A DNA stretch of 64,000 nucleotides from Chlamydiota bacterium. GTDB taxonomy: Bacteria; Auribacterota; JACPWU01. The DNA is taken from contig JACOUC010000035.1 in NCBI GenBank assembly GCA_016178055.1, positions 77,325 to 141,324 on the forward strand, given 5' to 3'. Both the position numbers and the translations under genes were made by a program. Shown here piece by piece: positions 1 through 64,000 of this stretch. Below the pieces are notes generated by a model, which worked only from the letters and a program-made list of their open reading frames with translations, did not search any database and was not told the DNA's origin. Position 1 is the stretch's first letter. The number at the start of each line of letters is the position of its first letter.

Positions 1-117
1 AACAGTTATTGCCCGCTGTACACCCATTTCATGAAGACTTGCCTTTTCTTCTAAAATACCAGCGACATGACGCAATATTTGAGCCGTCTTAGAAACAACT
101 TTTTGGACTCTTTTCAT
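1..117 (-). CDS. Hypothetical protein, 5' part only (gene runs off the window start). The ATG at 117 overlaps the stop of the upstream gene as ATGA.
   Basis: Minus-strand frame is open from the ATG at 115-117 to position 1 and reads MKRVQKVVSKTAQILRHVAGILEEKASLHEMGVQRAITV. Start/stop overlap suggests translational coupling with 114..2024. Confidence 0.4.
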   Translation of the reverse strand, partial: MKRVQKVVSKTAQILRHVAGILEEKASLHEMGVQRAITV

Positions 118-2024
118 ACGAGCACTTCTTGATAAACCTTTCGAGAAGAGTCTTTAGATTCTAAAAACGCAGAAACCGTTTCTTCATTAAGAGGAGACAG
201 GCATTCTTCTCTCATTCTTTCTGACCATGCATTCAAGCGCTCTTGCTCCTCTTTTGAGAGAGATAATTTCTTGAGCACTTGCTCACGCAATTCCTCTACC
301 GAATATGCAGGTGGATCAAACTCTGAAAACCACTCCAGAGGATTCATATTAAAATCCGTTTCTCGCCCAACGGAAATGACAGGAGTTCCTGTAAGGGCAA
401 CCTCAAGGGCAGACGTCGATGCTGAAACGACCGCACATCTAACTTTATCTAACCATTCCTCCATGATGCCTTCTACAAAGACCATATGCCCGGGCAAAGC
501 AAATTCTCTGGACCAAGAAGTAAGACATTCTTTAGAAGTCATCGGATGTGGTTTAAGATAGAATATGATTCCTTCTTTTGCAGAGAAAGCCCTAACCAAT
601 TTATGAAGCAATTCATAAGACGCAATATCTTCCAAAGATAGGACAACCAACACCTTCCCATTCACATCAGTCCCATTAACCAAACCCCGAAAGAGATGTA
701 AATATCTCAAAGAAGGACCTACCCGAAGTTTATCTTGAGAGAAACCTTCTGACACCATCAGATTTCGTGTAAATAGAGAGTTGCAAACAATCACATCAGG
801 ATAGAACATGGCCCGATCTTCTCCAGATGAGCAAAACAGACAAAGCCAAAGGGGATAAGGTGCAAGATAATGCTGATAACCTACCTGTAACACATGGGGC
901 ATAAATTGGCGGAAAGCCAATGATGCAGGTTTTTCAGAAATCATATTTTCAAATGTATCAATAAATATATCGATCTTAATATCTTGAGCACGTAACTTTT
1001 TTATAAGGCGATAATGGAGAATAAACTGCGCAGAACTTCGATCAAGACATTGCTCCCGACAGGCCTCTCTAAAAAGGGCCCGCGTATCCATTCCATCAAA
1101 TATTTTATCTTTGAGAGGCAATGCCACCTGAGAAATAGCAATTCCCATAGCCCAGAGATAATCGCCAAGGGAATAAAAATCTTCAGGAATAATATATTCA
1201 TTTTTAAATTGCCTAAACCACTGAAACGCATCTTTACGAGATCGTTGAATGTTGGACAAGATCGGCAGATAAGCTACTTCATAACCTTTTTTACAAAGCT
1301 CTGTGGGGAGCATTCGAAAATAACGGTCTCGTTTAGAAAGATCAGACACAAAATGCGTTTCATCAACCCATGAACGAATCAAAACGCGGGGACGATCCGT
1401 GGACTCCTTCGTACGATCATTCACTTGGCGTGTCTTCCTTGCATCCCTTCTTGCCCTCATACCCTCCCATAAATAATCAAACCACGAAAGCCACATTTGA
1501 ATACTCCATTTGAGCCAGACCTTGAACCTACCTTCTCGCTTAATAACATAAACTTTATGAACAGCACTTAAAGACCTTTCGAGAGACTGTAAAACCGCTC
1601 GGCTCTCCACAACCATCAAGAGTGACTCAGTGGCATGATTTCCATAATCCTCTCCCATCTTCACATAACATATCTTATGATAAAGGGAATCTAACGCTGT
1701 ATTCTGCTCGGAAACACGCGAGCTTAAAAAGCGCAAGGTGGGATGAGATATTCTCAAACGACCTATCCAATCGAGAAATGGCCTTCTTAATTTCATTGCA
1801 ATATCTTGGAACACCTTTCCTGAATGAATTCTTTCCAATCCTCTTTGACTGAGCATTTCCTCCCAAAGACACATACGAAAATAATCACGCCCCAGATAAA
1901 GCCATTGAGAAGGTAGGTTCCGTTTTTGAATAGACAACGCCTTGAGCCTTTCCAGAGCACGTTCGAGTTTGAATCGAGCAGGGACGAGAAACACGACAGA
2001 AGATCTTAAAGGAGATGGCATCAA
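114..2024 (-). CDS. Large uncharacterised GT-B-like glycosyltransferase candidate with a K-x-HP motif (KpsC/KpsS/TagF-like?). Paralog of 6278..8416.
   Basis: 636-aa ORF. Its C-terminal 120 aa are about 70% identical to the 712-aa ORF, with shared GRETDFNM.PLEWFSEFDPP.YSVEEL. A conserved KPHPM motif is reminiscent of CMP-ulosonate or CDP-glycerol-dependent HP-motif transferases. Confidence 0.6.
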   Translation of the reverse strand: MMPSPLRSSVVFLVPARFKLERALERLKALSIQKRNLPSQWLYLGRDYFRMCLWEEMLSQRGLERIHSGKVFQDIAMKLRRPFLDWIGRLRISHPTLRFLSSRVSEQNTALDSLYHKICYVKMGEDYGNHATESLLMVVESRAVLQSLERSLSAVHKVYVIKREGRFKVWLKWSIQMWLSWFDYLWEGMRARRDARKTRQVNDRTKESTDRPRVLIRSWVDETHFVSDLSKRDRYFRMLPTELCKKGYEVAYLPILSNIQRSRKDAFQWFRQFKNEYIIPEDFYSLGDYLWAMGIAISQVALPLKDKIFDGMDTRALFREACREQCLDRSSAQFILHYRLIKKLRAQDIKIDIFIDTFENMISEKPASLAFRQFMPHVLQVGYQHYLAPYPLWLCLFCSSGEDRAMFYPDVIVCNSLFTRNLMVSEGFSQDKLRVGPSLRYLHLFRGLVNGTDVNGKVLVVLSLEDIASYELLHKLVRAFSAKEGIIFYLKPHPMTSKECLTSWSREFALPGHMVFVEGIMEEWLDKVRCAVVSASTSALEVALTGTPVISVGRETDFNMNPLEWFSEFDPPAYSVEELREQVLKKLSLSKEEQERLNAWSERMREECLSPLNEETVSAFLESKDSSRKVYQEVLV

Positions 2025-2025
2025 A

Positions 2026-2919
2026 TTATTTTTTCACCCGGCCAGAAACTCGCCATGCCTCAAAACGATGTTCTTGATTAGCAAAACGATCAGAGCCTAA
2101 ACTCCTTCTTGTCCCCATATCCGCATCATAATATTTAAAAAAGAGATCATCGCGATAGGAATGCCGATAGCTCGAGGCTAAGTTTTCAAGTTTCTTCCAA
2201 TGCTTTTCTAAATATTCCTCTGCAGCTCGATAAAAAGGGGTGCCGCGGTTGTCTTCAAATTTAACATCCGATAAACCCATCTTACGCCTCAGCACATTCA
2301 CAATAAACTCGTTCGTATGAATGAAATCGTATTGTGCATCATCAATCGCCACAACACTTCCATCCCCCAAGAGAAAGTCTACTGCGTTTAACTCCTTGAT
2401 AATGGTGTTCCAAACATGATCTCCATCGTGAAAGAAGCAATCGATATGGTCGACCATGCCCTTAAGAATGGGAAGTCCTAACTCGTTAGAAACACTATCG
2501 TAAGGGATCAAATGCCAGGAGGAACTCATCTCCTTATGGAACATCTGACCCAAAGTTTCTACACAAACTCCTCTGATTTGAGATGCCTTTTCAGGGTTCA
2601 AGTCCCATGTATAAACGTGTCCACCATGTTTAAGAGCACTATAGATAAAGACAATCGTACTGGCCCCTACTCCCGTTTCAGCAATCACAAGCTTTCGTCC
2701 CTTGAGTTTCGTTTCTTCCGCTAGCGTTTCTGTAATCTTAAACAAGGCTAAAAATTCGCAGTCAGGGATACCGTTTAACCATTTTGGAAGCAATCGCTTA
2801 ATTGAAATAAGGTATTCTGCCTCATTCTCAATGATTTTTTCCAAAGTCCCCATATAATAGTCATACATAAAACATCTCCTTATTTCTATCTTTGACCCTT
2901 CAACAGTTCTTCGTACCAA
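2026..2919 (-). CDS. Class I SAM-dependent methyltransferase (TylF/Methyltransf_24-like).
   Basis: ETGVGASTIVF glycine-rich SAM-binding motif. The probable start is at the MGTLEK Met. The 1-nt gap to the downstream gene indicates an operon. Confidence 0.7.
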   Translation of the reverse strand: MVRRTVEGSKIEIRRCFMYDYYMGTLEKIIENEAEYLISIKRLLPKWLNGIPDCEFLALFKITETLAEETKLKGRKLVIAETGVGASTIVFIYSALKHGGHVYTWDLNPEKASQIRGVCVETLGQMFHKEMSSSWHLIPYDSVSNELGLPILKGMVDHIDCFFHDGDHVWNTIIKELNAVDFLLGDGSVVAIDDAQYDFIHTNEFIVNVLRRKMGLSDVKFEDNRGTPFYRAAEEYLEKHWKKLENLASSYRHSYRDDLFFKYYDADMGTRRSLGSDRFANQEHRFEAWRVSGRVKK

Positions 2920-3725
2920 TGACGGGCCGTGTCAAATCCATCCCGTAATATGGCACAGTCGACACGATATGAAATGAATCGAAACCCCGACTCAAAAAGA
3001 AATTGCAAATAATTCTTATCCCAAGCAATTGAGCCGGCAACCCTTCTATGGGCCTCAATGAGCTTGACACATTCTTTCACAAGCTTCAGAACTTTAGGAT
3101 GAGTTAACTCTCCAGGGATACCTACCGCCTGAGAGATATCATAGAGCCCAAGATAAATGAGATCCAGACCCGGCACTTGTGCAATCTCCTCGAGATTCCT
3201 AATTCCCTCTTCTCCCTCGACAAGAATTCCTACAAACAACTGATCATTCGCATACCGAAGCTTTGGAGCTAACTCAATATCCGAATAGCCATGGTTACGC
3301 GTAAAGGGGGATAGCCCTCGATTACCCTCTGGAAAATATTTAGTTGCCTGAACAATCCTCAAAGCTTCTTGAGCAGTGGACACGTGGGAGACTAAAAGTG
3401 CCTTTACCCCAATCTCCAACGCATGAAGAATGGTCAATTCATTTCCTTCTCCAAGGCGGATAATCGGTGTACATCCCGAGGATTCAGTCGCATAGATTTG
3501 ACTCTCCGCAGTCTCAAAGGACATGGGACCATGCTCCATGTCGATAATCACAAAGTCTAGACCTGCATGGCCAATCGCATTCATGACAGATGGCGAGGCG
3601 AGCATAGACCAGGTTCCAAAGACCCGTCCCCCAGCTTTAAGCTTGGTCTTAATTTTGTTTTCTGTCACGATCGCCTGCCAACATTTCTTGTCTTCGACCG
3701 GCATAAGAAGGATAAAACTCATCAC
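2886..3725 (-). CDS. HpcH/HpaI-family class II pyruvate aldolase.
   Basis: GGRVFGTWSML...GLDFVIIDMEHGP...GNRGLSP motifs typical of HpcH/HpaI/GarL aldolases. The true start is probably internal, at MPVEDKK. Confidence 0.8.
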   Translation of the reverse strand: MMSFILLMPVEDKKCWQAIVTENKIKTKLKAGGRVFGTWSMLASPSVMNAIGHAGLDFVIIDMEHGPMSFETAESQIYATESSGCTPIIRLGEGNELTILHALEIGVKALLVSHVSTAQEALRIVQATKYFPEGNRGLSPFTRNHGYSDIELAPKLRYANDQLFVGILVEGEEGIRNLEEIAQVPGLDLIYLGLYDISQAVGIPGELTHPKVLKLVKECVKLIEAHRRVAGSIAWDKNYLQFLFESGFRFISYRVDCAILRDGFDTARHWYEELLKGQR

Positions 3726-4473
3726 GCCGCATTGCCCTTTCAGCTTCCTGTCTGTCTGGCTCTGTATCTACGGAAACACTCCGATAAGGGGACTTCGCTG
3801 TTCTGACCTTGATCCCATGCTCAACCGCCCGAAGCAATTCAATGGACTCGGCAATTTCGTAAGGGGTCGCAGACATTTCTTGAAAGTCTAGGAGAAACTT
3901 TTTCCTGAATGGCATGATGGCAACCTGTTTAAGGCGAGGCCCAATTCTATCCCGTATATTCGATGGAATCGAGCTGCGAGACATGAATAAAATATCTTCC
4001 CTCTCGTCCACGACAACCTTCACCTCGTTGGGGTCTAACCACTCCTTCTCATTGGCATCCGCTACCAATGTGAGAATCTGTACCTTGGGGTCGGCGAGGA
4101 GGGGAGCAATGGCTAGATCAATCATCCCTGGATGAATCAGAGGTTCATCCCCTTGAACCACAACCACGATGTCGTCATCAGCTAAATTTTGCTTTCTACA
4201 AGCCTCTGCCACACGCAGCGCAGGTCTAGAAATCTCCTGATGTGTCATGTATACCTTTCCCCCAAATCCTAGAACAGTCTGGCGAATTGCTTCATCACAG
4301 GCAGCGACAAACACATCGTCCACATGTTTCACAAGCAAGCACCGCTTGTAAACATGCTCGATCATGGATATTCCAAGAATTTTCGCCAACGGCTTTCCAG
4401 GAAATCGCGAGGAACCCATCCGAACAGGTATGCCAATCACTACTTTCACAGAGTTCCCATTCTTTTTAGACAT
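3649..4473 (-). CDS. CMP-3-deoxy-2-ulosonate cytidylyltransferase (KdsB/NeuA family).
   Basis: N-terminal IPVRMGSSRFPGKPL and VVVQGDEPL motifs characteristic of CMP-Kdo/CMP-NeuAc synthetases. Confidence 0.85.
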   Translation of the reverse strand: MSKKNGNSVKVVIGIPVRMGSSRFPGKPLAKILGISMIEHVYKRCLLVKHVDDVFVAACDEAIRQTVLGFGGKVYMTHQEISRPALRVAEACRKQNLADDDIVVVVQGDEPLIHPGMIDLAIAPLLADPKVQILTLVADANEKEWLDPNEVKVVVDEREDILFMSRSSIPSNIRDRIGPRLKQVAIMPFRKKFLLDFQEMSATPYEIAESIELLRAVEHGIKVRTAKSPYRSVSVDTEPDRQEAERAMRRDEFYPSYAGRRQEMLAGDRDRKQN

Positions 4474-5410
4474 TCTGCAATTTCCAGTCTTGCCTGACCC
4501 AACTGGCCATCTCTGCTAAACCCTCCTCTAATCTCACCGTGGGTTTCCAACCCAAATCCTCTTGAAGCAAAGATGAATCTCCATAGATTCCAAACTGGTC
4601 GCGACGTGTTGGATCACCTTGTATGATAGGGTAATTCTCTGAATGTCCAAAAACTTGAATGATCTCTTTCAATAAGTCCGATACATAGGTCTTGCGACCC
4701 GTCGAAACATTGTAAACCTTCCCATAAGCTCGCTCATTTCCCACACATCGAACAAAGGCATCCACAATATCTTTGATAAAGACAAAGTCTCGAAAACGCT
4801 CTTTCGAGCCGCGTACCAAGATGGGCTCCCCTCGAGCTACATAAGCCATATAAATGCTCACCATACCTTGCTTTAAATTATCCATATCCTGCATCGGTCC
4901 ATAGACATTAAAAAGACGCAAGCTTGTCGTGTTCACTCCAAAACCCTGATAGATCTGGCAAAGGTATTCGGAGGCAATTTTACCAACCGCATACGGTGAA
5001 GGAGGTCGAACGGGACTAGACTCTGTTACAGGAAGCATTGAAGGATCTCCATACACGTTCATCGAGCTGGCAAAGACAAACTGCTTGACCTGATGCTTCA
5101 AACACCATTGGAGAAGAAGCAATGTAGAAAAGGCATTGGCCTTAAGATCGAAGACAGGGCGCTCAAACGACAGCTCCTGTCCCACATGAGAAGCCAAATG
5201 AAAAACAACATCAACACCCTCTTTTGGAAGCTCTAGAGCTGTGTCCTCATCTGTAAGATCAAGCCACTTGAATACGACTCCGGTAGGAAGATTGCGAATA
5301 TAACCTGAAGATAGATTATCGACCGCTAGAACAGAGTGTCCGTCCTTTAACAAGCGACGACATAAATGAGAACCGATAAAACCTGCGCCCCCTGTGACAA
5401 TCACTCTCAT
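4466..5410 (-). CDS. NAD-dependent epimerase/dehydratase (extended SDR).
   Basis: MRVIVTGGAGFIGSHL Rossmann motif and a YxxxK region. Confidence 0.85.
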   Translation of the reverse strand: MRVIVTGGAGFIGSHLCRRLLKDGHSVLAVDNLSSGYIRNLPTGVVFKWLDLTDEDTALELPKEGVDVVFHLASHVGQELSFERPVFDLKANAFSTLLLLQWCLKHQVKQFVFASSMNVYGDPSMLPVTESSPVRPPSPYAVGKIASEYLCQIYQGFGVNTTSLRLFNVYGPMQDMDNLKQGMVSIYMAYVARGEPILVRGSKERFRDFVFIKDIVDAFVRCVGNERAYGKVYNVSTGRKTYVSDLLKEIIQVFGHSENYPIIQGDPTRRDQFGIYGDSSLLQEDLGWKPTVRLEEGLAEMASWVRQDWKLQNV

Positions 5411-6354
5411 CGTGAATCCTTTCGCCGAGATGGTCCAACCACATACTGGCCTTCAAGAGAATCCTCCATACCCGATCTACCCTTCACAAAAAACTGGTTC
5501 GTCAATTCTCCCAACCCCTCCACACGTGCCGTGTAGATATCCCCATGCTGGACAAAATGCATCCCCACCGTATCGGGCGGATTCCCTGTCAGAATAACAT
5601 CCCAAGGCTCAAGGGTGATCCAAGTCGAGAGCCAGGACACAATCTTAGGCCATTGCCAAACCTGTGCACTCGAACGAGCACGCCGAATGACCTCACCATT
5701 TTGAATCGCTTCAATCAGGCAGTCAGACGGGTCAAAATCTGTATCGATCCAAGGACCGATCGGACAGAATTGATCCGGACATTTTGATCGAGCGAGATGA
5801 TGGTCCCGATGATCCACGTTTTCTACGGTCACATCATTTCCAATGGTAAATCCTAAAATTCCTTCTCTCACCTGATTTTCTAAAATATTCTTGAGCGGTT
5901 TTTTAATCACGACTGCCAGTTCTGCTTCTCCCCACCAGGGAAGAGCTGGAAACGGGTTTATGACCGCTTCACCAGGACCGCACACACTTGTTGAGGATTT
6001 CAAAAAAACAAGAGGTTCGTTCATCATCGACGAATAGCCATCAATCCCTGGAAAATTGATCGCGATGGCTAAAATTTTATTGGGACGACACGGGGCAAGC
6101 AACGAAACCAAATCTAAAGTTCCAACTTTTTCCTTCCTTTCTACTTTGACAAGAGGATCTCCTGAAACCCGATAAACGTCAGAGCCTTCTACACATCCAT
6201 ACTCTGGATGACCCTCATTACTTTTGTATCGAACAAGTCTCAAATTTTTACTGTTAAAAAAACTCTTGGATTTTTTTTCATGCAAGTGCTTCTTGAAAAA
6301 TCTTTTGGGAGGAAGCCTCTTTAGGCTTGACAAATGCAGAGATTGTATCTTCAT
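5407..6354 (-). CDS. Fumarylacetoacetate hydrolase (FAH) family hydratase/isomerase (HpcG/HpaH-like).
   Basis: KILAIAINFPG, EAELAVVI, GFTIGNDVT and GDVILTGNP motifs. The first ~40 codons are probably not translated. A TTG at about 6235 would give MRLVRYKS.... Confidence 0.8.
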   Translation of the reverse strand: MKIQSLHLSSLKRLPPKRFFKKHLHEKKSKSFFNSKNLRLVRYKSNEGHPEYGCVEGSDVYRVSGDPLVKVERKEKVGTLDLVSLLAPCRPNKILAIAINFPGIDGYSSMMNEPLVFLKSSTSVCGPGEAVINPFPALPWWGEAELAVVIKKPLKNILENQVREGILGFTIGNDVTVENVDHRDHHLARSKCPDQFCPIGPWIDTDFDPSDCLIEAIQNGEVIRRARSSAQVWQWPKIVSWLSTWITLEPWDVILTGNPPDTVGMHFVQHGDIYTARVEGLGELTNQFFVKGRSGMEDSLEGQYVVGPSRRKDSR

Positions 6355-8416
6355 TGATGGTCGAAAGGCATTCTTTTTTCATCTCTTCGGCCCAAATCTT
6401 CAAACGTGTCCGTTCCTCTTCTGAGAAAGATAATTTCTTGAGCACTTGCTTACGCAATTCCTCCACTGAATAAACAGGCGGATCAAATTCCGAAAACCAT
6501 TCCAGAGGATCCATATTAAAATCTGTTTCACGCCCCACACGAACACACGGTACTGCAGCCAATGCAATTTCAAGAGAAGCGGTCGTAGAGGCAGCAATAA
6601 CAGCACACGCCGCTCGTGAGAGCCAATCAGAGATTGCCCCTCCTACACAAATCATGTGAGAAGGCAAAGTCTCCATTCCTAGCCCGCATTTCTCATCAGA
6701 TTTCGTCACGAGAGCGTCGAGTCCGCTTTGGATGCGAGGAAGACGACCGAGGCCATGCGAGGCATACTTTGCAGTATGTTGAGTGTGGCCGACCGAGTCT
6801 GCACGGAGAGACGAGGCGGAATCGGCGCTCGCAGTAGAAATGTGATGAGAAATGCGGGCTAACAGAGTGTGGAATCCCTTTTCCGACATCATCGGATGAC
6901 GTTTCACCCAAAATCGAATCCCCTCGTCTCGTGGGAAAGTGCTGACAAGCTTTAACAAAACTTCCAGGGTCGCCATTCTATCCAAAGATAGAACAACCAG
7001 CACGGTATTAGGCTCTGGAGCCTTTTTAGAATCCTTTGAGAAGAAGTGAAGATATCGAAAGGAGGGCCCTACCCGCAATTTACCTGAAGGAAAACCTGCC
7101 TTCTGCATCTGAGCAACCATGAATGGAGAATTACAAACAATCACATCTGGATGAGGAGAAATCGTGAGCTCTTTGGGCGTTGTGTATTTTGACATCATGA
7201 ACGGCTCCATTGCAATATAATGCTCAAACCCTACCGTCATTGTTTTGGGCATCCACTGTCGAAAGGCGATCACTTGAGGCTTTTCATTCAGCATGTTTTC
7301 AAACATATCGATAAAGATATCAATGGAGAAACCTTTCTTAGATAATTTCTTGATCAAACGATAATATAAAATGAACTTTACTCCTCCCTTATGGCAAGCC
7401 TGGTCACGACAAAATTCTCGAACAAGGGAAGAGATATTTAATCCCTCAAAGGAGTGTTTACCCAAGACCAACCAAGCCTGACGGATGACAACAGAGGCAG
7501 CCCAAACGTAATCGAAAATTGAATAAAAATCTTCAGGAATTAAATAGTGTCCTGGGTGGGCATGAAACCATTCGAAGGCACTTCGCAAAGATCTTTGAAT
7601 TTGCGAGAGCCATGGAATGACGAGCACCTCATAGCCGCGCTTCCTTAGGAGCTCCGCAAGCCCTGAAAAATAACGATCTTGAGGAATATTATTGCTAAAA
7701 TAGCTTTCGTCAATACACGTATGGATCACAACACGCTTCTGAAAACTTCCGCTTGATGAAGGGAAGCTCTCTCTCTCGCCTGCGTCACGTGCATCTTGTA
7801 GAACTTTCCGGGCATTTAAAAGAAACCGTATCCATATCCGGACCCAACGATAAAACCAACGGAATCTCGGAAGGTTTCCCTTTAAGGAACGATGAGGGCA
7901 AACACGTTTCCTCAATTCAGGAATATCGGCAAGGGCCCTCAACACAGAATCATGTTCGGCTACGATCAGAATAAGTGAAAAATCACTCTGGGTTTCGTCA
8001 AATGCAATGCGTAGATAGCACATCCGATGGAACAATGAATCAATCATGGTATCACGCTCTGCAATCTTGGAACTCCACCAGACAAAAGAATTATTTTTTT
8101 CTCCCAATTCGGCAATCCATTCCAAATAAGGTTGTTTCCAGCGTCTCGCAAGCCCTTGAAGTTTGGAGGCATAATTCACACGCTCAAAATTTTCACCTAG
8201 CAAGGACTCCCACGCTAGCATCCTCTCGTAATTTCTTCCTAAGTAAATCCACTTCTGTTTCAAGTCCGACGAAGAATGAATGATGCCCAACTTTTCTTTC
8301 AACTTTTTGCGTTGAAAATGGTCTAAATCCTCCGCCAAGAACAAATAAATTTTAGATTGCATAGGCCATGATCTCCCGCACAGGTTTTGCAAGTTCAAGT
8401 CCCGCAATCGCAGCAC
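6278..8416 (-). CDS. GT-B-like glycosyltransferase candidate with HP motif, paralog of 114..2024. It carries an in-frame 182-bp repeat-element insertion.
   Basis: 712-aa ORF. It shares GRETDFNMDPLEWFSEFDPP and the KRHPM motif with the 636-aa paralog. The extra ~61 aa (ARISHHISTASADSASSLRADSVGHTQHTAKYASHGLGRLPRIQSGLDALVTKSDEKCGL) are encoded by the element at 6680..6861. Confidence 0.7.
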   Translation of the reverse strand: MLRLRDLNLQNLCGRSWPMQSKIYLFLAEDLDHFQRKKLKEKLGIIHSSSDLKQKWIYLGRNYERMLAWESLLGENFERVNYASKLQGLARRWKQPYLEWIAELGEKNNSFVWWSSKIAERDTMIDSLFHRMCYLRIAFDETQSDFSLILIVAEHDSVLRALADIPELRKRVCPHRSLKGNLPRFRWFYRWVRIWIRFLLNARKVLQDARDAGERESFPSSSGSFQKRVVIHTCIDESYFSNNIPQDRYFSGLAELLRKRGYEVLVIPWLSQIQRSLRSAFEWFHAHPGHYLIPEDFYSIFDYVWAASVVIRQAWLVLGKHSFEGLNISSLVREFCRDQACHKGGVKFILYYRLIKKLSKKGFSIDIFIDMFENMLNEKPQVIAFRQWMPKTMTVGFEHYIAMEPFMMSKYTTPKELTISPHPDVIVCNSPFMVAQMQKAGFPSGKLRVGPSFRYLHFFSKDSKKAPEPNTVLVVLSLDRMATLEVLLKLVSTFPRDEGIRFWVKRHPMMSEKGFHTLLARISHHISTASADSASSLRADSVGHTQHTAKYASHGLGRLPRIQSGLDALVTKSDEKCGLGMETLPSHMICVGGAISDWLSRAACAVIAASTTASLEIALAAVPCVRVGRETDFNMDPLEWFSEFDPPVYSVEELRKQVLKKLSFSEEERTRLKIWAEEMKKECLSTINEDTISAFVKPKEASSQKIFQEALA
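6680..6861. mobile_element. MITE-like 182-bp element with 19-bp perfect terminal inverted repeats (TAGCCCGCATTTCTCATCA ... TGATGAGAAATGCGGGCTA), inserted in-frame in a coding gene.
   Basis: Terminal inverted repeats read directly at 6680-6698 and 6843-6861. The internal ~125 bp is about 90% identical to 45378..45520. The insert is read through in the host gene's frame. Confidence 0.6.
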
Positions 8417-9338
8417 GCCCCATTGCTAAAATCCCTTCTTCCGTGCTTCCTCCAATATGAGGAGTCGCAATAAAATTGGGTAGCCGTAACAACTCCGTAT
8501 CCGTAGGCGGTTCCATTCTAAAAACATCAAAAGCAGCTCCCGCCAAGCGTTCCTCTTTCAACATCATCTTCAGCGCCTCCTCATCTACAAGTCCTCCCCT
8601 AGAAGTATTGATAAGAATGGCCGTAGATTTCATAAGAGAAAGTCGCTTTTTATCTAGAATATTTTGCGTCGTTTCAGTCAAAGGAAGATGAAGTGAAACG
8701 ACATCGGATTGCGTCAAAAGTTTTTCGAGGGAAACATACTGCACTCCAAATTGATGAATAAGATGTGCATCCTCTCGTAAATCATGGCACAAAATCCGGC
8801 ACTGAAAGGGTTGAAGAAGCTCTATCAAATCCTTTCCCACATAACCACATCCCACAACACCGATGGTACGACCTGTGAGGTATTGTCCTTTCCTCTGCTG
8901 CCATTTTCCAGAACGTACCTCTTGATGAAGAAGAGCAAGATGCCTTAACAGAACTAACGTAAAGCCTAGAACGAGTTCCGAAACAGATCTCCGATTAACG
9001 CCCGGAGTCCATGAAAGTTCGATTTTGTGTCGCGAAAGCGCCTCAAGATCCAGCCTATCTAATCCCACCCCAAACTTCGAGATCACCTTGAGATCTGGCA
9101 AAAAGGAAAGAATCTCTTCTTTCAACACCTCCAGCGCTATAATGGCCTTTACCTGCCCTTTCAAAAAAGACACGAGGGCGTCACCGGAAAGGGAAATTCC
9201 CCCATCATTGAAACGCACATGAGAATACTTCTCAGACAGTTCAGCCCTTAAAATCGGATGTTTTGAAAAAGACCGCGAAGTGACCGCAATCGGTGATGGA
9301 TCTTTCATTGACGCACTCGATGAAAATACTCGGAACAA
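8352..9338 (-). CDS. D-isomer-specific 2-hydroxyacid dehydrogenase (NAD-binding).
   Basis: GVVGCGYVGKDL Rossmann motif, INTSRGGLVDEEAL, the catalytic FDVFRMEPP region and ATPHIGGST. Confidence 0.85.
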   Translation of the reverse strand: MFRVFSSSASMKDPSPIAVTSRSFSKHPILRAELSEKYSHVRFNDGGISLSGDALVSFLKGQVKAIIALEVLKEEILSFLPDLKVISKFGVGLDRLDLEALSRHKIELSWTPGVNRRSVSELVLGFTLVLLRHLALLHQEVRSGKWQQRKGQYLTGRTIGVVGCGYVGKDLIELLQPFQCRILCHDLREDAHLIHQFGVQYVSLEKLLTQSDVVSLHLPLTETTQNILDKKRLSLMKSTAILINTSRGGLVDEEALKMMLKEERLAGAAFDVFRMEPPTDTELLRLPNFIATPHIGGSTEEGILAMGRAAIAGLELAKPVREIMAYAI

Positions 9339-10387
9339 ATGTCGTGAAAACGCTCATCGTTAGATACACCCTTCTTAACGATGCATGCTACGGCATCTGG
9401 CAAGATGAGCGTCAAATGAGAATTTGTATTTTTCTTATCTTTCCCCAAGGCATCCAGAAAAGGATTGAATGGAATATCTATATTCTCATACCCTTGATAA
9501 TTCATTTTTAAAATAGGGTGCACACGATCAAAATGTTCCTGCTTCATATTCCCCAACTGGACAGAGACAAAGTTGGCCATATCCATTCCCATGCTAACAG
9601 CAATTCCGTGTGGAATCGCGAAGTCTGTAGCTGATTCAATGGCATGGCCAAAGCTATGTCCATAATTCATAATGTTGCGAATTCCCTGATCAAATTCATC
9701 TACTTCAATGATGCGTTGCTTAATCTTTAAAGATTGATAGATGTTTTTTTCCAAAAGGGCACGATCCTTTAAAAGAAAAGGATAATCCGCTGCAATTTGA
9801 TCAAAGGTGCGGGGACCCTCAATCAGAGAAACCTTAAGCATCTCGCCAATTCCAGATCGTAAATCGCGTTCATCCAGAGAATCAAGGAATCGAAGGCTCA
9901 CCACAATCTTACGCGGAGGGGTAAAAGTCCCAACAATGTTTTTAATCTTACCGACATTAATAGAGCTCTTAGATCCAATGCAGGAATCAGCCTGAGCCAA
10001 AAGTGTTGTAGGGAAAAAATACCAATCGAGGCCCCGCAAGAGAACGGCTGCGAGAAAGCATGTGATATCTTGGATAATACCCCCACCTATGGCAATCAAC
10101 AAATGTCCGCGCCGAATGTTTTGTCTCACAAGATGTTCAATATAATCACAAAATTGATCCAGTGATTTATTCATCTCCGTTGCGGGTATGAGCAGGATCG
10201 AAGGGGATTTTAAAATATGATTTAATTCTTGCGCATACAGACTCGCAACCTTTTCATCCACGATAAAGTGTGTGGAACTTGAAATGAGATCGTTTAAAAA
10301 TGAAAAGGGATCGTCTTTGAAATGAACCGTATAAGGCCCTCGATGAGACTGGATGGTGATGGGCTCAAACACGTGTAAATCCACCAT
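9305..10387 (-). CDS. 3-dehydroquinate synthase family sugar-phosphate cyclase (DHQS-like).
   Basis: IAIGGGIIQDITCFLAAVLLRGLDWYFFPTTLLAQADSCIGSKSSINVGKIKNIVGTFTPP matches the DHQS glycine/Lys-rich core. A metal-binding HxxxH-type region (NYGHSFGHAIES) is present. Confidence 0.8.
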   Translation of the reverse strand: MVDLHVFEPITIQSHRGPYTVHFKDDPFSFLNDLISSSTHFIVDEKVASLYAQELNHILKSPSILLIPATEMNKSLDQFCDYIEHLVRQNIRRGHLLIAIGGGIIQDITCFLAAVLLRGLDWYFFPTTLLAQADSCIGSKSSINVGKIKNIVGTFTPPRKIVVSLRFLDSLDERDLRSGIGEMLKVSLIEGPRTFDQIAADYPFLLKDRALLEKNIYQSLKIKQRIIEVDEFDQGIRNIMNYGHSFGHAIESATDFAIPHGIAVSMGMDMANFVSVQLGNMKQEHFDRVHPILKMNYQGYENIDIPFNPFLDALGKDKKNTNSHLTLILPDAVACIVKKGVSNDERFHDICSEYFHRVRQ

Positions 10388-11084
10388 CGATCACAATATT
10401 TTGACCACTGATGTAGGTATTTTCACGACTCACCAACCAGGCGACAAGTTTCGCAACCTCTTCTGGTTTTCCCAATCGTTTCATCGGAACTCGGGATACG
10501 ATGTCCCTCATCTCACCCTCATCTAAAACTGAGCGCGTAAGCTCTGTATCAATAAAGCCAGGCGAGACGCAATTGGCAAGGATTCCTTCCTGAGCTACCT
10601 CAGCCGCAAGGGCCGCCGTCATCCCATCCAGGGCAAACTTGCTGGCAGAATAAGACGCTCGAAACTCCTTGCTGACAATTCCAAAAATAGAGCTCATATT
10701 GACAATACGACCCCACTTTTTCTTTCGCATGTAAGGAATAACTGCACGGCATAAAAGAAACGGGGCATGTAAATTGACTGACTGAATCTGATTAAAGTCT
10801 GTCCTGTCAATCTTTTCAAAAGAGCTGATTCGATTCATTCCTGCATTGTTGACTAAAATATCGATCGTGAGTTTTGAAATTTCTTTTTCAAAATTTTGAA
10901 ATGAAATATCGTCAGAAAAATCAACGGCGCGATAGGTACATCCTGACGGAACATCCACATTTAATTTTCTCCCTGTGAAGAAAACGCTTACCCCGGCTGA
11001 ACATAATTCATCTACAATGGCTCGCCCAATACCACGTGTCCCCCCTGTAACAAGGGCCGTCAAACCTTGGAGAGAATTTTGCAC
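10365..11084 (-). CDS. SDR family oxidoreductase (FabG-like).
   Basis: TALVTGGTRGIGRAI, NNAGM and YSASK motifs. Confidence 0.85.
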   Translation of the reverse strand: MQNSLQGLTALVTGGTRGIGRAIVDELCSAGVSVFFTGRKLNVDVPSGCTYRAVDFSDDISFQNFEKEISKLTIDILVNNAGMNRISSFEKIDRTDFNQIQSVNLHAPFLLCRAVIPYMRKKKWGRIVNMSSIFGIVSKEFRASYSASKFALDGMTAALAAEVAQEGILANCVSPGFIDTELTRSVLDEGEMRDIVSRVPMKRLGKPEEVAKLVAWLVSRENTYISGQNIVIDGGFTRV

Positions 11085-12133
11085 ACGAACTCCTCTGAAA
11101 TGGTATCACTCAATTGATAACGCTCCTTCCATTTAGAATCTGCACAATAAATTCGATAGACCAAATGCATGGTTTTTAAAGCTTCGAGCGACGATCCGTG
11201 AATGATCGGTTTATCGTAAAGAATGGCATCTGCAAATTCGAAAATTTCATTTTTCCAGGAATGATCTTGATTGTAGCGCGTCGTCTGTTCACGAGGATCT
11301 CCACCATCGTTCTCAGTCGCATAGACCACCGTCATTGTCTCCGCACCGTAACTCTTAGAACCTGACAAAAGACCTGACAAAATAATCGCACCCTGCGAAA
11401 GCGTGATTTCCAGACTAAAGCGATGACGCCACTGGGTTGCTGATGAATGAAGAAAAGCAACAATACCATCTTCAGTCCGCATCAAGGCATAGGCATTATC
11501 CTCTACATCATGCTTCCAATGGTCATTCGATACAAAACTATAAACATCCTTAAACTCACCTGCAAAAAGGCGCATCATATCAACCATATGAATCCCCTGG
11601 TCTAGTAAAATTCCCCCTCCAGCCATGGAACGCTTGGTACGCCAATCTGAGTCGAAGCGGATAATCTTAGACTTCCCATAAACCCCCCTCATGTTCATCA
11701 CCTTACCCAATTCGCCAGACCGAACAATACCTAAGGCATCATGGACAGAATCGTGATAACGATGATTGAATCCATACTTTAATTTACATTGGGGATGCTG
11801 ACGTTCACACTGGATCACACGAACAACATCATTTAAATCTCGACCCGGTGGCTTCTCGCAAAAGACATGAAGCCCTCTTTCCAATCCTGCCATCGTGACC
11901 TCTGGTGCAACATCATTGGTCATACAAACAAAAAGGGCATCCAAATCCTCCCCCACTAATTGATGATAATTGTTAAAACAACGCACGCCATCTTGAGAAA
12001 CTCCATCCCCGCTGAAAGTCCGATCACAAACAGCTACCGTTTCTAAATGGGGGTGTTGATCAATAAATTCCCTACGGCGCTTCCCTACAACGCCATAGCC
12101 TGCAATTCCAACTTTGAGCTTTCCTTGCTTCAT
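11060..12133 (-). CDS. Gfo/Idh/MocA family sugar oxidoreductase.
   Basis: KVGIAGYGVVGKRR Rossmann motif and the EKPPG motif. Confidence 0.85.
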   Translation of the reverse strand: MKQGKLKVGIAGYGVVGKRRREFIDQHPHLETVAVCDRTFSGDGVSQDGVRCFNNYHQLVGEDLDALFVCMTNDVAPEVTMAGLERGLHVFCEKPPGRDLNDVVRVIQCERQHPQCKLKYGFNHRYHDSVHDALGIVRSGELGKVMNMRGVYGKSKIIRFDSDWRTKRSMAGGGILLDQGIHMVDMMRLFAGEFKDVYSFVSNDHWKHDVEDNAYALMRTEDGIVAFLHSSATQWRHRFSLEITLSQGAIILSGLLSGSKSYGAETMTVVYATENDGGDPREQTTRYNQDHSWKNEIFEFADAILYDKPIIHGSSLEALKTMHLVYRIYCADSKWKERYQLSDTISEEFVCKILSKV

Positions 12134-12912
12134 AAAACAGCGGATCCTAGATATCGAGGGAGAAGCAGGTCCTCGGATATGAGTTTTTCAACACGGGCAA
12201 GATCTTCAGGCGTATCGACTCCGATAGAAACACCCTCTACAAGAACCATCCTTACAGAATCTCCATATTCGAGGACACGCAACATATCCACCGACTCGAT
12301 CATTTCTAAAGGAGAAGGAGAAAGTGACACATATTTTGCAAGGTAGCTACGACGAAAGGCAATGAGTCCAAGCTGTTTAAACATCGGAATAGATCGATTC
12401 CATTTTTTTCTGGAAGGGATCCGTTCACGGGAAAAATAAAGAGCATTTTGATTTAAGCCCACAACCAACTTCACTACATTGGGGCTACTGAAATCCTCTT
12501 CATTGGTAATGGCCGCCATTAAATTGACAACATTCAGTGTTGACTCCTCCTTGAGAGGAGTCATAGCCCGTTCCAGCAACTCAGGCTGCAATAACGGCTC
12601 ATCCCCTTGAATCATCATGACCCTATCAATCGACTGTCCAGAAAGGGCTTCAATTTTTTCAACAGCTTCCGCCGTTCGTTCGCTTGCACGTTCGTGCTTG
12701 TAAGAGGTCATGACACAAGGAGCCCCAATCGATACTGCATAATCCTGAATCGCCTTATCACAGGTCGCAATAAAAACCCCTTCTAAAAGCGAGCAGAGCT
12801 TGCTTCGAAAATAAACATGACCAATCATAGGAAGGCCTAGAATTTTTGCTAGGGGTTTTCCAGGAAAGCGTGTGGAAGCCATGCGGGCAGGAATAACACC
12901 GATGATTTTCAT
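12130..12912 (-). CDS. CMP-3-deoxy-2-ulosonate cytidylyltransferase (KdsB/NeuA family), second copy.
   Basis: MKIIGVIPARMASTRFPGKPLAKILGLPMI and MMIQGDEPL motifs. Confidence 0.85.
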   Translation of the reverse strand: MKIIGVIPARMASTRFPGKPLAKILGLPMIGHVYFRSKLCSLLEGVFIATCDKAIQDYAVSIGAPCVMTSYKHERASERTAEAVEKIEALSGQSIDRVMMIQGDEPLLQPELLERAMTPLKEESTLNVVNLMAAITNEEDFSSPNVVKLVVGLNQNALYFSRERIPSRKKWNRSIPMFKQLGLIAFRRSYLAKYVSLSPSPLEMIESVDMLRVLEYGDSVRMVLVEGVSIGVDTPEDLARVEKLISEDLLLPRYLGSAVL

Positions 12913-12954
12913 GATCAGAAAATTCCTAAAGAATTGAAACCCATTCGCGCATTT

Positions 12955-13830
12955 TTACATGCGTGTAAAAATAATATTTGACATTGATTCTCGTATTAAA
13001 TGCCTTGATTTAATTCCAAAACCAGCCCCTTCAAGAAATTGCACAAGTCTCTGTCCCTTTGACAAACCCTCGTTTATCTCAACCAACAAGCTTTTAACTT
13101 CTGGGTTCGAAAGGGTCTCCTTACCGCCTTCTAAGATTTCTAATTCATGACCGTCCACATCCAATTTAATATAATTGGGAATTGGAAGCAAAAACTCTTG
13201 AATAAGATCGTCCAACCTAAATCCCATCAATTTCTGATGCCAAAAAGGGATAAATGGTTTTCCATTTTCATCAACACATTCCCCCAAGCTGTGCAAAGCC
13301 CCCCCTGGCTCAATCCCTTCTAGAGAACTATAATTAAATGCCTCTAATCTTGTCTTATTTGAGAGGGCAATTTGCAAGGGCGTAATGCTATCTGAACACT
13401 GATTAAGATAAATATTCTTGCAGAGCTGAGAGAAGGATGAAAACCCTGGCTCAAACGAAAAAATCTTTCCATCCCCCCCCATTGACTTCGCTGCAATCAG
13501 TGAATACACACCCACATTAGCTCCAATGTCGTAAAAGACCTCTCTTCCTCCTATAAATGTTTCTATCCAATGTACTGTCTCTGGCTCTTTTTTACATGAG
13601 TGTAATCGAGTAAAAAATTCATAACCAGATTCAATATCAAGATATATATCCCGTCGGGGGTAATCCATCTTCTGAACAATTTTAAATTTCCCCTTTATCG
13701 AAACAGCCGTCCTTGGACTCACCTGACACAGCATCCGAGTCATCCAAGCCCCGGTGTTTTCCACAACCTTTCTATAATGAAAGACGAACTTTTTAAAAAT
13801 GTTTTTTACGAATTTCCTAAGAAAAGTCAT
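12955..13830 (-). CDS. FkbM family methyltransferase.
   Basis: FYDIGANVGVYSL...FSFEP, the typical FkbM SAM-binding region. Confidence 0.8.
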   Translation of the reverse strand: MTFLRKFVKNIFKKFVFHYRKVVENTGAWMTRMLCQVSPRTAVSIKGKFKIVQKMDYPRRDIYLDIESGYEFFTRLHSCKKEPETVHWIETFIGGREVFYDIGANVGVYSLIAAKSMGGDGKIFSFEPGFSSFSQLCKNIYLNQCSDSITPLQIALSNKTRLEAFNYSSLEGIEPGGALHSLGECVDENGKPFIPFWHQKLMGFRLDDLIQEFLLPIPNYIKLDVDGHELEILEGGKETLSNPEVKSLLVEINEGLSKGQRLVQFLEGAGFGIKSRHLIRESMSNIIFTRM

Positions 13831-13837
13831 GCGATTT

Positions 13838-14632
13838 TTAGGTTATTTTCTTCTTCATAAACGCAAGTCCACTCCGACATGTCACATCCAACATTCGAAT
13901 ATCCAAACTATAGGCAAGAAAATGAAAGCCTTCTTTGACACGCCTCTTAAGCTCTTTGGGGTCGGGTTCAATGATATGAATACCTCCCGGTTTTTTCATC
14001 TTGGCAGCTACTTGTTTTATTCTTCTAAGAGCCCTTAATACCTTTGGATGAGTAAACTGTCCTGGAACCCCAAGCGAACCGGAAAGATCATAAGGTCCAA
14101 TCATGTAACCGTTAACCCCAGGAACAGAAAAAATCTCTTCAAGATTTTCAACTGCATCAATATGTTCAATTTGGACAATAACAATTGCCTCATTTTGCAA
14201 CCACTTTAAATAGTCCTGAAAGCGTGTACCATAGCCCTGTGCACGGGCAAGTCCTACCCCACGTCGCCCCCTAACTGGATAATGTACCGCGCAGACAGCA
14301 GCTTCAGCTTGTTCTCTAGAATTGACCATCGGTACAATGACGCCGTGCGCCCCAGCATCCATCACACGCTTAATTTGGTTCGGATCATTCGAAGTCAATC
14401 GAACCAAAGGCGTCACACCGCAAAGACCTATCACACGAATCAATTCCTCTGCCTCTCGAATGGTAATCACACTGTGCTCTAAATCCACGGCAAGCCAATC
14501 AAACCCTGCTTTTGCCATAATCTCAGCAATTCCAGTATGAGCAAGGGTGATCCAAGAGCCAATAGTAAGCTGGTTTGAAAACAATTTCTGTTTTAAGGAT
14601 TTTTTTTTGGAACCTATTTTTGTTTTACTCAT
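13838..14632 (-). CDS. HpcH/HpaI-family class II pyruvate aldolase, second copy.
   Basis: IGSWITLAHTGIAEIMAKAGFDWLAVDLEHS...VRL...GAHGVIVPMV motifs. Confidence 0.8.
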   Translation of the reverse strand: MSKTKIGSKKKSLKQKLFSNQLTIGSWITLAHTGIAEIMAKAGFDWLAVDLEHSVITIREAEELIRVIGLCGVTPLVRLTSNDPNQIKRVMDAGAHGVIVPMVNSREQAEAAVCAVHYPVRGRRGVGLARAQGYGTRFQDYLKWLQNEAIVIVQIEHIDAVENLEEIFSVPGVNGYMIGPYDLSGSLGVPGQFTHPKVLRALRRIKQVAAKMKKPGGIHIIEPDPKELKRRVKEGFHFLAYSLDIRMLDVTCRSGLAFMKKKIT

Positions 14633-14639
14633 TTTCTCC

Positions 14640-16529
14640 CTACATCAATTCAACAAGTTCATTTACGGCCCGCTCTGCGGAGCGCCTATCATCTTTATAA
14701 GAACCATATGCGTTAAAAAATTCTCTATCGAGAGGCCGCGGAAGCGCAACCTCAGATTTTCGCAATGCAACTTCTATATCTTTTAGAAATTGTTCCTTAG
14801 TTTCAGAAAAAACAACACGTTTTTTTAATTGTTTAACCGCCTTGGGATCAAATTGAATAAAAGGATTTCCCGAAAAGACAATCACTTTTTTATCCGTCAA
14901 AAGAGATTGCAAAAGGGTTGTGCTTGGACAGTCGATAATAAATAAGTCCCCTAATTTCAACATTTCTGAAAAGCTAATCGAACGAATGATCACACAATTT
15001 GATATCTTTTCTCTTCGAAGCCACTCGTCAACAGGATGATAGACGCGATCTCCTGAATGAAATTTAGCTAGAACGTAAACATCTTGGAATTTGCTACAAA
15101 CACGTATAACTTCTTGTTGCAAACGCCAGTACCAAATATCAGGGTAAGAATGATGTGTAAAATATCGCGTCTGCCCCATAAGATTTGTATTGACATAAAT
15201 GACAATTTTTTTGTTTTTTGGCAAGTTTGAAGCGATCTCGCTAAGAACTTTTGAATTTAAATCGGCTTCATTCTTACTTAAAACATCCAGAGAAATCGAA
15301 CCCACAGGGATAATCTTCGCTCTTCTTTTTTCGCTCGCTCGATATGCTGAGGGAGTAGCCTCTCTCAAAGAATCACGGACACCTTCTCCATAGCAGAAAA
15401 AGTAGTTCGCTGCATACAAATCATGATGTTCAATAATAGGGTAGTCCACATATCCATACATTCCTCCGTGCTGATAGCAAACCACAGGGATTTTCAAAAA
15501 ATGCCCGGCGATAGCGCATGCGATTTGTCCCACTTCAGCATATTGACTGCCCAAAATAACAGCTTTGCTTCCATGAGGAATCTTTTTAGAAATCGTATCG
15601 GTCATTGTAAGACATCGAGGTATAACAAAGGTAATAAAGTGTTTAAGACGTGTCTCAACAATCGAAAAGTAATTCTTGTTTCCCACTGTGAAAAAAGACT
15701 TGAAATTTTCATCCTTTGATAACCTCTCCCAAAGAAGATGGCAAAGTTGTAGCGTGTCCCTCTGAGGTAAATCTCCTCTAACTCCGCTCAAGAGATCTTT
15801 TAAATTTATCACCTTTCCTGTCCCCCGCTTTAACCATAATTCTCCAAGGGGCTTACTATCTGCATAGAGATCTGTCAGAATGAGAGATGGCATTCCATTG
15901 AATGAAAAATTCATATCTGATGAGATATTTTCCCATCGTCTTGACAAGCTGGCCAAACCTTTTAACCCCGTGCGAAAAGTCGAACGCAAGCGCCGAAACG
16001 GTGCAAGAGCTGTTGAAAACGCAGTATAAGTGCAGTTTAGGTCCTTTAAAAAAAGAGGTAACAAACGCGATGAAAGAGATTCGTCACGGAAAAATAAATT
16101 ATCTTCGATCCGGTCGGGACGTGTATCAAAAAAAAGAACTCGTGTAGGTTTTAATTCTAACAATGCCCGACAAATTCTAAGTTCGTAATTCAAAACAGCA
16201 TCGAAGAGAACCTTAAGATAAAAAAAGAAAAAATGTGAAGAAAATGCCTTTCCACATCGATAATCGGAAAGGATTGAACGCTTCAAGGAGCTATCCAAAT
16301 AATCACAAAACGCCTGCACACGTTCATAGTTACGTAAACCCATTTCAATAAGTTCTGTCTCATCATGAAAGTCATCAATGATGTGATATGCTAAACCAAG
16401 CTTTTCAGCAGCATAATCCGCCTCTGGGGTTAAAGCTACGTATGTTGGCTTTAAATAATTTTGAGCACTATACCGTAGGAGAAACTTCAACTGATCCTGC
16501 GTCTCAAAAAATGCAACGATAGCCGACAT
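14640..16529 (-). CDS. Large hypothetical protein, putative glycosyltransferase-like (GT-B-like, HP motif).
   Basis: 629-aa ORF in operon context. Its C-terminal half resembles a nucleotide-sugar transferase fold (VYHPVDEW). No firm family assignment. Confidence 0.55.
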   Translation of the reverse strand: MSAIVAFFETQDQLKFLLRYSAQNYLKPTYVALTPEADYAAEKLGLAYHIIDDFHDETELIEMGLRNYERVQAFCDYLDSSLKRSILSDYRCGKAFSSHFFFFYLKVLFDAVLNYELRICRALLELKPTRVLFFDTRPDRIEDNLFFRDESLSSRLLPLFLKDLNCTYTAFSTALAPFRRLRSTFRTGLKGLASLSRRWENISSDMNFSFNGMPSLILTDLYADSKPLGELWLKRGTGKVINLKDLLSGVRGDLPQRDTLQLCHLLWERLSKDENFKSFFTVGNKNYFSIVETRLKHFITFVIPRCLTMTDTISKKIPHGSKAVILGSQYAEVGQIACAIAGHFLKIPVVCYQHGGMYGYVDYPIIEHHDLYAANYFFCYGEGVRDSLREATPSAYRASEKRRAKIIPVGSISLDVLSKNEADLNSKVLSEIASNLPKNKKIVIYVNTNLMGQTRYFTHHSYPDIWYWRLQQEVIRVCSKFQDVYVLAKFHSGDRVYHPVDEWLRREKISNCVIIRSISFSEMLKLGDLFIIDCPSTTLLQSLLTDKKVIVFSGNPFIQFDPKAVKQLKKRVVFSETKEQFLKDIEVALRKSEVALPRPLDREFFNAYGSYKDDRRSAERAVNELVELM

Positions 16530-17390
16530 TTACCAACAGGTCCTTCCACCATCTATCGTAAGAAGAGATCCCGTCATATAGCTCGACGCATCTGAAACGA
16601 GAAAGACAATGGCTGCCTTATATTCATCTTGGCTCGCCATGTGACCTAACGGAATAAGCTCAGAAAGACGCTTCACGAATCCCTCATCTTGTTGATCATA
16701 AACCCCACCGGGGCATAAGGCATTCACGCACACACCTCGATCGGCCCAATAGGTCGCCAAATAACGGGTTAACCCGAGAAGTCCTGATTTGACCACAGAG
16801 TAACTCACAGGCTTCACGGGTTGTTCATTTTCAGGGGAGCCGGGCCGACGATAAATTCTTTGATCAGGACCAATCAAAGCAAGATCAGAAGCAATGTTAA
16901 GAATAACGCCCTTACCTCTTCTTGCCATTTCAGTTCCAATGATCCGGCTACATAGAAATGCACCTGTAAGCCCTACCGCTATGTCTTGATTCCAAATCTC
17001 TAGTGGAAAATTTTCTAACCTAGACCCCTGAAATTTAGAATGATCTTTGGACTCAACTTTTGGATTATTTGCGGCATTATTAACCAAAATATCAATTCGT
17101 TTAAATGTACTTATAATTTTTTTGAGCGCACTGGAAATCTGCATTTCTTGAGAAATATCGACGGCTAAACCCATTGCTGGGACATGGTATTTTTTTTCTA
17201 ATTCTTTTGCGCAAGCTTTTGTCTTCTCTAGATCCAAATCGAAAAGAACAGGCACCCCACCCATTTCTGCGATGGCCTCGGCATGTTTAAACCCAAGCAA
17301 ACCCGTGCCGCCCGTAATCACAGCAACACGACTTGTTAAATCAAAAGCCTGTTTCACAGATTTCATTTCAAATAACCCGCGTTTGTCCAC
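16530..17390 (-). CDS. SDR family oxidoreductase.
   Basis: VAVITGGTGLLG and the YSVVKSGL YxxxK motif. Confidence 0.8.
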   Translation of the reverse strand: MDKRGLFEMKSVKQAFDLTSRVAVITGGTGLLGFKHAEAIAEMGGVPVLFDLDLEKTKACAKELEKKYHVPAMGLAVDISQEMQISSALKKIISTFKRIDILVNNAANNPKVESKDHSKFQGSRLENFPLEIWNQDIAVGLTGAFLCSRIIGTEMARRGKGVILNIASDLALIGPDQRIYRRPGSPENEQPVKPVSYSVVKSGLLGLTRYLATYWADRGVCVNALCPGGVYDQQDEGFVKRLSELIPLGHMASQDEYKAAIVFLVSDASSYMTGSLLTIDGGRTCW

Positions 17391-18141
17391 CGTCTACAAC
17401 CAGACAAGCCCCTGTTATAAAGGAAGCTCTTTCAGATGCCAGAAATGTAACTGCATCGGCAATTTCTTCGGCTCTACCGAAACGTTGCAAGGGAACTTCT
17501 GTGTTGATATATTGCTCAAAAAAATCTTTTCGTTCGGCGAGCTTGGCCTCCCAAGTCCCACCCGGAAACAGGATATTTCCAGGAGAAACGGCATTCACAC
17601 GCACTCCCTGAGAGCCTACCATGCGAGATAAATTTTTCATTGCACTGTGAAGGGCCGCCTTTGCTGCACTGTAGGGAATAGGGGCAGGAATAGCTTCATT
17701 TCCAGCAATAGAGCTGATGAAAATTAAATTACCACGGCTTTGAATTAAATGGGGAAGGGCAGATTTTGCAAACGCCATTCCCCCTAACAAATTTACATTC
17801 AACATCTGTTGCCACTCGTCCCTAGATAAATCCCAACCACTTTTACCTACGCCGCTTCCTATATTTGCAATAGCAATATCAATTCTTCCAAATTTTTCAC
17901 ACGTATTTTGAAGAACACGATGAATCTCTGCCTCGAGGGTCATATCTGCACAAAAGGAAGCAACACGATGAGAACGTCCCTTTTTCACGAGGAACGACTC
18001 CGCATTTTTTACATTTTTTTCATCGCGGCCAGTCAGAATGACTTGAGCTTCTTCTTCTAAAAATGCCTCTGCAATAGCAAGCCCAATTCCGCGGCTGGAC
18101 CCTGCAATCAATACAACTTTATTTTTTAATCCAAGATCCAT
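17368..18141 (-). CDS. SDR family oxidoreductase.
   Basis: VLIAGSSRGIGLAIA, NIGSG and YSAAKAAL motifs. Confidence 0.85.
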   Translation of the reverse strand: MDLGLKNKVVLIAGSSRGIGLAIAEAFLEEEAQVILTGRDEKNVKNAESFLVKKGRSHRVASFCADMTLEAEIHRVLQNTCEKFGRIDIAIANIGSGVGKSGWDLSRDEWQQMLNVNLLGGMAFAKSALPHLIQSRGNLIFISSIAGNEAIPAPIPYSAAKAALHSAMKNLSRMVGSQGVRVNAVSPGNILFPGGTWEAKLAERKDFFEQYINTEVPLQRFGRAEEIADAVTFLASERASFITGACLVVDGGQTRVI

Positions 18142-18983
18142 TAGGTTCTAGACATCACAAAGCCAAGATGCCTTTCTACAAATTGGCGATTCTGTTTCGC
18201 TAACTCCATCTCGCCTACCTCGAGATTGCGCGCTGCTTGCAAGATAAACGGCCCTTGGAATCCGGCTCCCTGAATCAACCGAAAGCAGGTTGGAAAATCA
18301 GCATGGCCACTTCCTAAGAGTACCGTTCCTCCCCCCAAAAGGCGGTCTTTGACATGAACACTTCCCAGCCAAGAACCTAAGAGTGAAAGTTCTTCTGAGG
18401 GGTCATGTCCTAAAGAGGCCGCGTTTCCAATATCATAATTCATTTTGATCCATTGGAAAGAAACGCGCTCAAGAAGCTTCAACAAGGTTTGGGGAGATAA
18501 ATCTGTCTCCAGATGTAGCTCTACTTTTTTTTCTTTTAAAAGAGGAAGAAGCCCCTTTAAAATAATGACTAAACTCTCTAAGGCCTCAGGAGATTTAAGG
18601 GAAGAGGCATCCACAAAAGGTAAAACCATATAGCGGACTTGTAAGGCATTGGCTCGACTGATTAATCCTTTTAAATGTTCAACAACTTTAGGCTGACTCC
18701 TTCCATCGGATAAAATTAAATGCTGTGTCATGTAGTGATCAGCACAGATAGACCAAACTTGAACTCCAGACTTCTGAATTAACTTTTTAATTTCATGAAT
18801 ACCTTCTGGAGTCCTTAAAGGATTTTCACTTTCCGTCTCATATTCATAAATCCATTCGATACAAGCGAGACCCGCTTCTTGAGCCTTAAAAAATTCATTA
18901 CGCCAAGTATGGACGGGAAAAGACTGAATACGCCCATCACGAGGGGGAGAAAGTCGACCTTGCATAATTCCAATCGGATTCAT
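18141..18983 (-). CDS. Sugar phosphate isomerase/epimerase (xylose-isomerase-like TIM barrel).
   Basis: EWIYEYE...HLETD...NYDIGN pattern of the AP-endonuclease-2/xylose-isomerase TIM-barrel family. Confidence 0.7.
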   Translation of the reverse strand: MNPIGIMQGRLSPPRDGRIQSFPVHTWRNEFFKAQEAGLACIEWIYEYETESENPLRTPEGIHEIKKLIQKSGVQVWSICADHYMTQHLILSDGRSQPKVVEHLKGLISRANALQVRYMVLPFVDASSLKSPEALESLVIILKGLLPLLKEKKVELHLETDLSPQTLLKLLERVSFQWIKMNYDIGNAASLGHDPSEELSLLGSWLGSVHVKDRLLGGGTVLLGSGHADFPTCFRLIQGAGFQGPFILQAARNLEVGEMELAKQNRQFVERHLGFVMSRT

Positions 18984-19993
18984 TATTTCTGCTTAAATGC
19001 GTAAGGGGATGGAGCATTTGAAACTTTTTCTCCCCTTTGGGCATCCCATTTTTTGATTTGACCAACAATATCTACACCTACATTCTCACTCCACGCATTC
19101 AAAAGTTTCTTTGTCATATTCCCCATTTTCCCATCTCCAATTTTTGTACCATTTAAAGATGTCACGGGAAGAAGGCAAAAAGGAGTTCCTGTCATGAAAG
19201 CTTCGTCTGCCGTCATCACATCATAAGGCTCAATATTTTTTTCAACGGACTTTAACCCTAATTGACAAGCCAGTTCAGAGAGAACATAAGCTCGACTAAT
19301 CCCTCTTAAAATATTGCGTCCCTCCGGGGTTACAAGAACCCCATCCTTTACGATAAAAAAGTTATCCCCTGTCCCCTCTGCGATAAAACCATCTGGATCT
19401 AAAAGTAAAGCCCAATTGTTTTCACCTTCACATTGAGAAACTTCAATATTGGCCATCATATAATGAAGCCGACTTCTATTCTTAACCTTGGGTTCCAAGA
19501 GAGAAGCCGGAATGGCCCGCTGAGAAGGAATAACTGCATTGATTCCCTTATCAAAAAGAACCCCCATCCCAGCAACCGTCCAACGAAGTGGAAAATCTGC
19601 AATGATCACATTTGCACCCCGAGGAAGGCCTACGATACCTTCATAAATAGAAAGAGTACCTCGAGAAACATCAATCAACAAACGATGTTCATCGTCGTGG
19701 GAGAAAACAGATTCATTCGCTTCGATGGTCTTATAAATAGCCTTTTCCATATCATCCAAAGACATCTTCAAAGGAATTCGGACAAATTTGATGGAGGCGT
19801 ATAATCTTTCTAAATGTTCTCGAAGCTTGAATTGTTTCTTATTAAAGGACCGAGTCATTTCAAAAACCATGTCCCCGAACATTAAAGCCGAATCATAGAT
19901 AGAAAGTTTCGCCTCAGCTTCAGGAACAAACTCACCATTCAAATAAACCACCCTTCCTTTGCCATTGTTCATGGATTCATCCCCTCTCGACAC
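18983..19993 (-). CDS. Class IV (BCAT/D-amino-acid) PLP-dependent aminotransferase.
   Basis: Fold-type IV features: EGTGDNFFIVKDGVLVTP, RGISRAYVLSEL and TGTPFCLLPVTSLNG. Confidence 0.8.
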   Translation of the reverse strand: MSRGDESMNNGKGRVVYLNGEFVPEAEAKLSIYDSALMFGDMVFEMTRSFNKKQFKLREHLERLYASIKFVRIPLKMSLDDMEKAIYKTIEANESVFSHDDEHRLLIDVSRGTLSIYEGIVGLPRGANVIIADFPLRWTVAGMGVLFDKGINAVIPSQRAIPASLLEPKVKNRSRLHYMMANIEVSQCEGENNWALLLDPDGFIAEGTGDNFFIVKDGVLVTPEGRNILRGISRAYVLSELACQLGLKSVEKNIEPYDVMTADEAFMTGTPFCLLPVTSLNGTKIGDGKMGNMTKKLLNAWSENVGVDIVGQIKKWDAQRGEKVSNAPSPYAFKQK

Positions 19994-20280
19994 ATCCAGT
20001 CGCTTAAATTAAGAGCCTTATCATCAATATAAAGATCTGCTGTGGGCTTTCCCATATAAAGTTGGTGATAAGTTACTTTCCACTTTCGAAGCTGCTCCTC
20101 TGTCAGGGGACGCCAATTTATTCCCGTTGTTGCGCCTCGTGCCGTATAAAGAAGGACTGTGTGCCCTTCTTGATAAATCTGATTCACTCGCGTGATCACA
20201 GAATAGATCGGCTCTGCCTTTTCATATTCTCCATCCGTATTCGTGCACAAAGTTCCATCAATGTCGAAACAATAAATCAC
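19969..20280 (-). CDS. Small HAD-superfamily phosphatase (KdsC/NeuAc-9-P phosphatase-like).
   Basis: FDIDGTL motif I and a GKP...DD region. Lies in a NeuB/NeuA-type module. Confidence 0.6.
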   Translation of the reverse strand: MIYCFDIDGTLCTNTDGEYEKAEPIYSVITRVNQIYQEGHTVLLYTARGATTGINWRPLTEEQLRKWKVTYHQLYMGKPTADLYIDDKALNLSDWMCREGMNP

Positions 20281-21020
20281 ACGCGTTCCTTCTTAAAAAT
20301 TTCATCATACCACTGGACAATGTCCACAATGTTAAAATGGGGATGACGCGGGTACAAGTATTCATAAAGCTCTTTCATAAAGACGTACTCGTCCCATGTG
20401 TTTACATCTAAGACAAGATCCGGTCGCCGAAATGCAAGGGGGCATTGAACCGTTCCGACCCGATAACGTTTATCCATCGCTTTTTGTGTTTTATAATCAA
20501 AAAAATTCAAATGCGGATGTTCTCTTTTGTAAAAATCTTGAACCTCTTTCCAAACGGTTTCTAAGGCCTCAAAGTTAAACACCTCCGCCCCAATTCCATC
20601 AGGATAACCATTTCCAAATACAGGGGCAAGGTTTGAGGAAAAATCGCTTTGGCCAGTCAGATGATAATCGACGATGCGATCGATTTCTCCAGGCTCTGGA
20701 ACAGGATTATCTGCGGGAAGACGAACAATCACTTGGGCTTCGTATTCCTTTGCTGCCTGGTAATAGCGATCGACTAAATCATTTTCAGAACCTCGAAAGG
20801 ATTTCACTCGATAAGTTTCAGCAAGCGTTTGAAGAACATCATCCTCTGCCTTTTCAGTCGTAGCCAAGACAATCTCATCCATACTTTTACAACGCTTTAC
20901 ACGCTCTAAAACGCGTCCGACCAAAGGAGCACCCGCCAAATCCAACATAGATTTCCCCGGCAAACGCGTGGAACCCATCCGGGCTTGCAGAATCAAGACA
21001 ACTCTAGGTTTTTGGATCAT
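20277..21020 (-). CDS. Acylneuraminate-type cytidylyltransferase (NeuA/PseF-like), third cytidylyltransferase.
   Basis: ILQARMGSTRLPGKSML N-terminal motif. Confidence 0.8.
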   Translation of the reverse strand: MIQKPRVVLILQARMGSTRLPGKSMLDLAGAPLVGRVLERVKRCKSMDEIVLATTEKAEDDVLQTLAETYRVKSFRGSENDLVDRYYQAAKEYEAQVIVRLPADNPVPEPGEIDRIVDYHLTGQSDFSSNLAPVFGNGYPDGIGAEVFNFEALETVWKEVQDFYKREHPHLNFFDYKTQKAMDKRYRVGTVQCPLAFRRPDLVLDVNTWDEYVFMKELYEYLYPRHPHFNIVDIVQWYDEIFKKERV

Positions 21021-21026
21021 TATTCT

Positions 21027-21965
21027 TTAAACTTTTTGAGGCTTAGGAGCCGCGGAAGGTTTCTCTCCATTAGAAGGTGTCCAGTATCTCAATTTCTTTG
21101 CATTGGCAAGTTCCGAGGAGAGAACGCGCTTAATTCCATCTCCCATGACCGTTGGAATGGTGCGAACATAACCGACCATCATTTCTAATCCTCTCTTCTC
21201 CAATGAAGCGGCTTGATCACTCCCATACATCGCCCGATCCAGCGTGATATGACGTTCAATCGCCACAGCGCCCATCATGGCAGCAAGGACACCTGGAACC
21301 ATGGTCACTTCATGACCACTGTATCCAACAGGGCATTGATATTTTTTTCTTAATTCAACAATACATTTTAAATTCAGCGCCTCCTCAGGAACTGGATAGG
21401 CAGAAATACAATGCATAAGGACAAAAGGACAATCATAATTTCTAAAAATCTCAACCGCCCGATCAATGTCCTCGTAAGTGCTCATCCCTGTCGAAATAAA
21501 GGTGAGTTTTTTCTCCTGAGCAACCGCTTCTAAAAGATCCAGATGCGTCATCATAGGAGATGCAATTTTGTTATATTTAAGATTGTATTGCCGCATAAAA
21601 TGCTGGCTCTCAACATCCCAGGCAGAAGCAAACCACTCGATTCCAAATTTCTTACAATAAGCGTCAATCTCATCATATTCTCTTTTTCCAAACTCTAAGC
21701 CTTCCTTTTGCGCTCTTTGTGTTTTCCCCCACGGACTTTCTCGAGGTGAATCTAAAACCTCTTTGGAATAAACAATATCTATCGTGCGCTTCTGAAATTT
21801 TACCGCGTCACAACCTGCCTCTTTAGCCATATCGATTAATTGCTTGGTAATCCCTAAATCTCCATTGTGGTTAATACCAATTTCGCCAATAATAAATACA
21901 TGTTTAGCAATGGGCCAAGGGTTTTCTTGAATCAGGTCGCTTAAAAACTGAAAACCGTTATTCAT
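21027..21965 (-). CDS. NeuB family ulosonic/nonulosonic acid synthase (PEP-dependent).
   Basis: IIGEIGINHNGDLGITKQLIDMAKEAGCDAVKFQKR matches the NeuB/PseI core. Confidence 0.85.
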   Translation of the reverse strand: MNNGFQFLSDLIQENPWPIAKHVFIIGEIGINHNGDLGITKQLIDMAKEAGCDAVKFQKRTIDIVYSKEVLDSPRESPWGKTQRAQKEGLEFGKREYDEIDAYCKKFGIEWFASAWDVESQHFMRQYNLKYNKIASPMMTHLDLLEAVAQEKKLTFISTGMSTYEDIDRAVEIFRNYDCPFVLMHCISAYPVPEEALNLKCIVELRKKYQCPVGYSGHEVTMVPGVLAAMMGAVAIERHITLDRAMYGSDQAASLEKRGLEMMVGYVRTIPTVMGDGIKRVLSSELANAKKLRYWTPSNGEKPSAAPKPQKV

Positions 21966-21988
21966 TTGTCCCTCCCTGAATAAATATT

Positions 21989-23845
21989 CTACCGCCCCTC
22001 ACGTAGAGGCTGCATGGATTGTTCATTAACAGATGTCGCAACTTGACCAACCTCTTGCATAATCTTACGTAATGACTTATTGATCTCTTGCGATTTTTTC
22101 CTTTTGAACTTCATGATGTGGAGGCATCTGATCTGAAAAAATTCACTCAAACGGAGAATAAACACCTTTTTAGGAAGCCTTAGAAATTCTGATCTCAACA
22201 ACTGATACCAAATAATAAACGTTCTAAAACGGTATAAATAAACAAGGGCAGGATAGTACCAATAGCCTGTTGAAAAGTTAAAATAACCCCCTCTGGAATA
22301 GTCGTCCGATGACACCTTGTCTTGAACCTTCAGCTTTTTCCAATTCTGAAACTTGCTAGGCCAAAAAAACTTCAACATCAATGGATATAAGAAATCATTC
22401 ATAAATCCTTTTACACTCAAACGAACCATGTTGTTATATTTTAAATAATGAGCCATCACTTCAAAAACCAATCTGCGCCTCCAAGACTGGACAGTAAAAT
22501 AATCGGTGTCTGTAAAATTCAAGAATTTGGTATCATCACGGGCGTCGACATTAGAAATGAGCATCAAATATTTTTCTTCATCTTCAAGCGTTTTACCCAG
22601 GAATCCTTTCACCCTTGCGTTTTCATAAACAGGCGTTCCAGGCAAAGCTTGAATGTAATTACAACTGATCCTATTCTGAGGATACTCTGGTAAAAATTGT
22701 GTGACTGATTTCATAAAATCAGTGGTTTCAGAAATCGTCTGCGGAGTTTCACCCGGCATCGCCAAAACCAATTGATAAGTTGTATAAATTCCCGCCTCGA
22801 ATGTCCAGCGAGCCGCATGATAATTCATATCCACTGTTGCTCCCTTCTCCATCACTTTGAGAATGGTTGGGCTCCCCGTTTCCATCCCATAATATACCGC
22901 CACACACCCGCTTTTTTTCAACCTCTTAAGTAAATCCAAATCCACGGAACGAACTCTCACTCCTGAGACAATGTATAAAATATCTAGCGACTGAACCAAT
23001 TCTATCAATTCATCCAGCGCTCGTCTGTCTGATCCAAAATTCTCATCGGCAAAATTGATAAAACCCACATTGTATCGATCCATAAGATACTTAATTCTGG
23101 AGATAATTTTTCCAGGCGGAAAATGGCGATACCCCTTATCCCAACGGTGACAAAAGGTACATCGAGCAACACAACCTTTCGCAGAGAGGACATTGCCCAT
23201 TTTCTTCCCATGGCGATGACTCTCTCGGCTCCGAGGATCCCGCGCAAAATCCTCCCTCCTTGTAAGAGGGTCCTTCACAAAATTATCAATTTTTGAAAAC
23301 TTTTCTAGAATAGTATAGTCAGGATCAAATAACTGGTCGGCAGCAATCGCCGTCTCATAACCCGTAAAAATAAAATCTCCTTTCCTATCTAAAAAAGAGA
23401 TTCCTTTAATTTGCCGAAGTGTTAAATCATCAAATGATGTACCTCGATTCTCAATATATCGCATGAGATTCACAATGACTTTCTCGCCTTCCCCAATGAC
23501 ACAAAAATCTACTCCACATAATCGATGAAGGATTTCTGCACTTGCGGCAAGATTACCACCGACAACAATCGTTACGTTAGGAACAACTTTGCGCAAGGCC
23601 TTCGCAAGTCTTTTAGTATACTCATAGGCGGTTGAAACCACAGCGCTGATACCAACCACGTCGGGTTGCTGCTCTTCAAAAAATCTAACCACTTCATCAA
23701 ACGTTGGCCTTAACCCATCAATATCATAGAAATAGATATCATGATAACCATGGGATTGAAGAGATTGAATAATGGCCATCGAACCAAAAGGAGGATAATC
23801 CGTCGGAACAGGGCGAATGGGAGTTGTACAAATTGTGATTTTCAT
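21989..23845 (-). CDS. B12-binding radical SAM enzyme (class B).
   Basis: N-terminal B12-binding-like region followed by a CVARCTFC CxxxCxxC cluster. 618 aa. Confidence 0.8.
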   Translation of the reverse strand: MKITICTTPIRPVPTDYPPFGSMAIIQSLQSHGYHDIYFYDIDGLRPTFDEVVRFFEEQQPDVVGISAVVSTAYEYTKRLAKALRKVVPNVTIVVGGNLAASAEILHRLCGVDFCVIGEGEKVIVNLMRYIENRGTSFDDLTLRQIKGISFLDRKGDFIFTGYETAIAADQLFDPDYTILEKFSKIDNFVKDPLTRREDFARDPRSRESHRHGKKMGNVLSAKGCVARCTFCHRWDKGYRHFPPGKIISRIKYLMDRYNVGFINFADENFGSDRRALDELIELVQSLDILYIVSGVRVRSVDLDLLKRLKKSGCVAVYYGMETGSPTILKVMEKGATVDMNYHAARWTFEAGIYTTYQLVLAMPGETPQTISETTDFMKSVTQFLPEYPQNRISCNYIQALPGTPVYENARVKGFLGKTLEDEEKYLMLISNVDARDDTKFLNFTDTDYFTVQSWRRRLVFEVMAHYLKYNNMVRLSVKGFMNDFLYPLMLKFFWPSKFQNWKKLKVQDKVSSDDYSRGGYFNFSTGYWYYPALVYLYRFRTFIIWYQLLRSEFLRLPKKVFILRLSEFFQIRCLHIMKFKRKKSQEINKSLRKIMQEVGQVATSVNEQSMQPLREGR

Positions 23846-23846
23846 T

Positions 23847-25013
23847 TTAAACCTGAGAATGGGCCATCATCAGTGATGGATCAGTAGATCTGAAATAATT
23901 TGGAACGAGCTTTCCCCTACTTTCAAGCATATGAAACATCATGTCAAATTGCTGTTGAATAAAGGGCGCATCGCCCTTCGTCCCGAAAATTTTTTGATAT
24001 TGACTCGCCCATGGAAATTGTAAATCGGGTGTCATTCCGTACAGTTCGATATTCAATTGAGCACTAAAATATTCGTTGTCAAAGCCAAACATCAAATAAG
24101 GGGTATCCTCAAGGTATATAGGCACTGCCGATCCAATGCACTGTCCCATGATTAAAGACGCTCTTTGGGTGAGTGCAACCCGATATTTTGTTGACATCGT
24201 CGCCTCCACGGACACCTCGATCTTTTCCCTCAAATCTTCAGGGATGGATACAGGATTCCAAAAATCATTCACAAGAAAGAACTTTACATTGTACTGATTC
24301 AATACCTTTCGCATAAAACTAAACCAAGTTGGCAAATCCGTGTTTCGACCAGGATGAGTCTTTGAATTCCGAATAAAAATAACAACAGGAATGAGGGGAT
24401 AACTTCTCTCAAGAAAATATTTTTCTGCCCACTCTAAGAGAACTTGACTCGATTGAAACTTTGGCACATAGCCCGTGCTTCGATAATAATCAGAAACAGT
24501 CTTCAAATGGCTCGCTTTCCGAGGTCTATAGACAAATCCATTCTCTGGATAGATCTGATGGGAATGCCGCACCCTTTGATAAAACGACAAAAATTTCATG
24601 CGGTCATCAAATATCACAAGCGTACTGACGCTTCTAAGAAGGTCTGCACATTCCGCTAAATTCATAATCCAATTTCTAAAAGTCGCTTCATTAACTTCGG
24701 GTTGATCTCCTCGATGTTTTTTATCACGGTCAGCAACAAGAACAACATCCATGTAGAAAAGAGAACGTTTGACTCTGGCCATTTCACTACTCGCAAGAAA
24801 TTCGGCAACACTATGATCGTAAGGATTCCCCGCAAAATCATAAATTGCTAACAGGGAATTTTTGTAGGCCCGTCCTGACCTAAAAAAACAACTCGTATTT
24901 TTAAGACAATTCTTAAGAGAATCAAAGGAACCTTTTACACGTTGCTTAACCTTAGAGTAAGTTATCCTTTTCAAAGAGGGACTCCTCCTTCTATTGAACA
25001 ACAAGAACATCAT
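23847..25013 (-). CDS. Hypothetical protein (possible glycosyltransferase).
   Basis: 388-aa ORF coupled to neighbours. No recognisable motif. Confidence 0.5.
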   Translation of the reverse strand: MMFLLFNRRRSPSLKRITYSKVKQRVKGSFDSLKNCLKNTSCFFRSGRAYKNSLLAIYDFAGNPYDHSVAEFLASSEMARVKRSLFYMDVVLVADRDKKHRGDQPEVNEATFRNWIMNLAECADLLRSVSTLVIFDDRMKFLSFYQRVRHSHQIYPENGFVYRPRKASHLKTVSDYYRSTGYVPKFQSSQVLLEWAEKYFLERSYPLIPVVIFIRNSKTHPGRNTDLPTWFSFMRKVLNQYNVKFFLVNDFWNPVSIPEDLREKIEVSVEATMSTKYRVALTQRASLIMGQCIGSAVPIYLEDTPYLMFGFDNEYFSAQLNIELYGMTPDLQFPWASQYQKIFGTKGDAPFIQQQFDMMFHMLESRGKLVPNYFRSTDPSLMMAHSQV

Positions 25014-25071
25014 TATTTAATTTATTGTCATTGTACATCATCAAAGGCAATCGCTCCACACTCACCTTAAA

Positions 25072-26112
25072 TCAATCCTCCATCTTAATCATGATACGCC
25101 CTGCATTTCCTTGTTCCAACTCTTTCAATGCTTGATTAATATCCTGAAGTCCATATTCATGCGTAATCATGCTCTTTAAGGGCAAATCTCCTGATAAAAA
25201 AAGGTTTGCGTAAAAAGGAATATCCTCATCTGTCTGGGCAGAGCCACCCCAAGAACCCAATATTTTTTTACCCTTAATTAAATCCATGGGATCAATCAAA
25301 ATCAAATCACCTTGAGATAAGTTACCCGCAATGACACAGATTCCTCCCTGGTCTCTTACAGATCGGAAAGCAGCCTCCATCGCCTGTTTTTTCCCCGAAG
25401 CTTCTATCGCATAATCCACACCCAATCCATTCGTCATATTGAGGATTTCAATTGCCACATCGCAAGACATTCCATTAATCGTGTGAGTTGCACCCAATTG
25501 TTTCGCTTGTTTTAATTTATGATCAAAAATATCGACCGCAATAATTTTATGAGCCTTAACAAAAGAAGCCGCCATCAAAGCACTCAAGCCCACTCCTCCA
25601 ATACCAAAAATAGCAACGCTCTCTCCCTCAGAAATCTTGGCCACTTTCAAAACGATTCCTGCACCCGTGGGAATCGCACAACCCAGAAGAGCAGCCTCTC
25701 GCAACGGCATAGAATCCAAAATAGGCGTAAGACGATTCTCGCAAGTAATGGTCCGCCTCATAAAGGTGCTAATTGCCCCAGAATTAACAGGACCTTCATC
25801 ACTCTGGTAAACCATCGAGGGGACATCCTTCCCTTTACCTTTAATCCAAGAAAGAACCACTCGATCGCCAGGTTTCACCTTCACAACATCGGAGCCCACT
25901 TCCAAAACTGTTCCAGAGCCCTCATGACCTAGGGTGTGAGGAAGAAAACGATCCGGTCCTCGTTTACCTAAAACTTCTAGAAGTTGACTGTGGCAAATAC
26001 TGCTATATGCAACATCCACAAGAACCTGTCCGGATTTAAGACTGGGTATCGTGACAGGAATAAGCTGCAGAGGTTTGCAAACTTCGAAAAGAACAGCTGC
26101 TTGGGTTTTCAT
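25072..26112 (-). CDS. Zinc-binding MDR-family alcohol dehydrogenase.
   Basis: CHSQL...GHEGSGTV zinc-ligand motif and a GxGxxG NAD region. Confidence 0.85.
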   Translation of the reverse strand: MKTQAAVLFEVCKPLQLIPVTIPSLKSGQVLVDVAYSSICHSQLLEVLGKRGPDRFLPHTLGHEGSGTVLEVGSDVVKVKPGDRVVLSWIKGKGKDVPSMVYQSDEGPVNSGAISTFMRRTITCENRLTPILDSMPLREAALLGCAIPTGAGIVLKVAKISEGESVAIFGIGGVGLSALMAASFVKAHKIIAVDIFDHKLKQAKQLGATHTINGMSCDVAIEILNMTNGLGVDYAIEASGKKQAMEAAFRSVRDQGGICVIAGNLSQGDLILIDPMDLIKGKKILGSWGGSAQTDEDIPFYANLFLSGDLPLKSMITHEYGLQDINQALKELEQGNAGRIMIKMED

Positions 26113-26190
26113 AAGAATGGGTGAGTGGTTACTGATATCTCTACTTATTATTCATACCCCTCACTCATAACCTCTCACCCCTCACCAAAT
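26113..26190 (-). promoter_or_regulatory. Conserved ~75-bp leader element immediately upstream of the ADH start codon (copy a).
   Basis: Shares GTGAGTGGTTA and CCCCTCAC(C) blocks with 40747..40807 and contains an inverted repeat. Confidence 0.4.
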
Positions 26191-26194
26191 AATA

Positions 26195-26863
26195 TTATTC
26201 CGCAATAAACCAATAATAATCGCCTGTATATCCGACTTCCTGAAAGAGTTTCTTCCAATCATTCACATGCATCATGGTTTCAGCGGTCAAAACCCATTTG
26301 TAAAGTTGTTCTTGCTCTTTTTCATTTCTCCAAGCATCCATGGTGATATAGCTGTGGCCACGGCTGACCCTCTGAATTTCTCTAAGGGCCTTCTTCAAAG
26401 GCTCAAGAGAAAGGTTGTGGATAGAATTGATAGAGATTACGAGATCAAAGCTTTTATCTGGAAAGGGTAAGCTTTCTGCACTCGCTACTTTAAGAAATGG
26501 TTTCACTGTAGGTATGGCGTGTTCAATGGCATATTCGCTCACGTCCACCCCTGCAACTTGGCATTCAGGCATGAGCTCTCTAAAATCATGCAACAAAAAT
26601 CCCTTTGCACATCCAATGTCTAAAACAGCAGCATTCTCTGGCAAACGATAATGATCGCGAAATCGTTTTGCGATATCTTTCCAACGCCCATCATATTTAT
26701 AGCCTCCATATCCCATCACACGAGGACCATCAAAAAACTCCCGACCAAATTGTTTAGCAATTCGGATAATTTCGGAAGTTTTCTCTTTGGCCCTTTGATC
26801 GTAATCACGAAGAGCTTTAGGGTGAGAATTTAAAAGATTAATTTCTGCCATCACGAAGGGCAA
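26195..26863 (-). CDS. Class I SAM-dependent methyltransferase.
   Basis: VLDIGCAKGF motif I. Confidence 0.8.
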   Translation of the reverse strand: MPFVMAEINLLNSHPKALRDYDQRAKEKTSEIIRIAKQFGREFFDGPRVMGYGGYKYDGRWKDIAKRFRDHYRLPENAAVLDIGCAKGFLLHDFRELMPECQVAGVDVSEYAIEHAIPTVKPFLKVASAESLPFPDKSFDLVISINSIHNLSLEPLKKALREIQRVSRGHSYITMDAWRNEKEQEQLYKWVLTAETMMHVNDWKKLFQEVGYTGDYYWFIAE

Positions 26864-26923
26864 TCCCTAATCCAAATAAACAATGCGCCATGGGTTCATA
26901 CCCGGTATGAACGACTTCATCAT

Positions 26924-27979
26924 TCATGACTTCTTCGCCTTTTCTACACCTTTGCTGAGCTCTTTTTCAAGCTCCTTAATCGCTGGAAAGCTTGATTTCA
27001 ATTTCTTCGGCAACGCATGCGTTAATTTATACTCTGATACCCCAATGGGTTTATGGATATCACTCATGGCATATTCTGCAACCAACTTATCCCGCCTCTT
27101 ACAAAGTAGAAGGCCGATTGTTGGGAGGTCCCCAACTTTACGCAACTGACTGTCCATCGCCTTGATATAAAAATTAAGTTTGCCAGCAAACTCCGGTTCG
27201 AAGTCCCCTGTTTTCAGTTCAACCACAACATAGCAATGCAAGCGAGTATGATAAAAAAGAAGATCTATAAAAAACTCTCGGTCCCCCACTTGAACAGGAA
27301 TTTGCCTGCCGATAAAAGCAAAACCGGCACCCAACTCCAGAAGAAAGCTCGTAAGATGATCTATGAGCTTATGTTCAAGCTCTCGCTCGCTAGAATCTGT
27401 AGACATGTTCAAAAAGTCAAAGATATAGGGATCCTTCAATGTTTGTTGAGCAAGATCGCCTTGGGGTTTAGGCAGCGTTAAATGAAAATTGCTAACGGCT
27501 TTCCCTTCCCGTTCAAAAAGACCGCTCTCTATCTGATGAACAAGAACGTTACGACTCCAATTATGCCTGATCGTGCCCTGCACGTAAAACATAGCTTCAC
27601 AGACGTCTTTGCATTTAGAGATAATGGCAATGTTATGTCCCCAGGGGATAGAGGTAATTTGGCCAACAACTTGTTGGCTAATTTGCTCTTCTTGGCTGTA
27701 AAATAAGTGCCACTGTTTGATATACTTTAAATTACTAAGTGAAAATCCTTTCATATCAGAAAATTCTGCCATCAAGTCCTTGCTGAGCCGAGGCAATAGA
27801 CCCTCTCCCCATTTTACGCTTTTTTGCCTGACAACAATATCCACGCCCATATCCCAATAAAGCTTTAACAGTTCAGTGTTTACACTGATCGCAGCTTTAA
27901 TCTGAGCACTGCGGACTCTCTTCTTAATATCCGAAAGCCAGGACTTGTATTCCTCGTCGCTCGTCAAATAATCTTTCAT
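26924..27979 (-). CDS. YhcG/DUF1016 family protein (PD-(D/E)XK nuclease-like C-terminus).
   Basis: FIDLLFYHTRLHCYVVVELKTGDFEPEFAGKLNFY matches the DUF1016 core. Flanked by ~50-bp direct repeats at 26871-26921 and 28033-28083. Confidence 0.8.
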   Translation of the reverse strand: MKDYLTSDEEYKSWLSDIKKRVRSAQIKAAISVNTELLKLYWDMGVDIVVRQKSVKWGEGLLPRLSKDLMAEFSDMKGFSLSNLKYIKQWHLFYSQEEQISQQVVGQITSIPWGHNIAIISKCKDVCEAMFYVQGTIRHNWSRNVLVHQIESGLFEREGKAVSNFHLTLPKPQGDLAQQTLKDPYIFDFLNMSTDSSERELEHKLIDHLTSFLLELGAGFAFIGRQIPVQVGDREFFIDLLFYHTRLHCYVVVELKTGDFEPEFAGKLNFYIKAMDSQLRKVGDLPTIGLLLCKRRDKLVAEYAMSDIHKPIGVSEYKLTHALPKKLKSSFPAIKELEKELSKGVEKAKKS

Positions 27980-28078
27980 ATTCTTAATGTCACAACCATC
28001 ATCGCTTTTTACGCATACAATCCAACACCGATGCCAAATAAATAATGGGCCATGGGATAATATCCTGTATGAACGACT

Positions 28079-28249
28079 TCATCGCCCATCATACCTATAG
28101 CCTCCGTATCCCATGATCCGAGGACCATCGAAAAATTCTGGTCCAAACTGTTTCGCAATTCGAATAATTTCTGGGGTCTTTTCCTTAACCCTTTGATCGT
28201 AATCCCGAAGGGTTTTAGGTTGGGAGTTTAAAAAATCAATTTCTGACAT
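28079..28249 (-). pseudogene. Remnant 5' fragment (56 codons) of the SAM methyltransferase gene, a duplicate of 26683..26863.
   Basis: Translation MSEIDFLNSQPKTLRDYDQRVKEKTPEIIRIAKQFGPEFFDGPRIMGYGGYRYDGR stops, whereas the intact gene reads MAEINLLNSHPKALRDYDQRAKEKTSEIIRIAKQFGREFFDGPRVMGYGGYKYDGRW. Confidence 0.6.
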
Positions 28250-28258
28250 TTGAAATTT

Positions 28259-30133
28259 CTATTTGACACGAGACGATTCCACAGAAAAATCTTTTAAGGA
28301 TATTTCCATGGGTTGAATCGTCATATTTTCAAGAAATTCTTTTCTTTCCAATAACGGATCTGCATCCTCATTGGGTCTCCCAAACTTCACTTGAGGAACG
28401 ACTCTTTCTTTGGAAGCAATTTCAACATTACAAAATACAGGACCTTTCGTCCTCAAAACCTCTTTAATACCATCTTCTAGTTGTTGAGTGCTAGAAAGGC
28501 AAACTGTCTTGTATCCATAAGCTTGTGCCACCTTTAAAAAATCAGGAAAAGCCAATCCTCCTTCAATAGAGGAGGCAAAATAATTTCCTTCTAACCATTG
28601 ATCCTGAGTTTGCTGAATCATGCTATAACCATGATTATTGATTAAAAAGATTTTAATGGGCAGTTGATAACGTAAAACGGTTGATAGCTCTTGGATATTC
28701 ATTTGCAAACTTCCATCTCCTGTCACACAAATTACAGATTTTTTTCCAAGCGCTAGAGAACCTCCTATGCTTGCTGGCAAAGCCCAACCCATCGCTGTAT
28801 TATTGCAATCATGATATAACCTTTGATCTGCTTTAAAATCAAATGCCTGCATCATCCAAGCTACAGCACAACCTGTATCTACAAACAAGGCGCTTCCTTT
28901 CTCGCAAGCTTGAGAAAGAGCTTTTACGAAAACATATGGATTAATTTCTTTTTGCCGATAATACTCGTCAGGACAAATAGGATACTTTTCTTTCCAGAAA
29001 GCAATTTGCTCTCTCCATGACGAGATATCACTTTTAGAGAAATTGACCATGTGCTGATTCAATTGTAATAAAAAATCCTTAGCATTTGCATGGATGAGTT
29101 GTTCTATTTTCAACCCAAACCTTTCAAATTTTTTTAATTCACTCAGATCAATATCGACAACTATTTTTTTGGCTGCCCTCGCAAAACTATAAGGAGGGCT
29201 TCCTGTGGCTTTTGTATCTAAACGCGTTCCTATCGCTAAAATTAAATCTGCATTTTGGACAGCAAAATTAGCGTATCGAGTCCCATGGGTTCCAAAGGTA
29301 CCGATTAAAAAAGGATAATCTGATTCAAAGAGATCTGCCATCGCCCATGTAGGAGCAACTGGGAAACCGAATTGCTCTACTAAATTTTTTGCTTCTTCCT
29401 CAGCTTTGGCCAAACGAACCCCCCATCCTAAAATAACCACAGGACGCTTGGCTTCTTTTAAAAGCTGCAGGCATTGATCGATATTAAAATTAGATTTTCT
29501 AGGAGCTTTTCCCTGATCCAAAACAAAAGGCTCAAGTAACGCTGGATTAATTTCCTCCCTTTGAATATTGTCGGGAATATCAATCACCACAGGTCCGGGT
29601 CGATCTGATTTTGCAATATGGCAGGCTTTTCCCAATTCATATCTTATTTTCATTGCATCGAGAATCTGTACAGCATATTTTGTGACGGATTTATAAATAC
29701 CAATCGTATCTGTTTCTTGAAAACCCATTTGTCGAACACCCGTATCTTTTTTCATTCTAAATGTCGAAACCTGACCTGTAATATAAATGACAGGTACAGA
29801 GTCATAATAGGCACAGCAAACTCCGGTCAGCATATTGGTAGCGCCAGGGCCACTTGTTGAAATGGCCGCTCCTAAATTCCCCGTAAGGCGAGAATACCCA
29901 TCAGCCGCCATGGCTCCTGCCTGTTCATGCTGAGGACAAATAAATTCAATACCTTCGGTTTCTGCAAGAGCATGAATGAGATGAAGGGAGGCGCCACCAG
30001 AAACAGCAAAAACATGGCGAATGCCCTGTTGGGCTAAAAATCTTGCGACATAATCAGAGAGCTTCATGCCAAGGCATCTCCAATTTAGATGTGATAAAAA
30101 GTGTTCCCTCACGATAACTGGTTGGCATGTCAT
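28259..30133 (-). CDS. Thiamine-diphosphate enzyme of the acetolactate-synthase/YerE family.
   Basis: N-terminal MKLSDYVARFLAQQGIRHVFAVSGGASL...GPGATN and a C-terminal ThDP-binding GDGS region. The probable start is the internal MKLSDY Met, at about 30067. Confidence 0.85.
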   Translation of the reverse strand: MTCQPVIVREHFLSHLNWRCLGMKLSDYVARFLAQQGIRHVFAVSGGASLHLIHALAETEGIEFICPQHEQAGAMAADGYSRLTGNLGAAISTSGPGATNMLTGVCCAYYDSVPVIYITGQVSTFRMKKDTGVRQMGFQETDTIGIYKSVTKYAVQILDAMKIRYELGKACHIAKSDRPGPVVIDIPDNIQREEINPALLEPFVLDQGKAPRKSNFNIDQCLQLLKEAKRPVVILGWGVRLAKAEEEAKNLVEQFGFPVAPTWAMADLFESDYPFLIGTFGTHGTRYANFAVQNADLILAIGTRLDTKATGSPPYSFARAAKKIVVDIDLSELKKFERFGLKIEQLIHANAKDFLLQLNQHMVNFSKSDISSWREQIAFWKEKYPICPDEYYRQKEINPYVFVKALSQACEKGSALFVDTGCAVAWMMQAFDFKADQRLYHDCNNTAMGWALPASIGGSLALGKKSVICVTGDGSLQMNIQELSTVLRYQLPIKIFLINNHGYSMIQQTQDQWLEGNYFASSIEGGLAFPDFLKVAQAYGYKTVCLSSTQQLEDGIKEVLRTKGPVFCNVEIASKERVVPQVKFGRPNEDADPLLERKEFLENMTIQPMEISLKDFSVESSRVK

Positions 30134-30950
30134 CTACATGGCTCACCCGTTTCCAACCCGTTTTTTGAGAAAAAAGACGAACACCCGTTTTTTGGAAATG
30201 TTCATAAATAGCCGTTGCATTGTTTGGATTACCCACTTCAATGAGACCATCTGTATTTGCCCAATGATCCCGATGGGTCCCCAACAGAACTTCTTTCTCG
30301 TGTCCTTCAATGTCTAATTTAACTAAATCAGCCCAGGAAAGAAGGGCATTCATGGCTTCAACCTTCACAGGAAATCTTTCAAGCTCGCCATAAGGATGAG
30401 CTTTCGCACCCGCCAGATGACTCCCGGTTGTATTTCCTAACACCCTCACAAATTCCATCTCTCCCGCTTGAGTCGAAACAGCTGTATTAAAGGCGTGAAT
30501 ATTCGAACAATGATTAAAGTCTAAATTTCTTTTAAAAATTTCAAAATGCTTGGGATCCGGTTCATAGGCATGCACTTCAAATCCACATTTGCTTAAGATG
30601 ATGGAATGAAGTCCAATATTGGCCCCAATATCAAGAACCCGTCGATAAGAACGACGATGCATCCAATAAAAACTAAAAATAATCAACTCATCCAGATCAA
30701 ACAAATTGAGAGAATCAACCGCGCCCATGTTATGGTAAGGAAAGGTTAAACTTCCAAAAGGTTTAAAATCTACAGGAACTCCATCATTATTTAGAAAAAG
30801 ATTTTCTATTTCACGACGCGCAATCTTCTTGAAAAAAGAATACAACGATGAGCCGGGTGCATGAAGAGCGCTCAAAGAAGGCAATGTTAACAAGAGTTCT
30901 TCAAGAACGAAAGTCGAAGAGACATTGACCGCCTGTAGACTAGGAGCCAT
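30054..30950 (-). CDS. FkbM family methyltransferase.
   Basis: VLDIGANIGLHSI...YEPDP. Confidence 0.8.
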   Translation of the reverse strand: MAPSLQAVNVSSTFVLEELLLTLPSLSALHAPGSSLYSFFKKIARREIENLFLNNDGVPVDFKPFGSLTFPYHNMGAVDSLNLFDLDELIIFSFYWMHRRSYRRVLDIGANIGLHSIILSKCGFEVHAYEPDPKHFEIFKRNLDFNHCSNIHAFNTAVSTQAGEMEFVRVLGNTTGSHLAGAKAHPYGELERFPVKVEAMNALLSWADLVKLDIEGHEKEVLLGTHRDHWANTDGLIEVGNPNNATAIYEHFQKTGVRLFSQKTGWKRVSHVDDMPTSYREGTLFITSKLEMPWHEAL

Positions 30951-31890
30951 TTTTCAAAACCCAATCATTGCCAAACCTTCTTAATTTATACATATGCGGC
31001 TCTTCTGTTAGTTTCTTGGCCAAAATCTCATTCCCCCACGGATCATAAACCACACTAAAATTGCGGCCGCTGACTACTTCCCGAGGAGAATCCACCAACC
31101 AATCACAACAAGCGACGATCCTTTCGAAAGAAGTACACTCATCGCTCGCCAATTTATCAAGAGTCTTCTGGTAACTAGGACCTGCTCGTACACCCGCTTT
31201 CAAAGTTGATTCATGGATCTTGGTTTTAACCCAACCAGGTCCCACAATGACAAAACGGCAATCTGGAATCTCAGCATCCAAAAGTTCACACATCTTGATC
31301 AAAGCAATTTTAGAAACCGTGTACGCCGAATAATTGACAGTCGCATTGTTGGTCCCACCCCCTGCAAAAAAAAGAACGCAAGAACCTAATTTCGAATCGA
31401 CTCGACGGGTTGGAAGAAGTTCGCGAACGATTCTCATCGGACCTGTAAAATTGATCTTCAAAGATTCTTCCCATTCATCAAAATTGCACTCCTGAAAAGC
31501 ACTTACAGGATCTTGAGTCCCGGGACATAGGACCAACGCATCCCATTGGGGACAAAGGGCTCGAAGATTCACACAAGCATCCAATATCGATCTCTGATTT
31601 GAGAGATCGCAACGACCCATTTTCATGCCCCAACTGCTTAACTCCTCAACAGCCTGAGATTCTGTCCGATAGGTTCCAAACAAATTCCAGCCCCTCTCTA
31701 TCCATGATCTGCCGATAGCACTTCCAATATCACTGGACGCAGATATGATAATAGCTGAACTTCCAACACTCTCTCCTCTCACAAACATATTAAACTCCCT
31801 ATCAACCAAAGAGTTAAAAGGCTGATCGGTGTTTCCCCCCATTGACATGAAAACACGAGCCAGTAATCCATGCAGATTTATCAGAAGCAA
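30940..31890 (-). CDS. Atypical SDR-like NAD(P)-dependent oxidoreductase.
   Basis: AIIISASSDIGSAIG glycine-rich motif. The start is probably internal. Confidence 0.55.
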   Translation of the reverse strand: MLLINLHGLLARVFMSMGGNTDQPFNSLVDREFNMFVRGESVGSSAIIISASSDIGSAIGRSWIERGWNLFGTYRTESQAVEELSSWGMKMGRCDLSNQRSILDACVNLRALCPQWDALVLCPGTQDPVSAFQECNFDEWEESLKINFTGPMRIVRELLPTRRVDSKLGSCVLFFAGGGTNNATVNYSAYTVSKIALIKMCELLDAEIPDCRFVIVGPGWVKTKIHESTLKAGVRAGPSYQKTLDKLASDECTSFERIVACCDWLVDSPREVVSGRNFSVVYDPWGNEILAKKLTEEPHMYKLRRFGNDWVLKNGS

Positions 31891-32626
31891 GGAATGTAAC
31901 TAAACCCGCTACGTCGTCCCCTTGACCTATTCTACCCAAGGGAATTCTGGCCGCACCCTGAGCATCTATCTTGATTCTAGCATTGATGAGAGAAATTTCT
32001 TCCTCGTAAGCAACCTGTTTGGCTAATTGATCTCTTCCATCAGAATGCACCTGCCCCACACAAATAACATTGACCAAAACACCGTCACTTCCTAACAAAT
32101 TAGCCAAGTGCTTACTCAAATTAATCACCGCTGCCTTGCTTGCACAATAATGAGGGATTAAAAGACCAGGTTCTACCCCTGAAATGGACGCTATATTAAT
32201 AATACGTCCCACTTTTGATTTTTTGAGCCACGGCAAGGCCTGCTGTACAAAGTGAACCACTGTCATCACATTCAGATCAAATGCGGATATCCAATCATCA
32301 CGGTTTAAGTCATAAAATTTTGTTATTTTATTTACCCCACCAACGTTATTAACAAGAATATCTAGCCTGCCGAATCTCTGAATCGCATCCCCAACAACTC
32401 GCTGCACAGATTGAGGATCCGTAGCATCAGCAGCCACAGCAAAAGCTTTTCCTGGAAGTCTTTCAAATTCTTGCACAGTCGCCTCGAGCACGACAGGATC
32501 ACGAGCTGTCAAAACAACATCTGCACCTTCCTGAGCAAGGGACTGAGCAATAGCTTTACCAATGCCTTTGCTGCTTCCCGTGATAAGAGCCACTCGACCC
32601 GTCAAAGTTAAGTGAGTGTTTTCCAT
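31814..32626 (-). CDS. SDR family oxidoreductase.
   Basis: VALITGSSKGIGKAIA, NNVGG and YCASKAAV. Confidence 0.85.
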   Translation of the reverse strand: MENTHLTLTGRVALITGSSKGIGKAIAQSLAQEGADVVLTARDPVVLEATVQEFERLPGKAFAVAADATDPQSVQRVVGDAIQRFGRLDILVNNVGGVNKITKFYDLNRDDWISAFDLNVMTVVHFVQQALPWLKKSKVGRIINIASISGVEPGLLIPHYCASKAAVINLSKHLANLLGSDGVLVNVICVGQVHSDGRDQLAKQVAYEEEISLINARIKIDAQGAARIPLGRIGQGDDVAGLVTFLASDKSAWITGSCFHVNGGKHRSAF

Positions 32627-32684
32627 CCACCTTCCTTAAGTGTTGAACTGTCACAAATTGAAGCCCACGAAAGCTGAAAGGGCA

Positions 32685-34748
32685 TCAACCCAAGGGGAAA
32701 GACCCAAGGCTTGCCACAATATCTTCCGCAGCTGGAACAACTTCTCGAAACAATCGTTTGATAGGTGATACTCGCATCAAAATTCGACTCATTCCATCTA
32801 ACGATGTGCCGTACTGTTTAACATATCCTTCTATCAAAGTCTTTTGCTTATCCGTGTGCGCAAAGAGAAAGTTGCAAGGTTTATCCAGTAAATAAAGAGA
32901 GGGATCCACATTGTAGTTTTGTTCCCCAATGGCTGAAAAATCAAAATGAAGAAGACGATTAAACCGTCTTTCTGCATTAGTCAAATCTACTTTTCTAAGC
33001 AAGCCATATTCTTTCAATTCTTCCAAATACAGTTCTTTAATCTCATCCAGACGCTCAGACTCTTTGAGCATCGTTTTCATGATCGCAAACAATGCGTTAT
33101 GCAAATCAACCTGCAAATTTAAAAATGCTACGGCCTTACCATTGGACATTTCATTGGTACTACTTTCACTGCTGAAAAAGGCATCCATGTTTTCACGCAC
33201 ATAAGCTGCTAGATCTTCTCGCCTATCCCAGAGGCGGCTGATTGTCTCGGCACGAAACGAATCATACAAATGAATCAACCCCTCAGTGAAAGACCGCCGC
33301 GTGTTGTGAAAACGCATGATGAAATCAAACCAGGGAAAGCCTGCCCATTTACATAACCCCCATAACTCGGCAAAAGTCCTCCCATTGTGCACAATTTCTA
33401 CCGTGAGATCTAATTCTCGACATTCAATATACTCTTCAAAACTCAAACTATGAGTCTGAATACAAATTTCTTCAGATTCAACAGAGCTGAAAATTTCATC
33501 TTGAAAATCATATTTACCAAAAGACCGCGGCATGATGCGATATTTCGTCTTCATCGCATATTGGTTTCGAGTTTTGGGAGTGTTAAGTTCAGTTTGAGGA
33601 AGCATAATAAGCTGATACATTCTCAAAACTCCTAGATTGGCTTCTACCACATCGCGTAGAGAGTGCATGTGTTTTTCCATCGTATCCCCTGGCAAACCTA
33701 AAATAATTTCAGAATAAGTGTCCGCACTCGTTTTATTAGCCTGCTGAGCCATGGTACTTAGGGCATCCAGAGAAATATTAGATCGCTGAATATTGCTGAG
33801 CACCGTTTGATCCGTAGATTGTAACGATGCAGCAATATTCAGCGCACCATTGAGCATAGATGCAACTTCGATCACGTGTTCCTTCCGGTTCTTTCCAGTT
33901 GAGACAACCACTCGCTGTGGCCAACCATATTTATCCTGGATAGAGGCAATGATGCCTGCCTTTGCTTTGTCCTCTTTATACATTCCAAAATTAGCATCTG
34001 TAAGGTATAAATCAGGGACACTCCCAACACGCTGCGCAATGTACTCTAGCTCATCCTTTAAATCAATTCTTTGTGCAACTTTAGAATAATAGGATGACCC
34101 TTCAGAACAAAACGTACAAGTAAAGGGGCAACCCCGTGTTGTGTGAACCATGGGTGATAAAACTTGATCGAAAAACTTATCCATCAACCCCATCAAGTAT
34201 GGAGAGGACAATTCCCCCAAATCTTTGATTCTGGGAAGCATTTCTCCAATCATCATCTTGCCATTAGACCAATAATGACAGTTGGGAAGTAGCCTCTGAT
34301 CCCGTTTTAAGGCGAGTACATCATAATTTACCTCGTGCAATGCTTTAACCAGCTCAATCATTGCCAATTCACCTTCCTTGACAACATAAAAGTCAAGAAG
34401 CGGAAACCGATTCCAAAATGCCAGCATTTCTTCTTCTGTCAGACCATAATTAGGACCTCCAAACACAATCACGGTATCTGGAAAACTTTTCTTTATGCGG
34501 CTTGCATATTGATAAGACAAGTCACAGTTCCACGAGTAGTTTGTAAAACCAGCGATTCGAGGCATACGCCGCCGAAGAGAACGAGACAAATCTTGAGGAT
34601 ATTTAAAAACTTCCACCTCGACAATCTCAGGCAGGCTTCTTAGCAATTGCGCCCCAATCAAACCACCCGCCAAGGGATGTACATTGGATGAAATAACCGA
34701 TCCAGTATGCGTAAGATCTGATAAATAGATTAGAGTCTTTGCAATCAT
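32685..34748 (-). CDS. B12-binding radical SAM enzyme (class B), second copy.
   Basis: TTRGCPFTCTFC CxxxCxxC motif after an N-terminal B12-binding-like domain. 687 aa. Confidence 0.8.
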   Translation of the reverse strand: MIAKTLIYLSDLTHTGSVISSNVHPLAGGLIGAQLLRSLPEIVEVEVFKYPQDLSRSLRRRMPRIAGFTNYSWNCDLSYQYASRIKKSFPDTVIVFGGPNYGLTEEEMLAFWNRFPLLDFYVVKEGELAMIELVKALHEVNYDVLALKRDQRLLPNCHYWSNGKMMIGEMLPRIKDLGELSSPYLMGLMDKFFDQVLSPMVHTTRGCPFTCTFCSEGSSYYSKVAQRIDLKDELEYIAQRVGSVPDLYLTDANFGMYKEDKAKAGIIASIQDKYGWPQRVVVSTGKNRKEHVIEVASMLNGALNIAASLQSTDQTVLSNIQRSNISLDALSTMAQQANKTSADTYSEIILGLPGDTMEKHMHSLRDVVEANLGVLRMYQLIMLPQTELNTPKTRNQYAMKTKYRIMPRSFGKYDFQDEIFSSVESEEICIQTHSLSFEEYIECRELDLTVEIVHNGRTFAELWGLCKWAGFPWFDFIMRFHNTRRSFTEGLIHLYDSFRAETISRLWDRREDLAAYVRENMDAFFSSESSTNEMSNGKAVAFLNLQVDLHNALFAIMKTMLKESERLDEIKELYLEELKEYGLLRKVDLTNAERRFNRLLHFDFSAIGEQNYNVDPSLYLLDKPCNFLFAHTDKQKTLIEGYVKQYGTSLDGMSRILMRVSPIKRLFREVVPAAEDIVASLGSFPLG

Positions 34749-34760
34749 AAGAATTTCTCC

Positions 34761-35603
34761 TTAAATTGGGACCGAGCTCTCATCATGTCTCTTCTGAAAA
34801 TGAAGCATCAAACTAAATTGTTCCTGCACAGACATTCCACCATCCATCACAATACATTGACCAGAAATATAGGATGCGTTGGGTGAACAAAGAAACAGCG
34901 CCGCATGAGCAACATCATCAGAACGCCCTGGCTGTCCCATCGGATGGCAAAATTCAACCAGTTCTCGATAACCTTGATTGTCATCTTGCCTATAACGATC
35001 AAGATCTTCATCCCGAATAATAACGCCAGGCAATAATGCATTAACTCGAACACCTTCTGCACCTCCTCGAACAGCAAAATAGCGAGTCATCTGAGTCAAT
35101 CCCACTTTCGCAATTTGATAGACAGGAGAAACTTCACGTGCAGAAAGCAGTCCTGTGATTGAACTGATGTTAACAATGCTTCCCCCGCCATTTTTTGCCA
35201 TTGTAGAAATAGCTGCCTGAGACGCAAAGAACGCAGCCCGAAGATTAACAGCCATTTCGAGATCCCAACTTTCTTCATCATCCGATTTGTCCCGAGAACG
35301 GACAGCCCTTGCATTATTCACCAAAACATCAATCTTTCCATAACTCCTGACAATCTGACGAATCATCTCTTGTGGTGTCCCCTTCTCACTTAAATCAACT
35401 TTCAAAAACGTAGAAGAGAGCTTTCGATCACGTAAATCTGTTACGGTTGTATGTCCCTCTTTATCATTGAGATCGCAGACAATAACCATCGCGCCTTTTT
35501 GAGCAAATGCATTAACAATGTTTTTACCAATACCTCGTGCGCCTCCTGTAACAGCAACTATTTTCCCTTCAAAAAGAGATAGAGAATCAGGCGTGATGGA
35601 CAT
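34761..35603 (-). CDS. SDR family oxidoreductase.
   Basis: VAVTGGARGIGKNI, NNAR and YQIAKVGL. Confidence 0.85.
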   Translation of the reverse strand: MSITPDSLSLFEGKIVAVTGGARGIGKNIVNAFAQKGAMVIVCDLNDKEGHTTVTDLRDRKLSSTFLKVDLSEKGTPQEMIRQIVRSYGKIDVLVNNARAVRSRDKSDDEESWDLEMAVNLRAAFFASQAAISTMAKNGGGSIVNISSITGLLSAREVSPVYQIAKVGLTQMTRYFAVRGGAEGVRVNALLPGVIIRDEDLDRYRQDDNQGYRELVEFCHPMGQPGRSDDVAHAALFLCSPNASYISGQCIVMDGGMSVQEQFSLMLHFQKRHDESSVPI

Positions 35604-35811
35604 ATTCCAAGGGCTCCTTTACAATTTGATCCCAATATTTTTCTATCCAGGCAACAACACCTCCAACACCTTCATTCAAAGAGATTTTATTTGACCATCC
35701 TAATGTCTTTCTCGCCTTCGTCGAATCAATCACATAAGCTTGATCTTGTCCCAAGCGCTCCGGTGCAACAACCGTAACATCCTCAAAAGATTTTCCTAAA
35801 ACAAATGTCAC
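35587..35811 (-). pseudogene. Orphan C-terminal fragment of an NDP-sugar 4,6-dehydratase/epimerase.
   Basis: ...VAPERLGQDQAYVIDSTKARKTLGWSNKISLNEGV... is a dehydratase C-terminus. A second copy of the same 3' end is found at 38272..38424. Confidence 0.55.
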
Positions 35812-36620
35812 GCAACCATTCGTGGGGGCTTATTTCCAGGAACAAGAAGCCTATTATTTTTTTTTAAAACCTTCAATTCATCAATGATAGGCGCCCAATA
35901 GATACGATCCCTTCTTCGTGATTCTTCTATTTCCAATGCCATTTCTTGAGAAGCCTCTTTAAGATGTACCGCTTTTCTATGATCCTGTAGCAATGCTTGT
36001 AAACACAGAGATAAGCATTTTCTAGAAAGATGTGCACCTATTGTTTTAGCTGTTTCATCCGACTGAAGGTAATCAAGTATATCCTCAACCTCAAAACTAT
36101 TTTTTAATATCCATTTCCAGTCATTCATTTTCAATTTTCTTTCAGAAAGATTCCTGGATTCGATTCGAACAAGATTTGAAATGATCGGGTAGTCTTCCAA
36201 ACGTCTCGTTTTTTTTATTTCCACCAAATCTCTTATTGCAACTACAGGAATTTTGCCCCAATCTGTCATTGGGTATTTTACACGCTTGAAAGAATCATCA
36301 TAATCCCCAACCCGAGGGGCTACTCCCATAACATCCAAAAACCAAAAAGGAATATTTTTGTCTTCATCTGGAATCTGAAAATGAAAACCATGCCCTTGAG
36401 AGATCCATTTCATTGAAATGGGCGGCGTTAATTTGTATATCACTGCACCCACACTTCCAAGCACCTTTAGAAATCTGTTCCAGTTCTCTTTCACTGGTTG
36501 AACCCACAGATCAATATCTTCTGAAAAGGTGGCGGCTCCATAAATCACAGAAGCCTGCCCGCTAATCAACATATAAGAAACGCCTGAAATATTAAGGTCT
36601 TGGAAAAATCTTTTTATCAT
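35808..36620 (-). CDS. Nucleotidyltransferase-like hypothetical protein (paralog family A/B/C, with 47300..48082 and 53349..53939).
   Basis: ISGQASVIYGAATFSEDIDLWV resembles a minimal NTase G[GS]...D.D motif. IPVVAIRDLVEIKKTRRLEDYPI is shared with 47300..48082. Confidence 0.5.
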   Translation of the reverse strand: MIKRFFQDLNISGVSYMLISGQASVIYGAATFSEDIDLWVQPVKENWNRFLKVLGSVGAVIYKLTPPISMKWISQGHGFHFQIPDEDKNIPFWFLDVMGVAPRVGDYDDSFKRVKYPMTDWGKIPVVAIRDLVEIKKTRRLEDYPIISNLVRIESRNLSERKLKMNDWKWILKNSFEVEDILDYLQSDETAKTIGAHLSRKCLSLCLQALLQDHRKAVHLKEASQEMALEIEESRRRDRIYWAPIIDELKVLKKNNRLLVPGNKPPRMVA

Positions 36621-36894
36621 GGATTTCCTCTATGTTTTTGAGTCTTAGGCGAAGCGCACAAGAACGGCGAAGCCTTCCTCGAGCCGTCATTTTCTGCCAA
36701 GCAGTTCTCTGAAATGTCCCAATAAGCGATTCATTAAGGTATATCATTTTTCTCATGTTTTGAATTACTCGTCCCTGCTTTAATTTACGAGACAGTGTTT
36801 CGTGAATTGAAGCAATTCTGGATAACACCCAAAGGTTTAAGACGACTCTTATCCACCGCCACTCCTTTTCGGCTTCTTATCCCGTCAAGACCGA

Positions 36895-37077
36895 TCAAAG
36901 TGCTTCATGAATGATGGGGTCCATTGACTTACTAAGTTTCGCCAGCATCCAAAGGTCTTTAGAAGTGGCGACCGAATTAACGCGAATGTTTCCAAATTCC
37001 AATGTTTCGGACAGCAGTTGGGTTCTTAAGAAGAAAATATATTTGGCACGGTCATAGGGCTGTTTAAAATCCATCAA
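36895..37077 (-). CDS. Small hypothetical ORF with an ATGA overlap to the YhcG stop.
   Basis: 60-aa ORF only. Weak. Confidence 0.25.
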   Translation of the reverse strand: MMDFKQPYDRAKYIFFLRTQLLSETLEFGNIRVNSVATSKDLWMLAKLSKSMDPIIHEAL

Positions 37078-38108
37078 TTTTTCATCTCCTCTAGAAGCTG
37101 GCTTTTCAGTTCTTTTTCAGGAGGTAAAATTTTCTTAAGATCTGATGGAATTTTATTTGTTAAATGATATTGAGACACACCCATAGGGTTCTTAACACTT
37201 CGAAGGGCATATTCTACAACGATATTTTTCTTCTCGGCGCAAAGGATAATACCAATGGAAGGATTTTCATCTTTGAAACGCACTTTATCATTCAATAAAT
37301 GAAGATAAAAATCCATTTTCCCTGCATATTCAGGCTGAAATTTTCCTGTTTTCAGCTCAATGGCAACAAGGCATTTGAGCTTTCGGTTAAAGAAAAGCAA
37401 ATCTATGAAATATTCTTCCCCGTCTATCTCAAGCCGGTATTGATTACCGATAAATGAAAACCCGGCACCAAGCTCAAGAATAAAATGTTTCATTTTTTCA
37501 ATAAGCCGTTTTTCAAGCTCCCGCTCCACAAAAGGTCTGGTTATCCCAAGAAAATCAAGGTTGTAGACGCTTTTAAGTGATTCATCGGCCTGTTCTGCCA
37601 AATATGCTGGTAAAACTTTCTCGTAATTGTGTTGTTTTTTCTTCAAGTGGAGTCGATAGGCATCAGCTTTGATTTGATTCAAAAGAACATTTCTTGACCA
37701 TCCTAATTTGGATGATTCGTTAATATAATATTCCCGTTCTTTGAGATCCTTAATTTTCTGCATAATAAGAATATTATGACCCCATGGAATTTCTGGCACA
37801 AGCTGTGCCAGTTTTACATCATCCTTGTATTCAAGATAAAACATTCGCATCCGCCATAGATTATCCGGTGAAAAGCCTTCCAAACTTGGATACTCACGGT
37901 TAAGGTCATGGGATAATTGTTCAACAACCCTTTGCCCCCATTTATATTTTTCCTGGCGCTCAACAATGCTCTTGCCAATATCCCAGTATAGTTTAATAAG
38001 ATCTTTATTAATCGAGCGTGCGGAACCAATGCGGGCAGAAACAATGCGTGATTTGATTTCATGCAGGAATTGACCATAGGCTTTTGAAGTGATCTCGCCA
38101 GATTTCAT
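37074..38108 (-). CDS. YhcG/DUF1016 family protein, second copy.
   Basis: FIDLLFFNRKLKCLVAIELKTGKFQPEYAGKMDFY. About 45% identical to 26924..27979. Confidence 0.8.
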   Translation of the reverse strand: MKSGEITSKAYGQFLHEIKSRIVSARIGSARSINKDLIKLYWDIGKSIVERQEKYKWGQRVVEQLSHDLNREYPSLEGFSPDNLWRMRMFYLEYKDDVKLAQLVPEIPWGHNILIMQKIKDLKEREYYINESSKLGWSRNVLLNQIKADAYRLHLKKKQHNYEKVLPAYLAEQADESLKSVYNLDFLGITRPFVERELEKRLIEKMKHFILELGAGFSFIGNQYRLEIDGEEYFIDLLFFNRKLKCLVAIELKTGKFQPEYAGKMDFYLHLLNDKVRFKDENPSIGIILCAEKKNIVVEYALRSVKNPMGVSQYHLTNKIPSDLKKILPPEKELKSQLLEEMKN

Positions 38109-38271
38109 TCAAATACTCCTTGATTTCCCATAAATGCGAAGGTACATTCGTCCTTCACCCCCAGATGTTTCGTCCAGCTAATTTCTTCAACCAGTGGTTG
38201 GAGATTTGCGTTTTTTTGACATGCATCATCTCCTGCTTCAGACACATCACTCATAATCAGATTTTTGAAAT

Positions 38272-38940
38272 TAGGGCTTGTGAACATAATCCAAAGGCTC
38301 CTTCGTAACTTGATCCCAAAATTGATCAATCCAATTCACAACCCCTTTAAGACCTTCTTCGAGAGAAATTCTTGAAGACCACCCTAAAGTTTTCCTCACT
38401 TTTGTCGAATCAATCACATAAGCTTTATCTTGTCCCAAAGGCAGCGTAGGGAGTCGAGGGATTCATGGGAGAAGTCTCTGTCACATTCCCCTCACAGGTT
38501 CCATAAACCTCGGGAGAAGAAATATGTACATATCGCTTCAAATATTTCTTATCTTTGAGATGATGAATTAATTGCGCCAAGGCCACGGTATTGGTCTGAA
38601 ACCAATGATGAGGATTTTCCCAACTTGGAGCCACTTCGCTTTGCGCTGCAAAATTAACGATGTATTCTGGCTGAAACTGATCCAAAGTTTCTAAAATACG
38701 CGACATGTCTTTATTAAAATCCAATTGATGAAATTTAAAATTCCCATTTACAGAGTGGCGTTTATAGGGCAAAAAAAGCTCCGTCTTTTCTGGAGAACGG
38801 CTCGCCCCCATCACTTCGAAACGCCCTTCCTCTAAAAGCAAATCTATAAAATCACTTCCAGAGAAAGAATTGCTTCCAAGGACTGCAACCTTTTGTCTTC
38901 TGTGTTCTGTCTTCTGTATTCTGTCTTCTGTATTCTGCAT
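38272..38940 (-). pseudogene. NDP-sugar 4,6-dehydratase gene with a large internal deletion and frameshift.
   Basis: The N-terminal 171 codons (VLGSNSFSGSDFIDLL...PYAA) stop at 38425. The C-terminal ~45 codons (LGQDKAYVIDSTKVRKTLGW...) continue in another frame, and about 130 central residues are absent. Confidence 0.6.
38893..38940. repeat. Imperfect 7-bp (CTGTNTT) / 14-bp tandem repeat, ~3 x 14 bp, at the 5' end of the dehydratase pseudogene.
   Basis: ttgtcttctgtgtt ctgtcttctgtatt ctgtcttctgtatt ctgcat read directly from the sequence. Confidence 0.6.
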
Positions 38941-38942
38941 TT

Positions 38943-39839
38943 TTAAAAAGGCCCTCGAAACGCAGGATCTGGAACATCCAAATGAATCGCCGAGAACGGA
39001 ATCTCCTCTTCAAGATGATCTCTTTGAAACATTTCACGTGTTGCTGCAACCATCTCAGTGGCTCGGGGATAAAATCGTTTTGCGAGAGTGGGCGTCGTAG
39101 GAGTGGGGACATCTGGAAGGGCAACGCGTTTTGGAGCACATTTGAGTTCGTTCATGGCTTTTTCAGCAACCAAGGCAATAATCTCTGCAGAAGCTCCAAA
39201 AGATTTCCAGCTCGTATCTGCAACAATTAATCGTCCTGTTTTCCGCACTATATTGTGCAGCCATCGATGCTCAATAAAAATGACAGGATTATTGTCCTCA
39301 ATGCTTGAAATCAAAAGGCCCTTTGCATCATAAGGAGTGACCGGCATGACCACTTTCAAACCTGGCACATGTGCAAACCAAGACTGAAGGCTTTGTGAAT
39401 GCTGAGGCCCTTGCCCCCAACCTCGACCTATAATTAAGCGAACTACCAAGGGAACATGGGCTTCGCCTCCAAACATGTAATGCCATTTAGCGGCCTGATT
39501 CACCATTGGCTCCATGGCAAGCATGGCAAAATCAATTCGCTGATGCGTTAGAATCGGTCTCATCCCCACAAGGGCTGAACCGATCGCAACGCCCGTCATC
39601 CCATTTTCTGAAACGGGCATATCCATCACACGCCCATTTCCAAACTTTTCTTGTAGGCCTGAAGTCGTCCCAAAAATACCTTTCGGATCCGGCACTCCCA
39701 ATCCCATGATATAAACGCTCGGATTGCTCTCCATGCAAAGCGTGGTCGCTTCGCGAATGGCTTCAAAAAATTTAAGTTCTCTAGGCATAGACATTCTCAT
39801 AAAGCGCTGATTCTTCTGGAAAAGGACTTTGTTTAGCAA
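38943..39839 (-). CDS. Pyruvate/2-oxoacid dehydrogenase E1 component, beta subunit (transketolase-like).
   Basis: Pyrimidine-binding domain (PVSENGMTGVAIGSALVGMRPI). The probable start is at MSMPREL. Confidence 0.85.
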   Translation of the reverse strand: MLNKVLFQKNQRFMRMSMPRELKFFEAIREATTLCMESNPSVYIMGLGVPDPKGIFGTTSGLQEKFGNGRVMDMPVSENGMTGVAIGSALVGMRPILTHQRIDFAMLAMEPMVNQAAKWHYMFGGEAHVPLVVRLIIGRGWGQGPQHSQSLQSWFAHVPGLKVVMPVTPYDAKGLLISSIEDNNPVIFIEHRWLHNIVRKTGRLIVADTSWKSFGASAEIIALVAEKAMNELKCAPKRVALPDVPTPTTPTLAKRFYPRATEMVAATREMFQRDHLEEEIPFSAIHLDVPDPAFRGPF

Positions 39840-40746
39840 ATTGAACCGATCCTTCTACCTCATCATCAATCAATTTTGCCATTTGATTTAATTCTTCTTC
39901 CGTAATACTGTTTTCGTTTAGTAATTTTTTTCGGAAATTTTCAAGAGGACATTTCTTTTTCCAAATTTCAAATTCTTCAGGCGTTCGATAACCCAAGTCA
40001 TTGTCAAAATTTGGACCGCAATGCTCGCGCCAGCGGTAGGTCGTAAACTCAAGAAAAGAGGGGCCTTTGCCTTCACGTGCCTTCTGAATGGCTTTTTGGG
40101 CAAGCGTAAAAACCGCCACGACATCATTGCCATCCGCTTTATGGCTTTCAATGCCGTACCCGCACACCAGTTCAAAAACTTCACGATTTTCGGGCTGGCG
40201 AACTTCCAGAGGCGAATAGACAGAATATAAATTATTTTCACAAATAAAAATCACCGGCAGTTTTTTCAAAACAGCAAAATTAATACTCTCATGAAACACA
40301 CCTTCTTCAGTCGCCGCCTCTCCAAAGAAAACCGTGGTCACACGAGATTCTTTTTTCATTTGAGTCCCCAAGGCGGCTCCAACCCCAATAGGAATCGTAC
40401 TTCCCACAATGGGCGTAGACCCCAGAAAACCAACTGAAAGATCAATCAAATGCATGGACCCGCCCTTACCTTTTGAGCAGCCCGTCCCCTTTCCATAAAG
40501 CTCCGCCATCATTTTTCTAAGATCCCCACCCTTAGCTAAATAATGGCCGTGAGCACGATGACCGCTCATCGCATAATCTCCCTGGGTCAACGCCTGACAA
40601 ACACCGACAGCAACGGCTTCCTGACCAATACAAAGATGTATCGGACAACGCATTTCCTGTTCTGGATAAAGCTCCGCAATCTTTTCCTCGATTTTGCGAA
40701 TGCGGAGCATTTGGTAGTATAGTTTTTTTAGAATTTGGACTTCCAT
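39781..40746 (-). CDS. Pyruvate/2-oxoacid dehydrogenase E1 component, alpha subunit (ThDP-binding).
   Basis: IHLCIGQEAVAVGV and GKGGSMHL motifs. Confidence 0.85.
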   Translation of the reverse strand: MEVQILKKLYYQMLRIRKIEEKIAELYPEQEMRCPIHLCIGQEAVAVGVCQALTQGDYAMSGHRAHGHYLAKGGDLRKMMAELYGKGTGCSKGKGGSMHLIDLSVGFLGSTPIVGSTIPIGVGAALGTQMKKESRVTTVFFGEAATEEGVFHESINFAVLKKLPVIFICENNLYSVYSPLEVRQPENREVFELVCGYGIESHKADGNDVVAVFTLAQKAIQKAREGKGPSFLEFTTYRWREHCGPNFDNDLGYRTPEEFEIWKKKCPLENFRKKLLNENSITEEELNQMAKLIDDEVEGSVQFAKQSPFPEESALYENVYA

Positions 40747-40807
40747 AGGGTAATAAGAGTGAGTGGTTATTGGTGAGAGGTACTTTTACCACTCACCACT
40801 CTACCCC
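40747..40807 (-). promoter_or_regulatory. Conserved leader element immediately upstream of the E1-alpha start (copy b).
   Basis: GAGTGAGTGGTTA...ACCACTCACC inverted repeat plus a CCCCTCACC block, shared with 26113..26190. Confidence 0.4.
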
Positions 40808-41797
40808 TCACCTCAACTGCATTTTTTGCATGGTCTTAATATTGTAGTAGCGTGGGTCCGTCATAGAATCAGGAATTTTGTTTGCTTGAAATGCTTCAAC
40901 CAAATCTCTCACCGCATCCTCAATCGTATGCTTTGGAATAAATCCCAATTCTCTTTTAATTTTTTCTGAAGAAACATGGTAAGACCGATTGTCGTCCGTA
41001 GGTGTTGTCACCACCTTTACATCTTGGCCCACAATTTTCTTCACCATTTGAGCAATGTCCATCACCTTGCGGTTGTCATAACCTGCGTTAAAAATTTTTC
41101 CATCTATTTTTTCATCCGGCCATTCTAAAGACTTCACATAGAGGTCTGTCATGTCTTCAATATGAATATTAGGACGAAGTTGATCCCCTCCAAAAACCTT
41201 AATCACCCGATTCGTAAAGGCATGATTGGTTAAAATATTTACGGTTAAATCTAAACGTAAACGCGGAGAATAGCCACAAACCGTTGCGGGTCTTAAAATC
41301 AAGGTGACAAAATCTTTTGTTCTCTCTTTGAGCAAAACCTCTTCGCACAACGCCTTATATTTTGAATAATCCGTGAGGGGCATGAGAGGTAAATCCTCTG
41401 TTACATCTCCTTCTTTAATTCCATAAACGCTGGAAGAAGAAGCATAAACAAATCGCTTCACGCCACTTTCTTTAGCAATTTTGACAAGATGAACAAAGGC
41501 ATCATAATTGATGGATTTTCCTAAAGCGGGATCCAATTCAAAACTGGGGTCGTTGGAGATACAAGCCAAATGAATCAGGGCATCTGCGCCTGGCACTGTC
41601 TTCTTCAAAAGAGCCTGATCTCTGATATCTCCCTTGATGATTTCTAGATTAGAATGATTTTTGACAGAATCAAAAACATGATCTCCATAGATGAAAAGAT
41701 CAATCACTTTAACACGATACCCCCTGCCTAAAAGCTTAGGAACAAGAACCGACCCCACGTATCCGGCACCGCCTGTGATATAAACTGTTTGGATCAT
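40808..41797 (-). CDS. NAD-dependent epimerase/dehydratase (extended SDR).
   Basis: VYITGGAGYVGSVLV and a YxxxK region. Confidence 0.85.
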   Translation of the reverse strand: MIQTVYITGGAGYVGSVLVPKLLGRGYRVKVIDLFIYGDHVFDSVKNHSNLEIIKGDIRDQALLKKTVPGADALIHLACISNDPSFELDPALGKSINYDAFVHLVKIAKESGVKRFVYASSSSVYGIKEGDVTEDLPLMPLTDYSKYKALCEEVLLKERTKDFVTLILRPATVCGYSPRLRLDLTVNILTNHAFTNRVIKVFGGDQLRPNIHIEDMTDLYVKSLEWPDEKIDGKIFNAGYDNRKVMDIAQMVKKIVGQDVKVVTTPTDDNRSYHVSSEKIKRELGFIPKHTIEDAVRDLVEAFQANKIPDSMTDPRYYNIKTMQKMQLR

Positions 41798-41798
41798 A

Positions 41799-42179
41799 CT
41801 ATTTCACTAACGCGTGAGGAAAATTTGGACTTTCCGGGTTAACCACAAGCTTGCGATGAGCGGGGGATACGATTAAATCCATATCCTCCATGGGCACAGC
41901 TCCCAACAGAACTTCATCACCTATCACAAGGGCCCCAACAAAACAATTACGATTCTCAAATATTACCTCTACAGGTCCAACATACGAAACCAGATGCCGT
42001 TTTCCGTCAGCAGTCGTCACTTCCCTTTTGTTATTTTCCTCGAGCTTCAACTGCAACGCAACATGTTCCGGAATACAAAGCGTTAAGGCGCCTGTATCCA
42101 CCATGGCCTTTGTTAATACCACCTTTAACTTTGGCAACCGTGGATTTTTAAGTTGAATTTCTGCATGGATATAACCCAT
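41799..42179 (-). CDS. Retropepsin-like (clan AA) aspartic protease domain protein.
   Basis: VDTGALTL D-T-G-A catalytic motif in a 126-aa protein. Paralog of 48917..49279. Confidence 0.55.
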   Translation of the reverse strand: MGYIHAEIQLKNPRLPKLKVVLTKAMVDTGALTLCIPEHVALQLKLEENNKREVTTADGKRHLVSYVGPVEVIFENRNCFVGALVIGDEVLLGAVPMEDMDLIVSPAHRKLVVNPESPNFPHALVK

Positions 42180-42257
42180 AGTATCCCCTTCTCAGACAGA
42201 CCAATTCTACCATTTATCCAAAAAACTTCGAATCTTTTCGGATAAAAGAGATGAACG

Positions 42258-43841
42258 TTATTTCAAAAGGGTTTCCATACTTTTCAGGAGTCCAATCTTC
42301 GAAATGGCCAGCCCTGTCCCCATGACACCCACCTTTTCAGCCGCCGCAAGATTACCGAGCAGCAAGGAAAGATCGGTAGGAAGGCCTCCTCCAAAGCAGG
42401 CAGACGTAATCCCGAGCAACGTGTCTCCAGCCCCAATACGGTCCACCACTTTATTTGCAAAGGGTGGACAACTTAAGAAACCCTCTTCTTCCCGATAAGC
42501 CAAAGCCCCTTTCACACCTCTGGTCATGACAACGGTTTCACATCCCATCCGGCGATAAAGTTGTTCAACCAGAACTTTTTCATCCTTGGTTCGTGTTCTA
42601 TATTCATGACGCAATTCCCCCTCGTGAATACAAACATAATCTGCTCGGGGATATTTTGAAATGGTGTGATAACCAATGTTAGAAGCATTTACCTGAGTAT
42701 TAACAGCTAAAAATTTTTTCTCCTTCATTAAAAACTCTACAATCTTCTCTGAAATTAAGCCATGCCCATAGTCTGCCACAATGATAAGGTCATGATCTGG
42801 TAAATGCTGCTTCAATTTTGAGAGAAGAACATCTTCTTCATCACTTGTGATCAGTTCATCATTGATTTCATAAACTCCGAAAAGCTTAGACTTCGTATAA
42901 GCATCCACATAACGCGTTTTCACAAGAGTCGGGGAATTGGATTTTGTGATGCAATCTAGATGAACATTGGGTTTCAGATGATTTAAAACAAAATCGTTTC
43001 GATCTCGAGTATTGCCCTCATAACTCGCAATGGTGATTTTCTGGCAAAAATCTGACAGGTGATTCGCGATCGCTAACACGCCCCCTGCATAAGCCTCTGT
43101 TTGAAGTTTTTGCATGACCAGCATCGGTTCTTTTGCAGACTTCCCAATGGCATTACAAAAAACATATTCATCTATAATGGCTTCACCGATTAAAAGAACT
43201 CTAAGACTGGATAATTGGCTCAAATATTCTCTAATGGCCTGGGAAGAATATTTCCCTTTGATCCGATCGAGATACTCCATTTGCTCTCTCGTATAAAGGG
43301 GAAAATGCTGATTTAAAAGAGCTGACGAGCTAAACGTAACATCATTCGTATACCGAATTTCTCCATTCACAAAGCGTACCGACTCCTCTTCGAGGCCAAT
43401 CATCCCCGTCACATCCTTTTGATGATCGCGATAGTCAGGCCCCTTTACATAAATATGAGGCTTCAAACACCGAATCGTTTCCACTGCGGTAGGCCATTCG
43501 TTGATGGCCACGTGATCAACAACATCTAAACTGGCGATCATTTCTGCGCGATGGTCCTGCGTAAAAACCGGGCGCATCGGACCCCTATTCACAAATCGGT
43601 CAGGCGTTAACGTGACCACCAAAATATCTCCCATGGCCTTGGCCTCTTTAAAATATCGCAGATGTCCCACATGTAATAAATCAAAGACTCCATGGCAGTG
43701 AACGATTTTTTTATCTTGCAAACGAAGGGCTTCAAGCTCTTGCGCTAAAACATCAAGGGTTTTAATTTTTCCATCTTTCAGTTGTAACATAAACTTATCC
43801 ACGGAGATGATCTTGAATACAATCTGCAATTTTCGAAACAA
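42258..43841 (-). CDS. Bifunctional sugar nucleotidyltransferase / PfkB-family kinase (HldE/RfaE-like, but with domain order reversed).
   Basis: N-terminal cytidylyltransferase-like HxGH (CHGVFDLLHVGHLRYF) and C-terminal ribokinase-family DRIGAGDTLLG. Confidence 0.8.
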   Translation of the reverse strand: MFRKLQIVFKIISVDKFMLQLKDGKIKTLDVLAQELEALRLQDKKIVHCHGVFDLLHVGHLRYFKEAKAMGDILVVTLTPDRFVNRGPMRPVFTQDHRAEMIASLDVVDHVAINEWPTAVETIRCLKPHIYVKGPDYRDHQKDVTGMIGLEEESVRFVNGEIRYTNDVTFSSSALLNQHFPLYTREQMEYLDRIKGKYSSQAIREYLSQLSSLRVLLIGEAIIDEYVFCNAIGKSAKEPMLVMQKLQTEAYAGGVLAIANHLSDFCQKITIASYEGNTRDRNDFVLNHLKPNVHLDCITKSNSPTLVKTRYVDAYTKSKLFGVYEINDELITSDEEDVLLSKLKQHLPDHDLIIVADYGHGLISEKIVEFLMKEKKFLAVNTQVNASNIGYHTISKYPRADYVCIHEGELRHEYRTRTKDEKVLVEQLYRRMGCETVVMTRGVKGALAYREEEGFLSCPPFANKVVDRIGAGDTLLGITSACFGGGLPTDLSLLLGNLAAAEKVGVMGTGLAISKIGLLKSMETLLK

Positions 43842-44179
43842 TCTTCATGCATTGGATACAAACCCTCTCGTCTGGCTCGAAGTTTGGAAGGACACTGCTG
43901 AGAGGATATTTTGATGGAAGATAAATCGAAATCTAGTAAATCACATTCATCTTCGGAAACAACTATTTCTTTTCCTGCTTTTCTAAGCAACATTATTAAT
44001 TCATGTATGTTATGAGTCTTCTTTAAACCCATCGACAATTCTATACACAACGCCTTGAGATATTTTTCTGAAGATTGTTGTAAGTTTTGAAGACAGGGGT
44101 TGTAAAGATGGCTTTTAAGCAATATCTTTGCTGCCTCAAGATTCTCTTCAGCATATTTGGAGCCAATCATGAGTTTCAT
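43778..44179 (-). CDS. HEPN-domain protein (toxin-like partner of the upstream nucleotidyltransferase).
   Basis: 133-aa helical protein with a KKTHNIHEL R/K-x4-6-H-like motif, overlapping the MNT gene by 4 nt. Confidence 0.55.
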   Translation of the reverse strand: MKLMIGSKYAEENLEAAKILLKSHLYNPCLQNLQQSSEKYLKALCIELSMGLKKTHNIHELIMLLRKAGKEIVVSEDECDLLDFDLSSIKISSQQCPSKLRARREGLYPMHEDCFENCRLYSRSSPWISLCYN

Positions 44180-44481
44180 CGTTCATAGACAATCTCCCCC
44201 CTATTTATTTCCGATAAAAAGAAATCATTTTGTACATGGGGTCTTACCGGGATGATGTCTACAGCGATTTTAAGAAGCACAGGACGTATTTGCTTTCTAT
44301 ATTTTAAAGCTAGTTGTAGATATGATTTGTTGCTGCTTTGAAATATTGCTACATCCATGTCATGCGGATTTTCTGATTTTAAAAATGAACCAAATATAAC
44401 AATACGCTGAATCTCTTTGTCGGATGAAAGACAGGAAACAAGTTCTTTCGTCAATTCTTTTTTTAAAGGGGCCGTAAACAT
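44176..44481 (-). CDS. Minimal nucleotidyltransferase (MNT) domain protein.
   Basis: IVIFGSFLKSENPHDMDVAIF (GS...D.D). Confidence 0.7.
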   Translation of the reverse strand: MFTAPLKKELTKELVSCLSSDKEIQRIVIFGSFLKSENPHDMDVAIFQSSNKSYLQLALKYRKQIRPVLLKIAVDIIPVRPHVQNDFFLSEINRGEIVYER

Positions 44482-44543
44482 ATTTTTCTAATCCACGTTT
44501 GCCAAAAATTACTCCATTCTCCTAAAACAAACTTCCTAATCTG

Positions 44544-45580
44544 TTAACCCAGATGCTTAAACCAATCTTTCGTCGCAACTTCAATAGAATCTTTATCCCA
44601 GAGCGGGGCATCCCGCCACGCGTCAATGTGATCCAGCATGATGCGAACACCCTTTTGAAAGGAAACTTTGGGTTGCCAGTGTAAAATCCGCTTTATTTTA
44701 TTGATATCCGCAAAGGTACAATTGGGTTCTCCAGGTCGTTTGGGAATATGAATCACATCCCCGCCCAATAATTCTACCAACTCGTTCACACGATAAGTAT
44801 TCCCAGACCCCACATTAAAAATCTCGCCTGACACATTTGATTCGGCTGCCCGAAGAAGTGCATCCGCTACATCCGTGACAAAAGTAAAATCTCTGGTTTG
44901 ATTACCATCTCCCACAACGGTGAAGGGTTTCCCCGCTAATTTCTGGGCCAGAAAAACACCAAAAACCGCCCCATAAGTTCCTGTTGTCCTAGACCGAGGA
45001 CCATACACATTAAAAAATCGAAGAGAAACGGCAGGCATCTTGTAAGTCTTCTCCCAGTGAAGCACATATTGTTCACCCAAATATTTGGTTAAAGCATAAG
45101 GGTACATCGGTCGAATCGGCGCCGTTTCTGGCGTAGGATATTGATCGGGAATTCCATAACAAGAAGAAGAAGCTACGTAGATAAAGCGTTTGACACCTGA
45201 CAAGCGTGCTGCCTCTAAAACGGAGACTGTTCCATCGACATTTGATCGATGATATTTGAGAGGTTCTTGAATTGAAGGGACAATATCAGCCAAGGCAGCT
45301 AAATGAAAAACCCAGTCTATGTTTTGAAATAAAGGCCTTATGTCAATCACATTTTCGACACCCATTTTATAAATCTTTAGCCCGCATTTCTCATCAGATT
45401 TCGTCGCGAGAGCGCCGAGTCCGCTTTGGATGCGAGGAAGACGACCGAGGCCATGCGAGGCATACTTTACAGTATGTTGAGCGTGGCCGACCGAGTCTGA
45501 CGAAGCAGACGAGGCGGAAGCAGACGTTCGACCAGATGACTTCCGATAAAACCAGCTCCTCCTGTAACCAAGCAACGCAT
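44544..45580 (-). pseudogene. NAD-dependent epimerase/dehydratase gene disrupted by a truncated copy of the MITE-like element.
   Basis: ATG at 45580 gives MRCLVTGGAGFIGSHLVERLL, then runs into the element and hits TAA. The rest of the protein (KIYKMGVENVIDIRPLF...HLAA...YxxxK...) is in a different frame, and about 35 residues of the Rossmann region are replaced. Confidence 0.6.
45378..45520. mobile_element. Truncated second copy of the MITE-like element (left terminal inverted repeat present, right one absent).
   Basis: tagcccgcatttctcatcagatttcgtcgcgagagcgccgagtccgctttggatgcgaggaagacgaccgaggccatgcgaggcatacttt... is about 90% identical to 6680..6820. Confidence 0.55.
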
Positions 45581-45581
45581 C

Positions 45582-46940
45582 TTAATAAACTCCCTCAACA
45601 GCTGTTCTCTCACCGAGAAAATCTGTACTCCAAGCTAGACGAGGTCGAACAGTACCACACCATCTCCCATAATATTCTTTCCTCATTTCACCTGTATCGT
45701 GAACATTAAATGACAGAACATAATCTTGAAGAATTTGTGTATCCGAAATCCCTTTACCAATAATGGCCGCAATACTATAGAGTCCTTCATTTAAAAAATT
45801 ACCGGGTATGATACATACAGTCTGAAACAGACCCACCGGATAAGGTTGTCCGCTCCATGGGTCTTCGGTCAATGAAATGGATCTATGATTACTAGAAGAA
45901 AGAACGTAAGTTCCGACCGGATCTCGTAGCCAAATTGCTGCATACAATTTTGTTTGCGATTTCAAATTCCAATAGGTAATCTCAATTCGAATTTCCTTCG
46001 ATATATCTACATCTGCCGTAGGTCCTTCCACCCCATCCTGAAAAATTCGTACTGAATGAAGACGAACAAGGTCATTCCCGGGAGCATTCGCAACATCTGG
46101 CCAAACCATCTCTCCTCCTAAAGAGCGAGCCACGGCCAGATACTCCTGAACAACTTCAGCGGCAGATCCATTTTTAACCACTTCTCCTTCTTTTAAGAGA
46201 AGAGCTCTCGGGCACAAATTCATAATGCTCGGCATATTGTGAGATACAATCACAACCGTGCGCCCCTCTTTCGCAACATCCCCCATTTTTCCCAAACACT
46301 TCTTCTGAAATTCGGCGTCGCCAACAGCAAGAACCTCATCCACCAAAAGCACCTCAGGCTCCAGATGTGCCGCAACAGCAAACGCTAACCGCACATACAT
46401 TCCGCTTGAATAGCGTTTGACAGGCGTATCGATAAACTTCTCCACTTCAGCAAAAGCAACAATTTCATCAAATTTTCTTCGAATTTCGATTCGTTTCATC
46501 CCCATGATCGCGCCATTGAGAAAAATATTTTCTCGCCCCGTAAGCTCTGGATGGAAGCCCGTCCCCACTTCCAAGAGGCTTCGAACACGACCGTGAATTT
46601 CCGCCCTGCCCTCTGTGGGCTCTGTAATGCGGGAAAGAATTTTGAGGAGCGTACTTTTCCCGGCGCCATTGCGACCAATGACACCAACGACCTCGCCTTG
46701 CTTGATTTCAAAAGAGACATCTTTCAACGCCCAAATTTCATTATCGTTCAAAGGTTCAAAGGTTGAAGAGTTCAAAGATTTTCCAAAGTTCTGTAATCTT
46801 CTGATCTTCGAGTTGGCGAAACGAAAAGGGGCTGTAGCAAGCTGCGTTAAACGATCGCGAAAACTATAGTAACACTCCCGCTCCCCAATTTTGTAGAGCT
46901 TCCCTACATTTTCAACCCGAATGGCGATGTTGTCAGACAT
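45582..46940 (-). CDS. wzt: O-antigen/polysaccharide ABC exporter ATP-binding protein (Wzt-like, with a C-terminal glycan-binding extension).
   Basis: Walker A GRNGAGKST, signature SGM, Walker B LLVDEVLAVGD, and a ~200-aa C-terminal beta-rich domain. Confidence 0.85.
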   Translation of the reverse strand: MSDNIAIRVENVGKLYKIGERECYYSFRDRLTQLATAPFRFANSKIRRLQNFGKSLNSSTFEPLNDNEIWALKDVSFEIKQGEVVGVIGRNGAGKSTLLKILSRITEPTEGRAEIHGRVRSLLEVGTGFHPELTGRENIFLNGAIMGMKRIEIRRKFDEIVAFAEVEKFIDTPVKRYSSGMYVRLAFAVAAHLEPEVLLVDEVLAVGDAEFQKKCLGKMGDVAKEGRTVVIVSHNMPSIMNLCPRALLLKEGEVVKNGSAAEVVQEYLAVARSLGGEMVWPDVANAPGNDLVRLHSVRIFQDGVEGPTADVDISKEIRIEITYWNLKSQTKLYAAIWLRDPVGTYVLSSSNHRSISLTEDPWSGQPYPVGLFQTVCIIPGNFLNEGLYSIAAIIGKGISDTQILQDYVLSFNVHDTGEMRKEYYGRWCGTVRPRLAWSTDFLGERTAVEGVY

Positions 46941-46970
46941 AAGTTATTGTTAAAAGTCTAGGAATACTTT

Positions 46971-47171
46971 TCACTTCGAAACTAACTCTCGAATCGTTTT
47001 AGCCTTGATTCTGCCCAATCTGGGTATTTGCATTAACTCTTCCTCTGTTGTAAGAGCAATGTCATATTTCTTCGTCAGAATATCCCCTATGCCAGCATCG
47101 TTCTCTCGAAAATCCATTCTGATATTCAACGGCAAATACCCCATGAGAGTATGAATTCTTATCGTATTCAT
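46971..47171 (-). CDS. Small helix-hairpin-helix-like protein (hypothetical).
   Basis: ELMQIPRLGRIKAKTIRE HhH-like motif. Overlaps another small ORF (47062..47340), so the boundaries are uncertain. Confidence 0.3.
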   Translation of the reverse strand: MNTIRIHTLMGYLPLNIRMDFRENDAGIGDILTKKYDIALTTEEELMQIPRLGRIKAKTIRELVSK

Positions 47172-47299
47172 TTGTTAATTGTGCTTGCTCTAGCCACATA
47201 TCCCAATAGGCAAAGAGCTCTTCCTCCGATAAATTGCGCAAATCAAGATCTTCTTCACTTAAGAATTCGTCTTTTATTTTTTCCATCATCAAATCCTCC

Positions 47300-48082
47300 T
47301 CAAACTGAAAACGGCAGCACCCCAGATGCCCGAGTTGCAATTAGATGATGCGCTTCAAGAAGAGGATATCCTCGCACCTCTTTCTCCACTTGAATCCACA
47401 TCTTTGACCATTCCTCAGCCGCTTTCATGTAGGCCTCTAGTCGCGCTTCATTTGCATGAATAAGATGTCGTTTCTCCTCATCAAGTGCTTGTTCAAGAGC
47501 TAACCTGCCTTGCGAAATTTTACCCAGGAGAGGGCGTTCGATTACAAGCTCTAACAAAATTTCAGGATGTTTTGCTGCAAGCATCATAATATCTCTTGCA
47601 CTCCTTGAGTAAAGCATTTGATCCTTTGCACTGGAGAGCATCCGAGCCAGTTCCCCAATCACAGCATAATCCTTCTCCCGATTCGTCTCTTTTATTTCTA
47701 TCAAGGTCTTAATATCCACAAAAGGAATATCCTTTCCTTCTTGTTCTACCCATAGTCTATCCAAAGCAACTTGGGGTATTCTCGGGGGACGCGTAACAAA
47801 ATCCGTCCTTACTCGTAAATTGTTATAGCCAAATTCCAGATGAGAACTCCAACCACCCGATAGCCATCGAACATCCAAGGGTGCTCCAAATCGGTATTGT
47901 GCCCCATACTGGGACAAAACTTGCAAAACATGCCCCAGGGTCTCAAGTTCTTCTTTGAGTATCCAATCACCATCCTTACTCATCACAGCAAGATGGTGTA
48001 ACACGACGGCCTGACCCGAGGAAAGAACTGCCCGCAGTTTTCCTTCATTAAATCGTTCCGTCAATTCAACATAGATATTCAT
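47300..48082 (-). CDS. Nucleotidyltransferase-like hypothetical protein (paralog B, probably a degenerate active site).
   Basis: LSSGQAVVLHHLAVMSKDGDWIL and IPFVDIKTLIEIKETNREKDYAV align with 35808..36620. Confidence 0.5.
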   Translation of the reverse strand: MNIYVELTERFNEGKLRAVLSSGQAVVLHHLAVMSKDGDWILKEELETLGHVLQVLSQYGAQYRFGAPLDVRWLSGGWSSHLEFGYNNLRVRTDFVTRPPRIPQVALDRLWVEQEGKDIPFVDIKTLIEIKETNREKDYAVIGELARMLSSAKDQMLYSRSARDIMMLAAKHPEILLELVIERPLLGKISQGRLALEQALDEEKRHLIHANEARLEAYMKAAEEWSKMWIQVEKEVRGYPLLEAHHLIATRASGVLPFSV

Positions 48083-48110
48083 TTACACCCCATCCACAAA
48101 AAATCGGTCC
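48083..48110. repeat. Degenerate copy 4 of the wzm 3'-end motif (TTACACCCCATCCACAAAAAATCGGTCC).
   Basis: Aligns with 50005..50036. Confidence 0.5.
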
Positions 48111-48116
48111 ATCTTT

Positions 48117-48539
48117 TCAAACTTCCAAGAACACCGTCTTAATCCCCAATGCATTTGCGGATTTTGAAAAGGCCCGGTCTGCGGTCAAGGGGGTTAAATC
48201 TTCTGACACGGCAACGGCCAAATGCAGCGCATCGAAACTTCTCAGAGGCGTGCTAAACTCTCCAAGCCAATCCCTGGCCAGCCGATAATGGTGAGTCTCA
48301 ATGGCAACCTTCAAATAAAAACTTCCCTCAGCATGAGAAAGATATCTTGCAAGAACTCGCCTGCCATCTGTGGACTGCATTTGTCCTTCACGAATCTTTC
48401 TGGACACCGCTGAAAATAATTCTACCTCCGTCAAAGGGCTGATGACAGATTGTCCCCTCATGAGATAATGTTCCACTTTATCGCTCAAAGCTTCAGGGCA
48501 ATAGTAGGCGACCAAAACGCTCGTATCGATATAAAACAT
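48117..48539 (-). CDS. vapC: PIN-domain ribonuclease toxin (VapC-like).
   Basis: MFYIDTSVLVAY and the DALHLAVA acidic residues. Confidence 0.8.
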   Translation of the reverse strand: MFYIDTSVLVAYYCPEALSDKVEHYLMRGQSVISPLTEVELFSAVSRKIREGQMQSTDGRRVLARYLSHAEGSFYLKVAIETHHYRLARDWLGEFSTPLRSFDALHLAVAVSEDLTPLTADRAFSKSANALGIKTVFLEV

Positions 48540-48790
48540 TAACAGCGTTCCTCACCTCTGGCTCGAATCACAAGAGAACTTAAGGATTCACCCTTCATGC
48601 GAATCGTCGAGCGAAACGCCTTTAGACTTGGCAGATGCCGAACTCCTCTTTGAGGAGGAATGAGACGAGCCACCTCCTTACCATGACGAAGAATACTCAC
48701 CTCATCCCCTTCCTGAACCCGGTTTAGCAAGGAAGCAAACTGATTCCTCGCCTCTTTAACATTGATATTCACGATTGTCCTCCTCTCCAA
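48539..48790 (-). CDS. Type II antitoxin (Phd/YefM- or VapB-like).
   Basis: 83-aa protein with a 1-nt overlap to the PIN gene. N-terminal KEARNQFASLL...ARLIP. Confidence 0.65.
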   Translation of the reverse strand: MERRTIVNINVKEARNQFASLLNRVQEGDEVSILRHGKEVARLIPPQRGVRHLPSLKAFRSTIRMKGESLSSLVIRARGEERC

Positions 48791-48854
48791 CTATGTACAC
48801 AATAAGAGTACACTATTCTGAAGAGGATGTAAAGCAAATTAAACCCATGTTCTC

Positions 48855-48886
48855 TTACACTACATCCGCAAAAAAACGCTCCGTTC
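48855..48886. repeat. Copy 3 of the wzm 3'-end motif (TTACACTACATCCGCAAAAAAACGCTCCGTTCC).
   Basis: Aligns with 50005..50036. Confidence 0.55.
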
Positions 48887-48916
48887 CTTTCTGATATTCA
48901 AAATGTGGTACCTCCC

Positions 48917-49279
48917 CTACACCGCGAGTGTCGTCGTTGCAACAAATCGATGCGCAATATTATCTACCATGACCCCAAAACCTTCTAACGTACGCACTCC
49001 AAGAAGATGCATATCCCCCTTTTCAGCAAAGACAACTTCGTCAATGGTTTCAAAGCCCTCAACACGCAAAACCGCATAGCCCACTTCTCTTTCGACAAGT
49101 TGCTTGGTTGCCGTTTGAAAACTTCGTTTTCGAAGAGGTAAAACCCCTATTCCCATCAGGACCTCTGCCGGTAACCAGGTCAGCTCTGAGCCTGTATCTA
49201 CGAGCACCTCAAGAGGCAAGGTGCTCTTTTTCAAATCAGATGGATGAAGCGCAATCACATTGACTTTAAATATACTCAT
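48917..49279 (-). CDS. Retropepsin-like (clan AA) aspartic protease domain protein, second copy.
   Basis: VDTGSELTWLP D-T-G-S motif in a 120-aa protein. Confidence 0.55.
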   Translation of the reverse strand: MSIFKVNVIALHPSDLKKSTLPLEVLVDTGSELTWLPAEVLMGIGVLPLRKRSFQTATKQLVEREVGYAVLRVEGFETIDEVVFAEKGDMHLLGVRTLEGFGVMVDNIAHRFVATTTLAV

Positions 49280-49361
49280 ACACAGACCTCCCTCACCAGC
49301 ATTTTAGCATGTATCAGATTCCTGGACTCGATTTAGCAAAGAAGCAAATTGACCCCATTTT

Positions 49362-49388
49362 TTACACCACATCCGCAAAAAATAGTTC
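49362..49388. repeat. Copy 2 of the wzm 3'-end motif (TTACACCACATCCGCAAAAAATAGTTC).
   Basis: Aligns with 50005..50036. Confidence 0.55.
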
Positions 49389-49411
49389 TTTTCTTCTAAA
49401 GTAAGACATAT

Positions 49412-49651
49412 TTATCTTTGCACCTTGTCATGAAGAAACTCAGGAGCCAGATCCAAACCATTTTCCCAAACGATGGTATCCATTTCTACTTTAAACTTCT
49501 TAAACCTCTTTTCATCTTTTAACTCCTTGACGATCGACCTATGATCATGATGAACCATCTCATGCAAATCCACAATCCCCTCGATTTTATCATTAAAAAA
49601 AACCCTTATTTTAAAATTCTCTACATATTCTGCCTTGACAACCCAATACAT
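49412..49651 (-). CDS. DUF2442-like small protein.
   Basis: 79-aa protein ending in ...WENGLDLAPEFL, typical of DUF2442. Confidence 0.55.
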   Translation of the reverse strand: MYWVVKAEYVENFKIRVFFNDKIEGIVDLHEMVHHDHRSIVKELKDEKRFKKFKVEMDTIVWENGLDLAPEFLHDKVQR

Positions 49652-49786
49652 TTTTATGCCCTCCTAAACCAATTGTATTGAACATGAAAATGGGGAGGAG
49701 AATGATCATTGAAGTACATACAAATAACCATCCCAAGAAACCTGCTTATTTCTGGCATCTCATACCCTCTTCTATAATTTTATTTT

Positions 49787-49919
49787 AGGCATATGCACTT
49801 GACTTAAAGATGTCGTCCATTTGTAGTCACCCCATTTATGGGGCCATGCATGGATTGCCCGATAAATCGGGCGACTACGCTTGACGGATCAAGAATACTT
49901 GAGTCAAGTGTATATGCCT
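49787..49919. repeat. 133-bp nested palindromic element. Outer inverted repeat AGGCATATGCACTTGACTT/AAGTCAAGTGTATATGCCT, with a 56-bp core GTAGTC-[hairpin]-CATGCATGG-[hairpin]-GACTAC.
   Basis: Read directly. Inner hairpins are GCCCCATTTATGGGGC and GCCCGATAAATCGGGC. Related to the element at 62492..62774. Confidence 0.55.
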
Positions 49920-50004
49920 TTTTTATTTTAATAAAACAATCCCTGTTTTCACCAAGTTTCGCCTTTGTCCATTCATGCTATTGATCCTGAGCACTCGCCT
50001 ATCC

Positions 50005-50036
50005 TTACACCACATCCGCAAAAAAGCGCTCCGTCC
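50005..50036. repeat. Master copy of the motif TTACACCACATCCGCAAAAAAGCGCTCCGTCC, which is the last 9 codons plus stop of wzm.
   Basis: Encodes RTERFFADVV* of the Wzm permease. Confidence 0.6.
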
Positions 50037-50859
50037 TACGAAAATAAAAAAGTCCGCCCACAAAAATAATAACGGCCACAGCAACAGAAATTCCTAAAGA
50101 GCCCCAATGAATGGGTTGATGTGCGAGGAAACAGGCCCGATGGGCCTCGATTAAACCACTCATGGGATTGAGCATCAAAAGCCAGCGATATTTTTCTGGC
50201 ACCATTGAAGCGGGATAAATGACCGGCGTTGCGAAGAGCATCAACTGAATAAAAAAGGGAAGCGCATATTGAATGTCCCGATATTTCACATTAAGCGCGG
50301 AAAGCCAAAGCCCCCACCCTGTCGCAGCGATCATCGAGAAGAAAACAATCGCGGGGAGCATGAGAAAAGACACACTGGGAGGAAAGCCGTAGTAAAACAT
50401 CATGCCCAGGAGAATAACCACCGCAATGGCATAGTCCATCAATCCCGAAAGAGTGGCTGAAAGAGGGATCACAAGTCGTGGGAAATACACCTTGGTCAAG
50501 AGATTTGAACTCCCCACGAGACTCGCCCCTGAGTGAGAGAGGGCTCCTGAAAAATAAGTCCAAAGAAGAAGCCCTGAATAAGAAAAAATAGGATAAGGAA
50601 CGCCATCCGAGGGAAGGCGGGCAATTTTTCCAAAGAAAATGGTGAATACGACCATGCTAAAGAAAGGTTGGATAATCGCCCAAAGAGCCCCCAAAACCGT
50701 TTGCTTATACCTGACCTTGATATCCCGCCAGGTCAGAAAATAGAGAAGCTCCCTAAAATCCCACAAGGCCTTCCAATCAATGGGAACCCATCCCTTGGAA
50801 GAACGAATGATGATTTTGGGAATAGAAGAAACCGATGAAGCTGATATTTCCTGAGCCAT
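50005..50859 (-). CDS. wzm: ABC-2 type polysaccharide exporter permease (Wzm-like).
   Basis: About 6 predicted TM helices and ABC-2 family features in a 284-aa protein. Confidence 0.85.
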   Translation of the reverse strand: MAQEISASSVSSIPKIIIRSSKGWVPIDWKALWDFRELLYFLTWRDIKVRYKQTVLGALWAIIQPFFSMVVFTIFFGKIARLPSDGVPYPIFSYSGLLLWTYFSGALSHSGASLVGSSNLLTKVYFPRLVIPLSATLSGLMDYAIAVVILLGMMFYYGFPPSVSFLMLPAIVFFSMIAATGWGLWLSALNVKYRDIQYALPFFIQLMLFATPVIYPASMVPEKYRWLLMLNPMSGLIEAHRACFLAHQPIHWGSLGISVAVAVIIFVGGLFYFRRTERFFADVV

Positions 50860-50890
50860 TATTCTCTTTTCATCTTTTTGAATTCATGAT

Positions 50891-53296
50891 CTATTTCTTG
50901 AGCGCCTCTGCCAGAACATTCCAAACGTGGTTCAATTTGTTCAAAACTTCCTCATTAGGAAGCGGAATTTTTAAAATAGGCCGCCCGGTGTTCTGATCCT
51001 TTTCAACAAAAGATGAAAAAGAAGTTGATCCCGAAGAAGATTTTGAAATGACGTCTCTCAATTTTTCGAGCAGTGTAACACCCGCCGTCATCAGTTCATG
51101 CATGGGTTGAAGGGGCGCCTCAGCTCCCTCGGATTCTTGTTCCTCTCTTTCAAACTCTGAACCGGTGTCTTGCGTGACCTCTTTAGGCTCAAGCTTGGGG
51201 GCGACCCCAGAAGAAGACTTTGCCACAAGCTCCACCGTCTTCATAAAGCGCTTAAACCTGTCTTCTCCCATAAAGACCTCGCTTTGACCCCCATCCAAAA
51301 CCCCTTCGAAAAGGGATCTCTTAAATTTGAGAAGTTTCAGCAACTCCTCTTCAATGGTCCCTGAAGAGATAAAGTGAACCACATGAACAGGTTTCTTTTG
51401 CCCCAGCCGATGAACCCTCGCGATACGCTGCTCCAAAACAGCCGGGTTCCAGGGACAATCCAAATTGATGACCATGGAGGCACATTGTAGATTGAGCCCC
51501 ACACCCCCTGCGTCTGTGGAGAGAAACACTCTTGCCTTAGGATCGTGATGAAACCGGTGCAAGAGATCCTTGCGCTGCCGACTCGGCACCCCGCCATGCA
51601 AAGATTCAAATCCAACTCCAATCTCTTCGAGTCGTTCCGCTACCAAACGCGTCATCCTTTCCCACTGACTGAAGATCACGACCTTTTCTTCCTCTCGCTC
51701 AAATACCTCTTTTAGAAATGTCATCATCTCATCAATTTTAGGCCCTTTGCGAGTCTTCTCATCCAAAATAAACGTGTTATTACTCACCATGCGCATGGAA
51801 TTGAGGCAAATCATCAAGATCTGCCGATCCTTTTCAGACAAAAATTTAAACCGCCGCCATTTGTTGACCAAACGACAAACGGTCTCGTAATTTTCCTGAT
51901 GAATTTTCCATTGTTCTTCTGTGACCGGAACAAAAAAATGCTTCTCGATTCGGGGCGGCAACTGCTCAAGCACCTCTTTTTTGTGACGACGGATGAGAAT
52001 AGAAGAGAGGCTCGAGCCAATTTCATGCAAGGACCGGTAGCCCACCACCTTTCCATTTTCATCCAAAACTTGATGCTTCTCCAAAAATCGAAAGAGCGGC
52101 CCCAATTTAAAACGATCCACAAATTCCACAATCGAGTGAAGTTCTTCAAGACGGTTCTCCAGAGGCGTTCCCGTAAGAACAAGCGCATAAGGAGATGCGA
52201 TTCTCTTAATATTTCGAGCCGTTCTGGTTTTCCAATTTTTAATGCGCTGGGCCTCATCCAAAATCACCAAATCCGGGGAAAATTTTTGAATAACCTCTAA
52301 ATCATTTTGAACCGCATGATAGGTCGCGATCTTAAAAAATTCAGGCCCCAAATATTGCTCTCTTCTCTTAAGAAAAGATCCCTCAATGGCGCATGCGGAC
52401 CGCGTTGTAAACTTTTCTATCTCCGAGAGCCATTGATACTTTAAAGACGTTGGGCAAATGACAAGAACCTTCTCAATCCCAAATTCTTTCGCCATCAACT
52501 CGGCTGCCCCCATCGCTTGAATCGTCTTCCCTAACCCCATGTCATCCGCGATCAGGGCACGGCCTGCCTTTGCCGCAAAGAGAATGCCTTCCTTCTGATA
52601 GGGATAAAGCGAGGTCTTAAGAAGCGCATCCAAACGAGGGTCATGAACCCCTTGTGAATACCGCTCCTCTATCAAACGCCGTCTGCGACGATCCTCCCTC
52701 ATCTCAACAATAAATTGAAACGCATCAGAGTAACAGCGGAATTGCGGATCGAGTCTTAGTACCGCCTCCAGGAATTTTTCGAAGTGATCGTAGGCCTGGG
52801 GGAGAAGGACATGATTCTCATCAAAATATCCTGAGGCGAGCTTCTTCAAAGAATCGATCTGGCGAAGTCCTATCCTCAAGACAACTTTCCTTTCCATCCC
52901 ATACCTCAAAGAGATAGAAGAATAAGACGGCGTAAAACCCTGCTTAAAAATGGCAGAGGCCCCGCGCTTTCTTTTGAGCTGATGAAGCGTGTACTCAATA
53001 TGCTTACAGGTGCCCAACGTATTGATTTTAAAATCGGGGCAGGAACAATAATTAAGACCGATCTTTTCGCTTCGAATCGCGACCTTGTAAACTTTTTGAT
53101 TTTGAGGATTCGTCACCTCAAAATCAGAAAAGACAGGATGCCCATTGAGATTCTTAACCTTGAAATTCTGATCCAACGCATACTGCCGCCGCAAGGCCTT
53201 CTGCCAATCCTCATAAGAGAGATTGGCCGGCTTAAAATAATAGGGGACTCTTTCTGATGACGTGATACGAGATTTCTTAGATTTTTTAGCGATCAT
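50891..53296 (-). CDS. SNF2-family helicase with an N-terminal SWIM zinc finger.
   Basis: CSCPDF...CKH SWIM, DDMGLGKTIQ, DEAQRIKN and a helicase-C region with HRLGQKKPV. Confidence 0.85.
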   Translation of the reverse strand: MIAKKSKKSRITSSERVPYYFKPANLSYEDWQKALRRQYALDQNFKVKNLNGHPVFSDFEVTNPQNQKVYKVAIRSEKIGLNYCSCPDFKINTLGTCKHIEYTLHQLKRKRGASAIFKQGFTPSYSSISLRYGMERKVVLRIGLRQIDSLKKLASGYFDENHVLLPQAYDHFEKFLEAVLRLDPQFRCYSDAFQFIVEMREDRRRRRLIEERYSQGVHDPRLDALLKTSLYPYQKEGILFAAKAGRALIADDMGLGKTIQAMGAAELMAKEFGIEKVLVICPTSLKYQWLSEIEKFTTRSACAIEGSFLKRREQYLGPEFFKIATYHAVQNDLEVIQKFSPDLVILDEAQRIKNWKTRTARNIKRIASPYALVLTGTPLENRLEELHSIVEFVDRFKLGPLFRFLEKHQVLDENGKVVGYRSLHEIGSSLSSILIRRHKKEVLEQLPPRIEKHFFVPVTEEQWKIHQENYETVCRLVNKWRRFKFLSEKDRQILMICLNSMRMVSNNTFILDEKTRKGPKIDEMMTFLKEVFEREEEKVVIFSQWERMTRLVAERLEEIGVGFESLHGGVPSRQRKDLLHRFHHDPKARVFLSTDAGGVGLNLQCASMVINLDCPWNPAVLEQRIARVHRLGQKKPVHVVHFISSGTIEEELLKLLKFKRSLFEGVLDGGQSEVFMGEDRFKRFMKTVELVAKSSSGVAPKLEPKEVTQDTGSEFEREEQESEGAEAPLQPMHELMTAGVTLLEKLRDVISKSSSGSTSFSSFVEKDQNTGRPILKIPLPNEEVLNKLNHVWNVLAEALKK

Positions 53297-53348
53297 AAAA
53301 CACCCCTGCTATCAATAGTCAACACACCCTGAGAATATAAATTCTTAT

Positions 53349-53939
53349 TTAAACACCCAACCCCGCTTCGCAAAATGCCTTTTCAAGCAAATCATCTACC
53401 TTAAGTTTTTTTGCCCAATCTCTAAGATAAGGGACCTGAAGTTCTTTACCTTGCACCTTCATCACACCGAGAACATCCGACCACTGACGATCTGAAATTC
53501 TACCCGACATGTTATACCATTCTAGCTTATTAAGAATAACATCCTCAGCGGAGGCAAAATAGCACTCTAACCCGCCAGATTCCTGTCCCAAAACATCTTT
53601 TTCTTTTCTTCGAAAAGCCTCATAATCGTATTCACGGTCCTTTAAAATAAAAATATCTATCTTCATCATTGTTTGCAAATGTATCAGGTTAAATGAAGAC
53701 CTGTTTTGAATAGCCTCGACCATGGATTCTTCCGAAATATAGTATTGATCTGATAAGCGCTTAATTAAAGGTTGAATCTGTGCCTTGCAAATGTTAGCTA
53801 CTAGATCAATATCTAGGGTCGTACGTGGCACACCACAAACAGAACTAGCCACTGAACCCCCTATTTGATAAGAAACATCCAACGCCTCAAAAGCAGTGAT
53901 CACGTTTCGAAGCGCCAAAAGAATATCCGAATTATCCAT
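53349..53939 (-). CDS. Nucleotidyltransferase-fold protein (paralog C).
   Basis: QIGGSVASSVCGVPRTTLDIDLV matches the minimal NTase motif. Confidence 0.6.
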   Translation of the reverse strand: MDNSDILLALRNVITAFEALDVSYQIGGSVASSVCGVPRTTLDIDLVANICKAQIQPLIKRLSDQYYISEESMVEAIQNRSSFNLIHLQTMMKIDIFILKDREYDYEAFRRKEKDVLGQESGGLECYFASAEDVILNKLEWYNMSGRISDRQWSDVLGVMKVQGKELQVPYLRDWAKKLKVDDLLEKAFCEAGLGV

Positions 53940-54186
53940 GTTTGGCTATTTGCTGATATCGCTTCACACGTTCGGATAATTCGGGGCCATAATTCAACGA
54001 CAGAAAAAGAAGATTCCTTTCCTCCGATGCCATCTCGGGATTCCGTCTGGCGATCGCTCTTCTGGAAAGTTGATTTATGAAATGAGTCAAAGAACACATG
54101 ATTTCAAAACGACGAGGCCTTCCAGCCTCCCGCAAAAGCTTGATCTGCACCCTCTCTGCGTCAGGACTCGTATCGGTAAATTTCAA
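53932..54186 (-). CDS. Small hypothetical protein overlapping the NTase start by 8 nt (possible cognate partner).
   Basis: 84-aa ORF with no motif. Confidence 0.35.
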   Translation of the reverse strand: MKFTDTSPDAERVQIKLLREAGRPRRFEIMCSLTHFINQLSRRAIARRNPEMASEERNLLFLSLNYGPELSERVKRYQQIAKHG

Positions 54187-54211
54187 ATTTGTAGCCTATT
54201 TTTTAATCCTT

Positions 54212-54865
54212 TCAAAATTCTCTCCCCCCTTTCTCACTCAAAAGCACCGTTTCCCGATCGGATGAATATTCAGCTTTTCCAATGATAAGATCGACAACAG
54301 CCAAAAGCCAAAGCTGATGAATTGTTTCGACAATATTATAGGCCTTACTCCCAACCCATAAATTGATATCCCCCAACTGCCTTAAGGGATTATCAGGCTC
54401 AAATCCTGAAAGCGTTATAATTTTTCCACATTGCTTTTGACGAGCCGCTTGACAACCATTTAAAATATTCTTAGATCGTCCGCTGGAAGAAATCACAATT
54501 AAAGTATCGCCAGGTTCGCCATAAAAATAGACCGCCTTTTCCACCCAGCGTTCATAGCCGTAATCATTTGAGAAGCAAGTAATGAGTCCCGCCTCATTAA
54601 AATTGATACACCGTACACCTGCACTTTTCGTGAGATCAACGCTCAAATGCCCTGCAATTCCGGCGCTTCCGCCATTTCCCGCGACCATCACCTTCTTCCC
54701 AGCCCGCTGAGTCTCTTCCAAAACTTCTTTTATCGAAACAAGAGTATCTAAAACCTCAAACCCTGGGACCAAGGAGGCAGCGGCCATCTCAAAATATTTT
54801 TCTAAGAAGATGCGAGGTTCACCTGGAGTGAACACCCTTTCTTTTTTTTCGGACACTGGACTCAC
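54212..54865 (-). CDS. gmhA: SIS-domain sedoheptulose-7-phosphate isomerase (GmhA-like).
   Basis: VMVAGNGGSAGIAGHLSVDL and IVISSSGRSKNIL. Confidence 0.8.
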   Translation of the reverse strand: MSPVSEKKERVFTPGEPRIFLEKYFEMAAASLVPGFEVLDTLVSIKEVLEETQRAGKKVMVAGNGGSAGIAGHLSVDLTKSAGVRCINFNEAGLITCFSNDYGYERWVEKAVYFYGEPGDTLIVISSSGRSKNILNGCQAARQKQCGKIITLSGFEPDNPLRQLGDINLWVGSKAYNIVETIHQLWLLAVVDLIIGKAEYSSDRETVLLSEKGGREF

Positions 54866-55317
54866 TTCCTTCTTTTAACCTTCTTAGCAAGAACTTTTTC
54901 TGAAACGCAATAATGCTTCAAGAGAGTCTTAGTAAAATCTTCCAAATCCTTCAAATGGTTCTGAAGAATTTTTTTTAATATGTCAACATTCAACTCCTGA
55001 TATTGATGAACAGCAATATTGCGAAATCCAACCATCGCTTGAAGATGCTTCGATAAAGAAGCATCGATTATTTTACCCTCGGCAAGAAATTTAAACTGAT
55101 CTTTAAGGCTGGTTGGCATCCCGAGTTTTTCTTCCGAGACAACATGGGCCGCCAAATCCATGGCGGCTTGAATGGCCCTTTGCAAATTCAAAACGAAAGC
55201 GTCCTGAATCATCATGTCATCCAATTTAGAAGCCTTTAATCCTGTCATCTCGACAATACGCTTCAAACAACGATGAACAATGGCCGATTTTTCTAAAATG
55301 ATGTCTGCGTCAATCAT
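54862..55317 (-). CDS. HepT-like HEPN toxin (DUF86).
   Basis: RNIAVHQY R-x4-HxY motif. Confidence 0.75.
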   Translation of the reverse strand: MIDADIILEKSAIVHRCLKRIVEMTGLKASKLDDMMIQDAFVLNLQRAIQAAMDLAAHVVSEEKLGMPTSLKDQFKFLAEGKIIDASLSKHLQAMVGFRNIAVHQYQELNVDILKKILQNHLKDLEDFTKTLLKHYCVSEKVLAKKVKRRK

Positions 55318-55789
55318 AAATGCTCCATTTCACCAACGCCTTTTCAACAGGGAGGCGAACTTGTTTTAAATCAAAATACTCATTCAAAGCCCTGATGAAA
55401 AATTCCTGAGCGATCCGCGGCTTCTTGACCATTAAACACTTTCCGTATTTAATGACCTGATGCTTCAAAATGGGTGAAACCTCATCCAAATTAACCAAGT
55501 CCACATCTCGATTAAACTTTTCTGAAAGCTCCATCTTCATTTGAACGAGCTCTCTATACGATGGATCCTTTCCCCTCTCGTACAAAAGGCCCATATCAAT
55601 ATCACTCCAACGATTCTGCTGACTTTTAGCAAAAGAACCATAGAGATAGACGGCCACAAGATGCGTACGCGGACGCCTTTTGAAATAAACTGAAACCTCC
55701 TTTTCAATCTTTTCGGAATTCATCACGCCGCCGCCTCTTGCCGGGGATATCTCCAATAAAGCCCATCGGCAATTCCTTTCGAAAGCCAT
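55310..55789 (-). CDS. MntA-like nucleotidyltransferase antitoxin.
   Basis: VYLYGSFAKSQQNRWSDIDMGLL. Confidence 0.75.
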   Translation of the reverse strand: MAFERNCRWALLEISPARGGGVMNSEKIEKEVSVYFKRRPRTHLVAVYLYGSFAKSQQNRWSDIDMGLLYERGKDPSYRELVQMKMELSEKFNRDVDLVNLDEVSPILKHQVIKYGKCLMVKKPRIAQEFFIRALNEYFDLKQVRLPVEKALVKWSIYD

Positions 55790-56964
55790 TGGGCAAAAGG
55801 AAGCGCCGAGGTCATTCCGGGAGAGACCACATTCAAGAGATGAATGGAACGGCGAGTCGTTTCAACTACCAAATCATCTTGAAATTGGCCGTCCGATCGA
55901 ATGAGCTGGGCCCGAATTCCAACTCTTTTGGCTAAAGTTAAATCTTCTAATCGAAGTCCATCCACTAGTCGGCTTGCCTCTTTTAAAAAATGTTTTTTGC
56001 TGCACGAATTTTTTAATTCACTCCAAGCGACCTCCCTTAAGAGGCGATTTGTTCGAAGGGCCTTCCAAAGTCCGCGATGAAAAATCATTTGAGAAAAATC
56101 TTTCAAATTAAAACTCCATTTACTGTAGGCCTCTCTTCCAAAGGCTGGAACGGCATTGGGCCCAATGAGAATCGAACCTGCAATAGTTTTAGTGAGATGA
56201 ACTCCCAAAAAAGGAAATTCAGGATTGGGAACGGGATAAATCATGGAATTGATAATGGAGACGCTTTTTCCTCCCACTACAAAGTACTCCCCTCGAAAAG
56301 GATTAATCATATATTCCCGACCCACCTTCATTAAGTGGGCCAAGCGATCGGCATGAAGGCCCGCACAATTAATCAACAATTGAGCCTGATACGTCCATCG
56401 ATTTGTTGAAACCTTAACCTCGTCTTTTCTTTCCTTAATGTGCATCACTTCTTCCCCAAATCCAAAACCAACCCCCAACCGCTCGGCATCGTCACGCAAG
56501 GCTTGGGCAAATTTTACTGAATCGACAATGGCGCCCGTAGGGGAAAAAAGGGCCGCAAGACCCTTGACATTGGGCTCACGACGACGTACTTCTTCGATGG
56601 AGAGGATTTCAATTCCAGGAACCCCATTTTTATCTCCCTTCGCCTTTAATTGATGAAGACTAGGGAGCTCCTCCTCGCGGGTTGCAACCACATAAGTTCC
56701 CACCTCTTCACAAGGAATCTGTCTTTCCTTGCAATAAGCCCGAGTCTGACGATTTCCATCCACACAAAGCTGGGCCTTTAATGTACCGGGCTTTTGATTA
56801 AATCCAGAATGAATGACACCGCTATTGCGCCCGCTGGTATGAAAGGCAACGCCATTTTCTTTTTCCAAGACGAGCACGCGATCAAAACGCCGCCCTAATT
56901 CTTTTGCGAGAGAACACCCCACAATCCCTCCCCCCACAATAAGAATGTCATAGAGACGGTTCAC
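55723..56964 (-). CDS. FAD-dependent L-2-hydroxyglutarate oxidase/dehydrogenase-like (LhgO family).
   Basis: YDILIVGGGIVGCSLA dinucleotide motif and overall LhgO-like length and architecture. Confidence 0.75.
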   Translation of the reverse strand: MNRLYDILIVGGGIVGCSLAKELGRRFDRVLVLEKENGVAFHTSGRNSGVIHSGFNQKPGTLKAQLCVDGNRQTRAYCKERQIPCEEVGTYVVATREEELPSLHQLKAKGDKNGVPGIEILSIEEVRRREPNVKGLAALFSPTGAIVDSVKFAQALRDDAERLGVGFGFGEEVMHIKERKDEVKVSTNRWTYQAQLLINCAGLHADRLAHLMKVGREYMINPFRGEYFVVGGKSVSIINSMIYPVPNPEFPFLGVHLTKTIAGSILIGPNAVPAFGREAYSKWSFNLKDFSQMIFHRGLWKALRTNRLLREVAWSELKNSCSKKHFLKEASRLVDGLRLEDLTLAKRVGIRAQLIRSDGQFQDDLVVETTRRSIHLLNVVSPGMTSALPFAQWLSKGIADGLYWRYPRQEAAA

Positions 56965-57350
56965 AAACGACTCTCTAAAAGATTCAGTAATCTTTTCATC
57001 AAAGGGGCATAAATTTTAACATCTTTATAAATCTCTTCTGCTATATTTTCATCGTAAGTATGTGAAGTTTTATTTCTACTATCTGTCATCTTCAATAAGA
57101 GTTCTGTGTCTTCAGCCGTGGTAAGCCCCGCTGAAAAAACTTCTCTGAAACATGATTTAGGCGAGTTAGTCTCACTCCCTTCTTTCTCTCTGAGATAAGA
57201 CCGCATCAATTTCCAAAACACTTCGAAGGTATACTCAAATCTCTGAATGGTTGCGTCTCTCACAATGACGGAGTAGCGCTCTTTGAGAATCGCTTCTAAA
57301 GTCTTGAACGCTTTTTTAGCACTCTGATACTTTAAATCTAATTCTTCCAT
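56961..57350 (-). CDS. HEPN nucleotidyltransferase substrate-binding protein (HI0074-like).
   Basis: RNKTSHTYDE R-x4-H motif. Confidence 0.7.
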   Translation of the reverse strand: MEELDLKYQSAKKAFKTLEAILKERYSVIVRDATIQRFEYTFEVFWKLMRSYLREKEGSETNSPKSCFREVFSAGLTTAEDTELLLKMTDSRNKTSHTYDENIAEEIYKDVKIYAPLMKRLLNLLESRL

Positions 57351-57658
57351 ATCACGGCATCCTTCATGACTGCTCTCTTAAACCGCGGAGAGGCCTCTTT
57401 CAAATTCACAACATCCACTTTGTAAGGAATCGTTGACTCTTCAATTTTCTCCCTCAGAAGAAAAATCTTTATCTCCTGCTTCCCCTTTGGAATAATCCCA
57501 ATATCCACATCCGAAGTTGCGTGATGTGTTCCTCTTGCTCGTGAGCCATATAGAACAACCTTGGCATCCTCCCCTTTGAAAAAATCAGTGACCATCTCTC
57601 TGAGACGAACCAGATATTTGTCTTCCTTTAAACTCATAGTCTCTCCCTCTGAAGACAC
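57338..57658 (-). CDS. Minimal nucleotidyltransferase (HI0073-like).
   Basis: VVLYGSRARGTHHATSDVDIGII. Confidence 0.75.
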   Translation of the reverse strand: MSSEGETMSLKEDKYLVRLREMVTDFFKGEDAKVVLYGSRARGTHHATSDVDIGIIPKGKQEIKIFLLREKIEESTIPYKVDVVNLKEASPRFKRAVMKDAVIWKN

Positions 57659-57828
57659 AGAGCTCCGCCCTTTCAGTCACATCTTTTTTCCTGAATGTGA
57701 CCTAGCATTTTTTTCAACGTTTTATCTTGTGCTTCCAAAAATTCCTAATGCTATTGCGAAGGAGACATTTTAAGTTTTACATTGTCCGACAAGATTTTTG
57801 ATGTTTGATTTTTGGATTTTCATTATTT

Positions 57829-58461
57829 TCATATCATCTCAATATTTGCTTCATCAATCTCGATCGATATGGACTTCATAATGAGATCAAATGAAACCAC
57901 CAAACGACAATTTTTATCCTTTCTCACCACAAAACCTTCTACCCCTTTAAAGGGACCCGACTTCACTCGAACAGGCTCTCCAACTTTTAAATAGGGAAAG
58001 GGGTCGATTCGAATCTCCTCTTCAACAAATTTTTGAATCGCCAAAATCTCTGCCTCAGGAACTTGAACAGCAATCTCATCTCTATCTCCAACAAAACGAA
58101 CAGCTCCTTTGGTATTTAAAATTTTATCGCGATTGATAAAAGGAAAGTGAACAAAAATGTAACTTCTAAATAGAGGTTCTTCAATGATGATTCTCCGATC
58201 CGACCATTGCTTTTTGATTTTGCGCAGAGGAAGAAAACATTCAATCCCCTTTTTTTGCAATTCTTGACTCAGAAATTTCTCATGACGGGACCGTGTATAA
58301 AGCGCATACCAAAAAGGGGTAAACCACATCGGGTCAAGATCCAAATCAGAAAAATTATAATCGAAAATCTCCTCGCGGGAAGATAAAACTCGAGATGAAG
58401 GGACTTCTAATACCGACCCATTAGGCAACTCTTGAAAACGTTCTTGAATCAGAGAATCCAT
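57829..58461 (-). CDS. NusG-family specialised transcription antiterminator (UpxY/RfaH-like).
   Basis: NGN domain (WYALYTRSRHE) plus a C-terminal KOW (VGEPVRVKSGPFKGVEGFVV). It is the first gene of the unidirectional locus. Confidence 0.8.
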   Translation of the reverse strand: MDSLIQERFQELPNGSVLEVPSSRVLSSREEIFDYNFSDLDLDPMWFTPFWYALYTRSRHEKFLSQELQKKGIECFLPLRKIKKQWSDRRIIIEEPLFRSYIFVHFPFINRDKILNTKGAVRFVGDRDEIAVQVPEAEILAIQKFVEEEIRIDPFPYLKVGEPVRVKSGPFKGVEGFVVRKDKNCRLVVSFDLIMKSISIEIDEANIEMI

Positions 58462-58828
58462 CTGACTCCAAACTAATTTGATTTAACCCAGAATTTGCAA
58501 TAGGCCGCGGAATTCGACGCAAGATCTTGGCCACCTTGGCCTTCAGAAAGCCTCGACAGACATCTGTCAATGTATGCCTACGTTTCCCCCTTCGGGGACC
58601 TTGTCTTCAGGCCAATCTGGCTCAAGCTCTTGCTCTTGAGTTCTCGCGTCTATTGCAAAATCTGGGTTTAGTTAAAAGCGCACCATCCAAATCAAAATCG
58701 GGACCATTTCCAAAGAGTATCAGAGTATTCTTGGTAGAATGATATGTCCAGCTTATTACTAAAAATAATCCAACGGAGTGTAACAAAAAATGAATCTCCC
58801 TTTCAAATGATTTCGAATTTTTTTATAA

Positions 58829-60040
58829 CTAAAGATACGAAAGGGCCTCGCAAGGATCTAAACGGGACGCCTTGGAGGCTGGATAAAGGCCAAAGATCAG
58901 TCCCATCCAAAGGGTAAAATGAAGGGCTGCCCCCACGGTATTCCAAGAAAATACGGCCTCCCACCTCTCAGTCCCTGGAAGCCACACATTCAAAGACCAT
59001 GCCACAGAATCTCCCACCCAAATCCCTAACAAAATTCCAATTCCGGCCCCCATAAAAGTCAAAAAGAGTGACTCAAATATAAATTGAAACAAAATATCCC
59101 ACGATGTTGCGCCCACAGCCTTGCGAAGACCAATTTCTTTCACCCGCTCTGCAACTGAAACTAAAAGAACATTCATCATCCCAATTCCCCCAATCAAAAG
59201 ACTCACAAAAGCAATGGCCCCGAGCGCCCATTGAAAAGCTCGCGTCATTCGACTTTTCTGTGAAAGAAGGGCCTCCTGATTCCAAATCTCGATATCTTGA
59301 CGATTTAAAAGACGTCGCGTTTGATCCATCACTTGTTGCGTTAAATCGGACTCCTGGGCCCGAATCCATATCCCTTGAATTTCCCGAAAATGCCCTTGAA
59401 TCTCCTGTAAAGAAGAAAGAGGCATTAAAATCTGATGATCAAAATCGACCCCGACCGTTCTGCCCTTTTTCTCCAAGACCCCAACAATTTGAAAACTTCC
59501 TTCCCAGATATGAAGAATTTGCCTTAACGGGTTCTGAGAGTGAAAAAGTTCTCTTGCCAAATCTGAACCGATAACGACTACTCTCTTCTGATTTTCCAAA
59601 TCTTGATCCGCCAAAAATCGGCCCGATGCCATTTTTAATTCCCGCACTATTTGATAAGAGGATGTCACCCCTTCCACGGTCATGGCCCGATCCACATTCT
59701 CGATTCTCATCAATAAAGCCGAACTTAAAGTTGGGGCATAAGCTGAAATCCCTTTCAATTGAGACAGGCGTTCACCCTCGGCTTCAGTCAAGGGCAAATA
59801 GTCTAAATGTCCTCCCTCTTGCAAAGTGGGACGAGCCGATACATAAATCAAATTGGCCCCCATGGACTCAACCGTTTTCATGATTTTACGCCGTGTTCCC
59901 TCCCCAATCGCCAAGGTCACCAAAAGAGCCAATATTCCAAAAACAATTCCAATAATGCTTAAAATCGACCTCAATTTATGAGACAAAAGCATTTGGCAAG
60001 AAACTTTGAAATTGTCCCTAAACATCATAAAAAATGTCAT
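58829..60040 (-). CDS. ABC transporter permease with an FtsX-like domain (MacB-type).
   Basis: N-terminal TM, a periplasmic domain, and C-terminal FtsX-like helices. Confidence 0.8.
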   Translation of the reverse strand: MTFFMMFRDNFKVSCQMLLSHKLRSILSIIGIVFGILALLVTLAIGEGTRRKIMKTVESMGANLIYVSARPTLQEGGHLDYLPLTEAEGERLSQLKGISAYAPTLSSALLMRIENVDRAMTVEGVTSSYQIVRELKMASGRFLADQDLENQKRVVVIGSDLARELFHSQNPLRQILHIWEGSFQIVGVLEKKGRTVGVDFDHQILMPLSSLQEIQGHFREIQGIWIRAQESDLTQQVMDQTRRLLNRQDIEIWNQEALLSQKSRMTRAFQWALGAIAFVSLLIGGIGMMNVLLVSVAERVKEIGLRKAVGATSWDILFQFIFESLFLTFMGAGIGILLGIWVGDSVAWSLNVWLPGTERWEAVFSWNTVGAALHFTLWMGLIFGLYPASKASRLDPCEALSYL

Positions 60041-60071
60041 GATACGGATTCCCCTGAATCATTTTATCCAC

Positions 60072-60806
60072 CTATTTTTCCATTCTTCCATCTCTTAAAT
60101 AGATCTTCCGCTCGGCCTCATGGGCAATGGAAGCATCGTGTGTCACCAGGACAAGCGTTACGCCCTTTTGATGAAAGGTCTTTAACACTTCCAAAATCTC
60201 TTTTCCCGTCTGGCTGTCCAAATTTCCAGTGGGTTCATCCGCTAAGATCAGGGAAGGAGAACTGACCAAGGCCCGCGCAATCGCAACTCTCTGGCACTCT
60301 CCTCCTGATAATTGTCTTGGAAAATGATCCTGTCGATCAAGAAGGTTCACTTTCTCCAGAGCCTCCAACGCTCTTGCCCTTCTTGTTTTGAACCCTACAT
60401 GCTGATAAATCAAGGGGAGCTCAACATTTTCTAAAGCTGAAAGAGTCGGCAACAAATGAAAGGATTGAAAAACAAAACCTATTTTCTGACTCCGAAGAGA
60501 GGCCAACTTTTTCTCTCCTAATGAAGAAATATTTTCACCTCTAAAAACAACCGCTCCTTCACTCGGACGGGCCAGAAATCCTAAAATATGAAGAAGCGTA
60601 CTTTTTCCAGATCCACTCGGCCCTAAAACAGAAATAAATTCTCCATCATAAACCTCAAGGGTAATACTTTTAAGCGCTTCCACCTTTTTCTGAGCTAGAA
60701 AAAAGGTTTTGGAAACCGCTTTTAAAGAAACCAGAACTGAACGAGGAGGTTTTTTTGAAATAGGCTTCGACAGGGTAGAAAATTCTTTTAGAATGGCTGT
60801 TTGCAT
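60072..60806 (-). CDS. ABC transporter ATP-binding protein (MacB/LolD-like).
   Basis: GPSGSGKSTLL, LSGGECQRVAIARAL and LILADEPTGNLD. Confidence 0.9.
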   Translation of the reverse strand: MQTAILKEFSTLSKPISKKPPRSVLVSLKAVSKTFFLAQKKVEALKSITLEVYDGEFISVLGPSGSGKSTLLHILGFLARPSEGAVVFRGENISSLGEKKLASLRSQKIGFVFQSFHLLPTLSALENVELPLIYQHVGFKTRRARALEALEKVNLLDRQDHFPRQLSGGECQRVAIARALVSSPSLILADEPTGNLDSQTGKEILEVLKTFHQKGVTLVLVTHDASIAHEAERKIYLRDGRMEK

Positions 60807-60887
60807 ACAATTATAATACCCCTTTTAATTCCCCTTTGAACTAAAAGGGAAGATTCTTTTCTTATAATACTTAATCTAATGAACTCC

Positions 60888-62132
60888 TTAATTTTGATTT
60901 TTGACTTTTGATATTTGATTTTCTTCACTAGGGAGCACCACTTCTTCCCCCTCTTTCAGCCCCTCAACAATCTCAATCTGTACATCATCGCTCATTCCAG
61001 TTTTAATGGGTCTAAACTCTTTTTTGCTATTCTTCAGGGTCCAAACGCCTGTCTCCTCGGCCTTACGAACCACAAACTGAATAGGTAAGGTCAGAACGTG
61101 AATTCGCTCATCCCTTAAAATTTCATAATCAGCTCCAACCCCTAGACGAACCGGGCCTTCTATTTGTTTCTCCAGAGAAAGTTGAACTGAGAATTTACGT
61201 GTATTGGCAAAGCTTTTTGCAACCAGAGAAACCTCCGTCACTTTGGCCTCCCGTCTTTCGCTCTCTCCTAAAAGCTTGACCCAGGCCGTGTCTCCCTTTT
61301 TAATTTTATGAACATCCCCCTCATAAACCTCGCTCTGAACAACCCAAGGGTCCTCAGTATTGACCAAATTGACAATTCCATCCCCCAGAGAAAGCGTATC
61401 CCCTTCCTTTTTCAAAATATCCACCACCCAAGCATCAAAAGAGGCCTTCACTTCATGTCCCTTCCATTGCTCCTTAAGATGCTTCCATTCCGATCTCATT
61501 TTATAAAGCTCGGCCTTTTTTAAGGCAATCTCTTGAGGTGAGGGCCCCTTGGAAAACGTCTCATACCTTTTAACCGCTAAAGTAGCCTCTCGCTCGGCCG
61601 TCTCAAATTTATTTTCAAACTCATCTAAACTTTTTTTAGAAATAAACCCTTTTTCATAAAGCTCTTTCTCATCGTGAAATTCCTTTTTTGTTTCCTCGGA
61701 TGACCGCTCGGCTTTTTCTAAAGCCTCTTTGGCTTCGAATAAAGAAGTATTTTCTGAAGGGGATTGAACACGTTTTAACTCCGCTTTAGCTTGTTCAATC
61801 TTTGCCTTCAGAAGCCTCATATCCTGGCTAAAACCCTCATTTTTAATTTTAAAAAGGAGTACATCTTTATGAAGCGTTTGTCCTTTTTCACAATAGACCT
61901 TTTCTAAAATGCCGGGGAAACTGGCCTTTAACGAAATCACATCCTTTGCATCCAAAATACCGACCCCACGAACCACTTGACGAATATCTCCATAGATGAC
62001 TTGTCCCTTGATTAAATCTGAGACCGGTTCATGAAAAGATTGAGAAATCCAAAATCCCGAAATGCCAAGAACACCAATGGGAAGAATCCACCACATGACT
62101 TTAACGGGTCTCATTGTCATTAGGAAAACCAC
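60888..62132 (-). CDS. Periplasmic adaptor (membrane fusion protein, HlyD/MacA-like).
   Basis: N-terminal TM, a coiled-coil region and a beta-barrel C-terminus. Confidence 0.8.
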   Translation of the reverse strand: MVFLMTMRPVKVMWWILPIGVLGISGFWISQSFHEPVSDLIKGQVIYGDIRQVVRGVGILDAKDVISLKASFPGILEKVYCEKGQTLHKDVLLFKIKNEGFSQDMRLLKAKIEQAKAELKRVQSPSENTSLFEAKEALEKAERSSEETKKEFHDEKELYEKGFISKKSLDEFENKFETAEREATLAVKRYETFSKGPSPQEIALKKAELYKMRSEWKHLKEQWKGHEVKASFDAWVVDILKKEGDTLSLGDGIVNLVNTEDPWVVQSEVYEGDVHKIKKGDTAWVKLLGESERREAKVTEVSLVAKSFANTRKFSVQLSLEKQIEGPVRLGVGADYEILRDERIHVLTLPIQFVVRKAEETGVWTLKNSKKEFRPIKTGMSDDVQIEIVEGLKEGEEVVLPSEENQISKVKNQN

Positions 62133-62213
62133 ATCACTTATTTTTAATCCAATTAGAAATGGAAGACTTTAGCTCGTTAGATTTGAGAGGAAATCATACA
62201 AATCAACCAGTCA

Positions 62214-62492
62214 TCATAAACGCCTGGAAGTTTTCTCTGAATAAAGAAAGGGTTCTTCCTCCATCCCCCTCAGTGCTTGAGAGAGGGCGAGGTTACTCCA
62301 CAAATTATTATTTTCCATTTCTGTCTTACTCTCCAAATACTCGACAAAGTCAAGTATTTCAGCTTGAAGAGGTTCGGGTAAGTGTCGAACATGTTCTGTA
62401 ATCTTCTCGCTAACAGTCATAAGCGTCCCCTTCCACAGCAATTCCAACGATCTTTCGAGATCATCGTGTGCGATGAAAGTTCTCTCCATCAT
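62214..62492 (-). CDS. DUF2281-like small protein (antitoxin-type fold?).
   Basis: HLPEPLQAEILDFVEYL motif. The upstream Mets in the ORF track run into the palindromic element, so the start is placed at MMERTF. Confidence 0.45.
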   Translation of the reverse strand: MMERTFIAHDDLERSLELLWKGTLMTVSEKITEHVRHLPEPLQAEILDFVEYLESKTEMENNNLWSNLALSQALRGMEEEPFLYSEKTSRRL

Positions 62493-62774
62493 GCTTTTTC
62501 TGTAGTCGCCCGATTTATCCCCCCACCCCATATGGATGACTGGCCTTTCCTGATGAGATTTGGTTTACTCATTATGAAGGGTTCAACCAAAAAACAGCAG
62601 CTAAAAAAAGAAAGGAACAGTCACCCATCCATTCTAATCCAGTTGTTATCTTTAGCACGTTCGTAAGCTTATGACTCGTGCATTGATCGCTAAACAATCC
62701 CGCCACCTTCGATAGATTGGGTGGGGGGATAAATCGGACAATTCATGCAACAGCCCCATAAATGGGGCGACTAC
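62492..62774. repeat. 283-bp element bounded by inverted repeats: GTAGTCGCCCGATTTATCCCCCCACCC ... GGGTGGGGGGATAAATCGG...GCCCCATAAATGGGGCGACTAC.
   Basis: Shares its terminal structure with the 56-bp core at 49823..49878. Confidence 0.5.
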
Positions 62775-62874
62775 AAAATGAGCCTCACTCCCATATCAAA
62801 GGCTATCATAAAAACAGATTCATTTCAATTCCCTGAATGATATTGCTACTCAGGTATTGGGAGTCGCTCAAAGA

Positions 62875-62908
62875 AATGAGTTTCCCAGATTTTTCTGGGA
62901 AACTCATT
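62875..62908 (-). terminator. Rho-independent terminator downstream of the FG-GAP gene.
   Basis: 15-bp perfect stem AATGAGTTTCCCAGA/TCTGGGAAACTCATT with a TTTT loop, followed on the minus strand by TTCTTTG. Confidence 0.55.
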
Positions 62909-62946
62909 GGAGCTTTTCAAAAACACTCAACTAAAGTGAGCAAGGT

Positions 62947-63966
62947 CTATTCCTCTAACTCAACAATATAGGCCGCCCCATTTGGGATATCATTTGGGTA
63001 GGTAGAAGCACCAATGATTGCCCTTGTGCCCCTTATCTCGACTGCTTCTCCAAAATATCCCTCATCAGAACCTCCGTCATAAGTATTTTCCTCTACCCAC
63101 TGACCCTCTACCAAACGATAGAGGTAAACCAATTGGGAATTAGAATTAGGGACTCCCACAAGCATCCTATTTCCACTCATCGAAATGCTTTGTCCAAAGG
63201 ATCCATCTTCTGACAACTCCTGAACAAGGCTCCATGCAGTCTCATCCCAATTATAAATATAGACTTTACCCTCAGAAAACTCTCCTATAGCAATGACGTT
63301 ACCAGAAATTCCAGTGGCATATCCACAGTTTGTGAAAGTCTTTTGAGTCTCTGGATAAACCGAAGCTGTTTGCAACCATCGCGTCGCGGTCCTCGTAAAA
63401 ATGTATGCACCTCCATAGTAGTTATTTATAAAAGGATTTCCTACAACCATCTTTTTCCCACTAAAGCAAACGTTATACCTTCCCAAACGATCACTATTGT
63501 CTGAATCATCATCTTTTGCCTTGATTTTTTGATAAGAAACCCAACTTCCATTTTTAGAGCGTTTGTACGCATAAATGGAGCCTTCATTGGTATCATAGTT
63601 GGCACTGACCATGGCCTGATCTCCATCCAAGAAAAGAGGCGCTCCATACTCTTGGTAATTGGATTGCCCCGTAACCAGTTTTTGAACATTTTTCCACTCC
63701 CCTTCCGAAATTCGTTCATAGACATAAACGGCACCTTCGTTGTAAGCCGTTGGATCCCCTTCATAGGAAATATCCTCAGCATAAGCTCCTACAAATAGGG
63801 TCGATCCGCTGACTGAGACGGAAGACCCAAAATACTGATATTGTTGCTTAACTTCAGGAGGAACCAGCTTTGTGACAAGCATCCAAGACCCATCAGCCTG
63901 TTTTTCGTAAACGTAAGCAGCTCCAACACTTAAAAGTCCATCTTGAATATCATAAGGTGCCCCCAC
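62947..63966 (-). CDS. FG-GAP repeat (integrin-alpha-like beta-propeller) protein. 3' portion only; the gene continues beyond the window end.
   Basis: Repeated FG.SVS.SG..L.VGA...GAVYVY units. Confidence 0.7.
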   Translation of the reverse strand: MGAPYDIQDGLLSVGAAYVYEKQADGSWMLVTKLVPPEVKQQYQYFGSSVSVSGSTLFVGAYAEDISYEGDPTAYNEGAVYVYERISEGEWKNVQKLVTGQSNYQEYGAPLFLDGDQAMVSANYDTNEGSIYAYKRSKNGSWVSYQKIKAKDDDSDNSDRLGRYNVCFSGKKMVVGNPFINNYYGGAYIFTRTATRWLQTASVYPETQKTFTNCGYATGISGNVIAIGEFSEGKVYIYNWDETAWSLVQELSEDGSFGQSISMSGNRMLVGVPNSNSQLVYLYRLVEGQWVEENTYDGGSDEGYFGEAVEIRGTRAIIGASTYPNDIPNGAAYIVELEE

Positions 63967-64000
63967 AACTGCATAATTCTTATCAATAGAGACTGTTGCT

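Follow-up and report, generated by a model that had tools for sequence, protein, structure and literature searches.

Probable recent inactivation of a chlamydial epimerase gene by insertion of an IS1380-type MITE and a later deletion at its flank

Insertion sequences of the IS1380 family, which include IS1247, ISPme1 and ISEcp1, have termini that begin with CC (as catalogued in ISfinder). The eukaryotic transposon piggyBac targets TTAA and its termini start with CCC, and Rickettsia palindromic elements (RPEs) are palindromic repeats that are inserted in frame and read through by the host ORFs. IS1247 measures 1672 bp, with inverted repeats of 16/13 bp and a 5-bp direct repeat (PMC3281130), and IS1380 transposases serve as the prokaryotic outgroup of piggyBac (PMC10813416). 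Bacterial MITEs, for their part, can interrupt genes, create fusions and accompany deletions (PMC4853749).

The repeat element described here is present in two copies in a 64-kb stretch of chlamydial DNA (hereafter the window) and resembles each of these systems in part. Its termini are shared by two complete relatives (loci L058 and L116) that encode transposases matching the IS1380-family model NF033539, and the length of these relatives (1756 and 1731 bp), their short terminal repeats and the 4-bp target duplication all fall within the published range of the family. In contrast to IS1380 members, the window copies belong to a 176-bp element without a transposase and with a specific tetranucleotide target, YTAG/YTAR; moreover, the best-known IS1380 members come from Proteobacteria and resistance plasmids, not from Chlamydiae. 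Like the Correia elements of Neisseria and the MITEs of Thiomargarita that disrupt hupL, the element is small and multi-copy, has terminal inverted repeats, duplicates its target and can fold into a hairpin over its entire length, but it differs from them in terminus and parent IS, and its exact 19-nt terminus recurs across many phyla. With piggyBac it shares a 4-bp duplication of palindromic type (TTAA there, YTAR here) and termini starting with CCC; however, it is prokaryotic and its terminal sequence is different. The comparison with RPEs concerns copy 1, a palindrome that lengthens a variable loop of a conserved protein by 60 codons in frame and through which the host ORF reads. The element bears no sequence relationship to RPEs, and differs from them further in its clear IS parentage and its target duplication. 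Most chlamydial copies appear to lie between genes, and the lengths seen in relatives do not always come in multiples of three; where RPEs are predominantly in-frame genic insertions, only copy 1, of the chlamydial copies examined, lies deep inside an ORF.

Copy 2 lies within a minus-strand gene for a sugar-nucleotide epimerase of the extended-SDR type (NAD-dependent epimerase/dehydratase). In agreement with the original prediction, the ATG at 45580 opens a canonical epimerase N-terminus and the remainder of the protein is encoded in another frame, as both the reading frames and the Pfam profile PF01370 confirm. The first 21 codons (45518..45580, minus strand; MRCLVTGGAGFIGSHLVERLL) include GGAGFIG at codons 7-13, and the GxxGxxG motif of extended SDRs is therefore present. 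The frame then enters the element in a closed frame, continues as PPRLLRQTRSATLNIL and ends at a TAA (45469-45467), which yields a 37-codon ORF (45467..45580, minus strand) and interrupts the Rossmann region as had been proposed. A second minus-strand frame is open from 45575 to 44544 and holds KIYKMGVENVIDIRPLF followed by the rest of the epimerase; this 3' part (44544..45380, minus strand, 278 codons plus stop) is out of frame with the ATG and carries the catalytic YxxxK motif as YALTK, invariant in an alignment with homologues. From ATG to stop the gene spans 1037 nt, or 2 modulo 3, which accounts for the frameshift, and there is no single continuous epimerase frame. Against PF01370, the N-terminal frame covers positions 2-19 and the second frame positions 43-240, while positions 20-42 are found in neither; PDB homologues (UDP-glucose 4-epimerases, for example 7ys8) likewise align over their full length apart from the stretch that is in neither frame. 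The source record annotates only a 273-aa product (P0001, "GDP-mannose 4,6-dehydratase") that starts at an internal Met and lacks both the GxxGxxG nucleotide-binding motif and beta1-beta2; an exact-product lookup for P0001 returned no record.

Two neighbours on the minus strand serve as synteny anchors: the upstream gene for a Wzt-like ABC-transporter ATPase (45582..46940), whose stop lies 1 nt from the epimerase ATG, and the downstream cytidylyltransferase/PfkB kinase gene (42258..43841). Between the epimerase and the kinase gene there is also a pair of genes (43778-44481; 101 and 133 aa) that look nucleotidyltransferase/HEPN-like on inspection of their sequences. The orthologous locus (L121, 6987-7118) is without this pair and has a spacer of about 130 bp in its place; the pair is probably another recent insertion adjoining the disrupted gene.

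The full-length copy 1 of the element (6679..6862, minus strand) consists of TTAG (6862-6859), a 176-bp element (6858-6683) and CTAG (6682-6679), the two sides of its target duplication thus differing by one base. Its terminal inverted repeats have 25-nt arms that are 96% complementary, its termini begin CCCGCATTTCTCATCA and the element proper starts with CCC. As DNA, the whole length is predicted to fold into a hairpin of -44.9 kcal/mol (z = -6.6). GC content is 0.55-0.60 in the element and about 0.35-0.45 in the flanks. The 176 bp contain no transposase gene, and the sole open frame is a 60-codon read-through without a start of its own. That the epimerase contains a truncated second copy of this element, as originally predicted, is borne out by a 53-mer of copy 2 that matches 6747-6799 with 2 mismatches (0 matches expected from shuffles) and by 97% identity between the copies over 122 nt. 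About 143 bp had been assigned to it at 45378..45520, with one inverted repeat; the single repeat stands, and the bounds are now refined to 45381..45517 (minus strand), or 137-139 of about 176 bp, where the junction end at 45517 is uncertain by +/-2 nt through a TT ambiguity. Copy 2 keeps only the low-coordinate terminal repeat (45381-45405) and is without its first 37-39 bp. Next to the preserved end comes CTAA (45377..45380, minus strand), the one surviving 4-bp target-site duplication of this copy, in which CTA is a Leu codon equivalent to residue ~50 of the orthologue. Taken by its sequence features, the window repeat is best classified as a MITE of an IS1380-type element. A ribozyme reading, prompted by CUGAUGAG...GAAA in the termini, was rejected: at a permissive threshold only two C/D-box noise matches appeared (E = 0.2-0.7), and at gathering score Rfam gave no match to a hammerhead, another ribozyme or a structured RNA in the window.

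The extent of the damage became clear from an intact orthologue. The closest full-length relative of the window epimerase is P0002, a 328-aa protein present in two related groundwater Chlamydiae MAGs, where the gene order matches that of the window (ABC ATPase, epimerase, cytidylyltransferase/PfkB kinase). The N-terminal 21 codons of the window gene agree with P0002 at 19 of 21 residues, and the surviving part is 89% identical. Critically, both DNA and protein alignments show that orthologue codons 22-49 (28-29 codons, TEGHRVTVLDNLSSGRISNLEKASENPR, the NAD-binding beta2 region) are absent from the window gene, in which codons 1-21 are followed by 137-139 bp of element and the epimerase sequence picks up again at the Leu that corresponds to residue ~50 of P0002. 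In extended SDRs an acidic residue at the end of the beta2 strand (V.VLDN) binds the NAD ribose. This feature is missing from the window gene together with profile positions 20-42 and orthologue residues 22-49. On the element side, the loss comprises the first 37-39 bp, and with them the entire terminal repeat at the upstream end; the target duplication on that side of copy 2 is gone as well, bringing the deletion to a total of about 127 bp. The downstream end of the element is intact, and the CTAA next to it is acceptable as a YTAR target. The proposed comparison with the orthologous epimerase of relatives thus confirmed a disrupted gene and also uncovered lost codons. The lesion is accordingly not the simple insertion that had been supposed, and copies 1 and 2 do not form the suggested before-and-after pair, since the true "before" is the orthologous gene.

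Over the 275 surviving codons compared with P0002, dN/dS is 0.078 with 89% amino-acid identity and no internal stops, and dN/dS of the neighbouring genes is 0.117 and 0.103. The low ratio and the lack of stops mean that inactivation was recent relative to the divergence of the lineages, or that the lesion is an artefact. Of the two outcomes offered in the original prediction, these values agree with the recent pseudogene. On the sequence, the lesion appears to be that of an ordinary recent pseudogene, and the annotated 273-aa locus should be treated as one.

We consider it highly probable that this recent pseudogene arose through insertion of an IS1380-type MITE, followed by a deletion of about 127 bp. 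To judge from the termini shared with complete IS1380-family elements, transposases of that family would mobilise the 176-bp MITE in trans. One copy would have inserted at CTAA, in a variable loop after the beta2/alphaC region of the epimerase gene, and in the very codon phase in which the element has no stops. The insertion site and the frame can be read from the DNA; we infer that the inserted copy was full-length and tolerated. A later deletion would then have taken 28 gene codons, with beta2 and its acidic residue, along with 37-39 bp from the start of the element and the target duplication upstream of it. As the number of bases deleted does not divide by three, the 21-codon N-terminus now runs into the closed element frame and stops after 37 codons. 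The remaining one-ended element would no longer be able to transpose. While the loss itself emerges from the orthologue comparison, the order of events and the mechanism of the deletion are our reconstruction, the candidate mechanisms being illegitimate recombination of the microhomology type, slippage, or abortive excision followed by repair. A full-length element in an intact epimerase, which would represent the intermediate state, was not found, so that we infer the two-step history from one end state.

A 10-nt direct repeat, CGTCTGCTTC, straddles the deletion junction (45502..45526, minus strand), with copies at 45526-45517 and 45511-45502 and a period of 15 bp. The first copy is formed by the gene's own R-L-L codons and the second is native to the element. 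CGTCTGCTTC occurs only twice in the 64-kb window, and a shared word of at least 9 nt appeared in 269 of 20,000 shuffles, which makes the repeat modestly unlikely by chance. A simple repeat-mediated deletion between the two copies was discarded, as it would leave one copy, yet both are present.

The truncated copy and the gene loss might instead stem from one transposase-mediated event: either a transposition that was one-ended or aberrant, or an abortive excision in which the ends were resected and joined. IS1380-family elements are known to mobilise adjacent DNA by one-ended transposition (TMos; PMC3281130). A single event would suit a deletion that begins inside the element, takes exactly one terminus and is adjoined by 9-10 nt of homology. 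However, no target duplication surrounds the truncated unit (CTGCTT precedes the junction and CTAA stands on the opposite side), on which ground one-ended transposition was rejected; classical IS-mediated adjacent deletions keep the IS end that is lost here, and no transposase gene was seen in the window or in the sampled relatives. We therefore regard a single event as unlikely. The prospects of an assembly or sequencing artefact are poorer still. In that case the frameshift, or the whole upstream junction, would be an error made at a repeated element in a short-read MAG contig, and the true genome would have a single uninterrupted ORF, or else an intact gene into which a full element is inserted in frame. 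The element is indeed multi-copy, and elsewhere many matches to its terminus come within about 50-145 nt of the end of a contig; a low dN/dS is also what one would expect of a live gene; and no independent assembly of the locus was found in the collections searched. A metagenome scan with the element/gene junction gave no match, and with the 5' region of the gene it gave only two unrelated high-GC epimerases. But the junction joins a unique gene to mid-element sequence with an overlap of at most 2 nt, and the longest shared word (9-10 nt) is too short to mislead a de Bruijn assembler. Nor can a single-base error explain the loss of 28 codons and 37-39 bp of element. A one-base correction that restores the frame had been named as what would overturn the disruption, and one base inserted anywhere in 45467-45575 does create a continuous 345-codon ORF; the outcome is nevertheless uninformative, because the frame-corrected product still lacks Pfam positions 20-42, with beta2 and the NAD-binding acidic residue, and has 47 element-encoded residues in place of 28 essential ones.

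The same missing residues weigh on the idea that the epimerase is still expressed and functional, either as the 273-aa internal-Met product or by programmed frameshifting across 45467-45575. This idea draws on the 273-aa CDS annotated in the source record (P0001, "GDP-mannose 4,6-dehydratase"), on the fact that both frames are open over about 108 nt, and on the strong apparent constraint on the remainder (dN/dS 0.078). Yet the 273-aa product has neither GxxGxxG nor beta1-beta2, and even a frameshifted fusion would be without the acidic residue of beta2, so that the unusual start or frameshift invoked in the original prediction would not rescue the enzyme. By eye, neither a Shine-Dalgarno-like sequence ahead of the internal ATG nor a recognisable slippery site is apparent, and the intact orthologue P0002 has normal architecture. 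We find it very hard to credit a functional gene at this locus, and retain the recent pseudogene produced by MITE insertion and later deletion.

The element belongs to a widely scattered family. Its terminal 19-mer TAGCCCGCATTTCTCATCA was found exactly in more than 120 contigs (loci L001-L120 among the matches listed), where about 4 contigs would be expected by chance, as estimated from the size of the collection. Among the matches listed, the hosts are Acidobacteriota, Planctomycetota, Desulfobulbia, Gammaproteobacteria, Chlamydiae, Omnitrophota, Verrucomicrobiota and others, and an inverted partner was found for 61 of 121 occurrences, mostly 65-330 bp away, with interiors that vary by lineage. 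Three pairs of termini, 1731, 1756 and 2250 bp apart, each enclose a single ORF. L116 (1731 bp) and L058 (1756 bp) are complete relatives from other phyla in which the element's termini bracket an IS1380-family transposase gene, and the same arrangement is seen in L026. Two of the three long enclosed ORFs were scored with the NF033539 model, and reached 385.8 and 377.6 bits, where the cut-off is 180 (E = 2e-115 and 6e-113). With the L058 protein as query, tblastn detected related sequence in L026 and L070; no tblastn hit to an IS1380 transposase was obtained in the window or in the chlamydial loci sampled.

The 4-bp flanks are identical on both sides in 32 of 58 elements (CTAG in 20, TTAG in 11), a number reached in 0 of 10,000 permutations, and the element makes a 4-bp YTAG/YTAR target duplication. 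A 2-bp TA duplication, as in IS630 and Correia elements, was rejected, since whichever base precedes TAG on one side co-varies with the one that precedes TA on the other. A related chlamydial MAG contains 13 loci with a terminus match and the window two copies; the homologues of the host gene of copy 1 all lack the element, as does the orthologous epimerase. Many TAGCCCGCATTTCTCATCA matches are located about 50-145 nt from contig ends, which suggests that repeats of this MITE family break MAG assemblies.

Copy 1 falls in a subfamily of about 176 bp (175-178 bp) with interior identities of 62-74%, represented in Terriglobia, Acidobacteriota, Gammaproteobacteria, Pirellulales, Bryobacterales and Chlamydiae. 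It was aligned as window 6683-6858 with L098, L099, L094, L021, L034, L011 and L101, and the same alignment also took in L076, L015, L008, L082, L009 and L052. The whole-length hairpin of the subfamily shows compensatory changes at 19 of 44 predicted pairs, which may reflect maintenance of a palindrome at the DNA level or selection on RNA or DNA structure. A second palindromic repeat family, with core GTAGTCGCCCCATTTATGGGGC / GCCCGATAAATCGGGCGACTACAAG, was also observed, both in the window (49820-49844, 62493-62531 and 62716-62777) and nested inside IS1380-type MITE copies of the related chlamydial MAG (L031, L113).

We then considered the reading frame that the two window copies share. Copies 1 and 2 do have the peptide frame DSVGH.QHT.KYASHGLGRLPRIQSGL in common, as had been noticed, and exactly one of the six frames of copy 1 is stop-free; the other two frames on that strand are closed, by a TAG belonging to the duplication or terminus and by a TGATGA of the terminal repeat. 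Because an in-frame TAR is a stop, coding YTAR sites occur in two phases only, and 318 of the 628 YTAR sites (51%) in the 45 long ORFs of the window are in the permissive YTA|R phase. The odds of sharing the frame are thus about one in two, and any copy tolerated for a time would be expected to lie in it; this is not the striking coincidence it had been taken for.

The host gene of copy 1 (HYS07_04890; 6278..8362, minus strand) encodes a 694-aa protein with a weak GT4-like hit. The net gain due to copy 1 is +180 bp, or 60 codons, in frame, and the insert sits in a variable loop between conserved blocks. Homologues of HYS07_04890 (606-643 aa, including a paralogue in the same window) are all without the 60-residue insert. 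None of the other 11 chlamydial copies examined shows comparable read-through; they look intergenic, and two other copies lie near ORF 5' ends. The paralogous genes at 6278-8362 (minus strand) and ~145-2000 (about 630-690 aa) give products P0121 and P0141, which are 42-43% identical, with the 60 in-frame codons of MITE origin confined to P0121. Their paralogy also accounts for repeat family D1 (145-371 and 6312-6538).

More tentatively, and with considerable doubt, these repeats could together form an undescribed cross-phylum MITE family (Chlamydiae, Acidobacteriota, Gammaproteobacteria, Planctomycetota, Bryobacterales) of near-constant length, with a compensatorily kept hairpin and a single stop-free frame. 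Such a family would be shaped, like RPEs, for tolerance in genes, here at YTA|R Leu codons, and would have spread horizontally with IS1380 transposases of piggyBac-like YTAR targeting. A literature search with the terminal sequence returned only an unrelated primer match, and the family did not turn up under IS1380 and MITE or under MITEs in Chlamydiae, in literature represented mostly by titles and abstracts.

For the host, the lesion would mean that one step of a polysaccharide cluster (of O-antigen or LPS-core type) was recently lost or is carried out by a paralogue. The locus offers a clean, datable case of how MITE insertion and a later flanking deletion may erode genes in environmental chlamydiae. 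The more interesting by-product, beyond the pseudogene, is that a MITE family of IS1380 type came to light which is widely distributed and has a defined target, YTAG, and since its copies often lie at contig ends, repeat-aware annotation and MAG assembly would gain from recognising IS1380-type MITEs.

A separate motif of about 43 nt, beginning TTACACCACATCCGCAAAAAA, is present in five copies around the epimerase locus (44488-44530, 48083-48125, 48855-48897, 49362-49404 and 50005-50047). Small minus-strand genes have their start codons directly after the copies at 44488-44530 and 48083-48125, and genes of this kind flank each of the remaining copies. The adjoining genes include the nucleotidyltransferase/HEPN pair and a PIN/antitoxin pair. 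The motif resembles a promoter, operator or cassette boundary common to toxin-antitoxin modules that have become lodged in the polysaccharide cluster.

Follow-up and report, generated by a model that had tools for sequence, protein, structure and literature searches.

The polysaccharide-export genes wzm and wzt are separated by an array of small units in the stretch of DNA analyzed here (64,000 nt, hereafter called the window). All genes of the locus lie on the minus strand. The wzm gene (50005-50859) encodes a 284-aa ABC-2 permease (Pfam ABC2_membrane, 1.6e-21), and the wzt gene (45582-46940) encodes a 452-aa ABC ATPase (Pfam ABC_tran, 9.9e-23, with a weak Wzt_C match). These two genes are normally adjacent, as an initial annotation of this DNA had remarked in pointing to about 3 kb of intervening material. 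Here the gap is 3065 nt, whereas it is <300 nt in 61 of the 77 other wzm-wzt loci compared and 0-10 nt in most of those 61.

Copies of the wzm 3' end divide the intervening DNA into a DUF4160/DUF2442 unit, a retropepsin-like unit, a Phd-PIN (VapBC) unit, and a unit built around a 260-aa gene, with all cassettes in the same orientation. The DUF2442, retropepsin-like, and VapBC units listed in the initial annotation were confirmed, and a MITE-like element, a DUF4160 fragment, and a Phd-gene remnant can be added to them. The MITE-like element (49787-49919, no strand assigned) occupies the spacer between the wzm end and the DUF4160 fragment, has 21-nt terminal inverted repeats that are 90% complementary, and carries AAAATAAAA on both flanks. 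It gave no Rfam match and is absent from a related lineage (L089) that is compared below. The truncated DUF4160 ORF (49654-49758, 34 aa; a gene call with PF13711), which is 99.4% identical to its L089 counterpart, is the partner of the DUF2442 gene (49412-49651, 79 aa; Pfam E=6.5e-8). A remnant of a second Phd/VapB-type cassette (49313-49361) retains the left end and the N-terminal codons QFASLLNRVQE, and its direct repeats D4 and D8 are 85% identical to 48710-48743 and 48832-48851. The retropepsin-like (clan AA) aspartic protease gene (48917-49279, 120 aa) matches gag-asp_proteas in Pfam (1e-5) as well as TIGR03698 (3.4e-9). The vapBC cassette (48117-48790) comprises a Phd/YefM antitoxin gene (48539-48790; Pfam 4.3e-10) and a PIN toxin gene (48117-48539; 7e-14).

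The most distal unit (47062-48082) contains the 260-aa gene (47300-48082) and a small partner ORF (47062 to 47289 or 47340). No family match was obtained for the 260-aa gene, which nevertheless has >2600 homologues at about 60% identity across phyla, and an ORF of ~55 aa follows the homologue in both of the two cases checked. Its predicted structure (AF2, pLDDT 90) weakly resembles Pol-beta-fold nucleotidyltransferases, with a best Foldseek E of 0.005. The gene and its partner ORF form a widespread two-gene module, which appears to be the oldest unit of the array. An HhH-domain remnant of an ERCC4/Hef-type nuclease gene (46971-47171) lies nearest to wzt; this gene is intact in L089 and is followed there by a YhcG nuclease gene. 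Two YhcG nuclease genes elsewhere in the window are flanked by gene-end duplicates of 150-170 nt that are 76-81% identical, and the methyltransferase copy among these duplicates has kept its reading frame.

The 3'-terminal 21-42 nt of wzm (...FFADVV*, where the asterisk marks the stop codon) are present on the gene strand in four copies, at 50005, 49362, 48855, and 48083. Each copy ends in TAA and encodes a Wzm-like C-terminus. The copy within wzm itself, R0 (50005-50036), represents the terminal 32 nt of the gene with a 21-nt core at 50005-50025, and the wzm C-terminus YFRRTERFFADVV* agrees with the end conserved among 67 Wzm homologues. R1 (49362-49403) is a displaced end of 42 nt that encodes SYFRRKELFFADVV* and begins 8 nt past the DUF2442 stop codon. 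R2 (48855-48886), which encodes TERFFADVV*, is located 30 nt past the stop codon of the retropepsin-like gene. R3 (48083-48114; ...DRFFVDGV*) starts 2 nt past the vapC stop codon, and its TAA directly abuts the ATG of the 260-aa gene. The assertion that the wzm end recurs three times downstream, bounding the accessory units, therefore holds. There is a perfect match to the 32-nt motif at 50005 and one with 3 mismatches at 48855, with none found in 100 shuffles, while the 21-nt core TTTTTTGCGGATGTGGTGTAA has 0, 0, 1, and 2 mismatches at 50005, 49362, 48855, and 48083, respectively. The sole further match to the core in the 64 kb, when up to 5 mismatches are allowed, has 5 mismatches.

The same annotation had viewed the repeats as a master copy decaying progressively with distance from wzm. 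Similarity to R0 does fall along the array for the 21-nt core (21, 20, and 19 identities for R1, R2, and R3), but not over the 32 nt (26, 29, and 26). Alignment of the copies bears out that they are real wzm ends and corrects the length of R1 to 42 nt. This copy is closer to the L089 wzm allele (38/42) than to that of the window (33/42). Within the ten codons TERFFADVV*, both of the differences between R2 and R0 are synonymous. Differences are mainly synonymous, and different copies fit different wzm alleles. The repeats are thus earlier gene ends that have been displaced, and not decaying copies of a master. The four motifs are best explained as the present wzm end plus three earlier ends displaced downstream; on the evidence of these alignments, the copies are ends of distinct wzm alleles, and each was formerly a working gene end. 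Repeat length in the window is variable (21-42 nt), and the longest remnant, R1, coincides with the 14-codon block YF[RK][RK]xExxFAD[VI][VI]* that is conserved in the Wzm alignment. The 21 terminal nt are identical in the R0 and R1 copies of both lineages, four copies in all, although the adjoining 80-nt wzm stretch is just 79% identical.

It is hardly credible that this pattern is an artifact of mixed-strain mis-assembly, or that the motif is due to chance or to regulation (as a terminator or RBS element found downstream of many genes). In one MAG, the NCBI contigs do break inside the array, with an overlap of 141 nt at 48912-49052, and a Logan contig terminates at the same base. Moreover, the 99% identity between part of L089 and the window might point to chimerism. 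However, the unit order is backed by that overlap, by Logan contigs that cross R1 and R3, and by the consecutive accessions MBI1870559 (VapC) to MBI1870564 (Wzm) of a second MAG, apparently on one contig of 205,580 bp, the longest reported for both proteins. This accession order indicates that the second MAG carries the unit order of the window. The L089 order is likewise present in two MAGs. The possibility of a generic terminator or regulatory element had been named as a potential refutation, and the repeats prove to be neither. Scans for terminators and promoters gave nothing at the repeats, Rfam gave no match either for the whole window (gathering threshold) or for 49300-50100 (E<=1), and no tRNA was found in a tRNA scan. 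In a six-frame comparison of about 75 loci, the Wzm-end peptide motif is confined to Wzm ends and the array copies. Third-codon positions of the Wzm end are near random across 67 genes from several phyla, and constraint from an RBS was dropped as the cause of the identical 21-nt core on this basis.

Comparison of related strains, which had been proposed as a check, revealed that the presence and order of the units differ. The related MAG (L089/L002) contains the same units in a different order, with vapBC directly after wzm. The occupied arrangement in the window (retropepsin-like gene, R2, vapBC, R3, 260-aa gene) corresponds in L089 to an empty site in which one repeat separates the retropepsin-like gene from the 260-aa gene. 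The left flank of R2 is homologous to the flank of this single repeat, which resembles R2 and R3 to the same degree in either half. A crossover within the T6 run was considered and dropped given this equal fit. In L089/L002, the DUF2442 gene has lost the sequence from a T8 run to the T6 run of R1 and is thereby truncated; this loss was also set aside as a crossover sign and is an ordinary microhomology deletion. At its right (distal) boundary, vapBC in L089 has no repeat; a 5' half-repeat ACGAGCGT within 24 nt past vapC was too weakly similar to be retained. The L089 orthologue of R3 is more decayed, with an indel and loss of the stop codon, and this free decay implies that the distal copy is not under selection as a site. 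Look-ups of the exact proteins (VapB, VapC, DUF2442, retropepsin-like, and 260-aa) yielded no contexts beyond these two lineages.

Identity between the window and L089 is uneven along the locus. Flanking genes are 70-86% identical, which sets the background, whereas wzm is 92-98% identical over nt 61-780 (about 95%). Among the proximal units, vapBC is 91% identical and the DUF4160-R1-retropepsin segment is 95-99% identical, while the distal 260-aa unit, at 78-83%, is at background level. Thus, wzm and the proximal units have recently been exchanged together. These values agree with the suggestion that older cassettes lie farther from wzm, and the units closest to wzm look to be the newest. They are not predicted by integration of cassettes alone at the wzm 3' end, since the body of wzm was transferred along with them.

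Extra wzm ends also occur in independent arrays, namely in a Thermodesulfovibrionales MAG (L079) and in a metagenome contig (L205), where the copies are stop-codon-terminated Wzm-like C-termini as in R0-R3. The repeat R2' of L079 differs from the wzm end of its own locus at five positions, all synonymous. A mirror image of this arrangement, with cassettes bordered by copies of the wzt 5' end, is seen in L024 (three copies), L011, L109, and weakly L003. These copies span about the first 16 codons of wzt (about 48 nt), which give the impression of a conserved block in the few sequences at hand. Both L205 and L109 came from a degenerate motif scan of metagenome contigs, in which about 30 of the at least 120 stretches listed are wzm ends and the rest are chance matches. 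Nearly every unit boundary on the wzm side in three lineages bears a remnant of 21-42 nt. Gene-end stranding is not universal, as a homologue of the 260-aa module that adjoins priA, used as a negative control, shows no duplicate of the priA end. Nevertheless, the wzm-wzt junction is a recurrent insertion hot spot in several phyla. What enters it are selfish modules that are small and self-contained, namely toxin-antitoxin pairs, retropepsin-like genes, and PD-(D/E)XK or ERCC4 nucleases. No description of such a pattern of cassettes with stranded gene ends was found in the literature searched.

We tentatively favor the reading, which we rate a little short of an even chance, that successive rounds of homology-anchored recombination at a hot spot have left these repeats as scars, each new unit arriving beside wzm. 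Foreign DNA carrying wzm (or its end) plus a cassette would be recombined in by the host's own machinery, with one crossover within homologous wzm sequence and a second join inside the final 20-40 nt of the resident wzm. Alternatively, a single crossover might occur within the short conserved wzm-end block. The incoming wzm end would then complete the gene and strand the 7-14 terminal codons of the resident behind the new cassette, such that repeated rounds would grow the array from the wzm side. If wzt served as the anchor, the same process would strand wzt 5' ends. The short repeats could subsequently permit ectopic recombination that moves or deletes cassettes, as might have happened to vapBC, which lies between R2 and R3 in the window but follows wzm in L089. 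The repeats would then be scars that occasionally serve as substrates for recombination, and not attachment sites of a dedicated integrase.

Two observations are those expected of recombination scars: the anchor gene was transferred together with the proximal cassettes (92-98% and 91-99% identity against 70-86% for the neighbors), and remnants of variable length from either flanking gene are found at insertion junctions. The wzt duplicates, the YhcG duplicates, the repeat-less L089 boundary, and the co-transfer of wzm together mean that homology-anchored recombination fits at least as well as an att-site system. Three features speak against it. At nearly every wzm-side boundary in three lineages the remnant is just 21-42 nt, whereas random illegitimate joins should often leave longer ones or none, and this uniformity is explicable solely under the assumption of instability of long direct repeats. 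The identical 21 nt beside a wzm stretch of 79% identity resemble a shared core. Finally, the insertion or excision of vapBC is precise at the repeat, as a site-specific enzyme would make it.

These same features count in favor of the main rival, site-specific integration, although we judge it less likely. In this model, a trans-acting tyrosine or serine recombinase whose gene lies elsewhere would insert cassette circles, each with a copy of the wzm end, into the 3' end of wzm, and the site would be duplicated at each event as happens for SCC elements at orfX/rlmH or for islands at tRNA 3' ends. Besides the identical core in four copies and the precise occupied/empty pair for vapBC, this explanation would account for the similarly sized short repeats found at nearly all unit boundaries in three lineages, for the conserved left end of vapBC beside the repeat in three copies, for the common orientation of all cassettes, and for restoration of the gene end exactly to its stop codon. 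A single attachment site of this kind had been part of the initial annotation, and it has become doubtful. The wzt 5' duplicates and the 150-170-nt gene-end duplicates would require several different enzymes, repeat length varies, the right boundary of vapBC in L089 lacks a repeat, and co-transfer of the wzm body is unexpected if cassettes alone are integrated. The site has neither an inverted-repeat core nor structure. CGC-T6-GCG is the only symmetric part of R0 and is missing in R1 and R3. The repeats also fail the dyad of a Xer/dif-type site (28-30 nt, two 11-nt arms with a 6-8-nt spacer), matching E. coli dif at 7/11 positions in one arm and 5/11 in the other when counted by eye. A fixed-length target-site duplication of the transposon, casposon, or CRISPR type fails as well, because lengths vary (21-42, about 48, and 150-170 nt) and the copies derive from different alleles. 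As the annotation had noted, no integrase is visible: no Xer, IntI, or resolvase-like ORF was detected in the 64-kb window (phmmer, E<=1) with approximate XerD, IntI1, and Hin-like queries of limited sensitivity, and none was detected with these queries within 10 kb of the arrays L079, L024, L011, L089, L205, and L003. In virus contigs, the exact 21-nt core was not found, and the degenerate motif gave chance matches alone, with no Wzm-like context, among the at least 120 stretches listed.

Two further explanations deserve mention. Cassettes might be captured in Campbell fashion without any dedicated enzyme, which we regard as rather improbable. Recombination between repeats would release circles containing a cassette and a gene-end block, and these would re-insert by a single crossover at the 42-nt Wzm-end or ~48-nt Wzt-start block, making the array a passive, homology-driven cassette platform. 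The extents of R1 (the conserved 14-codon Wzm-end block) and of the wzt copies (about 16 first codons) suit this scheme, which leaves a repeat at every event and accommodates both gene ends as well as the relocation of vapBC. However, 20-40 nt of imperfect identity make a poor RecA substrate, there is no evident route for circles between cells, and the repeat-less L089 boundary requires a secondary deletion. An integron cassette array that lacks its integrase (CALIN) is very improbable, even though the array is similar to chromosomal integron arrays in cassette size (0.5-0.8 kb), in toxin-antitoxin and DUF content, and in co-orientation. The repeats, 21-42 nt long, are coding sequence without an imperfect palindrome, and they are homologous to wzm and not related to each other through a shared structure. 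Single-stranded DNA folds of 111 nt around each repeat, computed for both strands, had z-scores between -1.8 and +0.7 and showed no conserved attC-like hairpin, and reading of the sequence revealed no R''/R' core motifs. With no integrase in the window or near the other arrays and no attC-like structure, membership among integrons fails, and with it the integron-like platform that had been proposed. Overall, the interpretation offered in the initial annotation is partly supported.

Understanding this junction may be worthwhile because the entry and movement of toxin-antitoxin and selfish modules without mobility genes in chromosomes are poorly understood. The wzm-wzt junction offers a concrete, recurrent insertion point with readable scars, where sites with and without a cassette can be compared and acquisitions can be ordered, so that the joining reaction can be deduced and put to the test. 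As mere scars, the repeats would document a cross-phylum hot spot where polysaccharide-export operons gather addiction- and defense-type cassettes, and stranded gene ends would provide a simple rule for dating insertions. If a dedicated enzyme is involved, the array would represent a new cassette platform. A bolder and speculative proposal, to which we give a small chance, is that the Wzm C-terminal block (YFRRxExxFADVV*) and the Wzt N-terminal block are cross-phylum docking sites of a cassette-capture system distinct from integrons and from known integrative elements, wherein integrase-less toxin-antitoxin and nuclease cassettes with a portable gene end would be inserted, excised, and shuffled at the block by a trans-acting recombinase or by array-encoded nucleases (YhcG, ERCC4, or Rpn-like). 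Such a system, if real, would explain in general terms the mobility of small toxin-antitoxin modules.

Several known systems share some features with the array. Staphylococcal SCC elements and composite islands use the 3' end of orfX/rlmH, and the 3' ends of tRNA and tmRNA genes host tandem genomic islands. In those systems, as here, DNA inserts within a conserved gene at its 3' end and brings a new end with it, the old end persists as a direct repeat, repeated events generate tandem units between such repeats, and some units lack their own recombinase. The wzm locus correspondingly has direct repeats of the target-gene 3' end at element boundaries with the gene restored, and an occupied site there exceeds its empty counterpart by a single element and a single repeat. 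For the islands, however, the recombinase is known (CcrAB or tyrosine integrases) and the core site is defined. No recombinase was found locally here, and the island units are 3-100 kb in size, compared with 0.5-1 kb and no mobility gene in the array. Furthermore, the repeats of the array vary in length, and the 5' end of the neighboring gene can act likewise.

Integron arrays and CALINs also consist of small, co-oriented, toxin-antitoxin-rich cassettes with one repeat each and a strain-variable order, but the repeats of the array are non-palindromic and homologous to the end of a host gene instead of to attC, and the window contains none of the IntI, attI, and Pc of a complete integron. IMEX at dif and pdif modules of Acinetobacter plasmids are Xer-dependent and thus moved by a host enzyme; they resemble the array in being small modules that lack a recombinase of their own, often encode toxin-antitoxin systems, and are bounded by short sites. 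Unlike pdif sites, which alternate in orientation, the array repeats are all direct and lack the 11-6-11 XerC/XerD dyad. Homology-facilitated illegitimate recombination adds foreign DNA through one homologous anchor and one non-homologous join, and O-antigen and capsule loci are known to carry gene remnants where recombination has joined sequences. Like the array, these junction scars comprise fragments of flanking genes left in highly exchanged polysaccharide loci with no mobile-element enzyme. Such scars typically occur singly and not in arrays, and their length is arbitrary, whereas at the wzm-wzt junction two to three similar short remnants are stacked, and this is seen in several phyla.

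The wzm gene, encoding an ABC-2 permease (50859..50005, minus strand), and wzt, encoding its ABC ATPase partner (46940..45582, minus strand), are separated by 3065 nt in the window, close to the 3 kb estimated in the initial annotation. All genes of the array between them are carried on the minus strand. The claim that the 3' end of wzm (R0) recurs three more times and bounds accessory units was confirmed, with copies R1, R2 and R3 at 49362, 48855 and 48083. The 32-nt wzm end matches exactly at 50005 and with three mismatches at 48855; shuffled sequence would be expected to yield none. A 21-nt core, TTTTTTGCGGATGTGGTGTAA, has 0 mismatches at R0 (50005) and R1, one at R2 and two at R3, and when <=5 mismatches are allowed the window contains a single further match, with five. 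Proceeding in gene order, wzm with R0 is followed by a MITE-like element (49787-49919), a DUF4160 fragment and DUF2442, then R1; a Phd antitoxin gene remnant and a retropepsin-like gene, then R2; Phd/VapB and PIN/VapC genes (vapBC), then R3; and finally a 260-aa gene, a small partner ORF and an ERCC4/HhH remnant, then wzt. Each of R1-R3 ends in TAA and begins 2-30 nt past the stop codon of the unit before it, and no longer wzm remnant is hidden in that stretch.

The MITE-like element between R0 and the DUF4160 fragment is 133 nt long and has AAAATAAAA at either flank. It carries terminal inverted repeats of 21 nt and a double hairpin inside, gives no Rfam match and is absent from the related locus L089. 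Just downstream of wzt, a repeat of about 160 nt with terminal inverted repeats (TAGCCCGCATTTCTCATCA; ~45370-45520) splits the 5' part of an epimerase gene, and a second copy, 95% identical, is located at 6680-6862. Fifteen nucleotides at 45532 are present in the window and absent from the NCBI contig. An 801-aa SNF2-family helicase gene (50891-53296) lies directly upstream of wzm, a place taken in L089 by an MNT/NTase_sub_bind pair. Several further MNT/HEPN-type pairs occur in the surrounding polysaccharide locus (54862-57350 and ~43780-44500).

The 260-aa protein (unit 47062-48082) belongs to a family of >2600 members, ~60% identical across phyla, for which there is no Pfam or NCBIfam model. 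In both homologues whose neighborhoods were checked, which lie in unrelated contexts, the gene is followed by an ORF of ~55 aa. A confident AF2 model (pLDDT 90) has only weak Foldseek similarity to Pol-beta-fold nucleotidyltransferases, and the protein's original description as NTase-like can therefore be kept only tentatively.

As had been assumed, wzm and wzt are normally adjacent: the gap is <300 nt in 61 of the 77 loci with both genes, usually 0-10 nt, and larger in 16. Extra wzm ends are found in a Thermodesulfovibrionales MAG (L079), with an HTH-PIN pair, a TumE pair and a 23S-rRNA-IVP gene as units, and in a metagenome contig (L205), with an IVP gene and then an MNT-HEPN pair. The mirror image also occurs, in which copies of the wzt 5' end from the ATG onward bound cassettes in L024 (11906-13609), L011 (13468-13511) and L109, and weakly in L003 (12086). 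The Chloroflexota MAG L024 has three such copies, with IVP, YafQ/RelE-type, UPF0175-DUF3368 and HicBA units, and the copy in L011 accompanies a DUF5678 and retropepsin-like unit. Two of the L024 copies have the same internal deletion in common, and the wzt 5' region there holds an 8-nt tandem repeat (CAACGTTC). Genes for 23S-rRNA-intervening-sequence proteins (PF05635, related to DGR Avd) form single-gene units in three independent arrays (L079 12884-13249, L024 10883-11239, L205 1033-1446). Other single insertions, immediately 3' of wzm in metagenome contigs L182, L101 and L136, resemble by translation an Rpn/PDDEXK_2-type nuclease (310 aa), a GxxExxY PD-(D/E)XK protein and a PIN-domain protein, respectively; no gene-end duplicates were detected at these three. 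Conservation across 67 Wzm genes lies in the protein, with third-codon positions at 0.04-0.16 bits. In ~75 loci read in six frames, the peptide motif F[AV]D[VI][VIL]* was not encountered outside Wzm ends and array copies.

Cassette presence and order, which the initial annotation had proposed comparing, do differ in related strains. In L089 (GCA_016178005.1, 97-kb contig) and in another MAG from that strain (L002/L090), wzm and its repeat are followed by vapBC, 24 nt without a repeat, the DUF4160 fragment, a truncated DUF2442 and R1; then come the Phd remnant, an internally deleted retropepsin gene, a single decayed repeat and a degraded 260-aa gene; and lastly the small ORF, an intact ERCC4/Hef-like nuclease gene, a YhcG/DUF1016 nuclease gene and wzt. 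Thus, vapBC is located at a different repeat in each lineage, and the retropepsin/260-aa junction is an empty site in L089 that is occupied (R2-vapBC-R3) in the window. The two nuclease genes directly upstream of wzt (L089 11442-13087) are represented in the window (46971-47171) by the HhH end of the ERCC4 gene alone, after a deletion of ~470 nt, and the L089 YhcG ORF is a start-to-stop insertion between short ATGAAA-type repeats.

Nucleotide identity between the window and L089 is 73-77% for NusG, 70% for DAO, 84-86% for the downstream sugar genes and 78-83% for the 260-aa unit, rising to 91% for vapBC, 92-98% for wzm nt 61-780 and 95-99% from DUF4160 to retropepsin. On this mosaic, wzm and its adjoining units have recently been exchanged between two co-occurring lineages that are otherwise divergent, and the unit beside wzt is old. 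The final 21 nt of wzm are identical, next to a stretch (-103 to -22, counted from the gene end) at just 79% identity, where most changes are synonymous.

The proposal that similarity to the master copy falls with distance did not hold, as identities to R0 over 32 nt are 26, 29 and 26 for R1, R2 and R3. R1 (42 nt, encoding SYFRRKELFFADVV*) matches the L089 wzm allele at 38/42 positions and the window's own at 33/42. The codons of R2 for TERFFADVV* differ from R0 at synonymous sites only. Decaying duplicates of R0 were rejected on these three grounds. In L079, all five differences between the distal copy and the resident wzm end are likewise synonymous. Such differences, and the matches to different alleles, show that each copy was formerly a working gene end of a different wzm allele. 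Stranded copies are not maintained: in L089 an indel has arisen in the distal copy's ortholog, which no longer has a stop codon.

The window order is backed by a 141-nt overlap within the retropepsin gene (48912-49052) between the two contigs that carry the array in GCA_016196915.1, and by Logan contigs spanning R1 and R3. A second MAG supports it too, by consecutive VapC to Wzm accessions (MBI1870559-MBI1870564), which apparently belong to the 205,580-bp contig that is reported for both proteins. Base 48912 ends both one MAG's MEGAHIT contig and a Logan k=31 contig, and it is exactly here, past the retropepsin stop codon, that the L089 sequence parts from that of the window. This coincidence suggests that co-existing array variants in the sampled population may have broken the assembly graph there.

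Taken together, these comparisons demonstrate serial insertion at the wzm-wzt junction, with each event supplying a new gene end and stranding the old one, proximal units being newer, wzm co-transferred and cassette relocation marked by the repeats. The originally proposed repeated integration that pushes older cassettes away survives in this form; its site specificity is doubtful. Integration by a recombinase acting in trans, which we consider unlikely though a serious contender, would explain the consistently short remnants, the 21-nt core identical in four copies and the precise vapBC occupied/empty site pair. Consistent with the reported lack of an integrase, no XerD-, IntI1- or Hin-like ORF was found with approximate query sequences in the window or up to 10 kb from six arrays, and no phage-borne copy of the wzm-end site appeared among the virus-contig matches listed. 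A passive Campbell-type variant is improbable.

The best reading, favored without reaching an even chance, is host recombination anchored in conserved wzm (or wzt) sequence. A second join would then lie in the resident gene's last 20-40 nt; alternatively, one crossover would take place inside the same block. Either way, the repeats would be scars and occasional substrates for ectopic recombination. Host recombination would account for duplication at either gene end, variable repeat lengths, the L089 boundary without a repeat, the missing recombinase and the co-transfer of wzm; it deals less well with the short remnants and the identical core. It would also account for other duplicates in the window. 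There, the first (ATG-proximal) 170 nt of a methyltransferase gene are duplicated with the reading frame kept (28080-28249 vs 26682-26851; 81% identical). A second duplication involves ~150 nt of an epimerase-like 3' end (38275-38424 vs 35590-35740; 76% identical), and both duplications flank inserted DUF1016/YhcG PD-(D/E)XK nuclease genes (27979-26924 and 38108-37074). A homologue of the 260-aa module adjoining priA is without a gene-end duplicate.

Scans for tRNAs and Rfam families gave no match in the window. The repeats have no terminator-like site, which speaks against the generic terminator once raised as an alternative, and no attC-like or other significant single-strand structure (z-scores -1.8 to +0.7). 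The suggestion that the array works like an integron fails on the lack of such structure and of an IntI1-like ORF in the regions searched. Read as recombination scars, the phenomenon belongs to a known kind; in the literature searched, no description was found of short gene-end remnants stacked in this way, of their returning at one and the same junction across several phyla, or of toxin-antitoxin and nuclease cassettes as cargo. The array is a demonstrated member of neither the SCC/tRNA-island elements nor integrons. In cassette size and content it is like integron arrays; in its working it most resembles tandem SCC elements at orfX or islands at tRNA gene ends, sharing with such gene-end-restoring integrative elements both repeats made of a gene end and an occupied/empty site pair.
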